DNA of 64,000 nt from the IMG/VR virus record IMGVR_UViG_3300032007_001727; one strand, 5' to 3'. The stretch comes from a virus. Lineage: Duplodnaviria > Caudoviricetes. Positions 1 through 64,000 of the stretch are shown here, one piece after another. The notes under the pieces are model-generated. The model had not been told where the DNA came from, made no database searches, and saw nothing but the letters and a program-made list of their open reading frames with translations. Position 1 is the stretch's first letter. Each line of letters opens with the position of its first letter. The position numbers and the translations under genes are program-made.

Positions 1-2
1 TG

Positions 3-992
3 AATTGGCACACAAAGGGACTTGTAACTTGTCCAAAACACGGTGATTTCTTGGTTACGCCACTTAATCATATTTCAAATAGAAGCGGATGCCCAAAATG
101 CGCCCACCAAGTGTCAAAGTGGGAGAAAGATGTTGGTGATTTTATCTCATCCTTAGGAATTGAAGTTGAGCATTCCAATAGAAGTATCCTAGGTGGTAAG
201 GAAATTGACATTTTTCTGCCACAATATAATATTGGTATTGAGTGTGATGGTTTAAGGTGGCACAATGAGTTATACACGAAGAAAAACTATCATTTGGACA
301 AGACAAACGATTGTGCGGAAAAAGGAGTCAGACTAATTCATATTTTTGAAGATGAATGGAAGGACAAGGATTTTATTTGGAAATCAATGCTAAGGAATAT
401 CTTTGGTATGGTAACAAATAGGGTTTATGCTAGGAAATGTCAGATTATGGAGGTATCAGCAAAGGATACTAGGGATTTCTTGGAAGGGAACCACATTCAA
501 GGCTATGCAAACTCAAAATTCAACTATGGCCTATATTATGAGAATGAGTTGGTTTCAATAATGACTTTTGGTATTCCTAGAATTAACCTAGGTGGTAAAA
601 AAGAACTTGGACACTATGAGTTGGTTAGGTTCTGTAATAGAATAAATACAAATGTGATTGGAGGGGCAAGTAAATTATTTTCTCATTTCGTAAAACTTAA
701 CAATCCGGATGAAATTGTATCATACAGTGACAAGAGGTGGTCGCTTGGAAACTTGTATCAGACCTTAGGTTTTGAAAACACGCACGATTCAAAGCCGAAT
801 TACTTCTATGTTTATAACTTTAAAAGGATGAATAGGTTCAGATTCCGCAAGTCATTGTTGATAAAGGAAGGTTTTGACGGTAACAAGACAGAACATGACA
901 TAATGCTAGAGAGAGGAATATTCCGGATATATGATTGCGGAACCAAAGTTTGGAAATGGAAAAATATTCCAAGCGAACTGAAGGCAAATTAA
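3..992 (+). CDS. Hef-like homing endonuclease (Zn-ribbon repeat + PD-(D/E)XK/Vsr-like domain + C-terminal GNAT/Mom-like domain), 5'-partial
   Basis: Frame is open from the window edge (..VTCPKHGDFLVTPLNH..GCPKC). Contains EIDIFLP..IGIECDGLRWH, LIHIFEDEW and YELVRFC..GGASKL..SYSDKRWS..IYDCG motifs. Confidence 0.75.
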   Translation, partial: NWHTKGLVTCPKHGDFLVTPLNHISNRSGCPKCAHQVSKWEKDVGDFISSLGIEVEHSNRSILGGKEIDIFLPQYNIGIECDGLRWHNELYTKKNYHLDKTNDCAEKGVRLIHIFEDEWKDKDFIWKSMLRNIFGMVTNRVYARKCQIMEVSAKDTRDFLEGNHIQGYANSKFNYGLYYENELVSIMTFGIPRINLGGKKELGHYELVRFCNRINTNVIGGASKLFSHFVKLNNPDEIVSYSDKRWSLGNLYQTLGFENTHDSKPNYFYVYNFKRMNRFRFRKSLLIKEGFDGNKTEHDIMLERGIFRIYDCGTKVWKWKNIPSELKAN

Positions 993-1039
993 CACTTTCA
1001 AGATATTTATAGATAATAAATTTTTTTTGAAGAGTTAAT

Positions 1040-3589
1040 ATGTCAAGTTTACTTAGAGAAATATTAGAACGGATTGAGTTTGAGCGGTTAATCGAGGAAG
1101 GAAGGGACCCCGTAGAATTGCTTCATCATAAATTTCAAGATATTCCTAGTGACGTAATAGATAAGGTTATTGAAATTGACCCCACCAACAAGAAGAGTTA
1201 TTCACAGTGGCTTCTAAGCAAGTGGGATGATGAGAAGAATGTAATTTTAGACAATTTGGATAACGGTAGAATTGAGAAATTGTTTCAATACTATAAAAAC
1301 CGAAATGACATTCAGTTAAAGGACTGTCCTTCCGTGAAGATTGGGTTGGATACCTATATTCCGGAAGAAAATACCGTATTGGTAAAGAGTGACAAGGAAA
1401 CGACTGTTTTGATGAACAAGGGAATGGGTTGGACTGAGAGTGTTCCGTCGGAATTGGCAAACGACTTTGATGTTGTGTTCAATGAAGACAATTGGGTGAT
1501 AGCAGTTCCGCATACGTATGAAGCCGACTGCAAACTCGGTGAAAATACAAAGTGGTGCACCGCCGGAGGCAGAAGCGACTTCAGAGGCGGAAGAAGGTAT
1601 TATGACCATTATTTGGAAGATGACGGTGGCAGGTATTATGTGAATTTTGACATGGGGCAAGGTGAGACAAGATACGGCAAGGATTATCCGTTTACACGCT
1701 ATCAGTTCCATTTTGAAAGTAATCAGTTCATGGATTCAAACGATGACTCGGTCTCGCTCAGTGATATTGGAATGCCGGAAAGTGCAAAGGATTTTTACAT
1801 CAATGAAGGTTATTCCGAAGAGGACTTTGAGGATGAGGGAGCGAAATTCGAGCGATATGAGGAGCAGAGGGGTGATATTTCATATTTTTTAGCATACGGG
1901 TACTATCCGTTATATTTGTGCATTGAATATGATAATGATTATGAGTATCATGAGCCGGATGAAGACACGCCGTTTTTCTTATTCGGTGAGGATTCAAGAG
2001 ACCCAATATTGTATGAGGAAATATTGAATCCATGGGCACATGAAGATGCTGTTATATTAAAGAGTGAGAATATTTGTATCCTTAAAACGGCACATTTTGA
2101 CAAGTATGTTGTAGCGGTGAATAAGCACCCTTGGTGGGCTTGCGCCTTAAGCAACTATTTGGTGTTGCCTCAAAATATGGGTGTCATAGGGGTTGAGGGT
2201 TCTAATTATGCATTCATTTCTATGGGTGACTATACTTTATTTAAGCATCTTAATATTGGAACTTGTGAGAAGATATTTGTGAATGAGAATTGCACCAATG
2301 CCTATGGCGCTAAAAATAAGGTATTATTTGTTGAAGCCGTTGCGGACGGTTATCACACCCTTTTTATGGTGAGCAATGACAGTAGTGAGTGTGAGATTCT
2401 TATTAAGAAGGATATTCCGGTGAACGGAAACTCCTTTGAAATTAATGAAAAGGGTATGATTGATGGAAAGATACGCTCATATAGGGTATATTCGGATGAA
2501 GACTATGACGATGAATATGATGAGTGGAATTTTGAAACCGAACTGACCAATGGTGACTACCTTATTTCATATGACGATAAGTTTTATAACGTGTTAAAGC
2601 CAAAGACAAAGAAACTGTTGTCCCAAGAATGGTTTAATGGGTATATTTCTCAGAGTGGATATTTATATTGCTTCAAGAAAGGTGAGAAATTGGTGCTGAT
2701 AAACAAGGAAACCGGTGAACAAATTGGCGGCGAATATAAAAATTGTGTTGGTTTTGATGCGGAGCATGACATTGTTTTGGGTTATATGAATGACTATGAC
2801 TACGGGGCACTTGACATGATAGATGGACGCAAGAGTGCGGTTATAGGTACGTTCCACGAAATTATCAGCAGAAAGGCCAATAATAAGGTAATCGTATCCG
2901 ATGTTGAGACTTATACCACTAGGATATTTGACTATGTTGAGTGTAAATACTGTTTTCCGGAGTTAGGCGACTTTAGGAAAGTGTACGACTATCAGACAGT
3001 GCCACTGTTTTCTTGCCGTGTGTTAGATACAAATGAGTTGGTATTGTTTGACTTGAATCAGATGAAGATAGTTGCTAGTGAGTTAGAAAAGGTACAAGCA
3101 TTTGACAAACGAGAAAAAAATTTCATTATTTTGACCAAAACAAACGGAAAGGTTAATGTGTATAATGCAATGACATCAAGTGAAATATTGCCGTATGATG
3201 CGGATGCGGTCATTGGTGTGTCTAGTAATTATAACATAGTGGTTTTTGAAGCAAACGGGAAATCATACCCCTATAATTATAAGGATAAGCGTGTGTTGAT
3301 TAATCCGAACGGCTTAGGTGTTTATTGCCAAATATATGATAATGGTAATATAATTTGTGAGAAAGGTGACTATACGATAGTATTTAAACCGAATGAGAAT
3401 GGTGAGTATAATTTGGAATATTGGTATAATTCTTCCCGGATGACGGAAAGAGGCAGAACGTTCGACCGTCAAACAACACCGCAGGAAGTCCTTGTGATGT
3501 ACAGCCTAATATATGGGCAACAAGAAAGTTTTATTAGTGATTTCAAGAAATATATGAACAGAATAAATGAAGTAAGGAAATTAAGATAA
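1040..3589 (+). CDS. 849-aa phage protein with N-terminal 'TKWCTA' domain and C-terminal beta-repeat region
   Basis: Long ORF with GATATTTAT upstream. Has DPT..KSYSQWL and WVIAVPHT..TKWCTA..YQFHFES motifs; the C-terminal half resembles degenerate WG-type repeats (LLSQEWFN). Confidence 0.6.
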   Translation: MSSLLREILERIEFERLIEEGRDPVELLHHKFQDIPSDVIDKVIEIDPTNKKSYSQWLLSKWDDEKNVILDNLDNGRIEKLFQYYKNRNDIQLKDCPSVKIGLDTYIPEENTVLVKSDKETTVLMNKGMGWTESVPSELANDFDVVFNEDNWVIAVPHTYEADCKLGENTKWCTAGGRSDFRGGRRYYDHYLEDDGGRYYVNFDMGQGETRYGKDYPFTRYQFHFESNQFMDSNDDSVSLSDIGMPESAKDFYINEGYSEEDFEDEGAKFERYEEQRGDISYFLAYGYYPLYLCIEYDNDYEYHEPDEDTPFFLFGEDSRDPILYEEILNPWAHEDAVILKSENICILKTAHFDKYVVAVNKHPWWACALSNYLVLPQNMGVIGVEGSNYAFISMGDYTLFKHLNIGTCEKIFVNENCTNAYGAKNKVLFVEAVADGYHTLFMVSNDSSECEILIKKDIPVNGNSFEINEKGMIDGKIRSYRVYSDEDYDDEYDEWNFETELTNGDYLISYDDKFYNVLKPKTKKLLSQEWFNGYISQSGYLYCFKKGEKLVLINKETGEQIGGEYKNCVGFDAEHDIVLGYMNDYDYGALDMIDGRKSAVIGTFHEIISRKANNKVIVSDVETYTTRIFDYVECKYCFPELGDFRKVYDYQTVPLFSCRVLDTNELVLFDLNQMKIVASELEKVQAFDKREKNFIILTKTNGKVNVYNAMTSSEILPYDADAVIGVSSNYNIVVFEANGKSYPYNYKDKRVLINPNGLGVYCQIYDNGNIICEKGDYTIVFKPNENGEYNLEYWYNSSRMTERGRTFDRQTTPQEVLVMYSLIYGQQESFISDFKKYMNRINEVRKLR

Positions 3590-3597
3590 TAAAATAA

Positions 3598-3625
3598 AAA
3601 ATGCAGTCAGAAATGGCTGCATTTT
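3598..3625. terminator. Bidirectional intrinsic terminator (ATGCAGTCA-GAAA-TGGCTGCAT family)
   Basis: Hairpin with A and T tails between convergent genes; near-identical copies at 18676 and 58887, a variant at 29673. Confidence 0.75.
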
Positions 3626-3630
3626 ATGAT

Positions 3631-4959
3631 TTACTCATCTTCGTTTTTTGACTTTTCTTTGTTGGCATCATCTTGTGGAAGTTCTCCACTTCTTTGTTTC
3701 AATACCTTGTCAGAATAATTGTTAAGCCTAGTTCTAGTATCCTTATTGCGCATTGTCTCAAGTTCACCTTTACTGTACCAATTGCTTTTATTTCCCAATG
3801 ACATCACTCGCTTCATTTCAGACGTTGTGAAAAGATTCTTAAGACCGTTTGCTGCGACAACACCGTGATACCTTACATATATGGTATACTGTTTCCCGGT
3901 TTTGTTTTGGTTGAAACATACACCACACCTATCACATGTGGATTCGTCACTCTTGCAAGGACACTTATAAAAGTATTCAATCCCACCGTTTTTAAGTTGC
4001 TTTTGACCCAATATGGGCTGTCCGTTTTTAACTTGGTCACCACCGGTCAAGTTATCATATGTCTCATCATCGACTGCCTTAAACTCTCTAGGCAAATCGC
4101 CTCTCTCGTTGCCGTTCCCGTGGTGTGAGTAGTTAATGGCAATATTATCTGAGGCTTTTGAGAAGTCAAGGTTCCTAGCAGTATAGGCATGTGAGTTTAT
4201 TTGATACTTCATTTTCATCTTTTTGGCGAATTTTGACCACAAGTCAACAGCCAACTGACAATGGAAATCACCACTCTCGTTGAGTCTTATTTCAGTTATC
4301 TTGTTCTCGGAACACTGTACCCTCAGCAATCTTTTCTGTTCATCCGTCATCTTACCACCCAACTTATAATTCCACTTTTCCAACTCTTGTCTATACAAGT
4401 TCTCAGAATAGGCATTTCCAAGTTGTATGTACATTTCAAGCAACCTAAAGAAGTCTTTATATGGTTTTTTGTTTCCGTGTTGATACTGCTGAAGCATTTG
4501 AGTGTGTACCAAGTCTCGTTTGAAGTTATTGTTCAATACTGAACCTTGGTCAATTCTTGAATATTGGTTTTCATCCTTCATTGCATAGCAAGCACCGTTT
4601 GTTATCTTGCATAGCCCAAGAAAATAGGATGGACACATTAAGGCCGAGGACATATTGACAATAAGAACATTTGCCGGAAGTTTCTTGTTTCCGGCAGAGA
4701 ACATGTTTTTAGGTATCTGCATAAAATCACCCTTTGGTTTTAACTTGTTCATCTGTTTTTGCTTTTCACGGGTCATATCATATATTTTTTCGGATAATTC
4801 GCCGAACACCTCTTGATATAACTCCCTCTGCTTTTTGTCAATTGCCTTCCAAATAGCCTTCATGTTCGTACCATTTGTATTTCCCCTTTTTAGGGCAACA
4901 TTTTCGGCTTCAGCCAATATTAAAGCATTATATTGTTTATTTGTGATGCTGATTCTCAT
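3631..4959 (-). CDS. GP88-like Cys-rich protein (radical-SAM-related phage family)
   Basis: GNKKL..CPS..GLC..ACYA, IRLNESGDF, YTAR and C-terminal CPC..CDRCGVC motifs. Confidence 0.6.
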   Translation of the reverse strand: MRISITNKQYNALILAEAENVALKRGNTNGTNMKAIWKAIDKKQRELYQEVFGELSEKIYDMTREKQKQMNKLKPKGDFMQIPKNMFSAGNKKLPANVLIVNMSSALMCPSYFLGLCKITNGACYAMKDENQYSRIDQGSVLNNNFKRDLVHTQMLQQYQHGNKKPYKDFFRLLEMYIQLGNAYSENLYRQELEKWNYKLGGKMTDEQKRLLRVQCSENKITEIRLNESGDFHCQLAVDLWSKFAKKMKMKYQINSHAYTARNLDFSKASDNIAINYSHHGNGNERGDLPREFKAVDDETYDNLTGGDQVKNGQPILGQKQLKNGGIEYFYKCPCKSDESTCDRCGVCFNQNKTGKQYTIYVRYHGVVAANGLKNLFTTSEMKRVMSLGNKSNWYSKGELETMRNKDTRTRLNNYSDKVLKQRSGELPQDDANKEKSKNEDE

Positions 4960-5019
4960 GATAAAAAAAGACCTTTTTACAATAAATACAAATATTTTTG
5001 CATTTTTTCTTAAAATTAT

Positions 5020-5050
5020 TTTGTTATTTCAAATTTTTTTTGTACCTTTG
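5020..5050 (+). promoter_or_regulatory. Bacteroidota-type housekeeping promoter (-33 TTTG / -7 TACCTTTG)
   Basis: TTTG at 5020-5023, 19-nt spacer, TACCTTTG at 5043-5050, just upstream of ORF 5080. Confidence 0.7.
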
Positions 5051-5079
5051 CATTGTAAATCAATTAAAAACATTAAGAT

Positions 5080-5856
5080 ATGCTCACAAAGAAGGAAATA
5101 AGAGAGGAAATGGTAAGTGCATTTGCATTATACAAACACAAGGTTGAGGAACTAAAGGTCGGTAACGGGTATTACCTTTTCAACCTAGGTGACGAGAGTG
5201 TGATACACTTCAGACTAAAGGGGTGTAAGAAATGGCTCTTTGGACTATGGATTCTAAATGATGAAAAGGAAAACAAAACAACATTAAGACTCTTTGGCGA
5301 GCATGAGGACTATATCGACAAGTTTAAGCCAACTGCAACTGTATTGTCTGAGAGCGTTGAATTCAACAACGACTCAAGAAATGCCGACATCAAGGAGAAT
5401 ATTAAAGACTTGGTGTGGTCGTTGATTTATAACCAAGTGGACGTGATAAAGAGTTCCAATACCGTCGGAAAGTTGAAGTTTTATTACCACGGATTCAACC
5501 GTGGTCCCATTGCATGGCTGATTGAACAATGGTGGTCTTATAACTATAGCATCCCTTTCCGTAATTGGCTTAAGAGGAAGGGTAACAAGTATGTGTGCAT
5601 GCTAATATGCTTCATATTGAATATGATATATTGGAAAAGGCTAAAGGCATCTTATTCCAAGTTGAAGGACACATTCCACCCTTGCTATATTGTAAGGCTT
5701 GACTATAAGGAAGGTGTCGATGATGACCATATATATGAGGTGTATTATCATATACACGGAAATGTAGGCTTTGATAATGCCATACGGATTGAACACGTTC
5801 CGTTTGGCGAAAAAAGGGGAGTATGTTTTCGCAAAAAGGATGAAGATGATGAATAA
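5080..5856 (+). CDS. hypothetical protein
   Basis: 258-aa ORF downstream of a promoter motif. Confidence 0.7.
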   Translation: MLTKKEIREEMVSAFALYKHKVEELKVGNGYYLFNLGDESVIHFRLKGCKKWLFGLWILNDEKENKTTLRLFGEHEDYIDKFKPTATVLSESVEFNNDSRNADIKENIKDLVWSLIYNQVDVIKSSNTVGKLKFYYHGFNRGPIAWLIEQWWSYNYSIPFRNWLKRKGNKYVCMLICFILNMIYWKRLKASYSKLKDTFHPCYIVRLDYKEGVDDDHIYEVYYHIHGNVGFDNAIRIEHVPFGEKRGVCFRKKDEDDE

Positions 5857-5866
5857 TAGGACGTAT

Positions 5867-5948
5867 TTCACATCTTTTAAGAAAAAAACTTTTGTCAGTT
5901 CAATTTTTTTCGGTACATTTACACCGTAAACCAATTAAAATAGAATTA
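5867..5948 (+). repeat. ~80-bp promoter-containing repeat, copy 1
   Basis: Near-identical to 15354-15435 and partly to 58595-58668; contains TTTG-N19-TACATTTA. Confidence 0.75.
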
Positions 5949-5950
5949 TT

Positions 5951-6109
5951 ATGTTCGATTACATTTTTAACCTTAAGGGATTTATTGACGAAATGATTTC
6001 CTCAATCTACGAGAATGAGAACCTTCCAACCGAAATCAAGGATAGTTGGGGTGAACTGAGTTTTGTGGTGAATATTGAACACCTCCATGATGAGGTCGTG
6101 GCTTGTTAA
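5951..6109 (+). CDS. small hypothetical protein (52 aa)
   Basis: ATG right after the promoter repeat; MFDYIFNLKG...VVAC*. Below the ORF-track cutoff. Confidence 0.5.
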   Translation: MFDYIFNLKGFIDEMISSIYENENLPTEIKDSWGELSFVVNIEHLHDEVVAC

Positions 6110-6124
6110 AAAAAAGATATTGTC

Positions 6125-6382
6125 ATGAACAGAAACGAAGTTACAAATTTTGCAATATACAGCGCAGCATTGTTTGCTGCCGCTGCCAATAATCCCTATT
6201 TTGGTGTCGGTCAAAGACCTCAATATAAGCCTTCCATTAACAATCCGCAAGTTCAGAGAATGGCCGATTTCAATACACACCGCACCATTCTCCGTGAATT
6301 CTCCGTCCATGGCGTTAAGATAGAGGCAAGGTCAAAGAAGGACGCAATCAAGATTTATAATGCAACAAAGAGAAAGCAATGA
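6125..6382 (+). CDS. hypothetical protein
   Basis: 85-aa ORF whose stop overlaps the next start (ATGA). Confidence 0.65.
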   Translation: MNRNEVTNFAIYSAALFAAAANNPYFGVGQRPQYKPSINNPQVQRMADFNTHRTILREFSVHGVKIEARSKKDAIKIYNATKRKQ

Positions 6383-6807
6383 CACAAGAAGAAAAACAAC
6401 TACTGTTGAAAGACCTCTGTGCGAGGTTGCCTTATGATTGTAATGTTACTATTGCTGAGGGTGGAATTGATGGACTGCAATGGCATAATGTAACATTGAA
6501 TTCCTATTTGCTTTATCAGATTGAAGAAGAAGATGGTTTGGAATATATTAAACCCTATCTCCGTCCGATGTCAAGTATGACTGAGGAAGAAAGAGAAGAG
6601 TGGGCAGATTTATTTAATTTAGAATTAGATAAATTAAACGAAATTGATGATGAAAATGAAGCAGAAGAACTTGCTCCTTATTATTTTGGAAAATCACATC
6701 AAGTTTCTATTGATTGGCTCAATGAACATTACTTCGATTATCGCGGACTTATTGAATTAGGTCTTGCATTAGAAGCACCCAAAGAAATGTATGAAATACA
6801 GAATTAG
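6379..6807 (+). CDS. Family A modular protein (DLCARLPY / PYLRPMSSMTEEE / DWLN..FD.RGLIE.GLALEAPK)
   Basis: Three conserved blocks shared with 7125, 8714 and 10333. Confidence 0.8.
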   Translation: MTQEEKQLLLKDLCARLPYDCNVTIAEGGIDGLQWHNVTLNSYLLYQIEEEDGLEYIKPYLRPMSSMTEEEREEWADLFNLELDKLNEIDDENEAEELAPYYFGKSHQVSIDWLNEHYFDYRGLIELGLALEAPKEMYEIQN

Positions 6808-6952
6808 GCGAGCAAAATATAAGGACGGAACAAGAACTCCTTGGTGGACAATAATAGTCTACAAAAATGGAAGACCTTTCGATGAATCAGATACACAATA
6901 TTCATCCTTTTGGACAATATTTAAAATTTGGTTAAAAGCAACATTATTATGA
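6791..6952 (+). CDS. small hypothetical protein (53 aa)
   Basis: MKYRIRRAKYKDG... fills the gap between genes; stop overlaps the ATG at 6949. Confidence 0.45.
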   Translation: MKYRIRRAKYKDGTRTPWWTIIVYKNGRPFDESDTQYSSFWTIFKIWLKATLL

Positions 6953-7128
6953 TATACAAAGAAATAGAACGAAACAAAATAGGTTTTTATTTCGAAGGAA
7001 GAGAAGTATCTTGGAACGACTTGCCTCTTTCGGTAAGGAAACACGATTATCCGTATTATTTTGATAAAGATGGAAATGATTGCTATCCGAATGTACAAGA
7101 CCCTAGATTAATTTATAATGTAAAATGA
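6949..7128 (+). CDS. hypothetical protein
   Basis: ATG at 6949 is in frame with track ORF 6928..7128 and coupled to both neighbours. Confidence 0.55.
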   Translation: MIYKEIERNKIGFYFEGREVSWNDLPLSVRKHDYPYYFDKDGNDCYPNVQDPRLIYNVK

Positions 7129-7533
7129 CACAAAAAGAAAAAATCCCTATTACTCCAAGACCTTTGTGCAAGGTTGCCTTATGGAGTAAAAATCAGAATT
7201 AGAAACGATTATGTTAGGTTTCAAATCGAAGAACATGAACTTTGTGCTGAACACCTTGCTAATGTTTCTTATAATATAGAGAATTTAAGTATGCGGCCTT
7301 ACCTTCGTCCGATGTCAAGTATGACGGAGGAAGAGAAAAGGGAAATTTACGATTGGCTTGTAGAAAATGATATTGATTGGTTTGATTTTAGCCAACTCAG
7401 ACTTGATGAAATACTAATATCATTTGATAGTTCTTGGTTGCTTGTAGATTGGCTCAACAAGCATCAGTTTGACTTTCGTGGACTTATAGAGAAGGGACTT
7501 GCTCTTGAAGCACCAAAGGATATGTATAACTAA
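7125..7533 (+). pseudogene. Family A gene with +1 frameshift in an A6 run near the start
   Basis: ATG ACA CAA AAA GAA AAA [A] TCC CTA TTA CTC CAA GAC CTT TGT. Removing one A at 7138-7143 restores MTQKEKSLLLQDLCARLPY in frame with track ORF 7174..7533. Confidence 0.7.
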
Positions 7534-7546
7534 AGGAAGAATAACC

Positions 7547-7624
7547 ACGACACAAGAAGAAAAAGAATCGTTGTTAAGCCTTCTTTCAAGATTAAATGAA
7601 GACAGCCATTATGAGATAGACTAG
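7547..7624 (+). pseudogene. Degenerate Family A N-terminal remnant (ATG->ACG)
   Basis: ACG ACA CAA GAA GAA AAA GAA TCG TTG TTA resembles the MTQEEKQLLL starts, then stops early. Confidence 0.45.
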
Positions 7625-7645
7625 ATGTTTTTTTGACTATGAATT

Positions 7646-7930
7646 ATGTGTGAAAATAAAACGATAAAAGGAGAAATAACTATGGATAAAAATACGTTAA
7701 AATGGATTGATGTTAAAGAACAACTTCCAATTATTGACGATGAACATGAAGAGGGTGAAGTGCCATATCTAGGTATATACTGTGAACTTGAAGATTATGA
7801 TGAAGAGGATGAAGATTTCCCTTTTATGGATATAGTCTACTTCTATGGCAAAGGATGGAAAAATTCTAGATGGGAAAAAATATATGTCAAATATTGGTTA
7901 GAAATACCAGAAGCCCCAAAAAAACGATGA
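7646..7930 (+). CDS. DUF551-like protein
   Basis: WIDVKEQLP ... VKYWLEIPEAPK pattern. Confidence 0.6.
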   Translation: MCENKTIKGEITMDKNTLKWIDVKEQLPIIDDEHEEGEVPYLGIYCELEDYDEEDEDFPFMDIVYFYGKGWKNSRWEKIYVKYWLEIPEAPKKR

Positions 7931-8310
7931 AAAGTTATACAGATATTGAACAAAGCAAAAAGTTGGCAGAAATACTGCCACTTGAAACCGCTGATATGTT
8001 TTATGACGGTGTTCAAGACTTATATAAGGAAAAGGTATATAACATTCCAATAAACGGCAGTTCTATTGCTGTTAGAACTGGACACAGCATCACAAAGAAA
8101 GCAATTAAAGCAAATCTTCTCTTGCCTTGTTGGAGCCTTGCTGCATTGCTTGGTGTTTTGTATGATGCTCACTTGAAGAAATACGTTTATGGCGGTATTA
8201 CAAAATATTATGTAACGCTACTTGGAAATAGGCAATATAATTCAATGCATCACGATAATCCAATTGACGCTTGTTACGAAGCGATAATGAAGTTACAAGA
8301 ATTAAATTAG
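7927..8310 (+). CDS. Family B modular protein (KSYTDIEQSKKLAEILP / PCWSLAALL / NPIDAC)
   Basis: Conserved blocks shared with 8313, 9121 and 10829; start reassigned to ATG 7927. Confidence 0.8.
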   Translation: MKSYTDIEQSKKLAEILPLETADMFYDGVQDLYKEKVYNIPINGSSIAVRTGHSITKKAIKANLLLPCWSLAALLGVLYDAHLKKYVYGGITKYYVTLLGNRQYNSMHHDNPIDACYEAIMKLQELN

Positions 8311-8312
8311 TT

Positions 8313-8711
8313 ATGAAAGCATACACTGACATAGGACAATCCAAAAAGTTGGCAGAAATACTGCCAATTGAAAGTGCTGATATGTATAGAGTATTTGAGA
8401 ATAATGCAGAAACTCGTGTCTATCATGGTAAAATACCAACTGCATATTTTATTTGCAAACCTTGTTGGAGTCTTGCTGCGTTGCTTGATAGATTAAAAAT
8501 CTTTACTACACCAACAGCATTTTCAGTTAAAGTATGTGTGCCCTTGTTAAGAAAGACTAACAAAGGTTATTCTTTAACATATGCTGGAGATTATGCACTT
8601 ATGGTTAATAATGGCGCAGACATTGTTGCTCCAATTGAAATAGTAGCAGAAAATCCCATTGATGTTTGTGTAGAAATGATATTAAAATTACATGAACTTA
8701 AAATGTTGTGA
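8313..8711 (+). CDS. Family B modular protein
   Basis: MKAYTDIGQSKKLAEILP..PCWSLAALL..NPIDVC; start at ATG 8313. Confidence 0.8.
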   Translation: MKAYTDIGQSKKLAEILPIESADMYRVFENNAETRVYHGKIPTAYFICKPCWSLAALLDRLKIFTTPTAFSVKVCVPLLRKTNKGYSLTYAGDYALMVNNGADIVAPIEIVAENPIDVCVEMILKLHELKML

Positions 8712-8713
8712 TT

Positions 8714-9094
8714 ATGAAAAAATTATCAATAGAAGAAAAGCAACTACTGTTCAAAGACCTTTGTGCAAGGTTGCCTTATCACGTAAAGGTAAAGGTATGG
8801 CTTAAAGATGAGACAACAGAAGAAGGTGCATTGGATTTGGAACATAATTATGGGGATGTACTGCAAGATGCTTTTTATTTCGGTAAAATAAAAGACATTA
8901 AGCCATATCTTCGTCCAATGTCAAGTATGACTGAGGAAGAGAAGATTGAATATAAGCACCTTATTGCATTTAGTGGTAATCCAATTGGGTCAGCAGATTT
9001 TATTGATTGGCTCAATGCACATCACTTTGACTTTCGTGGACTAATTGAGAAAGAGTTTGCATTAGAAGCACCAAAGGATATATATAAATTATGA
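8714..9094 (+). CDS. Family A modular protein
   Basis: DLCARLPY..PYLRPMSSMTEEE..DWLNAHHFDFRGLIE. Confidence 0.8.
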   Translation: MKKLSIEEKQLLFKDLCARLPYHVKVKVWLKDETTEEGALDLEHNYGDVLQDAFYFGKIKDIKPYLRPMSSMTEEEKIEYKHLIAFSGNPIGSADFIDWLNAHHFDFRGLIEKEFALEAPKDIYKL

Positions 9095-9120
9095 ATCTGA
9101 TAGTTGGTCGTTATTTAAAT

Positions 9121-9465
9121 ATGAAAAGTTATACAGATATTGAACAAAGCCGTAAGTTGGCAGAAATACTACCACTTGAAACTGCTGATATGGATTATAT
9201 TCCAATATGTAATTTAGAAGGAGAATATTCTATAAATGTTAATATTTGGAATAACGACCATCTTATAGACGAAGGCTGGATTCCTTGTTGGAGTCTTGCA
9301 GCGTTGCTTAATGTTTTACCGGATGATTGCGGTACAGAGAAAGAAGACGGAAAATATGTTGCATCTTATATTATATCAAACGAATGCGGCGCTTACACTA
9401 AGGATAATCCCATTGATGCTTGTGTGGAAATGATAATTGGACTTAAAGAACAAAACTTATTATAA
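9121..9465 (+). CDS. Family B modular protein
   Basis: MKSYTDIEQSRKLAEILPLETADM..PCWSLAALL..DNPIDAC. Confidence 0.8.
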   Translation: MKSYTDIEQSRKLAEILPLETADMDYIPICNLEGEYSINVNIWNNDHLIDEGWIPCWSLAALLNVLPDDCGTEKEDGKYVASYIISNECGAYTKDNPIDACVEMIIGLKEQNLL

Positions 9466-9467
9466 TT

Positions 9468-10025
9468 ATGGGTTGCGATATACATTTAAGGGTTGAACAA
9501 AGAAAGAAAGTAAATCCTTATCCAAATGACAGACATGAATGGTATCATGTAGGATTCTATGGCGAATTTAGTTGCCGAATCTATGGTATGTTTGCACGAA
9601 TGGCAGGTGTAAGAGATTATGGCAATGATTGCAAAGTCAAATTTGAGCCACGAGGTCTCCCTAAGGATATAACAGATTGGGCTACACGTGAAACTTTCTT
9701 TATGAATGTCACAGACAATAAGGAAGCGGCAGCATGGCTTAGAAGCCATTGTCTCAAGGAAGATGCAGAAAGATGGGTAAAGGAGGGTTATTCAGAATGG
9801 GTTGATGAAAACCACAGAAAAGTAACACACCCCGACCTACATTCGCATTCTTGGCTTACAACACAAGAATTAAGGCAATGCTTTGATGATTGTTTCAAAG
9901 AGGAAGATGGCACATACAAACCATATGGTGATTATGTTAGATGGCTTGGATTAGTGTCATTATGCGAAGGCATTGAATCTGACGGAATACATGAATGTAG
10001 AGTAGTATTTGCATTTGATAACTAA
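9468..10025 (+). CDS. conserved phage hypothetical protein (MGCDIH family)
   Basis: MGCDIH start, F..MAGVR, PRGLP.D, HSHSWLT and RVVFAFDN end. Confidence 0.75.
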   Translation: MGCDIHLRVEQRKKVNPYPNDRHEWYHVGFYGEFSCRIYGMFARMAGVRDYGNDCKVKFEPRGLPKDITDWATRETFFMNVTDNKEAAAWLRSHCLKEDAERWVKEGYSEWVDENHRKVTHPDLHSHSWLTTQELRQCFDDCFKEEDGTYKPYGDYVRWLGLVSLCEGIESDGIHECRVVFAFDN

Positions 10026-10041
10026 TTTATGTTTTACAATT

Positions 10042-10287
10042 ATGACACAAGAAGAGAAACTTGAAGAGGCCAAGAGGCTATACAAAGATGCAAACGCAGA
10101 CCAGCGTTATGTGTTGGAACGGCTATTTCCACAACTCATAGAGTCAGAGGATGAGAAGATAAGGAAAGAAATAATTGAATATTTAAAATCCAAGTATGAA
10201 AATCCCAATGCTATTAGATTCGATTATGATAAATGGATTGCTTGGCTTGAAAAGCAAGGTAATCAGAAATCTGCTGATATAGAATAA
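10042..10287 (+). CDS. Truncated/chimeric Family E mosaic protein
   Basis: Family A start (MTQEEK) joined to EEAKRLYKDANADQRYVLER, ESEDEKIRK and WIAWLEKQG; an out-of-frame RINWFKSLR remnant follows. Confidence 0.65.
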   Translation: MTQEEKLEEAKRLYKDANADQRYVLERLFPQLIESEDEKIRKEIIEYLKSKYENPNAIRFDYDKWIAWLEKQGNQKSADIE

Positions 10288-10332
10288 ATTGGTTCAAATC
10301 TCTCAGAGCAAGAATAAAAGGAGGATAAGGTT

Positions 10333-10695
10333 ATGACGCAAAAAGAAAAACAACTATTGTTAAGGGACCTTTGTGCTAGATTGCCTTATGGTATAAAAAT
10401 TCTTCATAGAGGGGCAATAGAAGAAATAGTAGAAATAACATTAGAAGGGTCGTTTCAAAATAGGAGTTATAACGCTTGGTTTGATATTTCAACTTGTAAG
10501 CCTTACCTTCGTCCAATGTCAAGTATGACGGAGGAAGAAAGACAAGAATATGGTTTGGTACTATGTGATGAAGTATCAATTAATCAGTATGATTGGCTAA
10601 ATGCACATCATTTTGATTATCGCAACCTCATTGAGAAAGGGCTTGCATTAGAAGCACCAAAGGATATGTATAATTTCAATAATAAAGAGAAATAA
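10333..10695 (+). CDS. Family A modular protein
   Basis: MTQKEKQLLLRDLCARLPY..PYLRPMSSMTEEE..DWLNAHHFDYR..ALEAPKDMY. Confidence 0.8.
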   Translation: MTQKEKQLLLRDLCARLPYGIKILHRGAIEEIVEITLEGSFQNRSYNAWFDISTCKPYLRPMSSMTEEERQEYGLVLCDEVSINQYDWLNAHHFDYRNLIEKGLALEAPKDMYNFNNKEK

Positions 10696-10697
10696 CT

Positions 10698-10826
10698 ATG
10701 GTAACAATGATAAATAATATTACAAGCCTTACAATAAGTGATATAGGAGAATTAATTTTTGTTCTTTTACCATTTATATTACTAATATTATTCATATTGA
10801 GGTTTAAAGATTCTAAATTTAGATAA
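10698..10826 (+). CDS. small membrane peptide (42 aa)
   Basis: Hydrophobic stretch LIFVLLPFILLILFIL; shares the ATAACTATGGTAACA start context with 10829. Confidence 0.4.
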   Translation: MVTMINNITSLTISDIGELIFVLLPFILLILFILRFKDSKFR

Positions 10827-10828
10827 CT

Positions 10829-11209
10829 ATGGTAACAGTTAAGTCATATACAGACATTGAACAGTCAAAAAAGTTGGCTGAGATACTGCCAATTGAAAGT
10901 GCGGATATGGGCTATCTTTGGAATGGCATATCTTTTTGTGAATATGCTGTAAGTAAACAAACTATTTCCAAGAAAGTAGAGAATATTCCTTGTTGGAGTC
11001 TTGCTGCATTGCTTAATATTTTACCCAAAAAATATTATCCGATAAAAGACCATAAAACTGACCTAGTTCTTTGCAAGCAAAAAGATAAATGGTGCGTTCT
11101 TTATTGGGATGCAACTGGAATGCAAGACGGTGAACAAACATTGGAAGATAATTTAATAGACGCTTGTTACAAAATGATTTTAAATTTACATGAACTTAAA
11201 ATATTGTGA
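10829..11209 (+). CDS. Family B modular protein
   Basis: KSYTDIEQSKKLAEILPIESADM..PCWSLAALL..NLIDACY. Confidence 0.8.
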   Translation: MVTVKSYTDIEQSKKLAEILPIESADMGYLWNGISFCEYAVSKQTISKKVENIPCWSLAALLNILPKKYYPIKDHKTDLVLCKQKDKWCVLYWDATGMQDGEQTLEDNLIDACYKMILNLHELKIL

Positions 11210-11321
11210 TTATGATTGCAATTAACTATTTAAGAAGCAAGGAATATGTTCTGTCTTCCGATTATAAGGATTATAGAATCATTAAAGGCAAAACAAAATA
11301 TAGTGCAAAACATAAAAAATA

Positions 11322-11666
11322 ATGGAAAAGGTTTTTGAAATACCAGAAATAACAAATAATACAATTAAGTATTTTGTTGATAATAAATTTGTTGGTGACG
11401 TTACTGTAGACCAAGTAAATCAAATCCGCGAAAATATTATTGAGTACATTATTGAGAATAAAGATAAATCAATTCTTGATAGATTTTATTTTGTTGGTCA
11501 TAAGGATTCAAATGACAAGCCAGGTGAAGAGGTAAAAATAACTATGGATGTATGGGGAAATCTCTCTGATTTACCGTGGGAAATGAACCATGTTCGAAGA
11601 AGCATGATGCGTCTTATTCATATTGGACGTGTTAATAGTGAACTTTTATATAGTTTAGAAAAATAA
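11322..11666 (+). CDS. hypothetical protein
   Basis: 114-aa ORF co-oriented with its neighbours. Confidence 0.65.
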   Translation: MEKVFEIPEITNNTIKYFVDNKFVGDVTVDQVNQIRENIIEYIIENKDKSILDRFYFVGHKDSNDKPGEEVKITMDVWGNLSDLPWEMNHVRRSMMRLIHIGRVNSELLYSLEK

Positions 11667-12035
11667 TAAGTGTTCAAGTATCAAACATTCTATTTTTACG
11701 ATAAGATAGATAAGTATGTAATAGGTCAACAGTTAACATTAAAGTAATTGTAGCAAAATGAGAAAAATTGACTTTTAACAAAAATTGACACATAAAACTT
11801 TGCCACGTGACAAATAATTCGTATATTTACACAAGTCAAAGATAAAAATAAGTTTTATAGAATAAAAAAATGTTGTGATTATGCATATAAACGGAAATAA
11901 ACACCCTATTTTATGGTGGATTTGTGTTGTAATCCCCTTTATTATATATTCTTCCTTTCCTAAATGCATTAAAAGAAAATTATTTGATAAATATTCAAGT
12001 TATAGCAAATATAAAAATAATAAAAAGAAAATACT

Positions 12036-13559
12036 ATGAAAGAACTAACTATAGAACAAAAGGCTTTAGTTTATGACGAGGCCCTTGAAATAGCAAAACA
12101 TTATCACAGCGGAATGGGTGATGATGTCAAATGTGTCTTAGAAGAGGTCTTTTCCGAACTCCGTGAATCAGAAGACGAGAGTGAGGATGATAAGATAAGA
12201 AGAGCCCTTCTCAACACAGTAAAATATTATCATTTTAAAGAATCACCTTACATGTTAGGTATATCTCAAGAACAAGTTATTGCTTGGCTTGAAAAGCAAC
12301 GCGAACAGAAGCCCACTGATAAGGTTAAACCAAAGTTTAAGGTTGGCGATAAAATAATTGAAAAAGATTTCGATGAATGTGGTTGTGGAACTATTATAGA
12401 CATTAAAGATGGCAAATACATCTTTGATGATGGAGGCTTTATTTTTATAGAAGAACAAGGTCTTTGGAAACTCGTTAAGCAGAAGTCTGCTGACAAGGCA
12501 GAACCAAAGTTTAAGGTTGGCGATTGGATAGTATATAATAGAAACAATTCTTCAATAGAAATTCTGTATATTTGTGATATAAGGGATGGTAGATATTATT
12601 TCAATGACAATATTCATATCTCTTGGTCTGTAAAAGAATGTGATGAAAAATGTCATCTTTGGACTATTGCTGATGCAAAGGGTGGTGATGTACTTGTAAA
12701 TCAAAATGGAGAAATGCCATTTATATTCAAAGAATGTAAGGACAATCATATCTATTGCTATTGTGGATATACAAATCGTAAAGATATATTCTTTAATAAG
12801 TTTGTTGATAGTAAAGGTGAAGAATTACATTGGTTAAATCTTTATCATGAACAAGCATATCCAACCACCAAAGAACAACGTGACCTCTTGTTCCAAAAGA
12901 TGAAGGAATCTGGCTATGAATGGAATGCTGAAAAGAAAGAAGTGAAGAAGATACACGTAATTGATGAAGGCAAGGCTGAAATGGACTACTGTTTCACTAA
13001 GATGATGAATGGTGAAAAGGTAAGTCCCATTTGGAGTGAAGGGGATGATGTCTTTTTTAAAGCAATTGTCAGAGATATTGAGAATATCAAATATATCAGT
13101 GAAAGTGCAAAAACTGATAGAATAAAATGGCTCAAATCCCTCAAAGACCGCGTACAACCAAAACAAGAGTGGAAACAAGAAAATACAAGTGATTTGACTG
13201 ACTTTGAGAATGCGATGATGCACATAGGTGACTCTTTCTTTGGACAACATGCAGGTTTAGACCCGAATAACACTAATGCAATAAAAGAGCAAGCAAACCT
13301 TCTCTTAGAACTTATACCAAGTAAAGAGTGGAGTGAGAAGGATAATAGACTTTTAAATGATGCCATATCTCTTGCTGATGAATGTGATGATTTTGAATTA
13401 AGAGATTGGCTCAAATCCCTCAAATCTCAAAATAGATGGAAGCCAAGTGATGAGCAGATGAGCCTTCTTGAAGAATTAGTTGAAGACAATAATCAAAGGT
13501 ACTTCTATACTATACTTAGGTCATTGTATGAGCAATTAAAGAAACTAAGGGAGGAATAG
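12036..13559 (+). CDS. Family E mosaic protein (507 aa)
   Basis: Blocks ESED.KIR, IAWLEKQ, PKFKVGD (x2), LWTIADAK.GD, PTTKEQR, WSE.D and WKPSDEQM. Confidence 0.8.
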   Translation: MKELTIEQKALVYDEALEIAKHYHSGMGDDVKCVLEEVFSELRESEDESEDDKIRRALLNTVKYYHFKESPYMLGISQEQVIAWLEKQREQKPTDKVKPKFKVGDKIIEKDFDECGCGTIIDIKDGKYIFDDGGFIFIEEQGLWKLVKQKSADKAEPKFKVGDWIVYNRNNSSIEILYICDIRDGRYYFNDNIHISWSVKECDEKCHLWTIADAKGGDVLVNQNGEMPFIFKECKDNHIYCYCGYTNRKDIFFNKFVDSKGEELHWLNLYHEQAYPTTKEQRDLLFQKMKESGYEWNAEKKEVKKIHVIDEGKAEMDYCFTKMMNGEKVSPIWSEGDDVFFKAIVRDIENIKYISESAKTDRIKWLKSLKDRVQPKQEWKQENTSDLTDFENAMMHIGDSFFGQHAGLDPNNTNAIKEQANLLLELIPSKEWSEKDNRLLNDAISLADECDDFELRDWLKSLKSQNRWKPSDEQMSLLEELVEDNNQRYFYTILRSLYEQLKKLREE

Positions 13560-13561
13560 TT

Positions 13562-13729
13562 ATGAAATATTGTGTAGAAAACGAAATATTCGGACATCTT
13601 GAAGGCATTATCGATGGTGCTGATAGAATGACAAGTGGCAACTTTATGCACAACAAAAATGCAATTAAGTTGTCTGCGAAGATTATTATAGATAGGCTTC
13701 ACAGTCTTGGTATTAACGAAAAAAAATAA
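13562..13729 (+). CDS. small hypothetical protein (55 aa)
   Basis: MKYCVENEIFGHLEG... begins 2 nt after the previous stop. Confidence 0.5.
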   Translation: MKYCVENEIFGHLEGIIDGADRMTSGNFMHNKNAIKLSAKIIIDRLHSLGINEKK

Positions 13730-13733
13730 AATT

Positions 13734-14057
13734 ATGAAAGCAAACGAAGCAACGGAAAAATGTATGACGTTTTATCATGGAACAAATAAAGAAAATTGGG
13801 ATGCCATACAAAAAGAAGGTATACTTTATGGTAGAAGGTATATAACAGACAATAATGGCAATATTATAAAAAAAGTTAGTAGATGTACTTATCTTGCAAC
13901 AGATTTAGAGGAGGCTAAATGTTATGGTGATGTAATTCTACAAGTTGAATATGACCCATTTAAACATAAGAAGAAAAACAACTATATAGATGGTTGTTGG
14001 CAAGTAAGAGTATATGAACCTATTCCTATTTCTAAAATTCAAGAAGTAAAGTTATGA
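13734..14057 (+). CDS. ADP-ribosyltransferase-fold protein (KptA/Tpt1-like) carrying the MKANEA leader
   Basis: FYHGT..I.KEGI, TYLATD..A..YG..ILQV pattern typical of H-type ART folds. Confidence 0.55.
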   Translation: MKANEATEKCMTFYHGTNKENWDAIQKEGILYGRRYITDNNGNIIKKVSRCTYLATDLEEAKCYGDVILQVEYDPFKHKKKNNYIDGCWQVRVYEPIPISKIQEVKL

Positions 14058-14359
14058 AAGCAAACGAAGCACCAGAGAAATTGTATGTTGATGTAAACGA
14101 CAATTTTAGTGATTCTTTTCTTTATGGATTTACAGAAAAGCGTAAAGAGGATGATATTGAATACACCCATACTGATGCCTTTATTGAGAAGGCTTGCGAG
14201 TTTATAAGTAAATATATTGAGTCTGATAAATATGTATCTCCTGATGAGGAATCATACAGATTGGGTTTTCCGTATAACTACTTTGAGACAAACATGTTTA
14301 TTAATGATTTCAAAGACTATATGAAGGGGAATAGTTATGAAAGCAAACGAAGCACCTAA
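14054..14359 (+). CDS. Family C modular protein (MKANEAP..DAFIE..FKDY.KG)
   Basis: Blocks shared with 14337. Confidence 0.75.
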   Translation: MKANEAPEKLYVDVNDNFSDSFLYGFTEKRKEDDIEYTHTDAFIEKACEFISKYIESDKYVSPDEESYRLGFPYNYFETNMFINDFKDYMKGNSYESKRST

Positions 14360-14594
14360 GAAGATTATATTGTCAGCATATAGAGATTCAGAAGAACTAT
14401 CCGATTATTGGGCGGTAAGTGACAATACAGATAATATTAAGATTGAATACGTTCGTGCTGATGCCTTTATTGAGGGGGCTGCTGACAAATTAAAGCAACT
14501 TATGTATGACCAACATTTGTTTGAAGGTAGGATGCATCAAGATGCTATTATCGAGAATTTCGTTGGGTATTTTAAAGACTATATAAAAGGATAA
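14337..14594 (+). CDS. Family C modular protein
   Basis: MKANEAP..IEY..ADAFIE..FKDYIKG. Confidence 0.75.
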   Translation: MKANEAPKKIILSAYRDSEELSDYWAVSDNTDNIKIEYVRADAFIEGAADKLKQLMYDQHLFEGRMHQDAIIENFVGYFKDYIKG

Positions 14595-14615
14595 TAATTT
14601 ATGACATAATTGAGT

Positions 14616-15074
14616 ATGGCACACTTAATAGACAAAGACGCTTTATTAGCGAGGATTAAAAAATTAAAGATGGACATTGGAAACATGTTCAATGAGTATG
14701 ATGAAGGGTTTTGGGAAGGAAGGGCCACTGCATTTGATGATGTTATTTGTGCTCTCAACACCCTTGAAGTGAAAGACCCACATGAACAATGTGCTCAATA
14801 TGACTCTATTAAAGCGGGTATTCAAGCCCATTCTGAAACCTATTCTTTCAACATAGAAAGTGAGTTGTTTAATCAACTGACAAAAGAACAGCAAGTGTTG
14901 TGGAGAAAGGAAATAGAGCAAGCATGTATCAGCGGTGGCGAAGTAGGTTATTTACTTGCAAAAGACCCACGTTATAAGGAAAACCTTGAAGTTAAAGTGG
15001 CGGACTTAGATGAAGCATTATCAGGTTTGGATAAAGAGATAAAAGAATTTGTTGCAACGGAAGAAGGAGAATAG
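14616..15074 (+). CDS. Family D protein (IDKDAL..YDEG..TLEVK)
   Basis: N-terminal block shared with 15441. Confidence 0.7.
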   Translation: MAHLIDKDALLARIKKLKMDIGNMFNEYDEGFWEGRATAFDDVICALNTLEVKDPHEQCAQYDSIKAGIQAHSETYSFNIESELFNQLTKEQQVLWRKEIEQACISGGEVGYLLAKDPRYKENLEVKVADLDEALSGLDKEIKEFVATEEGE

Positions 15075-15077
15075 AAT

Positions 15078-15341
15078 ATGAATATGGAAAAAGATTTTGT
15101 CAAACCTTTTGTAACCGTTGGAAAGTGGTTACTGTTTCTTGTTCTGATTATATTAATAGGCATTCAGAATTATCAGATAAGAAACTATAAACAGAGTGAA
15201 AAAGAATGGGTTGAACTTTCAAAACTATGGCGAGAGAAACTTGATACTTGTATGAATCGTAATGAACGAATCTATGAGCAGTTGTATCAATTCCAAGATA
15301 TAAGAATTAATCAATTAAAAGCACAGAAAGGAGAAGATTGA
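15078..15341 (+). CDS. membrane-anchored hypothetical protein
   Basis: Hydrophobic WLLFLVLIILIGI followed by a coiled-coil-like segment. Confidence 0.6.
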   Translation: MNMEKDFVKPFVTVGKWLLFLVLIILIGIQNYQIRNYKQSEKEWVELSKLWREKLDTCMNRNERIYEQLYQFQDIRINQLKAQKGED

Positions 15342-15353
15342 AAAAATACCTTT

Positions 15354-15435
15354 TTCACATTTTTTAAGAAAAAAACTTTTGTTAATTCAATTTTTTTCGG
15401 TACATTTGCATCGTAAACCATTTAAAATAGAATTA
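15354..15435 (+). repeat. ~80-bp promoter-containing repeat, copy 2
   Basis: TTTG at 15378-15381, TACATTTG at 15401-15408; near-identical to 5867-5948. Confidence 0.75.
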
Positions 15436-15440
15436 AAAGT

Positions 15441-15647
15441 ATGTCACACTACATAGACAAAGATGCTCTTAGGGCGGAAATAGAAGCCCTACAAGATGCT
15501 ACCATGGACGAGAATAGAAATTTCAAGTCTTCCTATGACGAGGGTAAGTTTGATGCTTTAACCGTAATAGATAATTTACTTGACACCCTTGAGGTGAAGT
15601 CCGAAGAAATTGATTTGAACAACTCCAAGGATAGAGTAATATATTAA
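15441..15647 (+). CDS. Family D protein
   Basis: MSHYIDKDAL..YDEG..LDTLEVK. Confidence 0.7.
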   Translation: MSHYIDKDALRAEIEALQDATMDENRNFKSSYDEGKFDALTVIDNLLDTLEVKSEEIDLNNSKDRVIY

Positions 15648-15662
15648 AATTTTGTGAAAGTT

Positions 15663-16544
15663 ATGGAAGAAAAAGAAAGATTTGAAGAAGCCAAAAGGCT
15701 ATACAAAGATGCAAATGCAGACCAACGCTATGTTTTGGAACGTATATTTCCTCAACTCAGAGAGAGCGGGGATGAGAAGATAAGGAAAGCAATAATTAAT
15801 TATTTTGAATGTCAAATTAGGGATGAACCTACAAGAAAAAATATTCTTAATAAATGGATTAATTGGCTTAAATTTATAAAAGCATCTTCTATCAATAATA
15901 TAGATAAATCATTCATTGATGATATAAAAAACATAATTTATGAAGCACCTGGAGTGCTTCAAGCAGATAAAAATAGACTTGTTGCTTGGCTTGAAAAGCA
16001 AGGCGAGTCGAAATCTATTGATATTCAATCAATAGAAAAAAGAGCGCATGAAGTATTTCCTGATGATGATGATGAAAATACTCCCCTTTATAGACAAGCA
16101 TTTATAGATGGTGCTGTAGATTATATTGATTGTGGCTGCAAAAATATTGCTTGGAGTGAAGAGGATGAGAAGATAAGAAGGGAAATTATAAGAATTGTTG
16201 ACATATGGACAAGTAGTTCTCCAATTGTCAACGGGATTCCAAGTGAAACCCTTCTTGCTTGGCTTGAAAAGCAAGGGGAGCATGCTTCTACTTGGAGTGA
16301 AGAAGATGAAAGAAACGTAAAAGAGTTACTATATCTTGTAGAAGCAAATTATTTAAACTCAGAAGAACCACATGACAGACTAATCAATTTTCTTGAATCC
16401 ATCAGATATAAGAACACTTGGAAGCCAAGTGATGAGCAGATGCGTGAACTTCACAATGTATTTAATGATACAAGTGGGGGTTGGGAAGATAGCGTTATTG
16501 AATCACTCTATAACAATTTAAAGAAACTAAGGAAGGAGAAATAA
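15663..16544 (+). CDS. Family E mosaic protein
   Basis: EEAKRLYKDANADQRYVLER, DEKIRK, AWLEKQGE (x2), WSEEDE (x2), WKPSDEQM, SLY..LKKLR. Confidence 0.8.
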   Translation: MEEKERFEEAKRLYKDANADQRYVLERIFPQLRESGDEKIRKAIINYFECQIRDEPTRKNILNKWINWLKFIKASSINNIDKSFIDDIKNIIYEAPGVLQADKNRLVAWLEKQGESKSIDIQSIEKRAHEVFPDDDDENTPLYRQAFIDGAVDYIDCGCKNIAWSEEDEKIRREIIRIVDIWTSSSPIVNGIPSETLLAWLEKQGEHASTWSEEDERNVKELLYLVEANYLNSEEPHDRLINFLESIRYKNTWKPSDEQMRELHNVFNDTSGGWEDSVIESLYNNLKKLRKEK

Positions 16545-16546
16545 CT

Positions 16547-16948
16547 ATGGCAATAATAACAGAAGATTACGTTAGTTTTGAAATAGCAAAACTTTTGAAA
16601 GAAAAAGGTTTTAATGCCAAATGCGATAAATGTTATGCTTATTTTGCAGATGATGACATTCGTTCTCTGAATTTAAAATATCCAAAATTAGCACAATTAC
16701 TGATTGAAAATAGGTACCCTTGTGTAACTCACCAAATGGCAATGAAGTGGCTACGAGAAGAACATCATTTATCAGTTGAGGTGTATAGAACTGCTTGTGG
16801 TTATATAGGATGTGTTGTTGCTATTCCAAGTGGAACTGATATTAAATTTCTTGAAGATGATGGCGATGATTTGCCAAGTGGCACATATACAAAATGGGAA
16901 TATGCTTGTGAAGCATCAATCAAGTATTGTATTAAAAATTTGATTTAA
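16547..16948 (+). CDS. conserved phage hypothetical protein
   Basis: ITEDYVSFEIAKLLKEKGF..QMAMKWLRE pattern. Confidence 0.7.
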   Translation: MAIITEDYVSFEIAKLLKEKGFNAKCDKCYAYFADDDIRSLNLKYPKLAQLLIENRYPCVTHQMAMKWLREEHHLSVEVYRTACGYIGCVVAIPSGTDIKFLEDDGDDLPSGTYTKWEYACEASIKYCIKNLI

Positions 16949-16971
16949 TATGACAATAAAAGACAACGACT

Positions 16972-17481
16972 ATGGAAGAAAAAGACAAATTGAGTGATAT
17001 GCTTGATGAATCTTTGTCCAAGGAAAACACTGCTGACAAGGTTGAACCAAAGTTTAAGATTGGTGACACTATCTATTATAACTCATTTGGCAAAGTAAAA
17101 AGTATGATTGTATCCAATGTAGTTACAGATAGTACAGATAATCCTATGTATGAAGATGCAAATGGCAATGCTGTATTTGAGAAAGACCTTGTAGAACAGA
17201 AGCATGTTTGGAGTAGAGAGGATGAACAAAATCTTAATGCCGCACTAGGTTATATAGATGATGAGTATCTTCGTAGATGGCTTAAAGATGCTATCTATAA
17301 CAAATACGAGAAGCCTACTTGTAGTGAAGAGGATGGAAGGATAAGGAAAGACTTAATAAGTCATTTCAAGGAAACAATAGAAAATATTAAAAGTGAAGAA
17401 ATAATACCTCATCATGCAAAGATTCTTGTAGGCAAAATGCAAAAATGGATTGCTTGGCTTGAAAATGCAAGAACTTGGTAA
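16972..17481 (+). CDS. Family E mosaic protein
   Basis: ADKVEPKFKIGD, WSREDE, SEED.RIRK and WIAWLE. Confidence 0.75.
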   Translation: MEEKDKLSDMLDESLSKENTADKVEPKFKIGDTIYYNSFGKVKSMIVSNVVTDSTDNPMYEDANGNAVFEKDLVEQKHVWSREDEQNLNAALGYIDDEYLRRWLKDAIYNKYEKPTCSEEDGRIRKDLISHFKETIENIKSEEIIPHHAKILVGKMQKWIAWLENARTW

Positions 17482-17512
17482 ATATAAAGTTAAATAAGTT
17501 TTAGAAAAACAT

Positions 17513-18577
17513 ATGAATAATATGAGCAATAAAGACGATGAAAGATTAAGAAAGACTACTATTGCCTTTCTCAAAGATTTCGCAGAACAAGGTTATGAGA
17601 ATGCCGTAGAGTGCATAGATTGGCTCGAAAAGCAAGGTGAGCAGAAGTCTATTGATATGGTTGAGCCAAAGTTCCATGAAGGTGATTGGATTATAACAGA
17701 CAAGAATCATATTTGGTATGTGGATGAAGATTGCTCAACAACGGGTTATCTTTATAGACTTGTTGCTATTAATGGAAAAGTTGAAGTGGCTGAATATGAA
17801 GTTGTTGATGAACACGCTCGTCTTTGGACTATTGCTGATGCAAAGGATGGGGACATACTATTCCAAGATTTAATGTGTGGTAAAACGTTTATTTATAATG
17901 GAATTAACCCTGACATGGCAATACTTTATTCTTTTCTTATAAGCAATGATGGTGAAGATGTTTTGCCATATCATATAGGGAAACCAAATACAGGTATAGG
18001 ATTTATTGAAGAAAACAAAAATATTATTCACCCAGCCACCAAAAAACAGCGTGAACTTTTATTTGCAAAAATGAAAGAAGCGGGTTATGAATGGGATATT
18101 GAAAAGAAAGAAGTGAAGAAAATTGAACCAAAGTTCAAGGTTGGCGACTATATAGTTTATAAAGGTTATGTGTGGAAAGTTTTTAATATAAGTCTTGAAA
18201 AATATTATGAACTATTGAAAATAAATAACGAAGTTTCTACATGTTCTATTGAATACGTCGATAACAATGCACATTTGTGGACCATCCAAGATGCAAAAGA
18301 TGGTGATATACTTGTGTCTAAATCTGGAGATAAAATATTTTCATATCGTGGGAATCTTGATTTAAGGGGTAGACCTTGTGCATATTATGGAATATACAAA
18401 GTACATGATGGAATACGTTTTAGTCCGTGTGCTATTGGTAATTATTTTACATATGAGGATGTTCATCCCGCAACCAAAGAACAGTGCGAGCAACTTGAAG
18501 AAGCAATGGCTGAAGCAGGATACACCTTTGATTTTGATAAGAAAGAGTTGAATAAAATAGAGGCACCAAGACTATGA
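17513..18577 (+). CDS. Family E mosaic protein with internal duplication
   Basis: Two copies of EPKF..GD / LWTI.DAKDGDIL / HPATK.Q / M.EAGY. Confidence 0.8.
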   Translation: MNNMSNKDDERLRKTTIAFLKDFAEQGYENAVECIDWLEKQGEQKSIDMVEPKFHEGDWIITDKNHIWYVDEDCSTTGYLYRLVAINGKVEVAEYEVVDEHARLWTIADAKDGDILFQDLMCGKTFIYNGINPDMAILYSFLISNDGEDVLPYHIGKPNTGIGFIEENKNIIHPATKKQRELLFAKMKEAGYEWDIEKKEVKKIEPKFKVGDYIVYKGYVWKVFNISLEKYYELLKINNEVSTCSIEYVDNNAHLWTIQDAKDGDILVSKSGDKIFSYRGNLDLRGRPCAYYGIYKVHDGIRFSPCAIGNYFTYEDVHPATKEQCEQLEEAMAEAGYTFDFDKKELNKIEAPRL

Positions 18578-18675
18578 TTAAGGTATTTTTAAGCAAGATT
18601 TTGAGGTGGTTTCTTGAAAGCGGCAATGATGATGCATATGCAAAGGCAATCGAAGACATGGACTAATTAAGTGAT

Positions 18676-18703
18676 AAAATGCAGTCAGAAATGACTGCAT
18701 TTT
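18676..18703 (+). terminator. Intrinsic terminator closing the accessory island
   Basis: AAAATGCAGTCA-GAAA-TGACTGCATTTT perfect hairpin. Confidence 0.75.
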
Positions 18704-18709
18704 CTGTTT

Positions 18710-18735
18710 ATTATGATATTTATTGTAAAAATAAC
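18710..18735 (+). promoter_or_regulatory. TATTTAT-class putative phage (late) promoter
   Basis: ATTATGATATTTATTGTAAAAATAAC is identical at 57243-57268; both copies precede IRLTE.DLH leader genes. Confidence 0.6.
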
Positions 18736-18756
18736 GAATTAAATACATATTATAAT

Positions 18757-19089
18757 ATGAATAAGAAACTTATTAGATTAACAGAAGGAGACCTTCATAA
18801 TATAGTGAAAGAGTCTATAAAGAAAATACTAAAAGAAAGCGTTGGAGTTTTCGAGGTTTACACAAATGACTATATGCAAAATGCACCTGTTTTTGTGAGG
18901 GTTGGTGAAGAATTCTATAAAGTGCCACAAGAAATGGAGTTTATGATAGGCGAGTTAGGCACAAGACAAGGAAGAATGACTTTTATTGATGCCATTACTA
19001 ATGGCGAAATTCCTTCTTGTAATGTAGATGTATTAAAATTGAAAGGACACGGATATAAGAGTAGAGCGTTTAACGCCAATGCATTTTAA
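18757..19089 (+). CDS. small protein with IRLTEGDLH.IVKES leader
   Basis: MNKKLIRLTEGDLHNIVKESIKKILKES; the track start at 18679 lies inside the terminator. Confidence 0.75.
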   Translation: MNKKLIRLTEGDLHNIVKESIKKILKESVGVFEVYTNDYMQNAPVFVRVGEEFYKVPQEMEFMIGELGTRQGRMTFIDAITNGEIPSCNVDVLKLKGHGYKSRAFNANAF

Positions 19090-19154
19090 GCAGCCATTAG
19101 ACTGACTCTAATTTCTGACCACTTACGAACAAGTCCAATTGACTTATGAAATAT

Positions 19155-19184
19155 ATGGGCGAATCTTTCTGATTTGCCCATTTT
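19155..19184 (+). terminator. Intrinsic terminator
   Basis: ATGGGCGAATC...GATTTGCCCAT followed by a T tail. Confidence 0.55.
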
Positions 19185-19284
19185 CGTTTTTTATAACCCA
19201 ACTGCCATATTATCACCAACAATTATTGGAATTCTCAATTTTTTTATATATCTTTGCATTGATTAAAAAAAATATTATTATAAT

Positions 19285-19530
19285 ATGGAATGGCATTTGA
19301 TTTTAATGGTTGTTGGTACGATGTTATACCTCTACATGAAGGTATATTGGTATTCAACATCGATAACTATTAGTTATTATGAAGAGCCAAAAACCAAGAT
19401 ACAATCATTTAGGCGTTGGCTTAATCGCATAAAGTATTATTTGAAAGGATACTTCAAATGGTACGGATTTAAACATTTCTACCGCATAATAATCATATGG
19501 CTTATATATGGTGGATTTTTCATTTGGTAA
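19285..19530 (+). CDS. small membrane protein
   Basis: Two hydrophobic segments; TATCTTTG promoter element at 19249-19256. Confidence 0.6.
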   Translation: MEWHLILMVVGTMLYLYMKVYWYSTSITISYYEEPKTKIQSFRRWLNRIKYYLKGYFKWYGFKHFYRIIIIWLIYGGFFIW

Positions 19531-19544
19531 TTTTTAAACAACTT

Positions 19545-19739
19545 ATGACAATAATACCGAAAGATAGAATGAAGAGGTATATGGCTTGGTGCAAGGACAA
19601 GAGATATACCGTGATTTGTGATTGTGGAGAAAAGGTTGAGATAACCCTCACTCCATATTATTATGACGAAGAGGAGAATGATGTATATTTTGCAGCATTA
19701 TGCCCCAAATGCGGAGACCTAATAATCATCAAAGAGTGA
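19545..19739 (+). CDS. small Zn-ribbon protein
   Basis: CDCG ... CPKCG. Confidence 0.6.
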   Translation: MTIIPKDRMKRYMAWCKDKRYTVICDCGEKVEITLTPYYYDEEENDVYFAALCPKCGDLIIIKE

Positions 19740-19764
19740 AGGATTGTTAAATTTTGGAATAAAA

Positions 19765-19796
19765 TTTGCTGTTTTCAAAATTTTTATATACTTTTG
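19765..19796 (+). promoter_or_regulatory. Bacteroidota-type promoter for the tRNA locus
   Basis: TTTG at 19765-19768, 20-nt spacer, TACTTTTG at 19789-19796. Confidence 0.65.
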
Positions 19797-19814
19797 CACT
19801 GAAAAAATACGGAT

Positions 19815-19867
19815 GGTCGTTTAGTTCAATTGGATAGAACAATGCTCTCCTAAAGCATAGAATTGAG
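19815..19867 (+). tRNA. tRNA-Arg(CCT), 5' part (interrupted)
   Basis: GGTCGTT acceptor, GTTC/GAAC D-stem, ATGCT-CTCCTAA-AGCAT anticodon arm (CCT at 19849-19851) and T-stem 5' strand TTGAG, after which the sequence breaks off. Confidence 0.9.
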
Positions 19868-19954
19868 TATGAAATAGTTAAGTAAATATTTCAACTTTTT
19901 TATACTTTTTTTAACAAAATTTGATAACTTTTTAAAATAACGATATATTTATAT

Positions 19955-20116
19955 ATGATGAAAGTAATAAATATTGATTTTGAAAATAAGACATTTGAAA
20001 CAGATAATGGTGAAACATTCCCCTTAATGTTCGATGTTGATGAAACCATCACGCTTGAAGAATTTCAAGAGTTGGTTGACAAAAGTGAGAACGCAATAAA
20101 AGAAGTATTAAGTTAA
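19955..20116 (+). CDS. small acidic ORF inside the IS607 element (53 aa)
   Basis: MMKVINIDFENKTFETDNGETFPLMFDVDETITLEEFQELVDKSENAIKEVLS*; abuts tnpA. Confidence 0.55.
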   Translation: MMKVINIDFENKTFETDNGETFPLMFDVDETITLEEFQELVDKSENAIKEVLS

Positions 20117-20119
20117 TTG

Positions 20120-20746
20120 ATGGATAAACTATATAACATATCAAAAACCGCAGAAATATTAGATGTCACACCAAAAACATTAAGAGTATGGGATAAGGAA
20201 AATAAACTTAAACCGATTCTAACATCTGGTGGTCACAGACGTTATCGTGAGTCTGACATTAATAAGATAATCGGAGTTGAACAAAATGATGAAGTTAAGC
20301 AAGATGTTTGCGCAACATATGCAAGAGTTTCATCACAAAAACAGAAAGTAAGTGGTGAGTTGGATAGACAATCTCAGAGACTATCTGAATATTGTGCAAA
20401 ACATAATCTGTATGTTGAGCATATTATTAAAGATTGTGGAAGCGGCTTGGATGATAAAAGACAAGGCTTCGCTCAGTTGACTGACTTGGTTGTTAAGGGA
20501 AAAGTCAATAAGGTGGTGATTGAACATAAGGACATACTTACACGATTCCAATTCAACTTCATTAAGAAGTTGTATGCTGCATTTGGATGTGAGATAATAG
20601 TTTTAGATGACAAAGAAGATGTTTCTGATGCAGAGGAATTGACAAGAGACCTTATGGCATTATTAGCAAGTTTCAGTGGTAAGTATTATGGACGAAGAAG
20701 TTTAGAAAGGCATAAGCAAAATAAGAATGATAATAGAAGTAAATAA
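20120..20746 (+). CDS. tnpA: IS607-family transposase (MerR-like HTH + serine recombinase)
   Basis: N-terminal HTH (TLRVWD..TSGGHRRY) precedes the catalytic YARVSS, then DCGSGL and EELTRDL..FSGKYYG.RS. Confidence 0.92.
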   Translation: MDKLYNISKTAEILDVTPKTLRVWDKENKLKPILTSGGHRRYRESDINKIIGVEQNDEVKQDVCATYARVSSQKQKVSGELDRQSQRLSEYCAKHNLYVEHIIKDCGSGLDDKRQGFAQLTDLVVKGKVNKVVIEHKDILTRFQFNFIKKLYAAFGCEIIVLDDKEDVSDAEELTRDLMALLASFSGKYYGRRSLERHKQNKNDNRSK

Positions 20747-20879
20747 ACCAAGATGGAAGAATAAAGAATGGACATTTAACATAATTCCATACTTTTCAAT
20801 AACAAAAATATCCAATCTAGTGATTGCAATTAATGTTGGATGGTTATTTTGGGGAATAACGATTAGTAATGATTTTTAA
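20727..20879 (+). CDS. small Trp-rich/hydrophobic ORF between tnpA and tnpB (50 aa)
   Basis: MIIEVNKPRWKNKEWTFNIIPYFSITKISNLVIAINVGWLFWGITISNDF* fills the gap exactly. Confidence 0.45.
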   Translation: MIIEVNKPRWKNKEWTFNIIPYFSITKISNLVIAINVGWLFWGITISNDF

Positions 20880-20885
20880 TTTAAT

Positions 20886-22196
20886 ATGTTAAGAGCGGTT
20901 AAGATAAGGTTGTATCCAAACAAGGAACAAGCAACAATGATAAACAAGTTGCTTGGATGCTGCCGTGTTGTCTATAATCAATGCCTTAACAGAAAGATAG
21001 AATCATATAAGAACGAAGGAAAAACTGAAAACTTGACAACATTGGGGCATTTCTTTCATAATGAATTGACAAAAGACCCGTGTTTCATATGGCTTAGAGA
21101 ACAGAATACAAAGGTTCTCAAACAAGCAATAATTGATATGTTGACAGCCTATAAGAATTTTTTTGAGCGACGCAGTGGATTTCCTAAATTCAAATCAAAG
21201 CACGATAACAAACAATCTTGTAGGTTTGAACTACACGCTATATCAAAACGCAATGACTATACAACATATCATTTGTCGCTTGCAAATATAAGAAACGTCA
21301 AATTCAGATGTAATGAAAAGTGTGCCCAGTACCTACAGAAGCATCACGACAATATAAGACAAGCAACGTTAACGAAGGTGCCTTGTGGTGAATACTACTT
21401 GTCAATATTGGTTGATGGTGATTTGACGCACAAAGTAAAAGAGACCGATGCTGCTGTAGGTATAGACCTTGGAATAAAGGACTTTGTGACAACAAGTGAC
21501 GGAGAAGTGTTCAATAATCTTCATTTCAAAAAAACAGAAACAAAGAAGATTAATAGGTTACAACGTCAGTTGTCAAAGAAAGAAAAAGGAAGTAACAATA
21601 GAAACAAGGCAAGGATTAAACTTGCTAAGTTATATAAAAAGATAAATGATAGGAAACAATACTATCTTCACGCTATAAGTAATTCACTCATTGACGAAAA
21701 CCAAGTCATATGTATGGAAGACTTGAATGTGAAGGGAATGGTCAAGAATCATAACCTTGCTGAAAGCATTTGTGAAATGAACTTTGGCGAATTTCGAAAA
21801 ATGCTTGAGTACAAGGCTCAGTGGTACAACCGAAAGATAGTATTTGTTGATAGGTTTTATCCATCAAGCAAGACGTGTCATAATTGTGGCTACATCAATA
21901 AAAGCCTCACATTAAATGATAGGCAATGGGCTTGCCCTCAATGTGGCGAAGTCATTGAAAGGGACTACAATGCAGCATTGAATATACTTGATGAAGGTTT
22001 AAAGATATTGGAGACAACCATAAACGTAGGGTGCTGTGAACCCGAACTCACGCTTGTGGACTACCCAACTACCGAAAGGTGGCAACACAGAAATGTGCTT
22101 ACCGTGGATGACAGACTCAGCAATGAGGTACTAAAAAGCAGTGGTAGGTTGAAACAAGAAGTTAATAATGAACAGACAAGTTTGTTCAAGTTTTAG
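20886..22196 (+). CDS. tnpB: RNA-guided endonuclease TnpB
   Basis: KIRLYPN start; RuvC I GIDLG, RuvC II MEDL, Zn finger CHNC..CPQC and RuvC III RDYNAA. The D-E-D triad is intact. Confidence 0.93.
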   Translation: MLRAVKIRLYPNKEQATMINKLLGCCRVVYNQCLNRKIESYKNEGKTENLTTLGHFFHNELTKDPCFIWLREQNTKVLKQAIIDMLTAYKNFFERRSGFPKFKSKHDNKQSCRFELHAISKRNDYTTYHLSLANIRNVKFRCNEKCAQYLQKHHDNIRQATLTKVPCGEYYLSILVDGDLTHKVKETDAAVGIDLGIKDFVTTSDGEVFNNLHFKKTETKKINRLQRQLSKKEKGSNNRNKARIKLAKLYKKINDRKQYYLHAISNSLIDENQVICMEDLNVKGMVKNHNLAESICEMNFGEFRKMLEYKAQWYNRKIVFVDRFYPSSKTCHNCGYINKSLTLNDRQWACPQCGEVIERDYNAALNILDEGLKILETTINVGCCEPELTLVDYPTTERWQHRNVLTVDDRLSNEVLKSSGRLKQEVNNEQTSLFKF

Positions 22197-22223
22197 CACA
22201 CAGTTCGAGTCTCAAAATGACCA
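22026..22223 (+). ncRNA. Predicted TnpB omegaRNA (scaffold to 22203, guide from 22204)
   Basis: Overlaps the tnpB 3' end up to the element right end. GNRA hairpins (TACC-GAAA-GGTG, CACA-GAAA-TGTG, CTCA-GCAA-TGAG), a GAACAGAC/GTTTGTTC stem and possible GTGCT/AGCAC long-range pairing. 5' limit approximate. Confidence 0.65.
22204..22223 (+). tRNA. tRNA-Arg(CCT), 3' part (interrupted)
   Basis: TTCGAGT T-loop, CTCAA pairing with TTGAG, AATGACC pairing with GGTCGTT, discriminator A; no encoded CCA. Confidence 0.9.
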
Positions 22224-22273
22224 CAATAAAAATTTAACCTCGGCTATTTATGTGAATATAATCTAAGCCGAAA

Positions 22274-22741
22274 ATGAATAGGAGTAAAGAAGAATATATA
22301 AATGCTGCAAAAAATGCTTTCAGCATTGCACAGATGTGCAGAAATTTAGGGCTAAAATGTGCCGGTGGCAACTATAAAACCGTTAAGGAGGCAATTGATA
22401 AATATGAGATTGACACTTCGCACTTTAGAGGAAAAGGTTGGAACATAGGTTTAAAATTCAAACCGAATAAACCAATTCCGATTGAAGAGATATTGGTTGA
22501 GAATTCTAATTATCAATCGAATAAATTGCGAAAGAGGTTAATTGAAGCCAATTTAAAGGAAGCAAAATGTGACTGCTGCAATAGGTCAACGTGGAATGGA
22601 ATGCCAATTCCATTGGAACTCCATCATATTAATGGCGACAACACGGACAATAGGTTAGCGAACCTACAGATACTTTGCCCCAACTGTCACGCACAGACTG
22701 AGAACTACAGAAGAAGAAAAAATGCTGCTATGGTGAAATAG
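22274..22741 (+). CDS. HNH homing endonuclease
   Basis: CDCC..LELHHINGDNTDNRLANLQILCPNCH; free-standing between tRNA genes. Confidence 0.88.
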   Translation: MNRSKEEYINAAKNAFSIAQMCRNLGLKCAGGNYKTVKEAIDKYEIDTSHFRGKGWNIGLKFKPNKPIPIEEILVENSNYQSNKLRKRLIEANLKEAKCDCCNRSTWNGMPIPLELHHINGDNTDNRLANLQILCPNCHAQTENYRRRKNAAMVK

Positions 22742-22807
22742 GTATACACGAGGGACTTAAAATCCCTTGGTCATTGGACCGTGCGAGTTCGACTCTCGCT
22801 AGCAGCA
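22724..22807 (+). tRNA. tRNA-Leu(TAA)
   Basis: GCTGCTA/TAGCAGC acceptor, AGGGA-CTTAAAA-TCCCT anticodon arm, long variable arm (GGTC..GACC) and GCGAG-TTCGACT-CTCGC T-arm. Confidence 0.93.
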
Positions 22808-22832
22808 CAAGAGTAATGATTTTTGTATTATT

Positions 22833-23204
22833 ATGTTAAGTTTTGAATATATATTAGAGAAAAAGGTTGTTAGGTTTCCGTTTCGAATTGGTGATATTGT
22901 GAAGGTAAAGGATTGGGGTGATACTTATAGCCAATGCCCTTCATTCAATAAATTCTTTGGTGTGAAAGATAACAAGACATATTACGAAATGTCGGATGAC
23001 TCTAATAAAAAAAGAAGTAAAGCAAAAGATTTTAAGATTGTGAAACTTGGTGCACACCCAAATGGACGTGTGGTTGTTGCATACATTGTTGATAGGGCAT
23101 TCCGTGATAACATAATTGGTATTGACGGTTTGTCCTTGGTGAAACAGTTTCCGTTAAGGAATGGTGAGCAAACAACAATAACATTAGAACAAATACCAAG
23201 ATAA
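22833..23204 (+). CDS. hypothetical protein
   Basis: 123-aa ORF with an F.IGDIVKV KOW/SH3-like start. Confidence 0.65.
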   Translation: MLSFEYILEKKVVRFPFRIGDIVKVKDWGDTYSQCPSFNKFFGVKDNKTYYEMSDDSNKKRSKAKDFKIVKLGAHPNGRVVVAYIVDRAFRDNIIGIDGLSLVKQFPLRNGEQTTITLEQIPR

Positions 23205-23214
23205 TATATTTAAA

Positions 23215-23823
23215 ATGGATAGGAATAAAGCATATAAAGCCTTTGACATTAATGAAGTCGGTGACCACAACGAGGTATTTCTTGTTCCCAAGAACAAGAC
23301 AATAACCTTATACGACGGGAGATATTGTGCCGTTGCCGGATTCATTTATGCCATCGTTGACGGAAAGTATTGTGTGTTGGCGAATAAGAGGGGAATCGGG
23401 ACACCGGACTTCCAAGGATATTGGAATTGCCCTTGCGGGTATTTGGAAAGGGGTGAAAACTCAAGACAAGGTATTTCTAGGGAAACGAATGAGGAGTGTA
23501 ACATACTTGTCAGTCCGGATAAATTCACTGTCACATTTGTACAAACTGAACCGTCAGAGTCCAATAACGGAAATGTGACAATCCATCATACTGCCTTTAT
23601 CGGAAGAGGTTGTAATAACAATACAATTGAATACCCTACGGAATTTGATAACGGTGGCGAGGAGAATGAGGTCCAAGACATCAGATGGATTCCGGTAACT
23701 GAGATTAATAGATATAAATGGGCCTTCGGACACGATAGACTAATATTAAAATATGCCGCACCCATTTGGAAAAGGGTATTTCTTAAAGTTTGGTTTAAAT
23801 TTTTTGGTGGCTATGATAATTGA
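23215..23823 (+). CDS. NUDIX hydrolase
   Basis: Nudix box GYLERGENSRQGISRETNEECNI; WAFGH near the C-terminus. Confidence 0.85.
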   Translation: MDRNKAYKAFDINEVGDHNEVFLVPKNKTITLYDGRYCAVAGFIYAIVDGKYCVLANKRGIGTPDFQGYWNCPCGYLERGENSRQGISRETNEECNILVSPDKFTVTFVQTEPSESNNGNVTIHHTAFIGRGCNNNTIEYPTEFDNGGEENEVQDIRWIPVTEINRYKWAFGHDRLILKYAAPIWKRVFLKVWFKFFGGYDN

Positions 23824-24067
23824 TTTGTCTTTTGACTACGATGCATCCTTTACTGAATTTAAAGGGCCGAAGGTATTTGAGATAAGCAATGGCGATAGGT
23901 GGGCACATTGTCATACAGATATGGGGAAGGAATTCTTAAGCACTTATCTCGGCAAGGAAGTTGAGATAAATAAGCCGGTAAGAATATCAAAAGACTTATA
24001 CAGAAAAATAATGGAGGACATTCCAAAAGAACTGTCCTCCATCATCGGTGGATTCCACTATAAGTGA
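23813..24067 (+). CDS. hypothetical protein
   Basis: ATG at 23813 is in frame with track ORF 23753..24067. Confidence 0.55.
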   Translation: MIIDLSFDYDASFTEFKGPKVFEISNGDRWAHCHTDMGKEFLSTYLGKEVEINKPVRISKDLYRKIMEDIPKELSSIIGGFHYK

Positions 24068-24079
24068 TTTTTTTATTTT

Positions 24080-27000
24080 TTAGATTTCAAAACTATCACT
24101 TGAATTTGTGGTCTGTACTCTTACGGTATCGCCGGATGTAAACGTACGTGCCGTGAATGATGCAATGTTATTGGTTACGGTTACCGTCTCAATGAAAGTG
24201 TCATTTACATACAATGATGCCGAATTTCCGTCATTGGTATAGCATTTTATTACTCTGTCCACTGTCTTTGTGTAATTCTTTCCACAGATATGAATAAACG
24301 GTGCCGGATTCCACCAAGCCTTATACAGATAGAATGCATCCTTCTTGGTTCTGTGGTCTCTCTCAACAAGTCCCTTGTCATTAAGTCTTCTGAGATTATC
24401 GTCAATTGACGTGTTTTCGCCGTCAAGACACACCGTATATCCCTCGTTTCTGTTATAGACCGCTATATCGAATAACTGCCATTGTGCCGTGAACAACAAT
24501 TGCGGATATTGCTTTATGGTTGCAATATGTCCCTCATGAAGCCACATCATATACTCAATGTCATGGCGTTCATAGTTTCCCCTTGTGGTTGTTGTCATAA
24601 AGTCATCGGAGTGACACCGTTGAGTACCGCCACATCCGTATTCTGAGAATGCCATAGGCTTGTGCAGTGCCGTAATGGTATTGGCCGTCCTAGTATTCAG
24701 TTGATTTACCGGTGTATTCATATTCGGTTGGTCATACCATCCCACGTATATATTGCAGCCGAACCAATCAACGTTTGGATTATTGAAATATGCGCTTGGG
24801 TTTGTTGAATTACCTTGCGAAAGCACGTAACCGACCCATCTGTCACTGTCCAAGTTCTTAATTATGGATGTGTAGGATTCAATCTTACCCTTTGCGAAGT
24901 TCTTGTCATCCGTGGTCGTTTCATTGCTTAAACTCCAAAATATGATACACGGGTGATTATAGTGCTGATTCACCATATCAGTATATTGTCCCTCAAGGTG
25001 GGTATAATATTCATTCGGCATGGTTGTCTGCATCTTGTTGACACAAGGAACCTCCGTCTGTACGACAATACCCAATGCGTCACATCTGTCATAGACCTCC
25101 TTCGGGTGTGGATAGTGTGCTAGACGTATGAAGTTACATCCAAGTTCTTGTATGATACTGAATGTCTGCGTGTAGTCGCTGTCTGTCAAGGCATTTGCCT
25201 TTCCGTCAATATCATCATGCATGCAAACACCCCTCAAGAGGTAAGGTGACCCGTTCAGCAAGAAGCCGGTATATGGATTCTGTGCAGTACCAACCTTCTC
25301 AGTGTCATCAATGACATATTCATAGTACCTTAAACCATATGGTCTAACATATCTGTGATACAAGTCACCGTTATGACGTATTTCCATCGTAATGGTATAC
25401 AAGTGCGGGTCACTAGTACCGTTCCAAAGGTGCGGGTTTGATATGGTTGTTATGAATATGATTTCCTCATTCTCACTAGCCTTTGTTTCGGTATGATGAT
25501 AAGTCCCGTCATCGATTGTCAACGTCACGCTTGCACCGGAAGGTATCGTTGTCATGACATTTATGGTTGCCGTGTCTGACGATACCGTGGATGTTACGTG
25601 GAATCCGTCGTATCCATATTCCGGAAGCGGCATATATTCACTTGTGAACAGTTTCACGTTGCCTAGGGTTGCGTTAAAGTTGAAGTCACCCGCTGCCGGT
25701 GCAAGTTTATTTCCCTCATTGTTCTTGAGGACAACCATCACTTCATTCGTGCCACTGTGAACATATTCAGATATGTCCGTAAAGAATGCGTTATATCCGC
25801 CCCAATGTTTCTCAACCAAGGTGTTGTCAATATATATGGAAGCCGATTGGTCTGCGTGTTGGAACCAAAGATATGCCGGATGTTTTTCCCTTAGTGCGAA
25901 ACTTGTCTCAAACGTGAATTCACCCTTTGCATAACTAGATGAGTGTCCGTCTATGGCATTTACCGAATATGGTGTCGAGACAGTCTGTCCGTTGTATCTC
26001 CATGAAGTCAAGTCTCTGTTTGAGGCTTCATATGGAACATCGCTCACATATTGGCAATATTCACTGACGGTACGGCTCGTGTCAGTGTTAAGTTCCGAAT
26101 ATGCCTCAATGGTTGTATCGGCAGTAATGGTTATCGGACTGCTATATCCGGAGTATGCACCGTTCTTGTCAAGCCTATAGTATATATTCGCATTTACCGT
26201 ACTGCAAGACAACGAAATAATACTAAATCCGTCGTACATGATTTCCGGTGGCGTAATGGCAGTTTCATCCACGACAACCCATGATGTCGGGATACCGCTA
26301 GCACCCCTAGTCCAAGTAGTGACCGAAACACCTGAATCCTTTACGAAAGTACCGGATGAGGAAACGCTCTTAACCCAATTCTGCTTGCAGTTGCTTGCAT
26401 TAAACCCGTCAATTGCAAGACACTTGATAAAGTTTAGGTGTGTACAGCCGGTAAACATATTACCGTAGCATTCTTGCACTAATATAGGTGCAAGAAGTTC
26501 CGGTGCGGACTGTATTCCGCATTCCTCGAACATATACCAATAGCAACCTTTTGTCAATGTTAGTGCCGGTAACTTAGGTGCCGTCGTAAGTGTGGTACAT
26601 TTGCTGAATAATGCCCTATAGCAGTATTCAGTCAAGGTTGTACAAGGCAATACCAAGTTTTCGGCTGATACTACACTTGAGAGTTTAAACAATGAGCAGA
26701 AATTATAGGTTCCTCCACTGAACGTTGTCTTGTTAAGGAAATTGTCACCATAGATTAAACTCATTATGTTACCTTCAGCGTTGAATGTTGCCGTGCCGCC
26801 CTCAAAACCGGAATAATTACTCTTACTACTAGCATATGAGACATTTGTTCCCTTCAATCTCAAGGAATCACCGGCAGCAACGGTTATGGTTGTTGCCGTG
26901 CTTGCCGTAATCGATGTCCATTGCCCGTTATTAAGACTATATTGAATGGTCTTTGCTTGTCCGGAACCGATAGAGTTCCACTTAATGGTTCCGCCGCTTA

Positions 27001-28906
27001 ATATGCTTAATGTGAGATAGTCTTGAGAATAGTCATGTGCCGGATTATAGATACAGTTCTCCGTCACGACGCTGCTTACACGCCCCCTATACTGTGAATA
27101 GGCTTCAACAATGGTGTCTGCCGTTATTGGTATGGGTACGTCATACAAGATATAACTTCCACTTTGGTCTAGTCTGTAGTATATCACAGAACCTTGCGTC
27201 GAACATTCAATTGTCACTTGTGTGCCGTTGCACATTATAACCGGAGAAGTTAACTGAACGGGGCTATATATGCAGTTTTCGGTTACCGTGGCACTTTTGG
27301 TACCGCCTATCTGAGCATACGCTTGAACAATTGTGTCCGCCGTGATTTCTATTTCCTCAGAATACAACGCATAGTCACCGGTTTCATTTAGTCTGTAGTA
27401 AATGTCCGCATTTGAGGTATCTGATACGATTGTGACTATTTCACCGTCACAATATATGGTCGGCCGCTTGACATCACTCTCGTATTGGCAGTGATATGAT
27501 GTAATAGGACTTTTCTCACTGTCAATTTCAGCATATGCTTGTACGAATGTGTCATCATAGATTGTAAATGCCGAGGAATAGACCAAATACACTCCGGTAC
27601 CGTTTAAGCGATAGCGGATGGTTGCCCCCACGGTATCACAAGCCATTGTGACCTCATTGTTATTACATGCGATGGTAGGAGCGGCAATATTCGTCAGTTT
27701 CGATATTTGGAAATTCTTGACGTTAATGTTTGAATATCTGTATGCCCCGCCGCTAGCATTCATGGCATATCCAATCGTCACCTTAAGATATTTAAGTTCT
27801 TCAATATCCGGGAACTTGGCGTTTTTTGAGTATATAACCGCACCGTTTACCATATTCTCACATACAAATATATTGGTGCTTGCTGTAGGATTATATGTTA
27901 TCCTCAGATTATATTCAGCCGTTGTTCCGGTTAATAATGTAGGACTTATTGTCGTATTTGTATTATTTGTACCGCTGAACTGCGTACCCAATATAATGTA
28001 CTTGTTTGTTGATGTCTGTCTCAATTGAAAACCATACCAAGGCTCCGGCGTGGCTCTCTTCATCGTCAGTATATTATGGTGATTCTCGTCTTGGTTTGGC
28101 GGTTGGTTGGAGAAGTCAATCGTGAAATTGAAGTCAATGACAAAACCTTGGGTCAAGTCAAACGCATAATATTCCGTGTTGACACCGTCACCGCTGAATG
28201 ACTTTACACCGTCCGGGTTATTGCTAGTATCGATAGCATATCCAACGATAACCTCTTCTCCATTCTCATCATATGCTATTTGCTGCGTGTCAATGTTTCC
28301 GCTTGGGTCGATTACCTCATTGGTCCTTTCACTAGGTTCACCGTCTGAACCGTACACAATGGTTGTGACGCTCGTGCTTTCCGTACCATCTTCGTTCTCA
28401 GTTACGGTTGTTGTGATATTTGTTAGTTCATCGGTGTCCTCATTTATTACAGTTTCACTTGATGTCTCACTGCTTGAGCCGCTTGAATAGGTTATCACTG
28501 CGTCCATTGTCGCCGAAAGTTCACCGTATTCAGCCCTTATCGTTATTTGGTTTCCATTTGCGGTATTGTTGATTATTAACAAGCCATTAGCACCGAAAGA
28601 GGCATATTGTAAGCCGCTGTCAAGTGACCATGTGGCATTGTTCACTTCCCTTCCGTTCACCAATGCAACATACGTACAAGATTCACTAGTCACACTCTTT
28701 GCACCGCTGATTTCCAAGTTGCTGTATGACCTTCCGGCAAACTTGAATGATGTAACCGCACTAGTGGTTGCAGTTGTCACCCAAGTCCCGTTCTGTTTCA
28801 CGAAAACATTTGAAATGCTTCCGCTAGTCCACACTCCGTTCTGCTTGATTCCGAATCCGTTAACCTCAGACAAGGAACCATCGTTCTTAAAAAATACTCT
28901 CGTCAT
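24080..28906 (-). CDS. 1608-aa multidomain protein: Ig-like, LamG-like, FN3/chitobiase-type repeats, LRR and C-terminal GH2 glycoside hydrolase
   Basis: GH2 motifs LRGVCMHDD, NFIRLAHYPH, YDRCDALGIVV, NHPCIIFWSLSNE (acid/base) and FSEYG (nucleophile). Four P.I.C.G..VTI..IYYRL..Y..PI.ITADT..EAY repeats; TAP.LPA.TL..CY LRRs. Confidence 0.85.
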   Translation of the reverse strand: MTRVFFKNDGSLSEVNGFGIKQNGVWTSGSISNVFVKQNGTWVTTATTSAVTSFKFAGRSYSNLEISGAKSVTSESCTYVALVNGREVNNATWSLDSGLQYASFGANGLLIINNTANGNQITIRAEYGELSATMDAVITYSSGSSSETSSETVINEDTDELTNITTTVTENEDGTESTSVTTIVYGSDGEPSERTNEVIDPSGNIDTQQIAYDENGEEVIVGYAIDTSNNPDGVKSFSGDGVNTEYYAFDLTQGFVIDFNFTIDFSNQPPNQDENHHNILTMKRATPEPWYGFQLRQTSTNKYIILGTQFSGTNNTNTTISPTLLTGTTAEYNLRITYNPTASTNIFVCENMVNGAVIYSKNAKFPDIEELKYLKVTIGYAMNASGGAYRYSNINVKNFQISKLTNIAAPTIACNNNEVTMACDTVGATIRYRLNGTGVYLVYSSAFTIYDDTFVQAYAEIDSEKSPITSYHCQYESDVKRPTIYCDGEIVTIVSDTSNADIYYRLNETGDYALYSEEIEITADTIVQAYAQIGGTKSATVTENCIYSPVQLTSPVIMCNGTQVTIECSTQGSVIYYRLDQSGSYILYDVPIPITADTIVEAYSQYRGRVSSVVTENCIYNPAHDYSQDYLTLSILSGGTIKWNSIGSGQAKTIQYSLNNGQWTSITASTATTITVAAGDSLRLKGTNVSYASSKSNYSGFEGGTATFNAEGNIMSLIYGDNFLNKTTFSGGTYNFCSLFKLSSVVSAENLVLPCTTLTEYCYRALFSKCTTLTTAPKLPALTLTKGCYWYMFEECGIQSAPELLAPILVQECYGNMFTGCTHLNFIKCLAIDGFNASNCKQNWVKSVSSSGTFVKDSGVSVTTWTRGASGIPTSWVVVDETAITPPEIMYDGFSIISLSCSTVNANIYYRLDKNGAYSGYSSPITITADTTIEAYSELNTDTSRTVSEYCQYVSDVPYEASNRDLTSWRYNGQTVSTPYSVNAIDGHSSSYAKGEFTFETSFALREKHPAYLWFQHADQSASIYIDNTLVEKHWGGYNAFFTDISEYVHSGTNEVMVVLKNNEGNKLAPAAGDFNFNATLGNVKLFTSEYMPLPEYGYDGFHVTSTVSSDTATINVMTTIPSGASVTLTIDDGTYHHTETKASENEEIIFITTISNPHLWNGTSDPHLYTITMEIRHNGDLYHRYVRPYGLRYYEYVIDDTEKVGTAQNPYTGFLLNGSPYLLRGVCMHDDIDGKANALTDSDYTQTFSIIQELGCNFIRLAHYPHPKEVYDRCDALGIVVQTEVPCVNKMQTTMPNEYYTHLEGQYTDMVNQHYNHPCIIFWSLSNETTTDDKNFAKGKIESYTSIIKNLDSDRWVGYVLSQGNSTNPSAYFNNPNVDWFGCNIYVGWYDQPNMNTPVNQLNTRTANTITALHKPMAFSEYGCGGTQRCHSDDFMTTTTRGNYERHDIEYMMWLHEGHIATIKQYPQLLFTAQWQLFDIAVYNRNEGYTVCLDGENTSIDDNLRRLNDKGLVERDHRTKKDAFYLYKAWWNPAPFIHICGKNYTKTVDRVIKCYTNDGNSASLYVNDTFIETVTVTNNIASFTARTFTSGDTVRVQTTNSSDSFEI

Positions 28907-28908
28907 GT

Positions 28909-29595
28909 CTATACCGTCGTTTGTACAAAAATATCTCCATTATTTCCTTGGTCGGAACTTGGCGTATTTGTACCGGTATAGATGCTAGACAACGTTACGA
29001 GTGTCCAAGCACCGTCAACGACCATTAATACCTTTCCATTATCTGCGCTAGTGACACTTGGCAGTCCGCCGACATTTCCAAGGTCTATGGTTACGCTTGA
29101 GGAGGAATTAAGGGTAAAGGTACCGGCAGTCGTTCCGTTTATTGTTATTGTAATTGTGGAATCATTTACAGTCGGTATTGTCGGCTTGTTCAAAATCTGA
29201 GCAACACCGCTGCTTGCATTCCAATCAGACTGTGTAGATGCATTCGTCCTAATCGTACTTAAGTCATTTATCACGTCTTGTTTTTCATCGAGTCTTTCAT
29301 TCAAATCATTTAATGCTGCTGCCGTTATCTCTTCATTCTCGATAATAACGTCCGTAACAGTCAATGCGCTATTCGAACCGGTGAATCCACTTCCCAATTT
29401 CTGTTCCGTATAGTAGTCATCGGAGGAGAATCTTACAATTTCACTGTTCGAATTCTTTATCGATATGGTCTCATACCCATCAGCATAGTTTACGGCCACC
29501 TCTCCCTCTAGCAATGAATTGCTCAACGGGAGTTTCGGTTGCCCATCGTTTATAACATTACTTTTAATGTGTTGAATATGTTCGATATTTTTCAT
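28909..29595 (-). CDS. tail-fibre-like structural protein
   Basis: LLEGEVAVNYADG N-terminal motif, QSDWN..ILNKPTIP, LPSVTSADNGKVLMVVDGAW and G.NGDIF motifs common in phage fibres. Confidence 0.6.
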   Translation of the reverse strand: MKNIEHIQHIKSNVINDGQPKLPLSNSLLEGEVAVNYADGYETISIKNSNSEIVRFSSDDYYTEQKLGSGFTGSNSALTVTDVIIENEEITAAALNDLNERLDEKQDVINDLSTIRTNASTQSDWNASSGVAQILNKPTIPTVNDSTITITINGTTAGTFTLNSSSSVTIDLGNVGGLPSVTSADNGKVLMVVDGAWTLVTLSSIYTGTNTPSSDQGNNGDIFVQTTV

Positions 29596-29672
29596 GATTT
29601 ATATTAGTTTCCTTATAAATAGTGTGAAAAAACTAATTTATCACCTAATATTTGTAAAAAATTTTCAAAAAG

Positions 29673-29758
29673 AAAAAATGCAGCCGCTTATGACTGCATT
29701 TTTATCAATTATTTGAATTGATTTAAAGAAAGGTGGTCAGATATTGACCACCTTTTTT
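29673..29758. terminator. Two tandem terminator hairpins
   Basis: ATGCAGCCG-CTTA-TGACTGCAT and AAAGGTGGTCA..TGACCACCTTT, downstream of the LRR gene. Confidence 0.7.
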
Positions 29759-29762
29759 ATTG

Positions 29763-30626
29763 TTATTGTTCGACCTTTGTCCAATAATACAATTTACTCA
29801 ACCAATCATCATAGCCGCTGCTACCTTGTGGAACATAGAGAGTACCATTAGTCTTAACTCTATAAAAAGTATTATTTGTTGTTGTTGGTGCTGTTGTGGC
29901 AAGCGAGGTTATTGCTGATAAACTACTACAATAACCGAAAGCATTACTACCAATACTTGTAACACCACTACCAATTGTACAAGTTGTCATAGCAGAACAA
30001 CTTTGAAAAGCATAATCACCAACGTTAGTAACAGTATTTGGTATTGTTATATTTGTTAAACTAGAACATTGGGTGAAAGCACCACGACTGATGCTTGTAA
30101 CACCACTGCCAATATTGCAAGTTGTTAAGGCAGTACAACCAGCGAAAGCACTATCAATAATGCTTGTAACACTGTCCGGTATCGTTATGCTTGTTAAACT
30201 AGAACAATTTCGGAAAACATCATCATCAATACGTGTAATGCCACTTGGAATTGTTATGCTTGTTAAACTAGTACAATCTTGGAAAGCATTATAACCAATG
30301 CTTGTAACACCACTGCCAATTGTACAAGTTGTCATTGCAGAACATCCTCTGAAAGTCATGGGACTAATACTTGTACAAGGTTCGCCAATTTCAGCACTGA
30401 CACAAGTTGCGCTGTAATCCCTTATCATTGCTTGTGTAAGTTGTCCACTTCCTTCAATTTTAACAACTTCACCATTGTTAAGGGTTAATTTACATAATGG
30501 TGGAGGAATGGGATTATAATGCACATCACCCTCAGCAGCACAAAGTGATACATTTGGTTTCGGGTAGTCTGTTGCAACATATGCCGTATAATCAGCATGT
30601 GTTGCAAATTCTTTAACATATTTCAT
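29763..30626 (-). CDS. BspA-type leucine-rich repeat protein (LRR_5)
   Basis: 23-aa repeats VTSIG..AF..C.SLTSITIP; N- and C-caps shared with 59850..61544. Confidence 0.9.
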   Translation of the reverse strand: MKYVKEFATHADYTAYVATDYPKPNVSLCAAEGDVHYNPIPPPLCKLTLNNGEVVKIEGSGQLTQAMIRDYSATCVSAEIGEPCTSISPMTFRGCSAMTTCTIGSGVTSIGYNAFQDCTSLTSITIPSGITRIDDDVFRNCSSLTSITIPDSVTSIIDSAFAGCTALTTCNIGSGVTSISRGAFTQCSSLTNITIPNTVTNVGDYAFQSCSAMTTCTIGSGVTSIGSNAFGYCSSLSAITSLATTAPTTTNNTFYRVKTNGTLYVPQGSSGYDDWLSKLYYWTKVEQ

Positions 30627-30743
30627 AATTTTCTAAATAAAGATTTTTTAAAAATGAGTTATTATTTTTCTTACTATAAATACTTTATTAATCTTTAAAA
30701 AGAAATATTTTTACCTATATTTATATAGGAAAAAACTATATTA

Positions 30744-31133
30744 ATGGCTAAGAAACAGTATTTTGGTATAAAGTATCCATTTACATCAGATGACTTCCAA
30801 AAGTTCTATGTAGATGTTAATTCCGACACCAAGGACAAGGTGAGGAGTCAACTCATGCACGTTGTATTCACGCCAAAGGGTCAAAGGATAAGGATGCCGG
30901 AATTCGGTACGGACTTGATAAAATTCATATTTGACCCGGACGAGGGAATCACGTGGGAATCAATCAAGAGTGAGGTGAGCGAGTCTGTTAACAGATGGAT
31001 TAATAATGTTAAGGTTAATGACATACAAGTTGTCAAGAATGAGAATGATGACTCTGAGATATATGTGAGACTCGATTACAGCGTCATTGAGGGGAATAAG
31101 GTTACAAACGATAGCATAGGCGTAAAGATATAA
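30744..31133 (+). CDS. baseplate wedge subunit, gp25/GPW-like
   Basis: FTPKGQRIRMPEFGTDL..FIFDP motif. Confidence 0.85.
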   Translation: MAKKQYFGIKYPFTSDDFQKFYVDVNSDTKDKVRSQLMHVVFTPKGQRIRMPEFGTDLIKFIFDPDEGITWESIKSEVSESVNRWINNVKVNDIQVVKNENDDSEIYVRLDYSVIEGNKVTNDSIGVKI

Positions 31134-32263
31134 TGGGTAAGAAAATGACCAAGGAGGAGTTTGCTGAAAGGTCTAAGGCTGTTCATGGAGACAAGTATGA
31201 CTATTCAATGGTCGATTACGTAAATAATAGAACCAAGGTTTGTATAATCTGCCCAAAACATGGAGAATTTTGGCAAACCCCTAGTGACCATTTGTTAGGA
31301 AAAGGATGCAAAAGATGCAGTGTTGAGAAAAACCATAAACTAATGAGTAGTGAGGAATGGATTAAACTCGCAAAGAAACATTCTAGTGAGCCTTATGACT
31401 ACTCAAGAGTTGAATACAAAGGAAACAAGAAAAAGGTAGAAATAATTTGTCCGAAGCACGGTCCGTTTCATATCAGACCAAATGATTTCCTAAGTGGACA
31501 CCGGTGCCCGAAATGCGGAATTGAAAACCGAGTCAGTAAAGTCTCAACCAAACAATGCGAATTCATTAGGAAACTCCATTCAGTATTTCCGGAATATGAC
31601 ACCTCTGAGGTTGAATATATAAACTCACATACAAAAGTTAGGCTATACTGTAACAGACACGGTTGGTTTGAGTCTCTGCCATATCACTTGCTAAGTGGAC
31701 ACGGATGTTATAAATGCGGGCAGGAATCGACCCATAACAAGCAGAGAAAAAGCCTAGAGACCTTCATCAGAGAAGCAAAGTCAGTCCATGGAGACAAGTA
31801 TGATTACTCCAACTCTGAATACTTGAACAGAGATTCAAAGTTATGCATAGTATGTCCGAAGCACGGTGAATTTTGGCAAACGCCACACGCCCATGTTGAC
31901 TTGCACCGTGGATGTCCGATATGCAACAACAGCCTTCTAGAGGAAAGAATCTCAAAGGTTCTAGACGGTGAGGGAATAAAATTTGAACGTGAGAAGAAAT
32001 TCGATTGGCTTAGACAACAGAGATTGGATTTCTATCTTCCGGAATATAACGTAGGGATTGAATGTCAAGGTATACAGCATTTTGAACCGGTCGCCTATTT
32101 CGGCGGAAATGACGGATTTGAATACCGTAAGGCAAATGATGAAAAGAAACTGAGACTCTGCACGGAAAACAATGTGAGACTTCTATATTACTCAGACTAT
32201 GACTGTCCGACAGTCTACACTGACACGAATAAACTGATAAACGATATAAAAAATGGCTTCTAA
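31133..32263 (+). CDS. homing endonuclease with Zn-ribbon repeats and C-terminal PD-(D/E)XK domain
   Basis: Four YDYS.V.Y..KV.I.CPKHG.F..P..HL.G.GC..C repeats, then LDFYLPEYNVGIECQG.QHF. Confidence 0.8.
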   Translation: MGKKMTKEEFAERSKAVHGDKYDYSMVDYVNNRTKVCIICPKHGEFWQTPSDHLLGKGCKRCSVEKNHKLMSSEEWIKLAKKHSSEPYDYSRVEYKGNKKKVEIICPKHGPFHIRPNDFLSGHRCPKCGIENRVSKVSTKQCEFIRKLHSVFPEYDTSEVEYINSHTKVRLYCNRHGWFESLPYHLLSGHGCYKCGQESTHNKQRKSLETFIREAKSVHGDKYDYSNSEYLNRDSKLCIVCPKHGEFWQTPHAHVDLHRGCPICNNSLLEERISKVLDGEGIKFEREKKFDWLRQQRLDFYLPEYNVGIECQGIQHFEPVAYFGGNDGFEYRKANDEKKLRLCTENNVRLLYYSDYDCPTVYTDTNKLINDIKNGF

Positions 32264-34277
32264 GAAAATAAACTATCTTTCACGTGACTTTGACACGATA
32301 AAGGATGAATTAATTAAATTCTCAAATAAGTATTATCCGGAGTTGTCGGATAGTTTTAATGACTCAAGCGTTGGTGCTTGGTTCATTGACCTCGTTGCTG
32401 CAATTGGAGATGATTTAAGTTATCATACGGACAGGACCTACCAAGAAACTAATATTGATAGTGCTAATCTGAGGAGTAGTGTATTAAATCAAGCGAGGGC
32501 AAACGGTCTTAAGATACCTAGCAAGAAGGCATCTATTTGTGAAATTGAACTTAGTTGCGTACTTCCGACTGATAGTGAGAACATAAGTCTCCCGAATTGG
32601 AATTATGCACCGATAGTCCAAAGCACTAGCGTAGTTTCTGCCGGTGAGTATAACTTTCAGTTGACTGAGGATGTGAATTTCGCAGAGCAGTTCAATTCTG
32701 AAGGGTTCTCGAACCGCAAAATGATACCGGCAAGGGACGGTAATGGAAACATTACCGGATATACCGTATCAAAGTCAACGATTGCAGTAAACGGCGTTAC
32801 GAAAGTCTACAAGAAAGTCATCTATCAAAATGACTTGAGACCGTTCATGGAGGTTGTACTTCCGGAACAAAACGTGATGAATGTTGAGTCGATTATATTC
32901 AAGGAAACCTCTGATTTCAATGCAAATCCTAGTATCTATGAATATTATATTGACGAGGAACAATATATGATTAGCAGTGAAGCGGTTATGACGTACCATT
33001 ATTTCGAGTGTGACTCGTTAGCCGACCAATATAGGTTCGCAAGTGAAGCAAATATCGACAAGTATGTCATAAATGACATATATACACCACACTTGTATGA
33101 TGACTACTATGAGATTATCAAGGATGATAATGGTGAAATAAAGACCGCTAGGACTAGCCGTTACTATCGTGGAAAATGGAAGCCCCTTACACAGAAGTTT
33201 ATCACTGAGTTCACCGACAACGGCTATCTTAAGATAATATTCGGTGCTAGCAACGGATATGAGACACTACCATCCGGACAAACTACCTATGGTGACTATG
33301 TTTCGTCTAAGTTGGTAAACAATGACATGTTGGGTGTTTTGCCGAAGGAAGGATGGACGATGTATGTCCTCTACAGAGTCGGAGGAGGGGTTTCGACCAA
33401 CTTGGGTCCAAACTCCATCAACAAGATAACCTTGGCAAACATAGATTGGGGAGGAACGACCGGAAGCACTGACGGAAGCGTTAGGGGAAGTGTGGTCACT
33501 TCACTTAGGGTAACGAACCCGTCTACCGCCGTTGCGGGAAAGGACGAGCCGTCAACCGAGGAAATCAAGGCATTGATGAAATACAACACCAATTCACAGA
33601 ACAGAGCCGTTACCGTTAACGACTATAGGGTGAAACTTATGCAGATGCCGCCAAAGTACGGCGCACCGTTCAGAAATACCGTAATTGAGGCAAACAATAA
33701 GATTGAAATGGACTTTCTAGGCATAAATGCGGTTGGTCAGTTGGATTCTGCGCTTCCGCAGACGCTCGTTGAGAACGTCATTGAGTATATGTCCAAATAT
33801 AAGCAACTGAATGATTACATTGAAATAAGGAGTGGAAGAATCTATAATATAGGGGTTCTCATTGAGATTTTCATCAGTAAGAACTATAACATTGCAAATG
33901 TTATCTCTAGCGTCATTGAAAGAGTCAAGGACTATTTTGACGTTTCGAAGCATGAAATGGGTGATGACATCTTCGTTGGTGACTTGGAGAAGGAGATAAC
34001 CTTGTTGGACGGTGTAGTTAGCCTCATTAACCTAAGAATATTTAAGATTTGGAACGGTGAATACAGTGTTGACGTGTGTCCGTTGCCTACATTGTCACTA
34101 GGTGACGGGTGCTCGACTAGACCTAGTGAGGTGTTTATTACACCGGGTGACGGTGATTCGAATTCTGAGGAAATTGACTTGCTTGCGTGTGACAAGGTAC
34201 TTAGGTCGGACTACAATAGCATGTTTGAGGTGAAAAATCCTAACGTGGATATTCAGTGTCACATTAAGACCGTTTAA
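32253..34277 (+). CDS. baseplate wedge protein, T4 gp6/Baseplate J-like
   Basis: INYLSRDFD.IK, DDLSYHTD..QE.NIDSA, IIFG, YRVGGG..N, QNRAVT..DY. Confidence 0.85.
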   Translation: MASKKINYLSRDFDTIKDELIKFSNKYYPELSDSFNDSSVGAWFIDLVAAIGDDLSYHTDRTYQETNIDSANLRSSVLNQARANGLKIPSKKASICEIELSCVLPTDSENISLPNWNYAPIVQSTSVVSAGEYNFQLTEDVNFAEQFNSEGFSNRKMIPARDGNGNITGYTVSKSTIAVNGVTKVYKKVIYQNDLRPFMEVVLPEQNVMNVESIIFKETSDFNANPSIYEYYIDEEQYMISSEAVMTYHYFECDSLADQYRFASEANIDKYVINDIYTPHLYDDYYEIIKDDNGEIKTARTSRYYRGKWKPLTQKFITEFTDNGYLKIIFGASNGYETLPSGQTTYGDYVSSKLVNNDMLGVLPKEGWTMYVLYRVGGGVSTNLGPNSINKITLANIDWGGTTGSTDGSVRGSVVTSLRVTNPSTAVAGKDEPSTEEIKALMKYNTNSQNRAVTVNDYRVKLMQMPPKYGAPFRNTVIEANNKIEMDFLGINAVGQLDSALPQTLVENVIEYMSKYKQLNDYIEIRSGRIYNIGVLIEIFISKNYNIANVISSVIERVKDYFDVSKHEMGDDIFVGDLEKEITLLDGVVSLINLRIFKIWNGEYSVDVCPLPTLSLGDGCSTRPSEVFITPGDGDSNSEEIDLLACDKVLRSDYNSMFEVKNPNVDIQCHIKTV

Positions 34278-34304
34278 ACCTAAAGTTAAAAAATGTTTTT
34301 TTGA

Positions 34305-34556
34305 ATGAGTTGCGATTGTAAGAAGAAAATGATTTTGGAGGATAAATACGGTGAAAAGGTTGATGAGACCGTATTTGACAAGACATTAAGGTTCTGTTGG
34401 TCATTGATGATGTTTTCGATTGCTATTCTGCTTGCAGTAGTGATTGTGCCGGTAATGGTTGTCATCATAATATATAAACTAGCCTTCAAGGATGATACAA
34501 ACATAATTTTACCCAATTTTCTAGGGAAATATCTTAAGGATTCAAATAATGGATAA
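34305..34556 (+). CDS. small membrane protein
   Basis: MSCDC start and a long hydrophobic segment; overlaps the next start. Confidence 0.65.
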   Translation: MSCDCKKKMILEDKYGEKVDETVFDKTLRFCWSLMMFSIAILLAVVIVPVMVVIIIYKLAFKDDTNIILPNFLGKYLKDSNNG

Positions 34557-37500
34557 AAGTTTTAGAGTACATACAAATATATCAAGCGATACCGTCTTGA
34601 ATGTGAACATGAAGCAAGACTTTGACTTCTTGGAGGTCTTGTCATTGAAATTGCGCCAAAAGGATGCATACAGACTGCATTCGTCCAATTATGGCGTAAT
34701 AGTGGGAAGGGTGTTGGCAAACGAGGCATTCGGAATTCCGAACGCAAAGGTGTCCGTGTTCATAGAGAAAGAGTCCGATGATACTACGGATATGGAGTCA
34801 ATTTATCCTTATTATGAGGTAACGTCGAAGGACAAGGAGGGTCGCAGATATAACCTACTTCCGGATGAGAGTGATGATAAGTGCTATAAGGTTGTAGGAA
34901 CATTCCCGAGCAAAAGATTGGTGTTGGATGACAACGTCCAACTTGAAATATATGATAAGTATTGGAAATACACGACAGTCACCAATAATTCCGGTGACTA
35001 TATGTTGTATGGGGTTCCTACCGGTACCTTGACAATCCATGTTGACTTGGACTTGTCCGACATAGGCGTATTGTCACAGAAACCGCGAGACTTTGAATAT
35101 AAGGGCTATAACATAACAATGTTTGACAGCCCGAACCAATTCAAGGACGGGACCAATTTGGACGGATTGGCACAGTTATTTGCACAGAATAAGAGTGTGT
35201 ATGTATACCCGTTTTGGGGTGATTCCGATAACGGGACCGCTGCAATAACACGTTCAGATATTGAAATCCAATATAAGTTCGAGCCAACTTGCGTGTTTAT
35301 GGGTTCGATTGTATCAGACAACGAGGGCCATGCAATAGGACACAAGTGTTCCCCGGATATCGAGAACGGTATCAACTCACAGTTAATAGGCGGTAACGGA
35401 ACCATTGAAATGATTCGTAAGACCACGGACGGACTTGTAGAGGAATTTCAGATACAAGGAAATCAACTTATCGATGAAAACGGTGTTTGGTGCTATCAGA
35501 TACCGATGAACTTGGATTATATCGGCACGGATGAATATGGCAATATCGTACCTACGGATAACCCGTCAAAGGGTATTCCTACTAGGACTCAAGTTAGGTT
35601 CAGAATAAGCAAGACCGAGACCAATTCTGAGGGGTTCTCTAGACATACCGCAAAGTACTTGGTTCCAATGAACCCTATGTTCAGTGAAGACAGCAATCAA
35701 CCAAAAATCGATTATAACGGCTCTGAAATCGAGAAGATGTACTCTTTCGGTTCATCCACTCCGCTTAGTTGTTTTAGGGACTTGTATTGGAATAATGTGT
35801 ATAGTGTGAAAAACTATATACCGAAGACACAAGTTGCACACCGTGCATATGCCAAGAACTATTGTGCATTGAAGGGTTCAAACTTGGCTGATGACCAAAA
35901 TCCGATACCCTTTAACAAGTTGAATATAAACTTGCCATTCCTCTATATGGTGGTATGTATCATTTACCGTATAATGGTGAAGGTTGTGAAAATGATAAAC
36001 AAGATTATATCCTTCTTGTATTGGTTGGTGTATAAGTGTTGCATAAAGATTTTCAGATGGAAGATATGTCCCTTCAGACCGCTGAGACACTTGTTGGGTG
36101 ACTTGTCTTGTATTACAATGTCAGCCGGTGGTGATGAGGGAAACATCGCCTATTACCCCGGGTGTTCAAAGTCGGCGATGAACGATTCTTCGTGTCCGGA
36201 CGATATGTTGGGAAGTTGCAGAAAGAGCAATGATGACAAGAAACTAATGGATGCCATACAAAGAAATCTTGCATTGGAATTCAAGATTGTAAGATTGGAC
36301 TTGTATCAAGATTGGATTAACGGGTGTCTCTATATGCCTCTATGGTATTGGAAGAAGCGGAAAAAGAGAAAATTCCTAGGTATTACGATAATGAGAGCAA
36401 AAAATCAGTTTTGCTCCGATGAGTCTTTCTACTCTAGGCTTAAGAGTATTGTGACTTGCAATATTGGGTATACCGATACTAATTTGTCGGTTAGTAACAA
36501 TAAGAGCAGTATGCCGGACAGTGAGAAGAGGTGGCACAAGAACAAGAGCGGTAGCGTGAGGTATTATAGGGGCCTAATCAAGCCGGTTGAAAATAATGAC
36601 GGGCTTACCGTATATTACTATAGTGCATTACAAGCAACCACTGATAATGATAACCCGAAACTTGAAATGGTTAGAAGACCGAAGAACTTCAATGCCGTTC
36701 GTCTTTTTGCAACTGACATTATATTATTGGGTAACTTGGACCCACATAACATATACGGCATACCGCAATTCTTTGAATGCTTGCCGTCAACGACGGCTAA
36801 TGTTCCGCCTATTGCCACCATAGAAGAGGATACTAGCGACGGTGAAAATTCATCAAATAATAGCAATGAGGGATTAAACGGAAATGATGAGGATAGCGGA
36901 ACAACCGTTACCACCGGTATGGATTGGAACCATGACGGTGAGAAGCAGAGTCCGAAACTGAAGACCGGTCTTTTCATGGATTTGGAATGTACATATGCCA
37001 ATACTAGGCCAAAGTCTTGCATTAATGTTGAGAGGATGAGTGAACTTGGTGTGTCGTTGGATACCACACATAGGGTTGCATACTCCTCAAATGGTGAATT
37101 GAAGTATGGAGATATTGAAAACGACGGCTTCATAAGCAAGTATGAACTTGATGATATGGAAAACCGGTCAATGTTTGCAACAATGAACCATATCGGATTC
37201 ATACCACAAGAATATCAAGACATGCATGACGGATATGAGACCCAAGTCCGTGACGAGAGGACAAACTACCTCATACCGAAATTCAAATACATATATCCGG
37301 TGGACTTTGACGGAAGGTTGCAGTTGCCAATGTCAATGTATAGGAACGGGTTCCAACAGTCAATGTTTGACGAGAGGGACCAATCCTATGTTACATTTAG
37401 GCTAGGTGCTGAGGAAAATAATGATAAAATTAGAAATAATGAGAATAGGATAAGACATTTCTATATCCAACGCGACGGTGTATATTCAATGCCGTTATAT

Positions 37501-40500
37501 AATAACTCATATTACTTCTATTTCGGAATAAAGAAAGGAAGCACGGCAATTGATAAGTTTAACAGTATGTTCTATGCACAATGCTTCAAGAAGACTAAAC
37601 TACCGTTCATGATGGACTTGGACTATCGTGGGAGGTCATACTGTACTAGTGCATACACTAACGATTTAAGGGACGATTATGCCTATGCATACATTAAGTT
37701 CTCGTCTGATAATATAAAGGCACCCTATAGTTATTGGTTATATGACTCCAAGGGAAAACTCATAATAGGTGAGGATGATATGGAGGCCGATACATTTGTC
37801 ATTGGTGGCTATATAGATGACTATGGAGAAGTTAAGTCGAATGAGTACGGAAAGATATGCTATCAGTCGGATAGCACCAAATGTCTTACAACGGAAGACG
37901 GTAGTGGTTTCATCTATCTTAAGAATCAAGAATATACTCTAGAGATTACCGATACAAACGGGAAGACAATAAGTCAGAATGTCAAGTTGGATACGCCGCA
38001 TATAACCGGCGAATACTCTAGCCGTAGTCTTGGGACGAAATTCTATAATACCGAAACAACTAAAAAGGATTATATATGCAATGACGAGACTGCATTTTAT
38101 GGTGAAATCCACATGACAAGTTTCACTGTGGACGGATATGAGTGTACCATAACGTCTGCGGAGGCTATAAGTAGTGGTAACATCATTAAATTGAGACTGA
38201 CCGGAAGTTCTCCTTATATCAACCCTAATGTTGGTGGAATAACTGCAAATAGTGAGATTATATTAGAGTTGAGGGCGATTGACTTGGAGGAAGGCGAATC
38301 GACGGAGAGTTGCATGTGCGGTGGCGGTACGCCAACACCGCAATGGAGGCTTATTACCGGTGATGACTATACTGAATTGGTATTTTATGTATATAAACCA
38401 AAGACATATGTGATGAGGATGATTCAAACTTGCAATGGTCAAGATGTCAATTCTAGTGAAGAAATTATTAAGATTGATAACGGAGAACCCTTTATGACAT
38501 ATCTTAATAGGATGCCGGTTAAATTCATGTTGGGCACATCCACGGATGATAGTGGTGCCTCCATAGCAAATACTAGCGAGTTCTATAGGTCTGACCATGT
38601 ACCGACCGCCACCGGTAACGGCATTACCGGTTGGTATGGTGTTCATACAGAAGACACTTATAGGTTTGATGGGACCTTTATCTCAAATCAGAGTCTGTGG
38701 GAGGATGTATTGAACGGAACGACTGACTCAATAGCAAGCCCGACGGTAAAGCAAGCAATTCTAGTATTTAAGTTTAATTCAATGTTCTCCTTGTCGGAAG
38801 GTGTGTATGTTACAGAGGATTCGTCTAAGAGACTTGAAATGACATCTGAGGGCGGTGTCAGCCCGATATTGTATAGGACGGTTGCTCCGACATACGATAA
38901 TGACAGTACGATTCGGACCCAATATAGGTTCTCTGAAGAGAGTGATGTATATTGTAGTGACTATCAGTCCAATGTAGTTGGTGACAACTATTGCCCGAAT
39001 ACTGCATATAATCCGGGTGTTGCCAACGGTCCGGTGTTCAATAATAGAATTTATGACAACACTGATAAGTTAGGTAATTATTTCGGTGCATTCACTAGGG
39101 ACGGGTCATACATTTCAAAAAATAAAATCGACGGTATAAACATAGGCATAGAAAGGAGTCCATCATTTGCCTCAATAAGTCCATACAGAGAAAACGGGGT
39201 GCTTAAGATAATGGGTAAGGATGTAACAATGGCTGTTACCGGTCTTAGCCGCGTCTATGATAAGGGAACCGGGGCAAATCAGCAGACACTTCCGGGCGAT
39301 AAGAAAAGGACAACACAGCCGTATCTTAGGGGTTTGTTTGTTGATAGAAGGTTGGATTATGACTTCATTATATTTGCACCGGCAATGGGAAGCAATTTCA
39401 GTCTGTACAGTGGTATAAAGGCTGTCGAACGTGATAGGGTTTGGCGTAGCGGGCGAATCAGTGGTTGGACCATGAACGGAATTGAAATGTCATATGATGA
39501 AAATGATGAATATAATATCATTTCATCAAGTGTTGCTTCCACCACGGTAGATGATGAGACCTATTACCCAAGTGCGATATATAACACAAGATTGGAATAC
39601 ACATTCAAGTATAATTCAAATCACAGATGTTTGAATTGTAATTATCAAGGTTTGGGTTTAGACCCTAGACAGCCATGTCCAAATTGTGGTGGTGAAGTGA
39701 TACCATATCAAGGTGAATTTGGTTCCCAGCGCTCCATAACTGATAATAATATAACAATGTACAGTGATGTTTATAGCCACACTATGGATGGTGACGGGCC
39801 TTATGACGATGCTAAAACACGATATAATAACAGTAGCGGTGATGGTGTTTGGAATGTTGGTACATTAGGTTATATCCCCGGATATGATTTAGATTACATG
39901 CCACTAGTTAAGCGTTTCTACAGTTCTGAATTCTGTGGAATTGATTTAAGAAACTTCTATTGGTCAGACGGAAACAGAAGCAGACTTGGACATTATTGTG
40001 CAGTCCAACAGACACGTACTTTGTCAATGTTTGATTTAAAGAAACCATTCTATGTTTATTGTTACCCTGCGAATCCTAGTTATGGTAACGGTGATTTTGA
40101 CAAGGACAACTATCCAACTGAAAGATTTATAGACATAGGTAATCTTCCTCCATTGACAATGTATCACTATGAAACCGAAAGTTGCAGTTATGGTATGCAA
40201 GCGTATCCGCAAGATGACGGAACAATTGTGGCACAGACAAATGAGGGTGAGAAGGTTGAATTTGACTTGAATTGGATTAATCCGGTAACAATGGTTCCGC
40301 CAAATGCTGATTCCACCGACTATGTTAATATAGAGTATGGTGCATTGTCAAGTGGTTTAAATGATGAATTGATATTTACGGCGGAAGCGGGAAATATCTC
40401 TTTTAAACTTAATTCATATACTTGTGAGGGTTTTGAGGTATATACAACAGCACCTAGGCTAATACAAGTATTGCCATATATTCAAGGTACTAATCTTGAT

Positions 40501-41604
40501 GGTATTAGTTTTGTTAAAACATACACTAAGACCGGAGAGATTGGCCTTAGTGGAATAGAAAATTTGGATATGGCAATTGACCTTGTAACATTGGATGGGT
40601 GTGTATTAAGTTTTCCGTTAAATAATAAATGGGCGAAAAAAATGCTAGGTCTAGAGCAGACAGTATTTTGCCCGGAAGGAGTTACCGTATGGAGTGGTTT
40701 GACATCAAGTAATGGCAAAACGGTACAAAGAATAAATGTTAAGGGCGGACCCTTAACCGAGGGTGCATTCTTTAAGAAGGATGATGAGTGGCTAACTTCG
40801 GACAATGAAGACTTCACGAATGTCCTTTTCATGAAAAACATTAATGCATTGACAAATGATGGTACTAGTGCTACGGCTTTTGCTGTATTGGTTGATAGAG
40901 AATATAAATCTGAGGATGATAATCACTTGATAAGACACTTGAGAACAATTGAGACCTCTGATATTTATGACTGTAGGAAACTGAGAATGAGAATGGCAAA
41001 TAATAGTGAGAGCGGTGGTCCTTATTCTTATGTTGTAATGAATATAAGCAATAAACATGAAGAAGAATTAATTACCGGAATAAGTGGCCAGACTGAGGAA
41101 GGCAGCACAGATGTAGATATCGAAACCACAAAGGAAACAAAGAATTTTGACACAAAGGTATTTACACAAGTGTTGACCTTTGAAATGCTGTTTGACACCC
41201 GACCATCGACAAACGTTCAAGACAGAGAGAACGGTACATTTGCCGATTATGACATGATGTCATATGTGTTTAGGTTTAAGTCAAAAAATGGTGAACAGTT
41301 CGATGTCAGTCCTACAGACGTTGAGTTTGACCTTAAAGGTGACGCAGATACCGGTAACCCAAATTCTAGTCTGAAACTTACGGTTATTTGGCCTTCGAAT
41401 ATGGGCATCATCATAGATGACCAATGGAGCGGAAGTAACATACCATGTGAATTGTTTGCAAGAACTCCAAGTAATTTCACATACAGATTAAGTAAATTCA
41501 AGATTCAACTTGAATCACAAGACCCGGATGGTGGAAGTACTCAAGATAAGAAGGATGCCATGGTAGAGAATGAAAAGTATAAAACAAACGTTAAATTGGT
41601 ATAA
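34549..41604 (+). CDS. 2351-aa putative virion structural protein (baseplate/tail region)
   Basis: Very long ORF in the baseplate operon; N-terminal beta-sandwich-like region (GVIVGRV..GIPNAKVSVF), a hydrophobic segment and a Zn ribbon. Confidence 0.7.
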   Translation: MDKSFRVHTNISSDTVLNVNMKQDFDFLEVLSLKLRQKDAYRLHSSNYGVIVGRVLANEAFGIPNAKVSVFIEKESDDTTDMESIYPYYEVTSKDKEGRRYNLLPDESDDKCYKVVGTFPSKRLVLDDNVQLEIYDKYWKYTTVTNNSGDYMLYGVPTGTLTIHVDLDLSDIGVLSQKPRDFEYKGYNITMFDSPNQFKDGTNLDGLAQLFAQNKSVYVYPFWGDSDNGTAAITRSDIEIQYKFEPTCVFMGSIVSDNEGHAIGHKCSPDIENGINSQLIGGNGTIEMIRKTTDGLVEEFQIQGNQLIDENGVWCYQIPMNLDYIGTDEYGNIVPTDNPSKGIPTRTQVRFRISKTETNSEGFSRHTAKYLVPMNPMFSEDSNQPKIDYNGSEIEKMYSFGSSTPLSCFRDLYWNNVYSVKNYIPKTQVAHRAYAKNYCALKGSNLADDQNPIPFNKLNINLPFLYMVVCIIYRIMVKVVKMINKIISFLYWLVYKCCIKIFRWKICPFRPLRHLLGDLSCITMSAGGDEGNIAYYPGCSKSAMNDSSCPDDMLGSCRKSNDDKKLMDAIQRNLALEFKIVRLDLYQDWINGCLYMPLWYWKKRKKRKFLGITIMRAKNQFCSDESFYSRLKSIVTCNIGYTDTNLSVSNNKSSMPDSEKRWHKNKSGSVRYYRGLIKPVENNDGLTVYYYSALQATTDNDNPKLEMVRRPKNFNAVRLFATDIILLGNLDPHNIYGIPQFFECLPSTTANVPPIATIEEDTSDGENSSNNSNEGLNGNDEDSGTTVTTGMDWNHDGEKQSPKLKTGLFMDLECTYANTRPKSCINVERMSELGVSLDTTHRVAYSSNGELKYGDIENDGFISKYELDDMENRSMFATMNHIGFIPQEYQDMHDGYETQVRDERTNYLIPKFKYIYPVDFDGRLQLPMSMYRNGFQQSMFDERDQSYVTFRLGAEENNDKIRNNENRIRHFYIQRDGVYSMPLYNNSYYFYFGIKKGSTAIDKFNSMFYAQCFKKTKLPFMMDLDYRGRSYCTSAYTNDLRDDYAYAYIKFSSDNIKAPYSYWLYDSKGKLIIGEDDMEADTFVIGGYIDDYGEVKSNEYGKICYQSDSTKCLTTEDGSGFIYLKNQEYTLEITDTNGKTISQNVKLDTPHITGEYSSRSLGTKFYNTETTKKDYICNDETAFYGEIHMTSFTVDGYECTITSAEAISSGNIIKLRLTGSSPYINPNVGGITANSEIILELRAIDLEEGESTESCMCGGGTPTPQWRLITGDDYTELVFYVYKPKTYVMRMIQTCNGQDVNSSEEIIKIDNGEPFMTYLNRMPVKFMLGTSTDDSGASIANTSEFYRSDHVPTATGNGITGWYGVHTEDTYRFDGTFISNQSLWEDVLNGTTDSIASPTVKQAILVFKFNSMFSLSEGVYVTEDSSKRLEMTSEGGVSPILYRTVAPTYDNDSTIRTQYRFSEESDVYCSDYQSNVVGDNYCPNTAYNPGVANGPVFNNRIYDNTDKLGNYFGAFTRDGSYISKNKIDGINIGIERSPSFASISPYRENGVLKIMGKDVTMAVTGLSRVYDKGTGANQQTLPGDKKRTTQPYLRGLFVDRRLDYDFIIFAPAMGSNFSLYSGIKAVERDRVWRSGRISGWTMNGIEMSYDENDEYNIISSSVASTTVDDETYYPSAIYNTRLEYTFKYNSNHRCLNCNYQGLGLDPRQPCPNCGGEVIPYQGEFGSQRSITDNNITMYSDVYSHTMDGDGPYDDAKTRYNNSSGDGVWNVGTLGYIPGYDLDYMPLVKRFYSSEFCGIDLRNFYWSDGNRSRLGHYCAVQQTRTLSMFDLKKPFYVYCYPANPSYGNGDFDKDNYPTERFIDIGNLPPLTMYHYETESCSYGMQAYPQDDGTIVAQTNEGEKVEFDLNWINPVTMVPPNADSTDYVNIEYGALSSGLNDELIFTAEAGNISFKLNSYTCEGFEVYTTAPRLIQVLPYIQGTNLDGISFVKTYTKTGEIGLSGIENLDMAIDLVTLDGCVLSFPLNNKWAKKMLGLEQTVFCPEGVTVWSGLTSSNGKTVQRINVKGGPLTEGAFFKKDDEWLTSDNEDFTNVLFMKNINALTNDGTSATAFAVLVDREYKSEDDNHLIRHLRTIETSDIYDCRKLRMRMANNSESGGPYSYVVMNISNKHEEELITGISGQTEEGSTDVDIETTKETKNFDTKVFTQVLTFEMLFDTRPSTNVQDRENGTFADYDMMSYVFRFKSKNGEQFDVSPTDVEFDLKGDADTGNPNSSLKLTVIWPSNMGIIIDDQWSGSNIPCELFARTPSNFTYRLSKFKIQLESQDPDGGSTQDKKDAMVENEKYKTNVKLV

Positions 41605-41616
41605 TTTATTAAAAAT

Positions 41617-44600
41617 ATGGATACAAGATTATTTCTTAAAAAATACGAAAGCAAGACTTCATCAAATACAAGTGAAGGACTTAACGTACCTCTGAAGAGC
41701 AAGAAAAAACTCTTGCCCTCTGATGGTATAAGTGAGGTTATCAGCCAATATGACGTATATTCTGATGAAAGAAAAAATTGTAATATAATAAGGCTGACTT
41801 GCCAAGTTAACCCGGTGTGTTCCAACGTATTATTTAATGAAATAACTGAAATTGTCAAAAATGAAGGCAGCAGTGGTGTAACCTTCATTAACTATGGGTT
41901 TACAAATGATAACCCTAATAAAATATTTGATGGTGTAGTGTTTAAACCAAATAACACTATGGAGTTTTGGAGTGGTTCAACGATGAGGTATCAAGGTGAC
42001 GATGATTTATTGCCTAGCAGTGTATCCACCAAAATAGAGAGAATCACAAACAAGGATAAAGTAACCGGTAATACTACGCTAAGTGGTGATTCCACTGATT
42101 TCTCGCACCCCACGAACTCGATAAGGGACATGCAACTGTCAAACATAGGGTTTGTATATCATTGTGGCAAAGATATTCTTAATAATCACCTAATCAGAAG
42201 TACCACATTCAAGACGGTATGTAAACTATCTAGTGACTCACAAAAATATAATGACTATGATGCATTCAATACAATCGTTGACTTAATGCGTGATGTAAGT
42301 GGCATGAAGGTGATTGAAAAGGTACCATTTCCGGTATTGGCTGGTCTTTCCGGTAATGCAAAATTAGTGTCATTGCATTTATACGATAGTGACGATACTC
42401 TTTCGTTTTCGGCAAGTGTTGATACGAATTTAATTAAAAAGCATAATGGTTGGGTTGGGTTTTACAATAAATCTAAAATTAAATCATATCGTGTTTTCCC
42501 AAATTACCCGAATAATTCAATAGAAATGGGTGTCGACAAACCGCTGATGTATATGAGCGGTGGTGATTTCGTTGATATGTATCCGTCTAGGGACTTGTAT
42601 TCATTCATACCAAAATATAACGAGCATAGGCATAGGATTGAAAAGAATTGGAATTATTGCATAACATATCCTAGTTCCTCATACACACCTTCCTCTGAGG
42701 AAGAAGAGTTCTCTGACATCATAGAGACAAACAAGGGACTTGGCTCATTGAAGGCAATTTATTTTGATGAAAATACAAACGGTGATGACGGCCTTGATGA
42801 AATCGTGATATATGGAATATCCAAACATGGACTAGAGAGGGGTGACCATGTCAATGTCTATAAGACATATGACACTGACCAATTTTGGGTTGTTGATGAA
42901 TACAGTGTCAGAATATCTGAGATATTCACAAATGAAGATGACGCTCGAATTGAGTTTAATAGATTAAGCACTCTGACATCATCGACTCAATGTGACGGTA
43001 CGCCGTATCCTATTCCGGATAGAATCGTTGAAGTTAGTGGCGATACGATAAATGAAGAGATTCTACATGATGCCGAAGTAAAGGATGTTATTGATGGCTA
43101 TATCTTTACATTATTTAAGTCTTCCTTGCAGATAAGCAAGACTTGGATTGACACCAAAGATGAAGACAATTTACATGAACTAGGTTTTACAGTAAGTGAT
43201 GATGGGAAAACCATCACAAACAATAGCGGAAGAACTTATTATATAGTTAACGGAAAATATGCCAATATCGATGATACGGCACAGAGAATATCATATAAGA
43301 AAGTCTCAAATGATATTGAATGCAAGTATTACATAAGAATTTTTTCAAAATTACCAAACTTCAAGTTTTCAAGTGCAAACACCTTTAATGAATATGAATT
43401 ATATAAGGATAAACAAGAAGTAATTGAGGAATATAAGAAGAAGGAATATGATTTTGAGAGTCATGTGAGCAGGATGGCTTTTGCCAAGAACATCTATTCA
43501 GACGATATGGGTCAATTGATATTCACGGATAATATAGACATTTCCAACTTGCATGATAACTTAGGTAGGCCATTGTCTGACTTGTATCTCACATTCATTA
43601 AGAATAACAAGGGGTATAAGGAATGGTATGGATTTGATTATGACGAATGGAGTGAAAGTTGCATAACGGATGAGAATATAGAGTTTTCACATGCGTTTGG
43701 CAAGATAACTTGCGGGATAGAGACATCCTATGAATCTACTTGCAATAAGCAGATAAATTCCGTATTTACCATTTGCAACACAGACACTGGGCGTAAGCAA
43801 GGGTATTTGATGAGTTTGCTCAGAAACAAATTCGCTGAATCAGAAGAACAATATGAGGATGCGACATACATATCTTCAAGCGGTAATGTCATAAAAATAT
43901 CTCCGGATGAGGTTTGGTATGGTATTGACACAGATTTCTACGGTGATTTGTGCTGCTATAACCAATATGATGCAACTGAGAAACACATAGCATACATTAT
44001 GAACAGATTCAACACTGCTCAGAGGGAGTCATCATTATCAAAGTCTGATAAATATTTTAATAATTTCTATTATGATGAGATAATGATGGATGACTATGAC
44101 TCAAGTCCATATTCAGCATCGTGCAATCCATATTACGAAAGTGGTGAAACAGCATCCAACAATAAGTCAGAAGGATATTACTACAATCCTCATTATCAGA
44201 TAAGAATCAAGACATTCGGCAAACTTAATTCAATGTCACCGCAGTTCTTGAACTTAAGACAAATAGTTAAGGTTGATGGTCTTGAATATACATATTCCAT
44301 CACAACACAACAGCCACATTATCTGACATTAGGTGATAGGGCCGTATTATATGATATGGTGTCTGAAAGATATTATACTCTTACCGCCATTGACAATGAA
44401 AGAAATTCAAATAAGGTGTTTACATGCATTGTCACGGACTATGACACGGGTAAGAATGTCGATATAATGTCTGCAAATGGGGTGCCATTCTCGTCTGCAA
44501 CCACAAATTTATATACAAGTGCCCAAAATCTGCAAATGTTTAAGTTGTTTAAGATGGACAATTTGGGTTGCCCTAAATACGCAACAATTCTAAAAGACGG

Positions 44601-44841
44601 TACTTGCAGGATTATTTGGCGCGATGTGATTAGTAACGGGTTTGACAGAGTGGATGATACGATTGAGGAATACCCGTTTACAAACGGGGCGCTTTATGTC
44701 AACAAGAACATAAACATATATGTGAGGAGACAAGACCCGTATAATGAATATCTGCTTTATTCTAACGAAGATATTAAGGGCGAAATCACAGATTTTGAAA
44801 ACGAAGATAATTATGTAAAAGAAAATCAAATAGAATGTTAA
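41617..44841 (+). CDS. 1074-aa putative structural protein
   Basis: Long ORF in the structural operon, overlapping the next gene; L.DNLGRPLS.LYLT motif. Confidence 0.65.
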   Translation: MDTRLFLKKYESKTSSNTSEGLNVPLKSKKKLLPSDGISEVISQYDVYSDERKNCNIIRLTCQVNPVCSNVLFNEITEIVKNEGSSGVTFINYGFTNDNPNKIFDGVVFKPNNTMEFWSGSTMRYQGDDDLLPSSVSTKIERITNKDKVTGNTTLSGDSTDFSHPTNSIRDMQLSNIGFVYHCGKDILNNHLIRSTTFKTVCKLSSDSQKYNDYDAFNTIVDLMRDVSGMKVIEKVPFPVLAGLSGNAKLVSLHLYDSDDTLSFSASVDTNLIKKHNGWVGFYNKSKIKSYRVFPNYPNNSIEMGVDKPLMYMSGGDFVDMYPSRDLYSFIPKYNEHRHRIEKNWNYCITYPSSSYTPSSEEEEFSDIIETNKGLGSLKAIYFDENTNGDDGLDEIVIYGISKHGLERGDHVNVYKTYDTDQFWVVDEYSVRISEIFTNEDDARIEFNRLSTLTSSTQCDGTPYPIPDRIVEVSGDTINEEILHDAEVKDVIDGYIFTLFKSSLQISKTWIDTKDEDNLHELGFTVSDDGKTITNNSGRTYYIVNGKYANIDDTAQRISYKKVSNDIECKYYIRIFSKLPNFKFSSANTFNEYELYKDKQEVIEEYKKKEYDFESHVSRMAFAKNIYSDDMGQLIFTDNIDISNLHDNLGRPLSDLYLTFIKNNKGYKEWYGFDYDEWSESCITDENIEFSHAFGKITCGIETSYESTCNKQINSVFTICNTDTGRKQGYLMSLLRNKFAESEEQYEDATYISSSGNVIKISPDEVWYGIDTDFYGDLCCYNQYDATEKHIAYIMNRFNTAQRESSLSKSDKYFNNFYYDEIMMDDYDSSPYSASCNPYYESGETASNNKSEGYYYNPHYQIRIKTFGKLNSMSPQFLNLRQIVKVDGLEYTYSITTQQPHYLTLGDRAVLYDMVSERYYTLTAIDNERNSNKVFTCIVTDYDTGKNVDIMSANGVPFSSATTNLYTSAQNLQMFKLFKMDNLGCPKYATILKDGTCRIIWRDVISNGFDRVDDTIEEYPFTNGALYVNKNINIYVRRQDPYNEYLLYSNEDIKGEITDFENEDNYVKENQIEC

Positions 44842-47800
44842 GGTATAGTGTCAGATTAAACGGAAGTAATTTCAAGCAAACTGAATTGGAATGGAGTGAA
44901 AAATATCTTTCACCGGATTTGTCTTATATCAGTGGTGTGACATCACCATCCTATAACCTTGACAGATTCAGATATTTGGCCTCAAAGAACTCGTATTCGA
45001 ATACGAACGGTGTCTTGTCCCTAAATGCCCACAATGAAAAAAGACAAGGATATATTATTGTCAGAGAAAAGAAATACTACATATATAGTGGTTCTACTGA
45101 CAACTATTCAATCGAAGAAGGTGGAATAACCATTGAGTATAAGTTTGTTTTCATAAACGGAAAATATTTCTATTATACTGAATTGGATAGTGAATCACAC
45201 ACTAGTGGATTTACCATTGACAATATATTATACTATAAAGATAATAATGTAAAGAATGGTGAAGATGAGCCTTGTAAGGTTGCTTGTTCACAAGATGCCA
45301 CTTATTTCACAATAGATACCGTTTATTATATTGATGATGAAAGAGTCACCATTGACGGTGAGGAATACCAATACGAAAGATGGGAAGGTGAATATGGTGT
45401 CTTAAAATACCTTGATGATGGCAGAGCATTAGACCCTAGTGAAATAACAGATTGTTCTAGTATAGAATTTGTTCCATATGAGGTAAATAATGTGGAGGAA
45501 ATTACAAAATTTACGTTAACGAAGGAGGATGATACAGTAAAACTGTTCGATTCAATTAGTCACTGTAAGTATCAGTTCTATGTTCTGTATAAAAACCATT
45601 ATTGTAACATTGTAAAGGTAGCAAGTGATGATTCCTATATTTTTTACTGCGAAATACCGAAATATGTATTGTCCGGGCGCACAAGTGAGGGGCAGATAAT
45701 CAATGATGATTTGGAGACCGTGCGATTCCCTTTGTATTTTACGTTACAGTCCGGAAACGAAGACATAATGTATGGCTACAAGGATTCAATTGAACAAGGA
45801 TATTATATAGACTCTCAACATTATTCCGAACACCATATTAAGAATATGAATGAATTGACACGTGTCACCGCATTCATATACATTGAAGAAGAGAATGTTT
45901 TTCTCCGCGTTGAGCATGACATCCTATCAACCAACTATGGTGAAATTCTTTCCGTCAACATGAATGATACTTATGCAAGTCTTTCAGTTGGGGATAAGTT
46001 TTCTTTGGAATACAATAGAAACAATAACACCAATGCCATTGTATATAAAACTATGCCGGAAGGAAAAGAAACTTATTTTGTCTTCTTTAACAACAAAAGG
46101 TATGACGTTGAGAAAAATTTGTGCGACAAAGCCGAAATAAAGGGTCAAGAATGTGATATTGAGTATATCAACGGAAGAATCAACGGCGTTGACTGTCTTG
46201 TTTTAATAAATGGTGAATACGTACCAATGAAATTGGAAATAAACGGGGATGAGGCCAAGGTCAAGAGATACGGACGGATTGTGTCCGGCTCGTCATTGAC
46301 TAGTACAACTGAAGCGTCATACAATGTAATTGAATATGACGGTATCACCATAGACAATACCAAGTGTATCATTAATAAGTATGAAAACGGTGACGAATAT
46401 GCTGATATACCATTTAATGAGAAATATGTCGTAAAGATTGTGGAAGTGATAGGTAACTCAACATATATTTGTGTTCCTTACTTTGACAGTAATGATTTTA
46501 CCGAAGAGTTTGCGAGGATAATATCAAATGATATTTGTGACAATATTGTTGACAATCAGCAATTCTTTAGGTTGAAGGTTAAGAACAATATATTCGGTGA
46601 ATATGAAATAGATGAGGCTTTAGCCTTTAAGGCAATGCGTAACCCAAGGTCTAGCAGTGACTTCTATAATCTATTCAACGATTTGGTTATACTTGTCGAC
46701 AGCGGGTATATCCACATCCCTCTATCATTCAACATGGATGCCGGGAATAATATTATCCAAGATGATATTATTACTGAAAAATTCTTTAACGTGGAAAAAA
46801 AGAAGGCAATCAACGCAATAGTTGATATGGAGAAGGATGTATATGTCCCGAAATATATGGACTCAACATACAGTGGTGCTGCGACAACATTCCATCCAAT
46901 ACATGAAATGAGGTTTAATTTCCATTTTAGGACGAGGAATGAGTTTTGGAAAATAGACAGTGAAGACAATAATTGGTTCATTACCGACTATTACCCATAT
47001 AAATGTATGTTGAATGATGGTGAGGCAAAGAAAACGCTGCAAACGGCATCTGACTTGATGGGATTACTCTATTTCACTGACGATGATGTATTCTATCAGA
47101 GGTCAAAGGTCGCAAAATCATTTATGAGGCTCTTGTTCTATGACAGCACGGACCCGCAGAGACAATCATTATTGGCTACGTCTTGTGTTTTTATGGATGA
47201 GCATGCCTTATTTAAGACCTTTATCGACAATTCTAGGCAAAACATATATGACTATGCCAAATCTAGCGGTTCTACGGATGTTTCCGGAGGTACTGACTGT
47301 ACAGACGGTAATTTAAGGAAAATGACTAAAATATCCGTAAACACTGAATTTATCGGAAAAGTAAGTGGTAATACTAAATTTTATCCATTATCTGCAAATA
47401 CGGTAAACATAAGTGAGAATCACAGATTAAGTTCAAGGCTTATTGTTAGGGACAAATACTCAACAGACACCTCCTCTGAGGGATTCTATCTCTACATTTT
47501 CAAGGAGTATTCTGAAAAATTGCACCCAAAGCCTATTTATATGAAGGTTGAATTTAACCATGCCGGTATTGGTAAGACGATACCATTCATAATACCTATG
47601 CATTGGTCCGGAAATACTAGTGATAGCGGAAGCACCGATTATAATATAATGTATCCGGAGCATAGTCTGCAACTTAATAATGAGAATGATGTTAAAGAAC
47701 TGATGAGCGGAACGCCATTGTCCTATATATATGCTCAGACCTATATTCCATTATATGCAGTATATGATTTTATGAACAAGGAGTACTGTTATGTATTTGA

Positions 47801-48002
47801 TAATAGGTATGTTAGTGTGAACAAAGACGGTACAATGGATTTTAATTTGTTCGAAATGAAATCCATGCGAGAAGACAAAGATTATCAATACGATATTGAT
47901 GAAATGCGTAAGGACATATTAATGAGAAAACCTAGAAGAGGTTTTATTAACATTAACAAAAATCAATTTGATGTAGAATTAACTAGCAATGAGGGAAATT
48001 AG
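44835..48002 (+). CDS. 1055-aa putative structural protein
   Basis: Long overlapping ORF; KSFMRLLFYDS and EGFYLY..YMKVEFN motifs. Confidence 0.65.
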   Translation: MLRYSVRLNGSNFKQTELEWSEKYLSPDLSYISGVTSPSYNLDRFRYLASKNSYSNTNGVLSLNAHNEKRQGYIIVREKKYYIYSGSTDNYSIEEGGITIEYKFVFINGKYFYYTELDSESHTSGFTIDNILYYKDNNVKNGEDEPCKVACSQDATYFTIDTVYYIDDERVTIDGEEYQYERWEGEYGVLKYLDDGRALDPSEITDCSSIEFVPYEVNNVEEITKFTLTKEDDTVKLFDSISHCKYQFYVLYKNHYCNIVKVASDDSYIFYCEIPKYVLSGRTSEGQIINDDLETVRFPLYFTLQSGNEDIMYGYKDSIEQGYYIDSQHYSEHHIKNMNELTRVTAFIYIEEENVFLRVEHDILSTNYGEILSVNMNDTYASLSVGDKFSLEYNRNNNTNAIVYKTMPEGKETYFVFFNNKRYDVEKNLCDKAEIKGQECDIEYINGRINGVDCLVLINGEYVPMKLEINGDEAKVKRYGRIVSGSSLTSTTEASYNVIEYDGITIDNTKCIINKYENGDEYADIPFNEKYVVKIVEVIGNSTYICVPYFDSNDFTEEFARIISNDICDNIVDNQQFFRLKVKNNIFGEYEIDEALAFKAMRNPRSSSDFYNLFNDLVILVDSGYIHIPLSFNMDAGNNIIQDDIITEKFFNVEKKKAINAIVDMEKDVYVPKYMDSTYSGAATTFHPIHEMRFNFHFRTRNEFWKIDSEDNNWFITDYYPYKCMLNDGEAKKTLQTASDLMGLLYFTDDDVFYQRSKVAKSFMRLLFYDSTDPQRQSLLATSCVFMDEHALFKTFIDNSRQNIYDYAKSSGSTDVSGGTDCTDGNLRKMTKISVNTEFIGKVSGNTKFYPLSANTVNISENHRLSSRLIVRDKYSTDTSSEGFYLYIFKEYSEKLHPKPIYMKVEFNHAGIGKTIPFIIPMHWSGNTSDSGSTDYNIMYPEHSLQLNNENDVKELMSGTPLSYIYAQTYIPLYAVYDFMNKEYCYVFDNRYVSVNKDGTMDFNLFEMKSMREDKDYQYDIDEMRKDILMRKPRRGFININKNQFDVELTSNEGN

Positions 48003-51000
48003 TAAAAAAATATCTTTGGAACCAATGACTTCTAGGCTACCTAGTGTGTGGCCTAGTTTGCTTGATAACGGTGATTTGATTTATTTCGATGAAAAATCAC
48101 TCGGTGATAGGGGAATGGAATACACTAGCAATTGGGGCCTCACTCCAATCAATATTGTATTGGAAGAGTTTCAGCCGGGAAAGACATCAAGTGAATATAA
48201 AGTCATAAGCGGTTCTTGTGAGGATAGTTTTATTCTCTCGTTTGAAAATCTTAGCAAATGGTATTATTTCTTTACGGAATACTATAACTTGCTTAAGAAG
48301 TATGGACATTGTAATATGACCTACACTAGTGCCGAAGATTATTATAATCACGAATCCATAGACAAATATGCTAGTGAAATGGTGTATGGCTCCGACAGAG
48401 AGACATACATTGAATTGGATAGGAAGTTCACTAGTATGGGTGGAATTGTGTTGGTCACTGAGACGGGTGAAGTCGTTGACAACGGTTTCTTTAAGTGGAT
48501 TTGCGACAATGTCGTACCTAGTTTTCAAATTCCCATAACCTTAAGGAATTATTGGAAGAGAGACACCCTATTCTATCCGGACGTAATAGGTTGGTTGGAG
48601 TGGTTTAACAAACGAAACCAATTATATGATGGTATGGAAGAATATCAGTGTAAGACTACGGAAAATGTTGACTGCTGCGATTGCGTAGAATATTTCAGTC
48701 GCGGCGGCAATGATATGTTTACGTTGATGCAGGATTGGTATGGTGAGGTTGAAGGTAGAATTTCAAGCAATAAGGATTCAATAGAATCCTCATTAAGTGA
48801 TGGTGGTGAATCTTGTTGGTATCCGCATATTATATTGCCGACTGAAATATTGGCCGTAACGGATAATGTAGGTGAAAGGAGCATCTTGTCAGACGATTAT
48901 AAGTGTGGTGAAGAATATCATACAATCCCAACGGAAGAAGGAAATAAGAGGACGCAAATATACTATGAAAGTGGTAATACACATGACGGAACGGTAGCCA
49001 CGATAGGTTCTATCCCAATGATATTAAGCGGCGATGGTCTTAGTTTCGAATTTGATGATAAATTTATGGAAAAATATATATCCACATGTAATACATGCGG
49101 ATATAAGGGTGTCTTCTCTGAAAGGTGTCCAATATGTAATAGTTCAAATATAGAAATTAAAAAGTGGATTCCTTATACGGAACATTACTTACATGATAAT
49201 GCTAATGAATTCATTACCAACATCACCCTATACACGTTTGATGAAAATAATGTAAAGGTTGTCGGTACCGGTTTGATAGACAACGCGCTCCAAGAAATAA
49301 AGGATAAACTGACAAAGGTTTATGAAATACAGAAATCTGAGAATGGTTGGATTTTCATTAACGGTTCACTTTATCCGGTAGGAAAGACCGAATACGGTAT
49401 ATATGATGAAAATAACCAATACCTAGGAGGAAGGGAGTATCCGGTGTTTAGGGATAGTGCTACAAACACACCCTATACAAGCATTAACGGAAAAAAGATA
49501 TATGCCGAATTATATGTCCCGAAGAATGTGTTCTACTTCCCGTTTTTCAAGGTGCCCGGATACACACCGGCTGAGTCACTTGATTTTGACATTAATGAAT
49601 ATAAGCAGTTCAGCAGAGTTGATAACGGTCAAGGCGAAAGGAAACATTACATAGAGTATATGGGTGATATATTCATGTTTGACGAGTCATTGGTAATCAG
49701 TGGTGTTAACCCCATTAAGGTTGTGGGTCATTCTGTCACCGATGATGGCATTGACTTGTATATAGTGGATGCATTTTCTGATGAAAACATCAAGTCATAT
49801 GATGAGTATAACAATGAATTGGTTGACTATGAGAAGAGCGGGTATAATAAACCTAGTATTGACGAGTATAATACCGTAATTAAAATTGTTCCCATCATAA
49901 ATGATTCCGGTTCAATATTTGAAATCTACAATGCAAGGGAATTGGTCGGGACAACATCCTCAAAATTAATTGGGTTGAGGTCTTTTAACACACTCGTTGA
50001 TGATATAGGAAATGAAATAGACGGAATAAATAACTCCGCAACAATCAACGGCATTGGCCTCAGACCAAAAGAGGGTGCTGTGTTGGAACCGATTTATCAA
50101 GTCGGAAATACCGCAAACGTGAGACCTTATGCCTATACATTAAGGGATGACCAAATAAGTGGTGGTACTAAAGAAAACTATTATGTTGGTGATATTATTA
50201 CGGATATGACCTTCTATTATCTGAAGACAAACGGTGAAGTCGCAGAAGATACGATAGTGAAAGTCACTATTGATAATGAAGATGGCCCCAATAAGGGTCG
50301 CAAGAAGATTAAAATAAAGAATGACGAGTTTTTAGTTAGCGGAAACACTTCACTGTCTGCAATAACAGTGTCCACTACAAAAAAAGAAGAGATTAAATTG
50401 AATAAGGTTTATACGGAAGATGATATATTGTGTGACGTAACATATCATATCGGGGCAACCTTAGTGAGTGGAAGCAGTGGGTACGAGAGGTCACAATTCA
50501 TGTTGTCCAATGAAAGTAATGACGTTGAATATATTGAGACGGTTAGGTTTGTCCTAGAGCCAAGGGAGTTTTATTTGGGATGGGAAAATGACCCCAAATA
50601 TATTATTCCGGTAAATAGGCAGAATCCGTGTAACCATTCATTGAGTTACACAATCTATGTCTATAGGATGGTTCAAGACATAACAGAAAGGAGTTTTACC
50701 GAATGTGGTGATGAGGTTGAGGTTTCGATTGCAAATTTTCAAACCAAAATAAATTTGTTATTGGATAGTAGCGGAAATGATGTCTATGGTGAATTAATGG
50801 ATATGGCAAGACATAATAATGTGGAAATTTTTCCGACATTCGGTGAGGAATACAGACTCGGAATTTCAGTTAAAGAAAATGTAGATTCTGATATTTATAT
50901 AGACAGAGGAATTAATTCGGCTTATGAAAAGCACCTTAAACTAGGTGAAGTAACATCACTAGAGGCTTTAGAAAACTACGGAATTAATTTTTTTGAAATG

Positions 51001-51012
51001 ATGAATACCTAA
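47989..51012 (+). CDS. 1007-aa putative structural protein
   Basis: Long overlapping ORF; C-terminal DIYIDRG.NSAYEKHLKLGEV..LENYG..FF. Confidence 0.65.
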   Translation: MREISKKISLEPMTSRLPSVWPSLLDNGDLIYFDEKSLGDRGMEYTSNWGLTPINIVLEEFQPGKTSSEYKVISGSCEDSFILSFENLSKWYYFFTEYYNLLKKYGHCNMTYTSAEDYYNHESIDKYASEMVYGSDRETYIELDRKFTSMGGIVLVTETGEVVDNGFFKWICDNVVPSFQIPITLRNYWKRDTLFYPDVIGWLEWFNKRNQLYDGMEEYQCKTTENVDCCDCVEYFSRGGNDMFTLMQDWYGEVEGRISSNKDSIESSLSDGGESCWYPHIILPTEILAVTDNVGERSILSDDYKCGEEYHTIPTEEGNKRTQIYYESGNTHDGTVATIGSIPMILSGDGLSFEFDDKFMEKYISTCNTCGYKGVFSERCPICNSSNIEIKKWIPYTEHYLHDNANEFITNITLYTFDENNVKVVGTGLIDNALQEIKDKLTKVYEIQKSENGWIFINGSLYPVGKTEYGIYDENNQYLGGREYPVFRDSATNTPYTSINGKKIYAELYVPKNVFYFPFFKVPGYTPAESLDFDINEYKQFSRVDNGQGERKHYIEYMGDIFMFDESLVISGVNPIKVVGHSVTDDGIDLYIVDAFSDENIKSYDEYNNELVDYEKSGYNKPSIDEYNTVIKIVPIINDSGSIFEIYNARELVGTTSSKLIGLRSFNTLVDDIGNEIDGINNSATINGIGLRPKEGAVLEPIYQVGNTANVRPYAYTLRDDQISGGTKENYYVGDIITDMTFYYLKTNGEVAEDTIVKVTIDNEDGPNKGRKKIKIKNDEFLVSGNTSLSAITVSTTKKEEIKLNKVYTEDDILCDVTYHIGATLVSGSSGYERSQFMLSNESNDVEYIETVRFVLEPREFYLGWENDPKYIIPVNRQNPCNHSLSYTIYVYRMVQDITERSFTECGDEVEVSIANFQTKINLLLDSSGNDVYGELMDMARHNNVEIFPTFGEEYRLGISVKENVDSDIYIDRGINSAYEKHLKLGEVTSLEALENYGINFFEMMNT

Positions 51013-51035
51013 AAAAGTTAAAATTTAAATTTAAG

Positions 51036-51968
51036 ATGAGTGTAGGCGCATACGGTACCGTAATACCAATTTCAATAAGGAATAATGATATTAGTAACTT
51101 GGTTGACATTTCATTTGTCTACCACGAGACTAGGAGTTTTGATTCATTGACAAATGCAAAGTTTGAACATCTTGACTCTAGCGTGTTGACCCAAGCGAGA
51201 AGGTCAATGGATAATGGGCAAGGTGAGCAAGATGCAGATGACATTATAGACGGAATGTACAATTTGCAACTCCCTTTGAGACATTTTAATAAAAAGGGCT
51301 TCTACACCGTCTATATAAAGCCAAAAGAGATTTTGGCAACAATTGCCGATGTCAGTAACCTTACAGCATTTCCGGATGTGAGGGGTATGGTTATTGATAC
51401 CACGCAGATACTTAATGAGAGTATGCGGACAAAGGCTAGGACGAATAATAATTTGGTGGGGTATAGGGTGATATACCTAGATGAGAACGGGAACAGAGAG
51501 GACTATTACAGAATAATAACCTCGAATAACAAGTGTGAGCCGGTAGTATCTGCACCAAATTCTTCTAGCGACAAGACATATACATACAGATATGAAGACA
51601 GTTCTAGTCTGATTTTTGTGACGGTATCACCATCCTCTGCACCTTCATTCAAGAATAACGCCCTGCCTTACATAGGAAAGCCGACGCAGAGGATAATGTT
51701 GGTGAACACATTGTTTGAACCGATACAATTGGACATTGAAATGTGCGACCACGACTTTGACACCTTGAGTTTCATGCTCGAAAACAGCCAACTCAGAGAT
51801 TTGGATAACGGACTTGTTACGACATTCAACAATGAGAATGCAATATATCACCAATCAGAACACTTCACGTTAAAGGATAAATACAGCGGAAGACCGGTAT
51901 ATGAGGTCAAGCAGAATAAGAAGACCAATATTGACTATAGTCAAACCATATCAGACAAAATAAGTTAA
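51036..51968 (+). CDS. putative structural protein
   Basis: 310-aa ORF in the structural operon (GMYNLQLP..F.KKG.YT.YIKP). Confidence 0.65.
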   Translation: MSVGAYGTVIPISIRNNDISNLVDISFVYHETRSFDSLTNAKFEHLDSSVLTQARRSMDNGQGEQDADDIIDGMYNLQLPLRHFNKKGFYTVYIKPKEILATIADVSNLTAFPDVRGMVIDTTQILNESMRTKARTNNNLVGYRVIYLDENGNREDYYRIITSNNKCEPVVSAPNSSSDKTYTYRYEDSSSLIFVTVSPSSAPSFKNNALPYIGKPTQRIMLVNTLFEPIQLDIEMCDHDFDTLSFMLENSQLRDLDNGLVTTFNNENAIYHQSEHFTLKDKYSGRPVYEVKQNKKTNIDYSQTISDKIS

Positions 51969-51987
51969 GTGAAATCGTAAAATACAT

Positions 51988-54900
51988 ATGTCAGAGTACA
52001 TAAAATCACATTCAAACTACGTGCTTAGGAAAAACCATCAAACAATCAGCGATGGTACGATTTGGGAGCGTGACATCACCACTATTGGTGGTGTCAACCA
52101 ATTTTCTCCGGGTCAAATTCCAATATACAAAAGCAACAATTTCATCATAACCGTAAGAAATGACGGCCGAATTGCCAACCAATACAACACAACGAATTGG
52201 AAAAGCAATGAGAACGGTGAGATTTGGACATTGGAATCCATCAGCGGAATGACCGATAATTCGGATGGTCAGAATGATATTAAAATCGTATTGAAGCAAG
52301 ACTATTACGATTTTATGGACTTCGTATATTACGGTTCTCTCGTTGAAATGTTTAGGTCATCCATAAACAGCATAATATTAAGGTTTCCGGGTGAGTTATA
52401 TGGCACTGATAAACAAGCATATTATACAGACTACAATAATGATAGGAGACAACTTGGTGACGGATATTACGTTTCAAACCCATTCAATGTAAACTTACAC
52501 AGTATTAAGAAGCCGCTTGATGCCAATCCGTTGAGGTATTTCGCCGACGGGGGATATGCCAATTATGAAATCATTGATGACGAAAGTGACACTCCGATTA
52601 AAATAGAAAAGTGGGAAGTGGTGGAATACCATTACTTTGAACGAAAGGATAGTAAGAATTTTATTAACTATACCGTTACACCTAATGGTACAACTAGTGT
52701 TGTTGAATCTACTCCTCATCCTTGCAAGGGTGAATTGGTTGCTGAAATAAGGATTAACGACAATATACCAATATCAGCATATATCGGCGACAATGATGAA
52801 ATCATCTACACTTCAATTGATATGGCCGGAAAGCATATTCGTCCGTTGAATGACTTTATACTCAATTTCTATGACGAGTGTGATAACTTTGAAAAAATTT
52901 TGTTAAATCCTAAAACAACGCCTAAATACAAGTCAACCTTCTCGGTTATAAATGAGAATGAGTACGGATATTATAGGAAAATGGAGGAGTTCATAGTACC
53001 AACCTCATTTGGTGATTATAATATAGACGTTACCTCCGATGCATTCAATGCATTGACCGAAAGACTCGGTGAGATTGGCGCATATTACGATGAACTTTTT
53101 ACCGATAATCTCTATAGGTCAATGACTCACGAGGCAATCAAGAACTTCGATTGGACATATACCCGTGAATTCAATAACGGTGACGAGGAGGAATATGTCT
53201 ATGGTGGGGAAAAGATTCAAAAGGCTTTGAGGGTGTTTGCAAGAGAATTTGATGAAATCATATCATACATAGACAATATCAGATACTCCAACAGAATAAC
53301 ATATGACGGAAGGAATAATATTCCGGACTATTTCTTGACGGACGAGGTCGATAAAAGGGGTTGGGACGTTAGAATGGTCTATCCTTATGATTTGACCGAA
53401 TATACATTCGGTGAACACGGTGAGAAGAACCCATATGAAGACGGGTACGATAGTCCGAATATTCAATTGAGCGGGGTCACAAGTGACGGAAAACCCTTTA
53501 TTAGGGAATTCACCCAAGATTCAACAAAGGTTGTTGTCCCATATTCAAATGAAATGCTCGGTGAATATAAGAACGGATATTTTATCACTTGCTGTAGTGA
53601 TTATAGCAAAGATGATGAGTTTTGCTACTATGGCACCAAATCTCCGTATTTTATCAAGAAATCCGAAGGGGAGACAACGTTTTTGGATACTTGTGGCGAC
53701 AAGTCTCCGATATTAAAGAACAGAATAAAGGCTTATTCTGATGAAAAACCATACACATATACGGATGTCAATAATGAATTTATGAGGAGATTGGTGATTA
53801 ATTCCCCGTTCATAGCAAGACATAAGGGTACTGAGGAGGGAATTGAAATGATGCTCTCCATGTTCGGCCTTAAAAGCAAGAAATGGGTTGATTCCATGCC
53901 GTCATACATCTGTGATAACAAGAAACTAGATTATGACTATGAGATTGTTGAATACACCTCATTCACAAACAGAATCGAGGAACCTTGGGACGTGGTTCAT
54001 CAAATGTACAGAATAGATTGGATTAATTCCACAAAATCAATCGTGTATGACAATAGGTCAATATCGAATTACACTAGGAATGGTACATTGGATAACGGGA
54101 CACCTTATGAGGGATTGCCGGTATCATACCGATATGAATATAATAACACCGAAGGAAAATACATTCATAAAGAAAGCGAGCAGAAGTATGAAGATTGCGG
54201 AGTGAGTGCCACGACAGATGAAAATAATGCGTTCAAGATAATGGAGACAAATGAACCCGTATTGAGGCGTTACCTCTATCCAAGGTTCAATAAGTATGAA
54301 CAATTGGACGGGAATCCTTATTTCCAAATGGATGGCGGATGGTTATCCAAGACAATTGAATACGGTATTGAGAAATATAACTTTGCATTTGATGTTGAGG
54401 ATAATATAGCATACTCTGAATATGTCCCTAGCGGAAGTACGAGTGAGGATGAGGTAATCGACAATCACCCGATATTCAAGGAGACAATAAGAAACATACG
54501 AAGGGTTGACTCCATATCCAAACTCTTGGACATCCCGTCAAGTGAACTCAAGGCGAACTCAGTGGTCTATGTGACCAACATCGAGAAGAACGTTGCAGTA
54601 ATCAACGGTTCAGTATATCCCATAAACTTGGAATATGCCGTTGAAGGAACCCTTGGAAGATACATTCTGTTTACAAAGACATCGGAATACATATTGGTCG
54701 GCGATGACAGATTCTTCGATGACACAATCTGTGTCTATAATAAGTACGGACAAGAGAGCATATACAATCTTTCAGATAAGAGTGAGGGTTATGAAGTGAA
54801 GGCATATATTACCGATGGTGATGAATTCATCTGTGCCGCCGGTGCTAGCGGCACCCCGGGTGCTTCTTATACAATCGACTCGTTTGAGATATTGGACAAG

Positions 54901-55746
54901 GTATTAAGCGCTGATGACATAACCAATTATTTCATATTGGATGACCCGTATTATTCGGATAAGATATGCACAGAGGATTCACACAACGGGTGGAGACCGC
55001 TAAGGAAGAGTGACCCGGAATATATTAGGATTAACACAATAACAAACTATTACTACGGGAACAATCCGCATAACGGTAACATGAGTTATGATAACGGCCA
55101 TGAATACTTTACATATTTCAAGAGACTGTTCAAGTATGCAATGGATGAGTATATGTTTGATGAAAGGTGCTATGACAATATAGACAATGACTATGATGAA
55201 TTCGGTAAAATTGGATTTAAAAACTTAATTGACGATAACGAATATGTCAAACAGTACGATAACTTATTGGTAAAGGACAGAAAAATACACTATTTCGGTT
55301 CTTATTACCCCAATAATCCTAATGAACAGCCAACTTCATGCAATACAGTCTGCTTCTATGGAGAAGATGAGGATAAGGTGGACAAGTTAGAAAAAATGTA
55401 TAGGGCTTCACTGAATGATGATGAGTTCACGGTTGAAAATTACATCCTCACAAACGAAGAAGGTAAAATGTTAGGCCCGGAGAATCCGTATTCGCAATTC
55501 CTAACCGGTATGACTTGTGAAAACGGAAGGATAATACCAACCGACGAGGTCACGGACCAAATAGTCAACAACAAGAGGATGACCATAAGGTTTAGACTCC
55601 ATAACAAATGGTGTAGCAACAAGGGGCAGTGTGAACTGAAATACATTGACGATATTGTTATGAATTATCTCACGCAGATGATTCCGTCCACAACCATCGT
55701 AAATATTGAATATGTAGAGAGAAAGGAGGATTCAAGCCATGATTAA
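51988..55746 (+). CDS. 1252-aa baseplate/tail protein (P2 gpI/T4 gp7-like motif)
   Basis: FAREFDEI..YID..IPD.FL...GW and RHKGTEEGIEMMLSMFG motifs. Confidence 0.65.
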   Translation: MSEYIKSHSNYVLRKNHQTISDGTIWERDITTIGGVNQFSPGQIPIYKSNNFIITVRNDGRIANQYNTTNWKSNENGEIWTLESISGMTDNSDGQNDIKIVLKQDYYDFMDFVYYGSLVEMFRSSINSIILRFPGELYGTDKQAYYTDYNNDRRQLGDGYYVSNPFNVNLHSIKKPLDANPLRYFADGGYANYEIIDDESDTPIKIEKWEVVEYHYFERKDSKNFINYTVTPNGTTSVVESTPHPCKGELVAEIRINDNIPISAYIGDNDEIIYTSIDMAGKHIRPLNDFILNFYDECDNFEKILLNPKTTPKYKSTFSVINENEYGYYRKMEEFIVPTSFGDYNIDVTSDAFNALTERLGEIGAYYDELFTDNLYRSMTHEAIKNFDWTYTREFNNGDEEEYVYGGEKIQKALRVFAREFDEIISYIDNIRYSNRITYDGRNNIPDYFLTDEVDKRGWDVRMVYPYDLTEYTFGEHGEKNPYEDGYDSPNIQLSGVTSDGKPFIREFTQDSTKVVVPYSNEMLGEYKNGYFITCCSDYSKDDEFCYYGTKSPYFIKKSEGETTFLDTCGDKSPILKNRIKAYSDEKPYTYTDVNNEFMRRLVINSPFIARHKGTEEGIEMMLSMFGLKSKKWVDSMPSYICDNKKLDYDYEIVEYTSFTNRIEEPWDVVHQMYRIDWINSTKSIVYDNRSISNYTRNGTLDNGTPYEGLPVSYRYEYNNTEGKYIHKESEQKYEDCGVSATTDENNAFKIMETNEPVLRRYLYPRFNKYEQLDGNPYFQMDGGWLSKTIEYGIEKYNFAFDVEDNIAYSEYVPSGSTSEDEVIDNHPIFKETIRNIRRVDSISKLLDIPSSELKANSVVYVTNIEKNVAVINGSVYPINLEYAVEGTLGRYILFTKTSEYILVGDDRFFDDTICVYNKYGQESIYNLSDKSEGYEVKAYITDGDEFICAAGASGTPGASYTIDSFEILDKVLSADDITNYFILDDPYYSDKICTEDSHNGWRPLRKSDPEYIRINTITNYYYGNNPHNGNMSYDNGHEYFTYFKRLFKYAMDEYMFDERCYDNIDNDYDEFGKIGFKNLIDDNEYVKQYDNLLVKDRKIHYFGSYYPNNPNEQPTSCNTVCFYGEDEDKVDKLEKMYRASLNDDEFTVENYILTNEEGKMLGPENPYSQFLTGMTCENGRIIPTDEVTDQIVNNKRMTIRFRLHNKWCSNKGQCELKYIDDIVMNYLTQMIPSTTIVNIEYVERKEDSSHD

Positions 55747-56323
55747 CATAGAAGGGACTGAAGGTGCATATACCATTGATTTCAATGAGAGTGAATCAAA
55801 CTCAAGACTGCTGAAGATTAATTCAATAATAGGGAAAATGACGATTCCTTGGAGTGTTTCCTATAACCCTTTCCCCAAGAATGTGGTTAGGATTACCAAG
55901 ATGCCGGATTATTCCATGAAGATAGAGGCTGACTTATCATTATTGAAGAAGGAGAATTTCTTCATCGTGACAAATCCTAGAAGGGAAGAGATTAAGGTTT
56001 TCTTGAAGCCAAACCTAGAATTGTCTAGGGAGAGAATATACATCTTTAAACTAGGAAAGTCAACCACTAGCGGAAATTCTGCAACGATAAACGTTATTTC
56101 AAAGGAAAACGGCAAACTAGAACCTTGGCACGTTGAATATGACGGAAGACCACTGAAATATGATATTCAGACAAAACAGAACAAGATAACGGTAACACTC
56201 CTTGAAGACTTGCTCTCTAGTTTCACTTCCACAATAGTATTGGAACAAGACAACAGCGGAAAGCAGATAGAATTCAGACTAAAGCATGAGGATTCAGACT
56301 CAGTAGAGGTAATAGAAGGTTAG
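55739..56323 (+). CDS. hypothetical protein
   Basis: 194-aa last ORF of the operon. Confidence 0.65.
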   Translation: MINIEGTEGAYTIDFNESESNSRLLKINSIIGKMTIPWSVSYNPFPKNVVRITKMPDYSMKIEADLSLLKKENFFIVTNPRREEIKVFLKPNLELSRERIYIFKLGKSTTSGNSATINVISKENGKLEPWHVEYDGRPLKYDIQTKQNKITVTLLEDLLSSFTSTIVLEQDNSGKQIEFRLKHEDSDSVEVIEG

Positions 56324-56328
56324 TTAGC

Positions 56329-57147
56329 CTATGCGTTAACTAACCTTTCCTCGTCTTTATCAAGGTCTTCGATTGCGTCAATCTCAATATCATATAACCC
56401 GTATTCCGTCTCCAAGTCAATGAACGTGTGGTCCATACTCCCAACGTCCCATATGACAAACCCGTGCTCAGATACGGTTTCACCGAATGTCTGTTGTATC
56501 AGTGACCCGCAATACACAATCTCCGTATTACCCCTTTTCAGCACTTGCCTCTTATGCACGTGAGCAGCCATAACGGCATCACACCCCTCAAACTTGTCAA
56601 TACCCAATCCGCCGTCATTAACTGTCCCGTTTGGCATTACACATCCGACAACCATACCGTGATACAGTCCTATTATCTTATTCTCTCCACCCATTTCCGA
56701 CTCAATATCCGGCCTAGCATACCCGTCATATATGGAATATACTGCCCAAGTTACCCCGTCATCGACAACACATCCGCTCTTATATTCCAACACTTCATCC
56801 AAGAATGTTGAATTCTCGAAATTGGCAGTGTTAAACAACGCGGTTATTGCGTCAGTCCTGCTAGTATTTGACTCAATTAGGTCATGGTTCCCGGCAATCA
56901 CAATAACCCTTCCCACCTCTTCAAGCCTCCTTATAAAGAAACTAGTCAAGGTAATGAACTCCGGAGTTATCTGATTCTTACTATGCCCTAAATCACCACA
57001 GATTACCACTCTAACTTCATCGTTTTCAAATGGTTCTGCTATCTCTTTGCATTTTTCAACGAAACGTTCCAACTGTTCGGTATATTCATCCAACCGCCTA
57101 AAGAGCCGGATGTGGATGTCACCGCAGTGTATGATTAATCTTACCAT
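56329..57147 (-). CDS. calcineurin-like metallophosphoesterase (SbcD/Mre11/gp47-like nuclease)
   Basis: HCGDIH, ICGDL, AGNHD, YHG, AHVHKRQ, YCGSLIQQTFGE. TATATTTG promoter on the minus strand at 57165-57172. Confidence 0.85.
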   Translation of the reverse strand: MVRLIIHCGDIHIRLFRRLDEYTEQLERFVEKCKEIAEPFENDEVRVVICGDLGHSKNQITPEFITLTSFFIRRLEEVGRVIVIAGNHDLIESNTSRTDAITALFNTANFENSTFLDEVLEYKSGCVVDDGVTWAVYSIYDGYARPDIESEMGGENKIIGLYHGMVVGCVMPNGTVNDGGLGIDKFEGCDAVMAAHVHKRQVLKRGNTEIVYCGSLIQQTFGETVSEHGFVIWDVGSMDHTFIDLETEYGLYDIEIDAIEDLDKDEERLVNA

Positions 57148-57291
57148 AAAATATTAATTTTTTGCAAATATATAAATATTTTTTCAATTTAACAAATATT
57201 TAGGCAATAACATAGAAGTCGACCCAAATTATTTTTTTGTTCATTATGATATTTATTGTAAAAATAACTTGATAAATACATAAAAAACGAT

Positions 57292-57513
57292 ATGAAAAGA
57301 AGAATTAGATTGACAGAGTCAGACCTTCACAGAATCGTGAAAGAATCTGTTAATAGAGTGTTGATGGAAGTTAGTGCTTTTCCGAACAAAGAAGAAAAGG
57401 AATTGTACCAAAAATTCGCAAATGGTGAGATTACCTACGCTCAATTACGGAAAGCATTGGTAAAAGCAGGATGTGAGGACGTAGGAAATTGGGATTTTCA
57501 ATGGGGAGATTAA
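57292..57513 (+). CDS. small protein with IRLTESDLHRIVKESV leader
   Basis: Leader shared with 18757 and 59240; TATTTAT motif upstream. Confidence 0.75.
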   Translation: MKRRIRLTESDLHRIVKESVNRVLMEVSAFPNKEEKELYQKFANGEITYAQLRKALVKAGCEDVGNWDFQWGD

Positions 57514-57524
57514 ACATAGTTCCC

Positions 57525-58550
57525 TTAAAACGGCAAATACACTTCATTAAGTTTGGATGCTTGTGACAAATGCCGCGCTATTTCCTTATATCCGCCCATT
57601 TGATATAATGATGACGGGTCATCGTTTGCACCCAACGGAATGTATCTTATTCTATTGTACAGATTTCCGTGGTTCAAGAGTGAATAAATCCTCTTTGCCG
57701 TGTCATAGGCATCGCCGTCAATGAATATATTGATGTTTGCCCTTGCATTGTTCACCAAACTCCAATATAACTTATAGTTTCTGTTCAAAGCCTTTCCCAA
57801 TAGCGGTATTGAGTTCGGTACCACAATATGGTCGAACGGCCCCTCTACCAATGTTATGTCCGCATCCCACTGAACATTTCCCTCATTGAATATAATATCT
57901 TTCTTTTCAACCTTTGGGTTGTCGTATTTCAACCTTCTGTTGAACTTGTCCGACTTTGGGAGGTAGTCCCTCCCAACCCAATAGTTCAATTCGCTTGAGG
58001 CATCGTAGGAAGGTATTATTATTCTGTATGAACCCTTTCTGTTATCGGTGTCTTTTTCGGTATAACCCAACTTGTATTTTTCTATTATATCCCAACCTAT
58101 GCCTCTGTTCTCCAAATATTTCAATGCACCATAATTGTTCCTTCCGTCCTTTTTGAATAACTTGAAACTTGAAGGAAGTCTAAGTGCTTCCCTTTCAATT
58201 ATTGAGGTGTCAAAGTCATTTAGGTCAAGTCTGTACAACTTGCTGTCCTTGATTGAGCGTATTATGTTGAAATATTCTTGCAACAAGTCACCGTTGCCGA
58301 ACAGCCTTATGAGTTTCTTGATTGAGCCGTGCATGGTGTCATCACCCTCTGAACTGCATTTCCAACAGTTATATACACCACCGTTTGAAAACGATACCTC
58401 TAGGTTGTATTTAAATGCTTCTTGTTGACCGTATTTCTCAATACAGTGTGGACAAGGGAACTGATACTGCATTTGCCTTTCGCAATACCCGCTCTTCGAT
58501 TCTCCCAACATAAACTCAAATATGTTATATAATCTTTCAAACTCTTGCAT
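57525..58550 (-). CDS. DNA primase (Zn-binding domain + TOPRIM)
   Basis: CPHC..YNCWKC, YLENRGI, RIIIPSY, LVEGPFD, IFIDGDA, DDPS. Confidence 0.85.
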   Translation of the reverse strand: MQEFERLYNIFEFMLGESKSGYCERQMQYQFPCPHCIEKYGQQEAFKYNLEVSFSNGGVYNCWKCSSEGDDTMHGSIKKLIRLFGNGDLLQEYFNIIRSIKDSKLYRLDLNDFDTSIIEREALRLPSSFKLFKKDGRNNYGALKYLENRGIGWDIIEKYKLGYTEKDTDNRKGSYRIIIPSYDASSELNYWVGRDYLPKSDKFNRRLKYDNPKVEKKDIIFNEGNVQWDADITLVEGPFDHIVVPNSIPLLGKALNRNYKLYWSLVNNARANINIFIDGDAYDTAKRIYSLLNHGNLYNRIRYIPLGANDDPSSLYQMGGYKEIARHLSQASKLNEVYLPF

Positions 58551-58576
58551 AATTGTGTAAAATTATCCTTTGTTTG

Positions 58577-58647
58577 CAAATATATGTTAAATTTTTGAAA
58601 AAAACAAGGTTTTTGCTTAGTTAATTCAATTTTTTTCGGTACTTTTA
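58577..58647. promoter_or_regulatory. Divergent Bacteroidota-type promoters
   Basis: TATATTTG on the minus strand (58577-58584) before the primase; TACTTTTA (58640-58647) in a partial copy of the 80-bp repeat. Confidence 0.6.
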
Positions 58648-58678
58648 CAACGTGAATCAATTAAAATGGTCAAAACAT

Positions 58679-58876
58679 ATGGAGTATGTAAGGTTACAGT
58701 ACCAAGTTAAAAAACTGTCAGACGGAACCGTTGACAGATATGAGGCAAGAGAATTGTTGCATCCGTGTGACTCAAACAAGAGCGACAAGGAAAACATTGA
58801 TGATGCCTTTGACAAAGCATGTGAGGTCGGAGCGGTGCCGTATAAGCAGGTAAGGTGGAAGTTTGTTAACATTTAA
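58679..58876 (+). CDS. hypothetical protein
   Basis: Sits between a promoter and a terminator; ATG at 58679. Confidence 0.6.
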   Translation: MEYVRLQYQVKKLSDGTVDRYEARELLHPCDSNKSDKENIDDAFDKACEVGAVPYKQVRWKFVNI

Positions 58877-58886
58877 AAAAAACAAG

Positions 58887-58915
58887 AAATGCAGTCAGAA
58901 ATGGCTGCATTTTTT
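58887..58915 (+). terminator. Intrinsic terminator (ATGCAGTCA-GAAA-TGGCTGCAT family)
   Basis: Core identical to the copy at 3598. Confidence 0.75.
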
Positions 58916-58956
58916 CACTTTTCGTGATATTTATTTCTATAAAACTTTTTGTTATT

Positions 58957-59229
58957 ATGGAAAATAAAAAAATTAAGGACAGTGATATTTTGAGGGCAAT
59001 GACCGTTCATTTGGACGAGGACTCCGTGGTCTATGGTGCAAACGGACATTATGCCTTGGGTGCATATTATGACATCACGAAAGTGAGCAGTGTGTTTGGT
59101 GACAAAGACTATAACAGCCAAGAGAACTTGGATGCTGCAAGCGATGCAGCGGCAGCAGAAATATTTAGGACTGACAATGACGAACTTCCGGAAGAACTTC
59201 AGAAGGCGATTTGGATGAAAGAGTATTAA
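58957..59229 (+). CDS. hypothetical protein
   Basis: GATATTTAT at 58926 upstream; ATG at 58957. Confidence 0.65.
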   Translation: MENKKIKDSDILRAMTVHLDEDSVVYGANGHYALGAYYDITKVSSVFGDKDYNSQENLDAASDAAAAEIFRTDNDELPEELQKAIWMKEY

Positions 59230-59239
59230 TTAAGTGGAT

Positions 59240-59791
59240 ATGAAAAGAAGAATTAGATTAACAGAAGGTGACCTTCACAGAATCGTGAAGGAGTCGGTGA
59301 ATAGAATATTAAAGGAAGGCGTTGACCCTATTTCAAAGGTTCAATCATTGATTCAACAAGCCAATAACGCCTATCATGAAGCGTTGGAAGCACAAGATAA
59401 TTACAAGTGGCCACTGATGAACAAGAGAGGTGAAACATATGGTTTATCGTCTGATATTAAACTTGACGGAAGGGGCTATGTTTCCATACCATATACAAAC
59501 CCATACAGAAGTTTTGACTATCAGCCGGTAAAGATAAGAGTTATCAGCAAGGTTGGCGGAAGGGTAAAGATTATTCCCGGAGATTATTGGGAAGAAGGAT
59601 GGAAGGATGTTAAGAAAATGCTTAACAACATTATAAGGGATGCAGAAATCGGCAACAATCATATGAGAATCTATGACCCAAGCGTTGAAGATTCTTCCTC
59701 ACCGGAAGAGAGACGCGCCAACAAAGAAAGGCTTAAGGGAATGAATAGGGAAATTGGAAGAAACGTATCTGCCGGAATGGAATATGTTTAA
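59240..59791 (+). CDS. protein with IRLTEGDLHRIVKESV leader
   Basis: MKRRIRLTEGDLHRIVKESVNRILKEG. Confidence 0.75.
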   Translation: MKRRIRLTEGDLHRIVKESVNRILKEGVDPISKVQSLIQQANNAYHEALEAQDNYKWPLMNKRGETYGLSSDIKLDGRGYVSIPYTNPYRSFDYQPVKIRVISKVGGRVKIIPGDYWEEGWKDVKKMLNNIIRDAEIGNNHMRIYDPSVEDSSSPEERRANKERLKGMNREIGRNVSAGMEYV

Positions 59792-59793
59792 AG

Positions 59794-59831
59794 AAAAATC
59801 CTCAAGATGTTTAATCTTGAGGATTTTTTTT
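59794..59831. terminator. Bidirectional terminator
   Basis: AAAAATCCTCAAGAT..ATCTTGAGGATTTTT between convergent genes. Confidence 0.75.
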
Positions 59832-59849
59832 GTTAGGCAACTATATACG

Positions 59850-61544
59850 TTATTGTTCAACCTTTGTCCAATTATAATAACCTAGGTAATAAGTACCCGT
59901 TCCCATCCAAGTGTTATAGCCGCTGCTACCGCTTTGAATTGTTAGAGTACCACCGGTCTTAATATCATAGAATGTATAATCATATATTGTTGGTGCTGTT
60001 GTGGCAAGTGAAGTTATTGCCGATAAACTAGAACATCTACTGAAAACACCACCACCAATGCTTGTGACACCATTCGGTATTGTTATGCTTGTTAAACTAG
60101 AACAAAATTCGAAAGCACTATTACCAATACTTGTAACACCACTACCAATATAGCAAGTTGTCATGGCAGTACAGTTATAGAAAGCCCGTTCACCAATACT
60201 TGTAACACTGTCCGGAATTGTTATGGTTGATAAACTACGACAACCATAGAAAGCACTACCACCAATACTTGTAACACTGTCCGGAATTGTTATGCTTGTT
60301 AAACTATAACAACAATTGAAAGCACTATTACCAATACTTGTAACAGTATTTGGTATTACAGTTGTATTACAACCTTTTATTAAAGTGTTTGTGCTTGTTT
60401 GAATAATTGCATTACAGTTGTTTCTTGAGTCATAGGTTGCATTTGCAGCATCAACTGTTATACTTGATAGACTAGAACAATAAAGGAAAGCATTAGTAAT
60501 AATGCTTGTAACACCGCTACCAAGCGTACAAGTTGTTAAACCGGAACAACCTAGGAAAGTGTTCTCACCAATACTTGTAACACCATTTGGAATTGTTATG
60601 CTTGTTAAACTAAAACAACTAGTGAAAGCATTACCACCAATGCTTGTAACACCACTTGGAATGTTTATACTTGTTAAACATTGACAATTTTCAAAAGCAG
60701 CATAACCAATACTTGTAACACTGTCCGGAATTGTTATACTTGTTAAACTATAACAATCACCGAAAGCCCCATAACTAATGCTTGTAACACCACTTGGAAT
60801 GTTTATACTTGTTAAACCGGTACAACCATTGAAAGCATAATCACTAATGCTTGTAATACCATTTGGAATAAATGCTGCATCAGAACCCTTTATCAAGGTA
60901 TTTGTGGCAGTTTCAATGACTGCATTACAATTATTTCTTGAATCATATACGGGGTTTGCAGCGTCAACTTCCACGTCTGATAACCCACAGTACTCCATTG
61001 TGAAAACTTGGTTTATATTTGTTACGCCACTTCCGATGTATAAGGTTCTAATTCCGTAACACTCACTAAAAGCACTTCCGCTTATGCTTGCGACACTGTT
61101 TGAGATAACAAGGGTTTGAAGTAAACCACAAGTGTAGTCAATTTTAAACGAATCTTCTTCAGATTCAATACAAGAACCTTCCCAAGCATTATATAAGTCA
61201 CCAATGCTTGTACATAAATCGCCACAAACAATTGATGATATGCAAGTTCCGGTTACTTCTTCCGTTTCTTGGTCTTCCACATAAGATAAATAAGGAAGAA
61301 TCATACATTGTGTCAGTTCTCCGCTTCCTTGTAACTCAACCTCAGTTGGTTCGCCAACCAAGCCATCATTATCATAATCTTGCACGGTTAACTTAACAAA
61401 GAAAGGTGGGGGGGGGGGTGGAACATCCGGATTGTAGTGCATAGCACCATCGGCCACAACATAACTTACGTTTGGCTTCGGATAATCTGTGGCAACGTAT
61501 GCTGTATAATCAGCGGCAGTTGCAAATTCTTTAACATACTTCAT
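59850..61544 (-). CDS. BspA-type leucine-rich repeat protein (LRR_5), 564 aa
   Basis: About a dozen VTSIG..AF..C.SLTSITIP repeats plus two YDSRNNCNA.I.T.TNTLI.G inserts. Confidence 0.9.
   Translation of the reverse strand: MKYVKEFATAADYTAYVATDYPKPNVSYVVADGAMHYNPDVPPPPPPFFVKLTVQDYDNDGLVGEPTEVELQGSGELTQCMILPYLSYVEDQETEEVTGTCISSIVCGDLCTSIGDLYNAWEGSCIESEEDSFKIDYTCGLLQTLVISNSVASISGSAFSECYGIRTLYIGSGVTNINQVFTMEYCGLSDVEVDAANPVYDSRNNCNAVIETATNTLIKGSDAAFIPNGITSISDYAFNGCTGLTSINIPSGVTSISYGAFGDCYSLTSITIPDSVTSIGYAAFENCQCLTSINIPSGVTSIGGNAFTSCFSLTSITIPNGVTSIGENTFLGCSGLTTCTLGSGVTSIITNAFLYCSSLSSITVDAANATYDSRNNCNAIIQTSTNTLIKGCNTTVIPNTVTSIGNSAFNCCYSLTSITIPDSVTSIGGSAFYGCRSLSTITIPDSVTSIGERAFYNCTAMTTCYIGSGVTSIGNSAFEFCSSLTSITIPNGVTSIGGGVFSRCSSLSAITSLATTAPTIYDYTFYDIKTGGTLTIQSGSSGYNTWMGTGTYYLGYYNWTKVEQ
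61408..61418 (-). repeat. G11/C11 homopolymer tract within the LRR gene
   Basis: Eleven consecutive G on the + strand, encoding poly-Pro near the gene 5' end. Confidence 0.85.
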
Positions 61545-61637
61545 AATTATTATTTTTTAAAGTTTTAAATTAAGTTATTTTAACAATAAATATTGAAATA
61601 TATCATAAAATCATTTCGTTGTTTCAGATTTTTTTGG

Positions 61638-61645
61638 TACTTTTG
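61638..61645 (+). promoter_or_regulatory. Bacteroidota-type -7 element (TACTTTTG)
   Basis: Upstream of the WG-repeat gene array. Confidence 0.55.
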
Positions 61646-61674
61646 CACCGAAAATCAATCAAAAAACAAAAAAC

Positions 61675-62409
61675 ATGTGTAAAGTGAGTATTGAAATACC
61701 ACAAGAATTACTGAACTATTCGGATGGTATTGCAAGGGTAAATGTTAATGACAAGTTGAATTTCGTTAACAAGAACGGCGAACTTTTAAGCAAGGAGTGG
61801 CTCGATGATTGTTGGAATTTCCATGAAGGTTTTGCCAACGTTGAACTCAATGGTAAATATAACGTTATTAACAAGAACGGTGAACTCTTAAGCAAGGAGT
61901 GGTTTGATGATTGTTGTGGTGATTTCTGTGAGGGTTTCAGTGGAGTTATACTTAATCATAAATATAATTATATTGACAAGGACGGAAACTATTTAAGTAA
62001 ACAATGGTTTGACTATTGTGATGATTTCCATGAAGGTTTTGGAAAAGTTGAACTTAATAAAAAGTATAACTTCATCGACAAGAGTGGTAACTATTTAAGT
62101 AAACAATGGTTTGACTATTGTGATGATTTCAACGAAGGGTTTGCAAGGGTCACACTGAATGGAAAGTGGAATTATATTGGCAAGAAGGGTAACATTATAA
62201 GTGAGCAGTGGTTTGATAATTGTCTTCGTTTTCATGAAGACTTTGGTGCTATCAAGGTTTATGATAAGTGGAATTTCATTGATAAGAATGGTAATATATT
62301 ATCCAAACTGTGGTTTGATGATTGCGGTGCTTTCTATGGGGGCTTTGCGATGGCTCAACTTAATGGAGAATGGAAATCTATCGACAAGAACGGTAAACTT
62401 TTAAAATAG
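61675..62409 (+). CDS. WG-repeat (KWG-type) protein
   Basis: 35-aa repeats FHEGFA.V.LNGK.NFIDKNG..LS.QWFD.C. Confidence 0.85.
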   Translation: MCKVSIEIPQELLNYSDGIARVNVNDKLNFVNKNGELLSKEWLDDCWNFHEGFANVELNGKYNVINKNGELLSKEWFDDCCGDFCEGFSGVILNHKYNYIDKDGNYLSKQWFDYCDDFHEGFGKVELNKKYNFIDKSGNYLSKQWFDYCDDFNEGFARVTLNGKWNYIGKKGNIISEQWFDNCLRFHEDFGAIKVYDKWNFIDKNGNILSKLWFDDCGAFYGGFAMAQLNGEWKSIDKNGKLLK

Positions 62410-62418
62410 AATGGAATC

Positions 62419-63057
62419 ATGAATGATAGTTTTTTAAACATGAGAATTCCAAGGAACCTCTTATCGTATAATGAAGGTGTCGCAAAGGTAAATCTTAACG
62501 GAAAGTGCAATTTCGTTAATGAGAATGGAGAACTCTTAAGTGAACAGTGGTTTCAATTTTGTGATGATTTCAACGAAGGTTTTGGTGGAGTTCAATTTAA
62601 TGGAAGGTGCAATTTCGTTAACAAGAACGGTGAAATCTTGAGTGACCAATGGTTTGATAATTGTGGTAGTAAATTCAACGAAGGTTTTATATGGGTTGAA
62701 CTTAATTGCAGATGTAATTTCATTAACAAGAATGGTAATATCTTAAGCAAGCGGTGGTTTGACGATTGTTATGGTTTCCATGAAGGCTTTGCAATGGTTA
62801 AACTCAATGGTAAATGGAATTTCATTGATAATAATGGAAATATTTTAAGTGACCAATGGTTTGATAGTTGTTGGGATTTTATCAATGGTCTTGCAAAGGT
62901 TGAACTTAATGATAAGTTTAATTTCATTGGCGAGGATGGTAACATCTTAAGCAAGCGGTGGTTTGACTATTGTTTGGACTTCAAAGAAGGTTTTGGAACG
63001 GTTAAGGTGAATGGTATGTTTTATAAAATTAACAAGAACGGTAAACTTTTAAAATAA
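62419..63057 (+). CDS. WG-repeat (KWG-type) protein
   Basis: Same 35-aa repeat unit. Confidence 0.85.
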   Translation: MNDSFLNMRIPRNLLSYNEGVAKVNLNGKCNFVNENGELLSEQWFQFCDDFNEGFGGVQFNGRCNFVNKNGEILSDQWFDNCGSKFNEGFIWVELNCRCNFINKNGNILSKRWFDDCYGFHEGFAMVKLNGKWNFIDNNGNILSDQWFDSCWDFINGLAKVELNDKFNFIGEDGNILSKRWFDYCLDFKEGFGTVKVNGMFYKINKNGKLLK

Positions 63058-63064
63058 AAGGGTT

Positions 63065-64000
63065 ATGAACAATGAATTTTTAAATCTTAGTGTACCAAAG
63101 GGTATGTTACCTAGTGACGGGTCACTTACAAAAATTAAGTTTGGCAGCAAAGAGAATTTCGTTAAGTGTAACGGAGAACTCTTAAGCCACGAGTGGTTTG
63201 ACAAGTTCGCTGCTTTCCATGAAGGTTTTGCAATGGTTAAGGCTAGTGGGAAGTATAACTTTATTAATGAGAATGGTGAACTCTTGAGTGAACGGTGGTT
63301 TGACGCTTGTGATAACTTCAAAGAAGGTTTTGCAATAGTTAAATTTAAACGTGAATTCAACTTCATCAATGAGAGGGGTGAACTCTTGAGTGAACAGTGG
63401 TTTGATTGGTGTGATGACTTTAACGAAGGTTTTGGAACAGTTAAACTAAATGGAAAGTATAATTATATTGACAAAAATGGAAATTTCTTGAGTGAGCAAT
63501 GGTTTGATAATTGTGGTGATTTCCATGAAGGCTTTATATGGGTTGAACTAAATGGAAAGTATAACTCTATTGACAAGGACGGAAACATCTTAAGTGAGAC
63601 ATGGTTTGACAATTGTGATGGTTTCCACGAAGGTTTTGCCGTTATTAGGCTTAATGGTAAGTGGAATTTCATTGATAAGAATGGAAATATATTAGCCAAA
63701 GTGTGGTTTGACCGTTGTTGGGACTTCAATCAAGGGTTCGGTAGGGTTGAAGTTGGTGATAGACGTAACTTTATTGACGAGGATGGTAACATCCTAAGTA
63801 ACCAATGGTTTGATTCGTGTGGTTATTTTGAGGAAGGCTTTGCGGTAGTTAAACTTGGCGGAAAATGGAATTATATTGACAAGAATGGTAACATTTTAAG
63901 TGACCAATGGTTTGATTGGTGTGATGACTTCATCAAAGGTTTTTCAAGTGTTAGACTTAATGGGGAATGGAAATCCATCGACAAGGACGGCAATCTCCAT
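63065..64000 (+). CDS. WG-repeat protein, 3'-partial
   Basis: ATG at 63065 (MNNEFLNLSVPKG..), open to the window end with the same repeat. Missing from the ORF track because it has no stop in the window. Confidence 0.85.
   Translation, partial: MNNEFLNLSVPKGMLPSDGSLTKIKFGSKENFVKCNGELLSHEWFDKFAAFHEGFAMVKASGKYNFINENGELLSERWFDACDNFKEGFAIVKFKREFNFINERGELLSEQWFDWCDDFNEGFGTVKLNGKYNYIDKNGNFLSEQWFDNCGDFHEGFIWVELNGKYNSIDKDGNILSETWFDNCDGFHEGFAVIRLNGKWNFIDKNGNILAKVWFDRCWDFNQGFGRVEVGDRRNFIDEDGNILSNQWFDSCGYFEEGFAVVKLGGKWNYIDKNGNILSDQWFDWCDDFIKGFSSVRLNGEWKSIDKDGNLH

Follow-up and report, generated by a model that had tools for sequence, protein, structure and literature searches.

Introduction

The gp38 tail-fibre adhesins of T2/T6-type phages carry hypervariable segments between short conserved glycine-rich motifs; the motifs make up the core of the structure, and recombination between them swaps the segments from phage to phage (Trojet et al. 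2011, PMC3157838; on gp38-type adhesins see also Tetart et al. 1998, as cited in PMC3157838). The hyperplastic regions of T4-type phages contain PeSL cassettes, units made up of a promoter and a stem-loop (Arbiol et al. 2010, PMC2839356; PMC4122927). Expansions of paralogs have been described in jumbo phages, among them the ~35 zinc-ribbon copies of Bacillus phage G (Iyer et al. 2021, PMC7824862). Finally, the Rad52-like/RecT single-strand annealing recombinases of phages recombine short and diverged stretches of homology (De Paepe et al. 2014, PMC3945230).

The window analysed here, a stretch of 64,000 nucleotides, belongs to IMGVR_UViG_3300032007_001727, a phage of ~367 kb (366,743 bp), and contains at positions 6379-18577 a ~12-kb island of shuffled genes. 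We regard this island as a hyperplastic region, made up of small genes, of a rumen jumbo phage whose host is probably a member of Prevotella/Bacteroidales. As in gp38, the genes of two of its families, A and B, consist of conserved motifs and hypervariable segments that follow one another alternately in a fixed order, and the variable segments are likewise exchanged via recombination within the conserved motifs. These families, however, show no sequence or fold relation to gp38 in Pfam, PHROG, NCBIfam or PDB; genes of this type are multi-copy (4-21 per genome), encode 110-150 aa and lie in a small-gene operon outside the tail/structural module. Their variable parts are predicted to be whole beta sub-domains, whereas those of gp38 are loops, and several unrelated families of one design stand side by side.

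The likeness to PeSL regions lies in small genes of unknown function, known or presumed to be early, that vary among relatives and are reshuffled via short repeats. PeSLs, however, are intergenic and move whole genes, whereas the island junctions fall mostly inside coding sequence. PeSL-mediated shuffling was rejected as a candidate, since the sole PeSL-like element is an 88-nt promoter-like repeat in a single pair of copies (5861 and 15348) and most junctions are within ORFs. Expansions of the phage G type are also large tandem sets of small domains in giant genomes, thought to serve in conflicts or regulation, and the part of the 366,743-bp contig studied here has four copies each of A and B and five of E. 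These copies are not recent in-genome duplicates, however, but are diverged like random members of a pan-phage pool, and they are mosaic below the gene level. Relaxed recombination could account in a general way for such mosaic junctions, and RecT/RecA-like genes are present in the carrier phages, although the system of De Paepe et al. is that of temperate coliphages exchanging whole modules, and the junctions here lie within genes. The island thus extends a known mode of phage evolution to new protein families, and, at sub-gene scale, lends concrete support to the long-standing view that phages evolve in modules joined through 'linker sequences'.

Organization of the island

The paralogs of the island are interleaved, with all copies on the + strand: four of family A, four of B, three of C, five of E and other pairs. 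Within the island 562 14-mers occur at least twice; over 200 second-order Markov shuffles the number averaged 5.6 and never exceeded 32. Every anchor quoted in a preliminary description of this DNA is real and was found where it had been placed. The anchor beginning CGTCCRATGTCAAGTATGAC recurs at 6549-6603, 7293-7347, 8899-8953 and 10497-10551 (nt identity 76-84%), the one beginning CCTTGTTGGAG at 8122, 8457, 9280 and 10985 (76-93%), and TTGCTTGGCTTGAAAA at 10238, 12280, 15982 and 16255 and also at 17443-17465. In families A and B the anchors are designated N, M and C and the variable cassettes V1 and V2. The segments between the anchors of the window's A copies are at background identity (V1 0.55-0.59, V2 0.30-0.53) and differ in length. 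The description of conserved anchor blocks with unalignable variable inserts of unequal length is confirmed. The features are as follows, with handles such as L001 denoting loci of other phages.

5861-5948, + strand: 88-nt intergenic repeat (D13), copy 1, promoter-like, upstream of the first small-gene operon, 91% identical to 15348-15435
6379-6807, + strand: A1, family A, 142 aa; against the L001 copy, nt identity is 100% in M, 98% in V2 and 57% in V1
7125-7533, + strand: A2, family A; V2 95% and V1 51% identical to the L062 copy
7547-7624, + strand: family A remnant, a short ORF tail with the A-like N-terminal block TQEEKESLLSLLSRL
7927-8310, + strand: B1, family B
8313-8711, + strand: B2, family B; V1 83% and V2 47% identical to the L096 copy
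8708-9094, + strand: A3, family A; V1 81% and V2 44% identical to the L119 copy
9121-9465, + strand: B3, family B
10042-10287, + strand: Ea, short family E member, an N-terminal helical module ending in AWLEKQG
10333-10695, + strand: A4, family A, 120 aa, the copy chosen for the structure model
10829-11209, + strand: B4, family B, 126 aa, the structure-model copy; V2 83% and V1 52% identical to the L109 copy
12036-13559, + strand: Eb, family E, 507 aa, repeated helical and beta modules
13734-14057, 14054-14359 and 14337-14594, + strand: three family C genes with a common 41-nt start block (D17)
14616-15074, + strand: IDKDAL pair, member 1, N-terminus IDKDAL...LEVK, 46% identical over 57 aa to its partner
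15348-15435, + strand: 88-nt repeat, copy 2, with a full match to the Bacteroidota-type promoter TTTG..TAnnTTTG at 15378-15408
15441-15647, + strand: IDKDAL pair, member 2, partner of 14616-15074
15654-16544, + strand: Ec, family E, 296 aa; a 150-nt stretch shares 83% identity with 10040-10189 (D7)
16547-16948, + strand: member of a further multi-copy family (phrog_12005) that travels with the arrays
16972-17481, + strand: Ed, family E, 169 aa
17513-18577, + strand: Ee, family E, 354 aa; one module is duplicated within the protein
19155-19181, + strand: terminator-like hairpin of 11 pairs plus a T-run, closing the second operon

Matches to the Bacteroidota-type promoter lie at 5020, 15378 and 19765, and the island is probably organized as two operons read from host-type promoters. 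The N-terminus of A2 is out of frame, with one additional base in an A-run at ~7140-7146, and its open frame begins at TTG 7174. In the remnant behind it, positions 7550-7570 (repeat D16) are 81% identical to the start of A1. A strict pairing of A and B genes was sought in the arrays and not found.

Distribution of the gene families

Among 156 IMG/VR loci we found 312 family A and 170 family B ORFs, and a single 20-kb locus can contain as many as 21 consecutive A copies. At 90% identity, family A forms at least 8000 clusters and family B 5406; at 50% identity, family A still forms 8262. The sources of A and B are rumen MAGs and phage contigs; outside rumen phages, which here range from 10 to 670 kb, families A, B and E do not occur. 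The contigs that carry arrays measure 178-673 kb. At least five very large unnamed families travel together in hundreds of related phages. For A, B, C2/C3 and E, searches of Pfam, PHROG and NCBIfam gave no family that was informative; the match of A1 and A3 to the 163-position profile phrog_10841 is partial, covering positions 3-83 only (E 1e-6 to 5e-8). Searches of PDB sequences with profiles of the families, and near and protein-level searches of INPHARED phages, yielded no matches. With thousands of 50%-identity clusters and confidently predicted but unmatched folds, A, B and E rank with the more extensive parts of phage 'dark matter' met in this analysis. Relatives found through the flanking gene at 3631-4959 (59-66% aa identity) have no island beside that gene, so they were left out of the comparison of gene order.

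Independent exchange of cassettes at the anchors

The preliminary description had proposed that the anchors act as crossover points, and the homologs in other phages support this part of its reading. Conservation, profiled over 267 A and 147 B genes, is 60-99% in the anchor columns; V1 and V2 are at background, and the order of the blocks is fixed. The identities of V1 and V2 are uncorrelated in both family A (r = 0.02, 258 genes) and family B (r = 0.007, 140 genes), so that in hundreds of homologs the two cassettes are unlinked. When sharing is defined as at least 80% identity, 34 pairs of A genes share V1; V2 is also common to 5 of these and falls below 55% in 25. In family B the other cassette is not shared in 20/21 of the pairs that share V1 and in 44/45 of those that share V2. 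In pairs with one cassette 90-100% identical at the nucleotide level, the other is at background and the flanking anchors are at 57-80%; some cassettes are 100% identical beside anchors at 69-78%. Identity falls to background inside the anchors, at breakpoints spread over 0-60 nt of each anchor with no single core site.

The same pattern is evident when arrays are compared between phages, a comparison that covers the arrays of other phages and the syntenic relative L191 rather than a strain-level pair of the window's island, and in which all relatives are short-read metagenome assemblies, where chimeras may arise at repeats. In the L058 and L029 arrays, blocks of 90-96% identity end three times in C anchors and once in an M anchor. 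Along the entry gene, L191 shows 91% identity as far as 6379; the similarity ends precisely where the island begins, and the L191 island contains the same families in a different order. A4 and its L191 homolog are about 92.7-95% identical over the 206 nt of N, V1 and M, and the L191 gene then switches, right after the end of the M anchor (...GAGGAAGA), to an unrelated V2 of different length. The window's island itself recurs in three contigs, of which the other two assemblies look collinear with it. The preliminary description had named saturated synonymous sites plus collinearity as evidence against its reading; because gene order among these phages is non-collinear and part-gene swaps end in anchors, that combination is not what we observe. 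The cassettes are old, functionally constrained types that have been repeatedly re-assorted between genes and phages via crossovers in the anchors.

Synonymous sites and selection

A check of synonymous sites gave a divided answer: those of the anchors are largely saturated, but they resemble each other somewhat more than would follow from codon usage. Where two window copies encode the same anchor residue, the codon is identical in 64% of comparisons in family A and 70% in family B, when codon usage would give 45-46%; family-wide, codon identity in the anchors is 0.49-0.56 against 0.43-0.46 expected from codon usage. Saturated codon columns include Leu, Gly, Pro and Ala, and skewed sites include T2 (ACA), A15 (GCA), L17 (TTG) and E71 (GAG). 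The nucleotide identity of the anchors (70-90%) is about that given by identical residues with nearly random third positions (about 0.8), and the synonymous excess leaves room for a constraint at the DNA level. Paralogs of one genome are no closer to each other than random family members, and their anchors are likewise no closer than those of copies in different genomes, so that homogenisation within genomes is not ongoing. Matching cassettes are almost always in different phages. Their pN/pS of 0.12-0.26, at a pS of 0.25-0.41, indicates purifying selection, and thus that the cassettes are functional and that the exchanges predate any assembly artefact.

Predicted structures of A and B

The A4 model (pLDDT 91.5) consists of a helix, a 5-strand small barrel and further helices; the B4 model has a pLDDT of 83.6. 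In both families the conserved N, M and C anchors are predicted to be mostly helical and the V1 and V2 cassettes beta-rich. Fold searches with the A model returned only generic small-barrel matches (SH3/Tudor/KOW/Sm-like, best Z 3.8) and, in BFVD, an uncharacterised phage protein (E 5e-4); those with the B model returned weak dsRBD/HicB-like alpha-beta3-alpha matches (best Z 5.4). None of these matches supports a function, and functional assignments from them were set aside.

Origin of the mosaic genes

We estimate a probability of about three in four that ordinary homologous recombination reshuffles, in this island, a pool of small binding-type proteins. The crossovers, which fall inside the 40-90 nt of DNA that encode the anchors, would come about through general, homology-tolerant recombination during co-infection catalysed by phage RecT or RecA/UvsX-type enzymes or by those of the host; selection would then retain only recombinants joined within the conserved scaffold, and dedicated machinery would be unnecessary. 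Of the carrier genomes, five are complete, and three of these encode a RecA-like protein; RecT genes lie in 11 array loci. The confinement of crossovers to anchors may reflect either selection on foldable recombinants or a requirement for homology, and the data fit both.

The preliminary description had instead envisaged a combinatorial diversification system, and for a dedicated system of this kind we found no support. Such a system, whether a site-specific recombinase, shufflon-like, DGR-like or based on gene conversion, would act on the anchors within the phage genome. The regular anchor/cassette layout in several families, the strong skew of some anchor synonymous sites, the greater synonymous similarity of the window's anchors relative to random pairs, and a gene for an IS607 serine recombinase 1.5 kb downstream of the island could all be read in its favour. 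Profile searches (Pfam, PHROG, NCBIfam) nevertheless found no recombinase, reverse transcriptase or nuclease among the island ORFs, in agreement with the preliminary remark that no dedicated recombinase is visible there, and IS607 TnpA is not associated with arrays, occurring near only 3/156 array loci. Shufflon-type or cassette inversion was rejected on these grounds together with the dispersal of breakpoints over 0-60 nt, the single orientation of the genes and the absence from the island of inverted repeats hinting at inversion; a diversity-generating retroelement was rejected because the ORFs lack a reverse-transcriptase match and the cassettes, unalignable and unequal in length, are unlike template/variable repeats. 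Moreover, anchors of one genome are no closer than those of different genomes, and matching cassettes, which are under purifying selection, almost never occur within one genome. We consider a dedicated system very unlikely.

Duplication followed by divergence, with anchors under protein constraint and fast-evolving segments between them, would account for the many saturated codon columns, for an anchor nucleotide identity (70-85%) close to that expected from identical residues alone and for the absence of concerted evolution. It does not account for one cassette remaining 90-100% identical while the other is at background and the anchors at 57-80%, for the uncorrelated identities of V1 and V2, or for the abrupt change after 206 near-identical nucleotides in A4 and L191 to unrelated sequence of different length, and an origin without shuffling, contradicted by these data, is highly improbable. 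Least probable of all is that metagenome assemblers fused paralogs or strains at repeated anchors and so generated false mosaics. The relatives are indeed all short-read contigs, and the anchors contain exact matches of ~20-26 nt; however, matching cassettes differ mostly at synonymous sites (pS 0.25-0.41) rather than forming the 100% tracts of chimeras, the ORFs are intact, one protein was met again, with its neighbourhood, in samples that are independent of each other (L191, L192 and an ENA contig), and the window's island is present in three contigs.

With respect to the products of recombination in this pool, we propose only tentatively that they are early-expressed cytoplasmic small binders directed against variable targets of the host or of rival phages, such as defence systems; what speaks for early expression is the set of Bacteroidota-type promoter matches. 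Should the products turn out to be binders for counter-defence or host takeover, the pool of cassettes would constitute a ready library of specificities for Prevotella-type hosts. It is unlikely that selection has moulded the anchor DNA into recombination linkers; if it had, rumen jumbo phages would maintain, across several unrelated scaffolds, a population-wide combinatorial library of small binders, in which new combinations of cassettes are favoured for neutralising fast-changing host defences or rival phages, much as antigens or receptors are varied by cassettes elsewhere. The arrays provide clean natural data on where crossovers fall in small proteins and which chimeras survive, and bear on why giant phages keep sets of near-unique small proteins.

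Family E and other genes of the island

Family C is less uniform than its common start suggests. The start block comprises the ribosome-binding site and MKANEAxEK; C2 and C3 are true paralogs, whereas the resemblance of C1 to them stops after the ribosome-binding site and 9 codons, and its body is different. The cluster of the gene at 16547-16948 was found in 67 array-carrying loci. In family E, an E-type block lies out of frame after Ea and looks like a deletion scar, and an Atlas look-up of Ee returned unnamed viral clusters only, with scores of at most 0.80. HSP ends of family E fall inside anchors in 43/58 cases against 30% expected, a binomial test inflated by the many HSPs that are the anchors themselves; as evidence of shuffling we therefore count only five modules that span a variable stretch. 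Inter-anchor modules are common to different phages in this family also: those of Eb are found in L010, L114/L129 and L040, and the segment of Ee at 17823-18123 is 87% identical to L097 from anchor to anchor.

Gene families of the island

The island at 6379-18577 is filled by approximately 30 closely spaced plus-strand genes, whose families were delimited by protein alignments.

Gene families of the island (all + strand)
Family A: four genes (A1, 6379-6807; A2, 7125/7174-7533; A3, 8708-9094; A4, 10333-10695) and a short remnant
Family B: four genes, including B2 (8313-8711) and B4 (10829-11209)
Family C: paralogs C2 and C3; C1 (13734-14057) shares only a 41-nt start block with them
Family E, modular: five genes (Ea, 10042-10287; Eb, 12036-13559; Ec, 15654-16544; Ed, 16972-17481; Ee, 17513-18577)
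Additional paralog pair: 14616-15074 and 15441-15647

A repeat search recovered, in place, every anchor quoted in the preliminary description (three to five copies per family, 18-150 nt, 60-93% identical), and the island holds 562 repeated 14-mers, against a mean of 5.6 and a maximum of 32 in Markov shuffles. The three-member family C of that description holds for C2 and C3 but extends to C1 only at the start block. The body of C1 (107 aa) has sub-threshold matches to the RNA 2'-phosphotransferase Tpt1/KptA and to the PARP catalytic domain (FYHGT motif), and may represent a miniature ADP-ribosyltransferase-fold protein. In A2 the start is lost because an A-run has gained a base: at 7125-7174 the ATG is out of frame, the extra base lying in GAAAAAAT where other copies have GAAAAAC. 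This frameshift could reflect slippage in the homopolymer, an error in sequencing, or a pseudogene; gene calls in another assembly of the same phage also lack a full-length gene at this position. Immediately 3' of the Ea stop (10270-10315), RINWFKSLRARI occurs in another frame. The likeness of this block to RIKWLKSL, near 13119 in Eb, would fit truncation of an Eb-like gene by an internal deletion.

Cassettes are exchanged between conserved anchors

Each family A or B gene was cut at profile columns into the anchors N, M, and C and the intervening variable cassettes V1 and V2, and all pairs were compared at the nucleotide level. The identities of V1 and V2 are uncorrelated (r = 0.02 in A; r = 0.007 in B). 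Among 34 family A pairs with V1 at least 80% identical, only 5 also share V2, which is at background in 25; conversely, V1 is at background in 14 of the 27 pairs with V2 at least 80% identical. Family B is discordant in 20 of 21 V1-sharing and 44 of 45 V2-sharing pairs, one example combining a V1 100% identical with an adjoining M of 69% and a V2 of 50%. The window's own genes take part in this shuffling: A1 has M (100%) and V2 (98%) in common with array locus L001 but only 57% identity in V1, and cassettes are likewise shared with other loci by A2 (V2, 95%, L062), A3 (V1, 81%, L119), B2 (V1, L096), and B4 (V2, L109).

In discordant pairs, the drop from approximately 0.9 identity to family background occurs within the anchors. 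Maximum-likelihood break positions are scattered across 0-60 nt in each anchor, are overrepresented close to the edge of the cassette, and reveal no single core crossover site. The proposal that anchors serve as crossover points is therefore supported at the evolutionary scale. Assembly chimeras could also produce mosaics, but the divergence of shared cassettes (pS 0.25-0.41; pN/pS 0.12-0.26) argues against them, and shows instead that cassettes are functional peptide parts exchanged before the time of sampling. Of 127 cases of sharing, 124 involve different phages.

The family E proteins are built from repeated units carrying motifs named in the preliminary description: a helical unit that starts with (W)SEEDE/WKPSDEQ and ends with WLEKQG/LKKL, and a beta unit of the form EPKFKVGD ... 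LWTIxDAKDGD ... PATKEQ...EKKEVKKI. Evidence for exchange here rests on five stretches spanning variable sequence, each running from anchor to anchor and each most similar (81-92%) to a different phage; an overall binomial figure was inflated and was set aside.

Comparison with related arrays

Differences between array loci L058 and L029, whose common blocks are 90-96% identical, consist of whole-gene indels and part-gene replacements, with block ends in C anchors (three) and an M anchor (one). L191, a syntenic relative from another sample, was located through database protein P0002. The gene preceding its island is 91% identical to that of the window in nucleotides and 94% in amino acids, the match ending exactly at the start of A1, beyond which L191 carries the same families in other number and order. 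Its A4-like gene is approximately 95% identical to A4 over N, V1, and M; directly after ATGACGGAGGAAGA this similarity gives way to an unrelated V2 (34 versus 13 aa), and a C anchor approximately 78% identical follows. Insert swaps with breakpoints in anchors, as envisaged in the preliminary description, are seen in both comparisons. That description held that its proposal would fail if synonymous sites in the anchors were saturated and gene order collinear; since order is not collinear between the window and L191, the objection does not apply.

Junction blocks also move: 10731-10842, which takes in the end of a membrane-like ORF of 42 aa and the B4 start, is 94% identical to an L191 stretch (8869-8981) lying ahead of a gene from another family. 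A stop-spacer-start word, AGAAATAACTATGG, recurs at junctions at 7667, 10683, 10814, and 16532.

Anchor conservation and predicted structure

Synonymous sites in the anchors are nearly saturated. Codon homozygosity over 50 conserved family A columns reaches 0.49, where codon usage predicts 0.37-0.40; full saturation is seen in many of the Leu, Gly, Pro, and Ala columns, and skew in a few columns. At same-residue anchor codons, the codon is identical in 49% (A) and 56% (B) of comparisons between random pairs across loci, versus 43-44% expected, and in 64% (A) and 70% (B) for the window's own copies. Conservation beyond protein constraint is thus mostly not indicated, a small synonymous excess being left over. 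Anchors within one genome (identity 0.67-0.70) are no more alike than those from different phages (0.65-0.71), so concerted evolution is absent.

In the predicted structure of A4 (pLDDT 91.5), the N anchor is helical, a small barrel of five strands is made up of V1 and the initial strand of M, and V2 with the C anchor forms helices and an extended tail. The B4 model (pLDDT 83.6) places conserved helices around variable sheets; the cassettes are thus modeled as whole beta sub-domains, not just as loops. Fold and profile searches with these models and families returned no informative structural or sequence relatives.

Size and spread of the families

Families A and B are very large and unnamed. 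A back-translated motif scan of IMG/VR contigs of 10-673 kb found A in 177 stretches and B in 90, and an HMM search of 156 fetched loci identified 312 ORFs of family A and 170 of family B, the A genes standing in runs of as many as 21. A large protein collection holds at least 8000 (A) and 5406 (B) clusters at 90% identity, lacking any Pfam domain; an exhaustive profile search gave 8262 family A clusters at 50% identity. Families A, B, E, C2/C3-type, and that of gene 16547-16948 occur together in 52-101 of the array loci. All bacterial-genome matches come from rumen MAGs (sheep, yak, buffalo, cattle; Prevotella, Bacteroidales), among them evident mis-binned phage contigs of 286-410 kb. In five database proteins (P0241-P0244, P0249), 270-290 aa long, two complete family A units are fused one after the other.

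Proposed mechanism of exchange

The preliminary description had postulated a combinatorial diversification system while noting no dedicated recombinase in the island. Family searches of the island ORFs bear out the latter, finding no recombinase, reverse transcriptase, or nuclease. This absence, together with the lack of a single core site, argues against a dedicated system; the IS607 element nearby is not associated with such arrays elsewhere, a TnpA homolog lying close to just 3 of 156 array loci. The anti-defence role raised in the preliminary description is likewise conjectural. Most economically, homology-tolerant general recombination during co-infection would exchange cassettes, and selection would then favor foldable chimeras; a homology requirement and selection after the event are indistinguishable in these data. 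Phage annealing proteins can recombine short, diverged homology (PMC3945230); RecT is present in 11 array loci and a RecA-like gene in three of five complete carrier genomes.

The nearest known parallel is the gp38 adhesin, in which, as in the island families, conserved (glycine-rich) motifs delimit hypervariable segments (PMC3157838) and recombination occurs between motifs (Tetart 1998, as cited in PMC3157838). Related phenomena include PeSL-mediated shuffling (PMC2839356) and the paralog expansions of jumbo phages (PMC7824862). Novel aspects are the families and their scale, the recurrence of one design in several unrelated scaffolds lying next to each other, and the non-structural small-gene setting.

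Genomic setting and transcription

The window is part of a 366,743-bp contig and is phage DNA, as indicated by a primase and the baseplate, homing endonuclease, GH2-domain, and tRNA genes listed below; no close relative was found among deposited phages.

Features beyond the island
20117-22196: IS607-family element; MerR-HTH serine-recombinase TnpA (NF033518, 183 bits), then TnpB
22724-22808: tRNA-Leu(TAA), just past the IS607 element
24080-28906, - strand: 1608-aa protein with GH2 TIM-barrel, Fn3-associated, and chitobiase C-terminal domains
31133-32263: HNH/NUMOD-type homing endonuclease (phrog_559, E 1e-101), directly ahead of the next gene
32253-34277: baseplate-wedge-like gene

The IS607 element starts 1.5 kb past the island and is 86-88% identical in nucleotides to a copy in L154. 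The 1608-aa protein probably serves as a tail protein that degrades glycans or as a receptor-binding protein.

An 88-nt promoter-like repeat lies ahead of each island half (5861 and 15348), TTTG-N17-23-TAnnTTTG matches occur at 5020, 15378, and 19765 (nine in the window versus 4.0 expected), and a strong terminator-like hairpin lies at 19155. From these signals the island looks like two operons transcribed by a Bacteroidota-type host polymerase.

Repeated 14-mers also exceed chance in other 12-kb stretches of the window (1-12000 and 24000-42000: 301, 75, and 54 versus approximately 6), the figure of 301 deriving partly from the island, which overlaps that first stretch. One stretch of L105 is matched by ORF 29763-30626 as well as by ORF 59850-61544, so further paralog families lie outside the island.

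Follow-up and report, generated by a model that had tools for sequence, protein, structure and literature searches.

The tRNA-Arg(CCT) gene of a phage is interrupted in its T arm by an IS607-family element, and the predicted guide of that element is the 3′ end of the same tRNA. The window analysed is a 64,000-nucleotide stretch of viral DNA; coordinates refer to it, and the features described lie on its + strand. The autonomous element occupies 2336 bp (19868..22203). At a probability of roughly 0.7, the locus represents an IS607-family insertion in which the tRNA 3′ end acts as guide and TnpB is turned against the uninterrupted allele, a cycle of retention or homing. This is a natural example of a known mechanism; the mechanism itself is not new.

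A tRNA-Arg gene split in its T arm

The 5′ part of tRNA-Arg(CCT) (nt 1-53; 19815..19867) contains the acceptor 5′ strand, the D arm, the anticodon arm, the variable loop and the T-stem 5′ strand. The 3′ part (nt 54-73; 22204..22223), located directly after the family-defined right end of the element, contains the T-loop, the 3′ strands of the T-stem and acceptor, and the discriminator, and is also the predicted template of the TnpB guide. Joined together, either bare or with flanks, they give a 73-nt tRNA-Arg(CCT) in ARAGORN, with stems of 7/4/5/5 bp and one G-U pair. Both parts are perfectly complementary, and the earlier note's claim that the flanks join into a paired tRNA holds. Direct reading of the joined sequence locates the conserved nucleotides U8, A14, G18G19, A21, U33, G53, T54T55C56, A58 and C61; the pre-insertion gene possessed both the cloverleaf and the conserved tertiary nucleotides (ARAGORN; direct reading). 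In the intact window, ARAGORN calls only tRNA-Leu(TAA) at 22724-22808, and the unjoined 5′ part, which is without a T arm, matches the Rfam tRNA family in part, its 27.2 bits falling short of the gathering score of 29.

AGT is present at both junctions (19866-19868 and 22202-22204), and the crossover point is therefore ambiguous within A52-G53-T54, at the T-stem/T-loop border. This reading agrees with the earlier description of a 2336-bp insert at that boundary with AGT on either side. Taking out 19868-22203 gives tRNA-Arg back exactly. In a chance control, 10,473 artificial left/right joins were generated around 21 right ends of the element family; a tRNA spanning the junction arose only from the true junction of the window and its trivial shifts, one further call being an already intact tRNA-Gly. 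Upstream of tRNA-Arg by 19 nt, TACTTTTG (19789..19796, read from sequence) is a candidate Bacteroidota-type -7 promoter motif, presumably matching the TAnnTTTG form of Bacteroides promoters. A TTTG lies upstream of this candidate motif at 19765-19768.

The element, its scaffold and the predicted guide

The sequence and the family comparison show the anatomy of the element, its ends, its scaffold and its intact catalytic residues. The ends follow from comparison with related copies (L001, L002, L004, L005, L007, L071 and L074) and from gene content. Neither terminal inverted repeats nor a target duplication are present, and the same core dinucleotide stands at both junctions, as serine recombination predicts. 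The left-end non-coding region (19868..19954; 87 nt, A+T-rich), delimited by blastn and junction comparison, shares 87-90% identity with the left ends of L002, L071, L007 and L074 (blastn). It is followed by a 53-aa ORF from the ORF list (19955..20116), function unassigned and with no family in Pfam or PHROG; its DNA is conserved in autonomous relatives, the left-end alignment spanning the whole ORF. The tnpA gene (20120..20746) encodes a 208-aa serine recombinase with an N-terminal MerR-type HTH. Its Pfam matches are MerR/MerR_1 (E 1e-10) and Resolvase (E 1e-19), its PDB matches are the IS607-family TnpA catalytic domains 6dgc, 6dgb and 3lhk, and the catalytic serine, by motif position, is S71 in YARVSS. 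A possibly spurious 50-aa ORF (20727..20879; ORF list), with no family in Pfam or PHROG, overlaps the tnpA end.

Downstream of tnpA and in the same orientation, tnpB (20886..22196; 436 aa) matches Pfam HTH_OrfB_IS605, OrfB_IS605 and Cas12f1-like_TNB, and its product aligns with ISDra2 TnpB (8bf8/8exa; E 6e-63) over residues 3-373. The RuvC residues D194/E278/D360 align to D191/E278/D361 of ISDra2 TnpB, and both zinc-finger pairs are kept (CHNC at 331, CPQC at 350). The identification of the insert as an IS607/TnpB element is borne out by the Pfam and PDB matches of both proteins, as is the intact D-E-D triad by the alignment; all ORFs and catalytic residues of the element are intact.

A predicted omegaRNA-like scaffold (22027..22203) overlaps the tnpB 3′ end and extends for about 170-177 nt up to the right end of the element. 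RNAalifold, applied to an 18-copy alignment (A1), predicts 31 pairs, 10 of them with compensatory changes on both sides, and the conserved block stops at the right end in every copy. A 33-nt insertion (22072..22104), found only in the scaffold of the window, keeps the reading frame of the TnpB tail and folds locally into a hairpin (-7.4 kcal/mol). Inspection by eye of the window's row in A1 suggests that one pair in the first hairpin of the scaffold is broken there; the RNAalifold tally names no sequence. About 20 related right ends all terminate in ...TTTTA(A/G)(C/T)ATACTG and then pass into unrelated DNA, which sets the right end of the window's element at 22203. Since the scaffold covaries up to this end, the guide template starts at 22204, in the tRNA T-loop, and the predicted guide begins TTCGAGTCTCAAAATGACCA; the earlier proposal of a guide made of tRNA is thereby upheld by family comparison and scaffold. 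With up to 3 mismatches allowed, the first 16 nt of the template occur nowhere else in the window. Across 185,579 species genomes, no tRNA gene contains a match to the guide 20-mer, and the target would therefore be phage-specific. A host tRNA as the real target was rejected: the sole exact 20-mer match is a chance one inside a coding region of Chloroflexia, where there is no tRNA and no GAG precedes the match.

Core dinucleotide and presumed TAM in the element family

Huge phages of gut and rumen commonly carry this family, which interrupts genes there and leaves guide-only mini-elements; about 20 related copies are present in huge-phage contigs, Lak megaphages included. Recombination in the family takes place at a TG core, the left flank reading NGTG (8 relatives) and the right end ACTG. 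Only the window, among the roughly 20 copies compared, has an AG core, with TGAG on the left and ACAG on the right. The left crossover dinucleotide (19866..19867; family junction table) closes the presumed TAM TGAG (19864-19867), and the right one (22202..22203; family comparison) lies in ACAG, against ACTG in the relatives. A further difference at the right end is CACAC in place of CATAC. An AG-core sub-lineage was considered and rejected, since none of the 14 pattern matches in IMG/VR is related to the element.

If the window follows the family, its TAM comprises four nucleotides, the last two being the core dinucleotide. A TAM of about TTGAG had been proposed to the left of the junction; the left-flank position stands, but the motif becomes TGAG, which departs from the NGTG consensus at -2 and keeps the G at -3. 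Position -3 separates the left flanks (G) from the right end (C), in the family and the window alike. Judged from these motifs, the window's TnpB may read the TGAG site poorly, and it is uncertain that the tRNA allele would be cut; with its off-consensus AG core, the locus provides a natural test of how much deviation in the core dinucleotide TnpA and TnpB tolerate. The neighbouring tRNA-Leu had been expected to be spared through both TAM and guide. The guide part of this expectation is retained, with mismatches at 6 and 11-13, but the TAM part is not, since the last three TAM bases (GAG) are common to tRNA-Leu and the target.

A close comparison is with copy L001 of the Prevotella Lak megaphages (MK250015 and relatives), which shares its right end, scaffold and TnpB with the window's copy at about 73-77% DNA identity and whose junctions follow the same pattern (GGTG, element, ACTG). 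Unlike the window's element, L001 is TnpB-only, without tnpA, splits an RNA ligase gene and has the consensus TG core.

Predicted cycle, alternatives and genome context

In the following model, the steps from transcription to homing, with guide length, TAM tolerance and cleavage between them, are inferred. An autonomous element, consisting of a serine-recombinase TnpA and TnpB, integrated in the T arm of tRNA-Arg(CCT) through a conservative crossover of two bases, A52-G53, immediately ahead of T54. Transcription of the omegaRNA would continue past the scaffold into the flank, which would make the last ~20 nt of tRNA-Arg itself the guide. This guide would direct TnpB at the uninterrupted allele, TAM TGAG followed by TTCGAGTCTC..., so that the predicted cleavage target in the joined tRNA gene is TGAG+TTCGAGTCTCAAAATG. 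The uninterrupted allele would arise upon precise TnpA excision, or enter with a co-infecting relative without the insert. Cleavage followed by recombination with the filled genome copy would restore the element or spread it; homing into co-infecting relatives is plausible. The guide is a tRNA sequence because the element landed inside the tRNA-Arg gene, and it is a by-product of the landing site, not a specialisation. The locus allows the IS607/TnpB retention cycle to be read in one place, with TAM, core, guide, scaffold and a donor joint that is a functional tRNA gene. TnpB-driven homing between co-infecting phages, if true, would extend the phage homing elements by a class that is guided by RNA.

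The empty allele that the earlier note envisaged was looked for in related phages and metagenomes, and none was found in IMG/VR, JGI metagenomes or 50,697 phage records. The exact joined junction and the 5′-half pattern have no match in IMG/VR, nor does the 5′-half pattern in JGI metagenomes. Against the 50,697 phage records, blastn of the joined tRNA returns only distant tRNA-Arg genes (best 82.5% over 61 nt, in a crAss-like phage), and megablast of the left flank returns no match. Intact tRNA-Arg(CCT) genes in L081, L082 and L071 were rejected as orthologues, being too diverged and in distantly related phage loci. Exact-protein look-ups with the flanking ORFs, the HNH protein and TnpB place the phage only in ENA ERZ27256887 (a contig of 366,366 bp) and the Logan runs SRR9008756 and SRR9008757; the two Logan contigs read, from one run, are 100% identical to the window and have filled junctions. 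The sequences searched contained no empty allele, circle junction or second copy.

A rather unlikely alternative is that the insertion is stranded: TnpB could not use TGAG at an off-consensus AG site, neither retention nor homing would follow, and the locus would be a knocked-out tRNA with a decaying transposon. The AG core and ACAG right end, confined to the window among about 20 relatives and with no AG lineage in IMG/VR, the CACAC change and the apparently broken scaffold pair all point this way. So does the Lak-A1 TnpB-only copy, where the 5′ part of the interrupted RNA ligase gene has gained a TGA, from which it follows that such insertions inactivate genes that then decay. Against a stranded element, however, no ORF or catalytic residue is damaged, the tRNA parts remain perfectly complementary, the core dinucleotides match at both junctions, as TnpA excision requires (PMC10690162), and the retained -3 G is the most strictly read TAM position in the Cbo system (PMC10690162). 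Rescue at the RNA level, by splicing of the insert as an IStron/group I intron or by a replacement 3′ end from the left end of the element, is extremely improbable: IS607-family IStrons do exist (PMC10690162, PMC4227781) and the two tRNA parts are undamaged, but no group I/II intron or other RNA family occurs at E<=1 in 19000-23500, the non-coding left end offers only 87 A+T-rich bases before the first ORF, and no T arm follows 19867, leaving the unjoined stretch below the Rfam tRNA threshold. Both the IStron and the replacement end were rejected on these grounds. Because neither an intron nor a replacement 3′ end is present, the interrupted tRNA-Arg(CCT) copy is probably inactive and yields no tRNA.

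It is very improbable that the family pursues tRNA genes, preferring T arms for their universal G53|T54 and relying on tRNA 3′ processing to trim an exact 20-nt guide. The family requires G at -1 and has T at +1 in 19/20 right flanks, a combination that G53-T54 offers in every tRNA; the 3′ piece cut off by the insertion is exactly 20 nt long; and copies L074, L079 and L012 lie in phage tRNA arrays. Yet G|T occurs everywhere, the identified targets of related copies are protein-coding or intergenic, and systematic joining at the other ~20 right ends yielded no split tRNA, on which ground a tRNA-specialised family was rejected. A broader interpretation, considered distinctly unlikely, is that IS607/TnpB elements and their guide-only mini-derivatives mediate RNA-guided homing or marker exclusion during co-infection among huge gut phages; here the guide, the last 20 nt of tRNA-Arg(CCT), perhaps trimmed exactly by tRNA 3′-end processing, would cut only relatives with an intact gene. 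If true, this would be the RNA-guided counterpart of T4 SegB.

The preferred reading, retention by cutting of the uninterrupted allele, has a close precedent in CboIStron, an IS607-family TnpA(S)/TnpB element of Clostridium botulinum (Zedaveinyte et al., bioRxiv 2023, PMC10690162). TnpA excises it scarlessly, its TnpB cuts the donor joint, and the TAM TGGG is told apart from the right end TCGG at -3 (PMC10690162). The model presupposed by the earlier note, a left-flank TAM and a right-flank guide that together cut the regenerated empty site, is thus already demonstrated for an IS607-family element (PMC10690162). The window's element resembles CboIStron in its serine-recombinase TnpA, two-base core crossover and predicted scarless excision, in a predicted omegaRNA that reaches the right end, a predicted right-flank guide and a presumed TAM ending in the core dinucleotide, and in the G at -3 that marks the empty site as against C at -3 in its own right end. 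The core is GG in CboIStron, as in IS607, TG in the present family and AG in the window. CboIStron contains a group I intron, whereas the window's element does not, so that splicing rescue is unavailable; the former resides in a bacterial genome, the latter in a huge phage, where it interrupts a tRNA gene. ISDra2 TnpB with its omegaRNA/reRNA (IS200/IS605; PDB 8exa, 8bf8, 8h1j) is a homologous nuclease with the same D-E-D triad and zinc finger and a scaffold that also overlaps the tnpB 3′ end. Its partner is a Y1 HUH transposase, with single-strand peel-and-paste, hairpin ends and a TTGAT TAM, in contrast to the serine recombinase found here.

T4 SegB and other free-standing homing endonucleases occur in phage tRNA clusters, as cited in PMC13565253. 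These selfish nucleases likewise attack co-infecting relatives at their tRNA-gene regions and spread when the cut is repaired by recombination, but the target is read by protein, not RNA, and the tRNA gene is left uninterrupted. A gene of this kind adjoins the split tRNA, as the earlier note had observed: a free-standing HNH endonuclease gene (22274..22741), homologous to phrog_10822 (E 1.3e-46, profile positions 9-156 of 245), lies between the two tRNA genes. It starts 50 nt downstream of tRNA-Arg, and its last 18 nt overlap the intact tRNA-Leu(TAA) (22724..22808; ARAGORN; Rfam tRNA 60.2 bits); its Pfam HNH_3 match alone is below threshold. The genome that hosts the element is that of a 366-kb uncultured gut-type phage. 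TAG is recoded in Lak phages, which is not needed for the window; it uses the standard code, with stops in frames of at least 120 aa distributed as TAA 32, TAG 14 and TGA 8.

The split tRNA-Arg gene and its insert

The insert at positions 19868-22203 (2336 bp) is an autonomous IS607-family element, in agreement with the earlier note's assignment to IS607/TnpB. Its tnpA (20120-20746) encodes a MerR-type HTH followed by a resolvase domain of the serine-recombinase type, with S71 in the motif YARVSS, and TnpA matches solved catalytic domains of IS607-family TnpA. The tnpB gene (20886-22196) encodes all three Pfam TnpB domains. Its product aligns with ISDra2 TnpB, an IS200/IS605 nuclease, at E 6e-63, with D194, E278 and D360 placed on the catalytic D191, E278 and D361; the RuvC D-E-D triad is kept, as had been claimed, together with both CxxC pairs. 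Inverted repeats and a target duplication are absent from 19868-22203. Of the traits that define IS607 and TnpB/OMEGA, those that sequence can test are present, with the presumed TAM off-consensus at -2; identification as an IStron failed, no intron being detectable at the element. Two small ORFs are also present: one of 50 aa, listed between tnpA and tnpB, and one of 53 aa (19955-20116) between the left end and tnpA. The latter matches no Pfam or PHROG family, and its DNA is 87-90% identical in autonomous relatives from four other phage loci (L002, L071, L007 and L074).

Joining 19815-19867 to 22204-22223 produces 73 nt that ARAGORN calls as tRNA-Arg(CCT), both bare and with flanks, bearing out the claim that the two halves form this tRNA. 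Its four stems are fully paired with one G-U, and the invariant nucleotides U8, G18G19, U33, G53, T54T55C56, A58 and C61 are present. The 5' part alone, which lacks the T arm, reaches 27.2 bits against the Rfam tRNA threshold of 29. As a control for chance, 21 right ends from this element family were used to build 10,473 artificial joins. The real junction of the window alone yields a junction-spanning tRNA; the one extra call is a tRNA-Gly that is already intact. Both junctions carry AGT, leaving the crossover point ambiguous within A52-G53-T54. Since neither an intron nor a replacement tRNA 3' end is detectable at the locus, this copy is most likely dead, judging from its sequence. The sole intact tRNA of the window is tRNA-Leu(TAA) at 22724-22808. 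Across reading frames at least 150 aa long, AGG and AGA represent 36% and 43% of Arg codons, respectively; the codon of the interrupted tRNA is thus heavily used, and its loss may be costly to the phage.

An empty allele, which the earlier note had proposed to seek in related phages, did not appear: phage, IMG/VR and JGI collections, searched by pattern and by BLAST, returned none. The phage is present in ENA as a contig of 366,366 bp and also in two Logan runs. Both Logan contigs with readable DNA match the window identically and span the two filled junctions. TnpB carried by phages is already known (PMC12607003), and so is cutting of phage tRNA regions by protein homing endonucleases such as T4 SegB (cited in PMC13565253). 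The literature searched yielded no account of a phage tRNA gene that contains a TnpB element.

The window (1-64000) reads well in the standard code, in contrast to the TAG-recoded Lak phages. Upstream of the tRNA-Arg 5' part, at 19765-19796, lies TTTG, 20 nt and TACTTTTG, which we take to be a predicted Bacteroidota-type promoter pattern. This pattern and the element's Lak-phage relatives are consistent with a Bacteroidota (Prevotella-like) host.

Element ends and core dinucleotide

No close copy of the element exists among GenBank phages. The part from tnpB to the right end is 73-77% identical to Prevotella Lak megaphages, and related TnpB proteins occur in 78 IMG/VR loci, often several per contig; for six of these loci the amino-acid identity is 77-89%. 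Twenty right ends finish in ...TTGTTCAAGTTTTA(A/G)(C/T)ATACTG and then pass into unrelated DNA, the first flank base being T in 19 of the 20. The window reads ...AGCACACAG followed by TTCGAG, which places its right end at 22203. Left ends of relatives start with TA(A/C)TTAAC..., that of the window with TATGAAAT. For insertions with both ends identifiable, the 4 nt that precede the left end read GGTG in four cases, AGTG in two, TGTG in one and AATG in one; in the window they read TGAG. These sequences place the recombination core of the family at TG and that of the window copy at AG. When IMG/VR was searched by pattern for further right ends with an AG core, only unrelated sequence came back, so the AG probably stems from the tRNA target, acquired at integration, and is not a lineage trait.

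Predicted guide and its targets

In CboIStron, an IS607-family element of Clostridium botulinum, experiments showed that scarless excision by TnpA regenerates the donor joint, TAM plus target, which is cut by TnpB with its omegaRNA; the core dinucleotide is part of the TAM, TGGG, whose G at -3 tells it apart from TCGG, the right end of the element itself (PMC10690162). The layout of the window's element is the same, with G at -3 in the flank versus C in the right end. Excision would leave the empty site ...AATTGAG followed by TTCGAGTCTCAAAATGACCA; the occupied right junction reads ...CACACAG followed by TTCGAG.... By this layout, the template after 22203 would be the tRNA-Arg 3' part, comprising the T-loop, the T-stem 3' strand and the acceptor 3' strand, in line with the proposal that the tRNA itself supplies the guide. 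Such a guide follows from the insertion position and does not argue for adaptation to tRNAs, since the artificial-join test (21 right ends) shows a split tRNA in none of the other family members; where their targets could be identified, these lie in coding or intergenic DNA, as with an RNA ligase gene in Prevotella phage Lak-A1.

The presumed TAM has A at -2, and this is the main uncertainty for predicted cleavage. The neighboring tRNA-Leu T arm had been expected to mismatch both TAM and seed. Sequence comparison finds mismatches at guide positions 6, 11-13, 15, 16 and 18, with GAG of the TAM shared along with guide positions 1-5 and 7-10; any sparing of tRNA-Leu would act via the guide, not the TAM. 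The guide 20-mer occurs once in the window and matches no tRNA gene among 185,579 bacterial and archaeal species genomes, leaving phage alleles as the only conceivable targets of the predicted guide. The anatomy of the split site is secure; homing there is a hypothesis.

Scaffold and related loci

Aligning 18 right-end regions of the family reveals a conserved block that starts near 22027 and extends to the right end. RNAalifold predicts 31 pairs, 10 of which stay paired despite two-sided changes, with compensated pairings such as GGGTG/CACCC, GGTAG/CTACC and GGTTG/CAACC; variable hairpins differ in sequence and retain pairing. No Rfam family matches this predicted omegaRNA scaffold. A 33-nt insertion (22072-22104), private to the window, folds as a hairpin and keeps the reading frame of the TnpB C-terminal tail; the scaffold of L074 has an insertion as well, a different one of 30 nt that lies elsewhere. 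Several copies without tnpB consist of the block alone or of the left end fused to it. Mini-elements or solo copies (L073:~3900-4171, L074:3686-4220, L078:~100-504, L075, L079, L012:5414-5593) likewise retain only the left end and/or a ~170-nt omegaRNA-like scaffold, and may be guide-only elements served in trans. Several sit within phage tRNA arrays. The one in L074 is flanked by tRNA-Ile and tRNA-Thr; that of L012 begins directly after tRNA-Leu(TAA).

In Lak-A1 (MK250015; L001:3658-5400) and two further loci, L008 and L009, an RNA ligase gene is interrupted by a TnpB-only relative of 1369 bp, with KMDGEN ... before and ... IPDGYRVCGENMQAKHSISY after the insertion. The first 9 nt of this element equal the first 9 nt of its right flank and, with the core, form the 11-nt repeat TGTTATTTAAT. 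The ligase 5' part has TGA in Lak-A1 versus TGG in L008, which suggests that the split gene is decaying in Lak-A1. Near the TnpB element of these Lak-type contigs lies a tRNA with anticodon TTA (L001:7449-7521, L008:5961-6033), which would read the stop codon TAA. In the window, 22274-22808 holds an HNH endonuclease ORF and tRNA-Leu(TAA). The ORF covers positions 9-156 of a 245-position PHROG profile and its last 18 nt overlap the tRNA start; this may be a homing endonuclease gene that is truncated or tightly packed.
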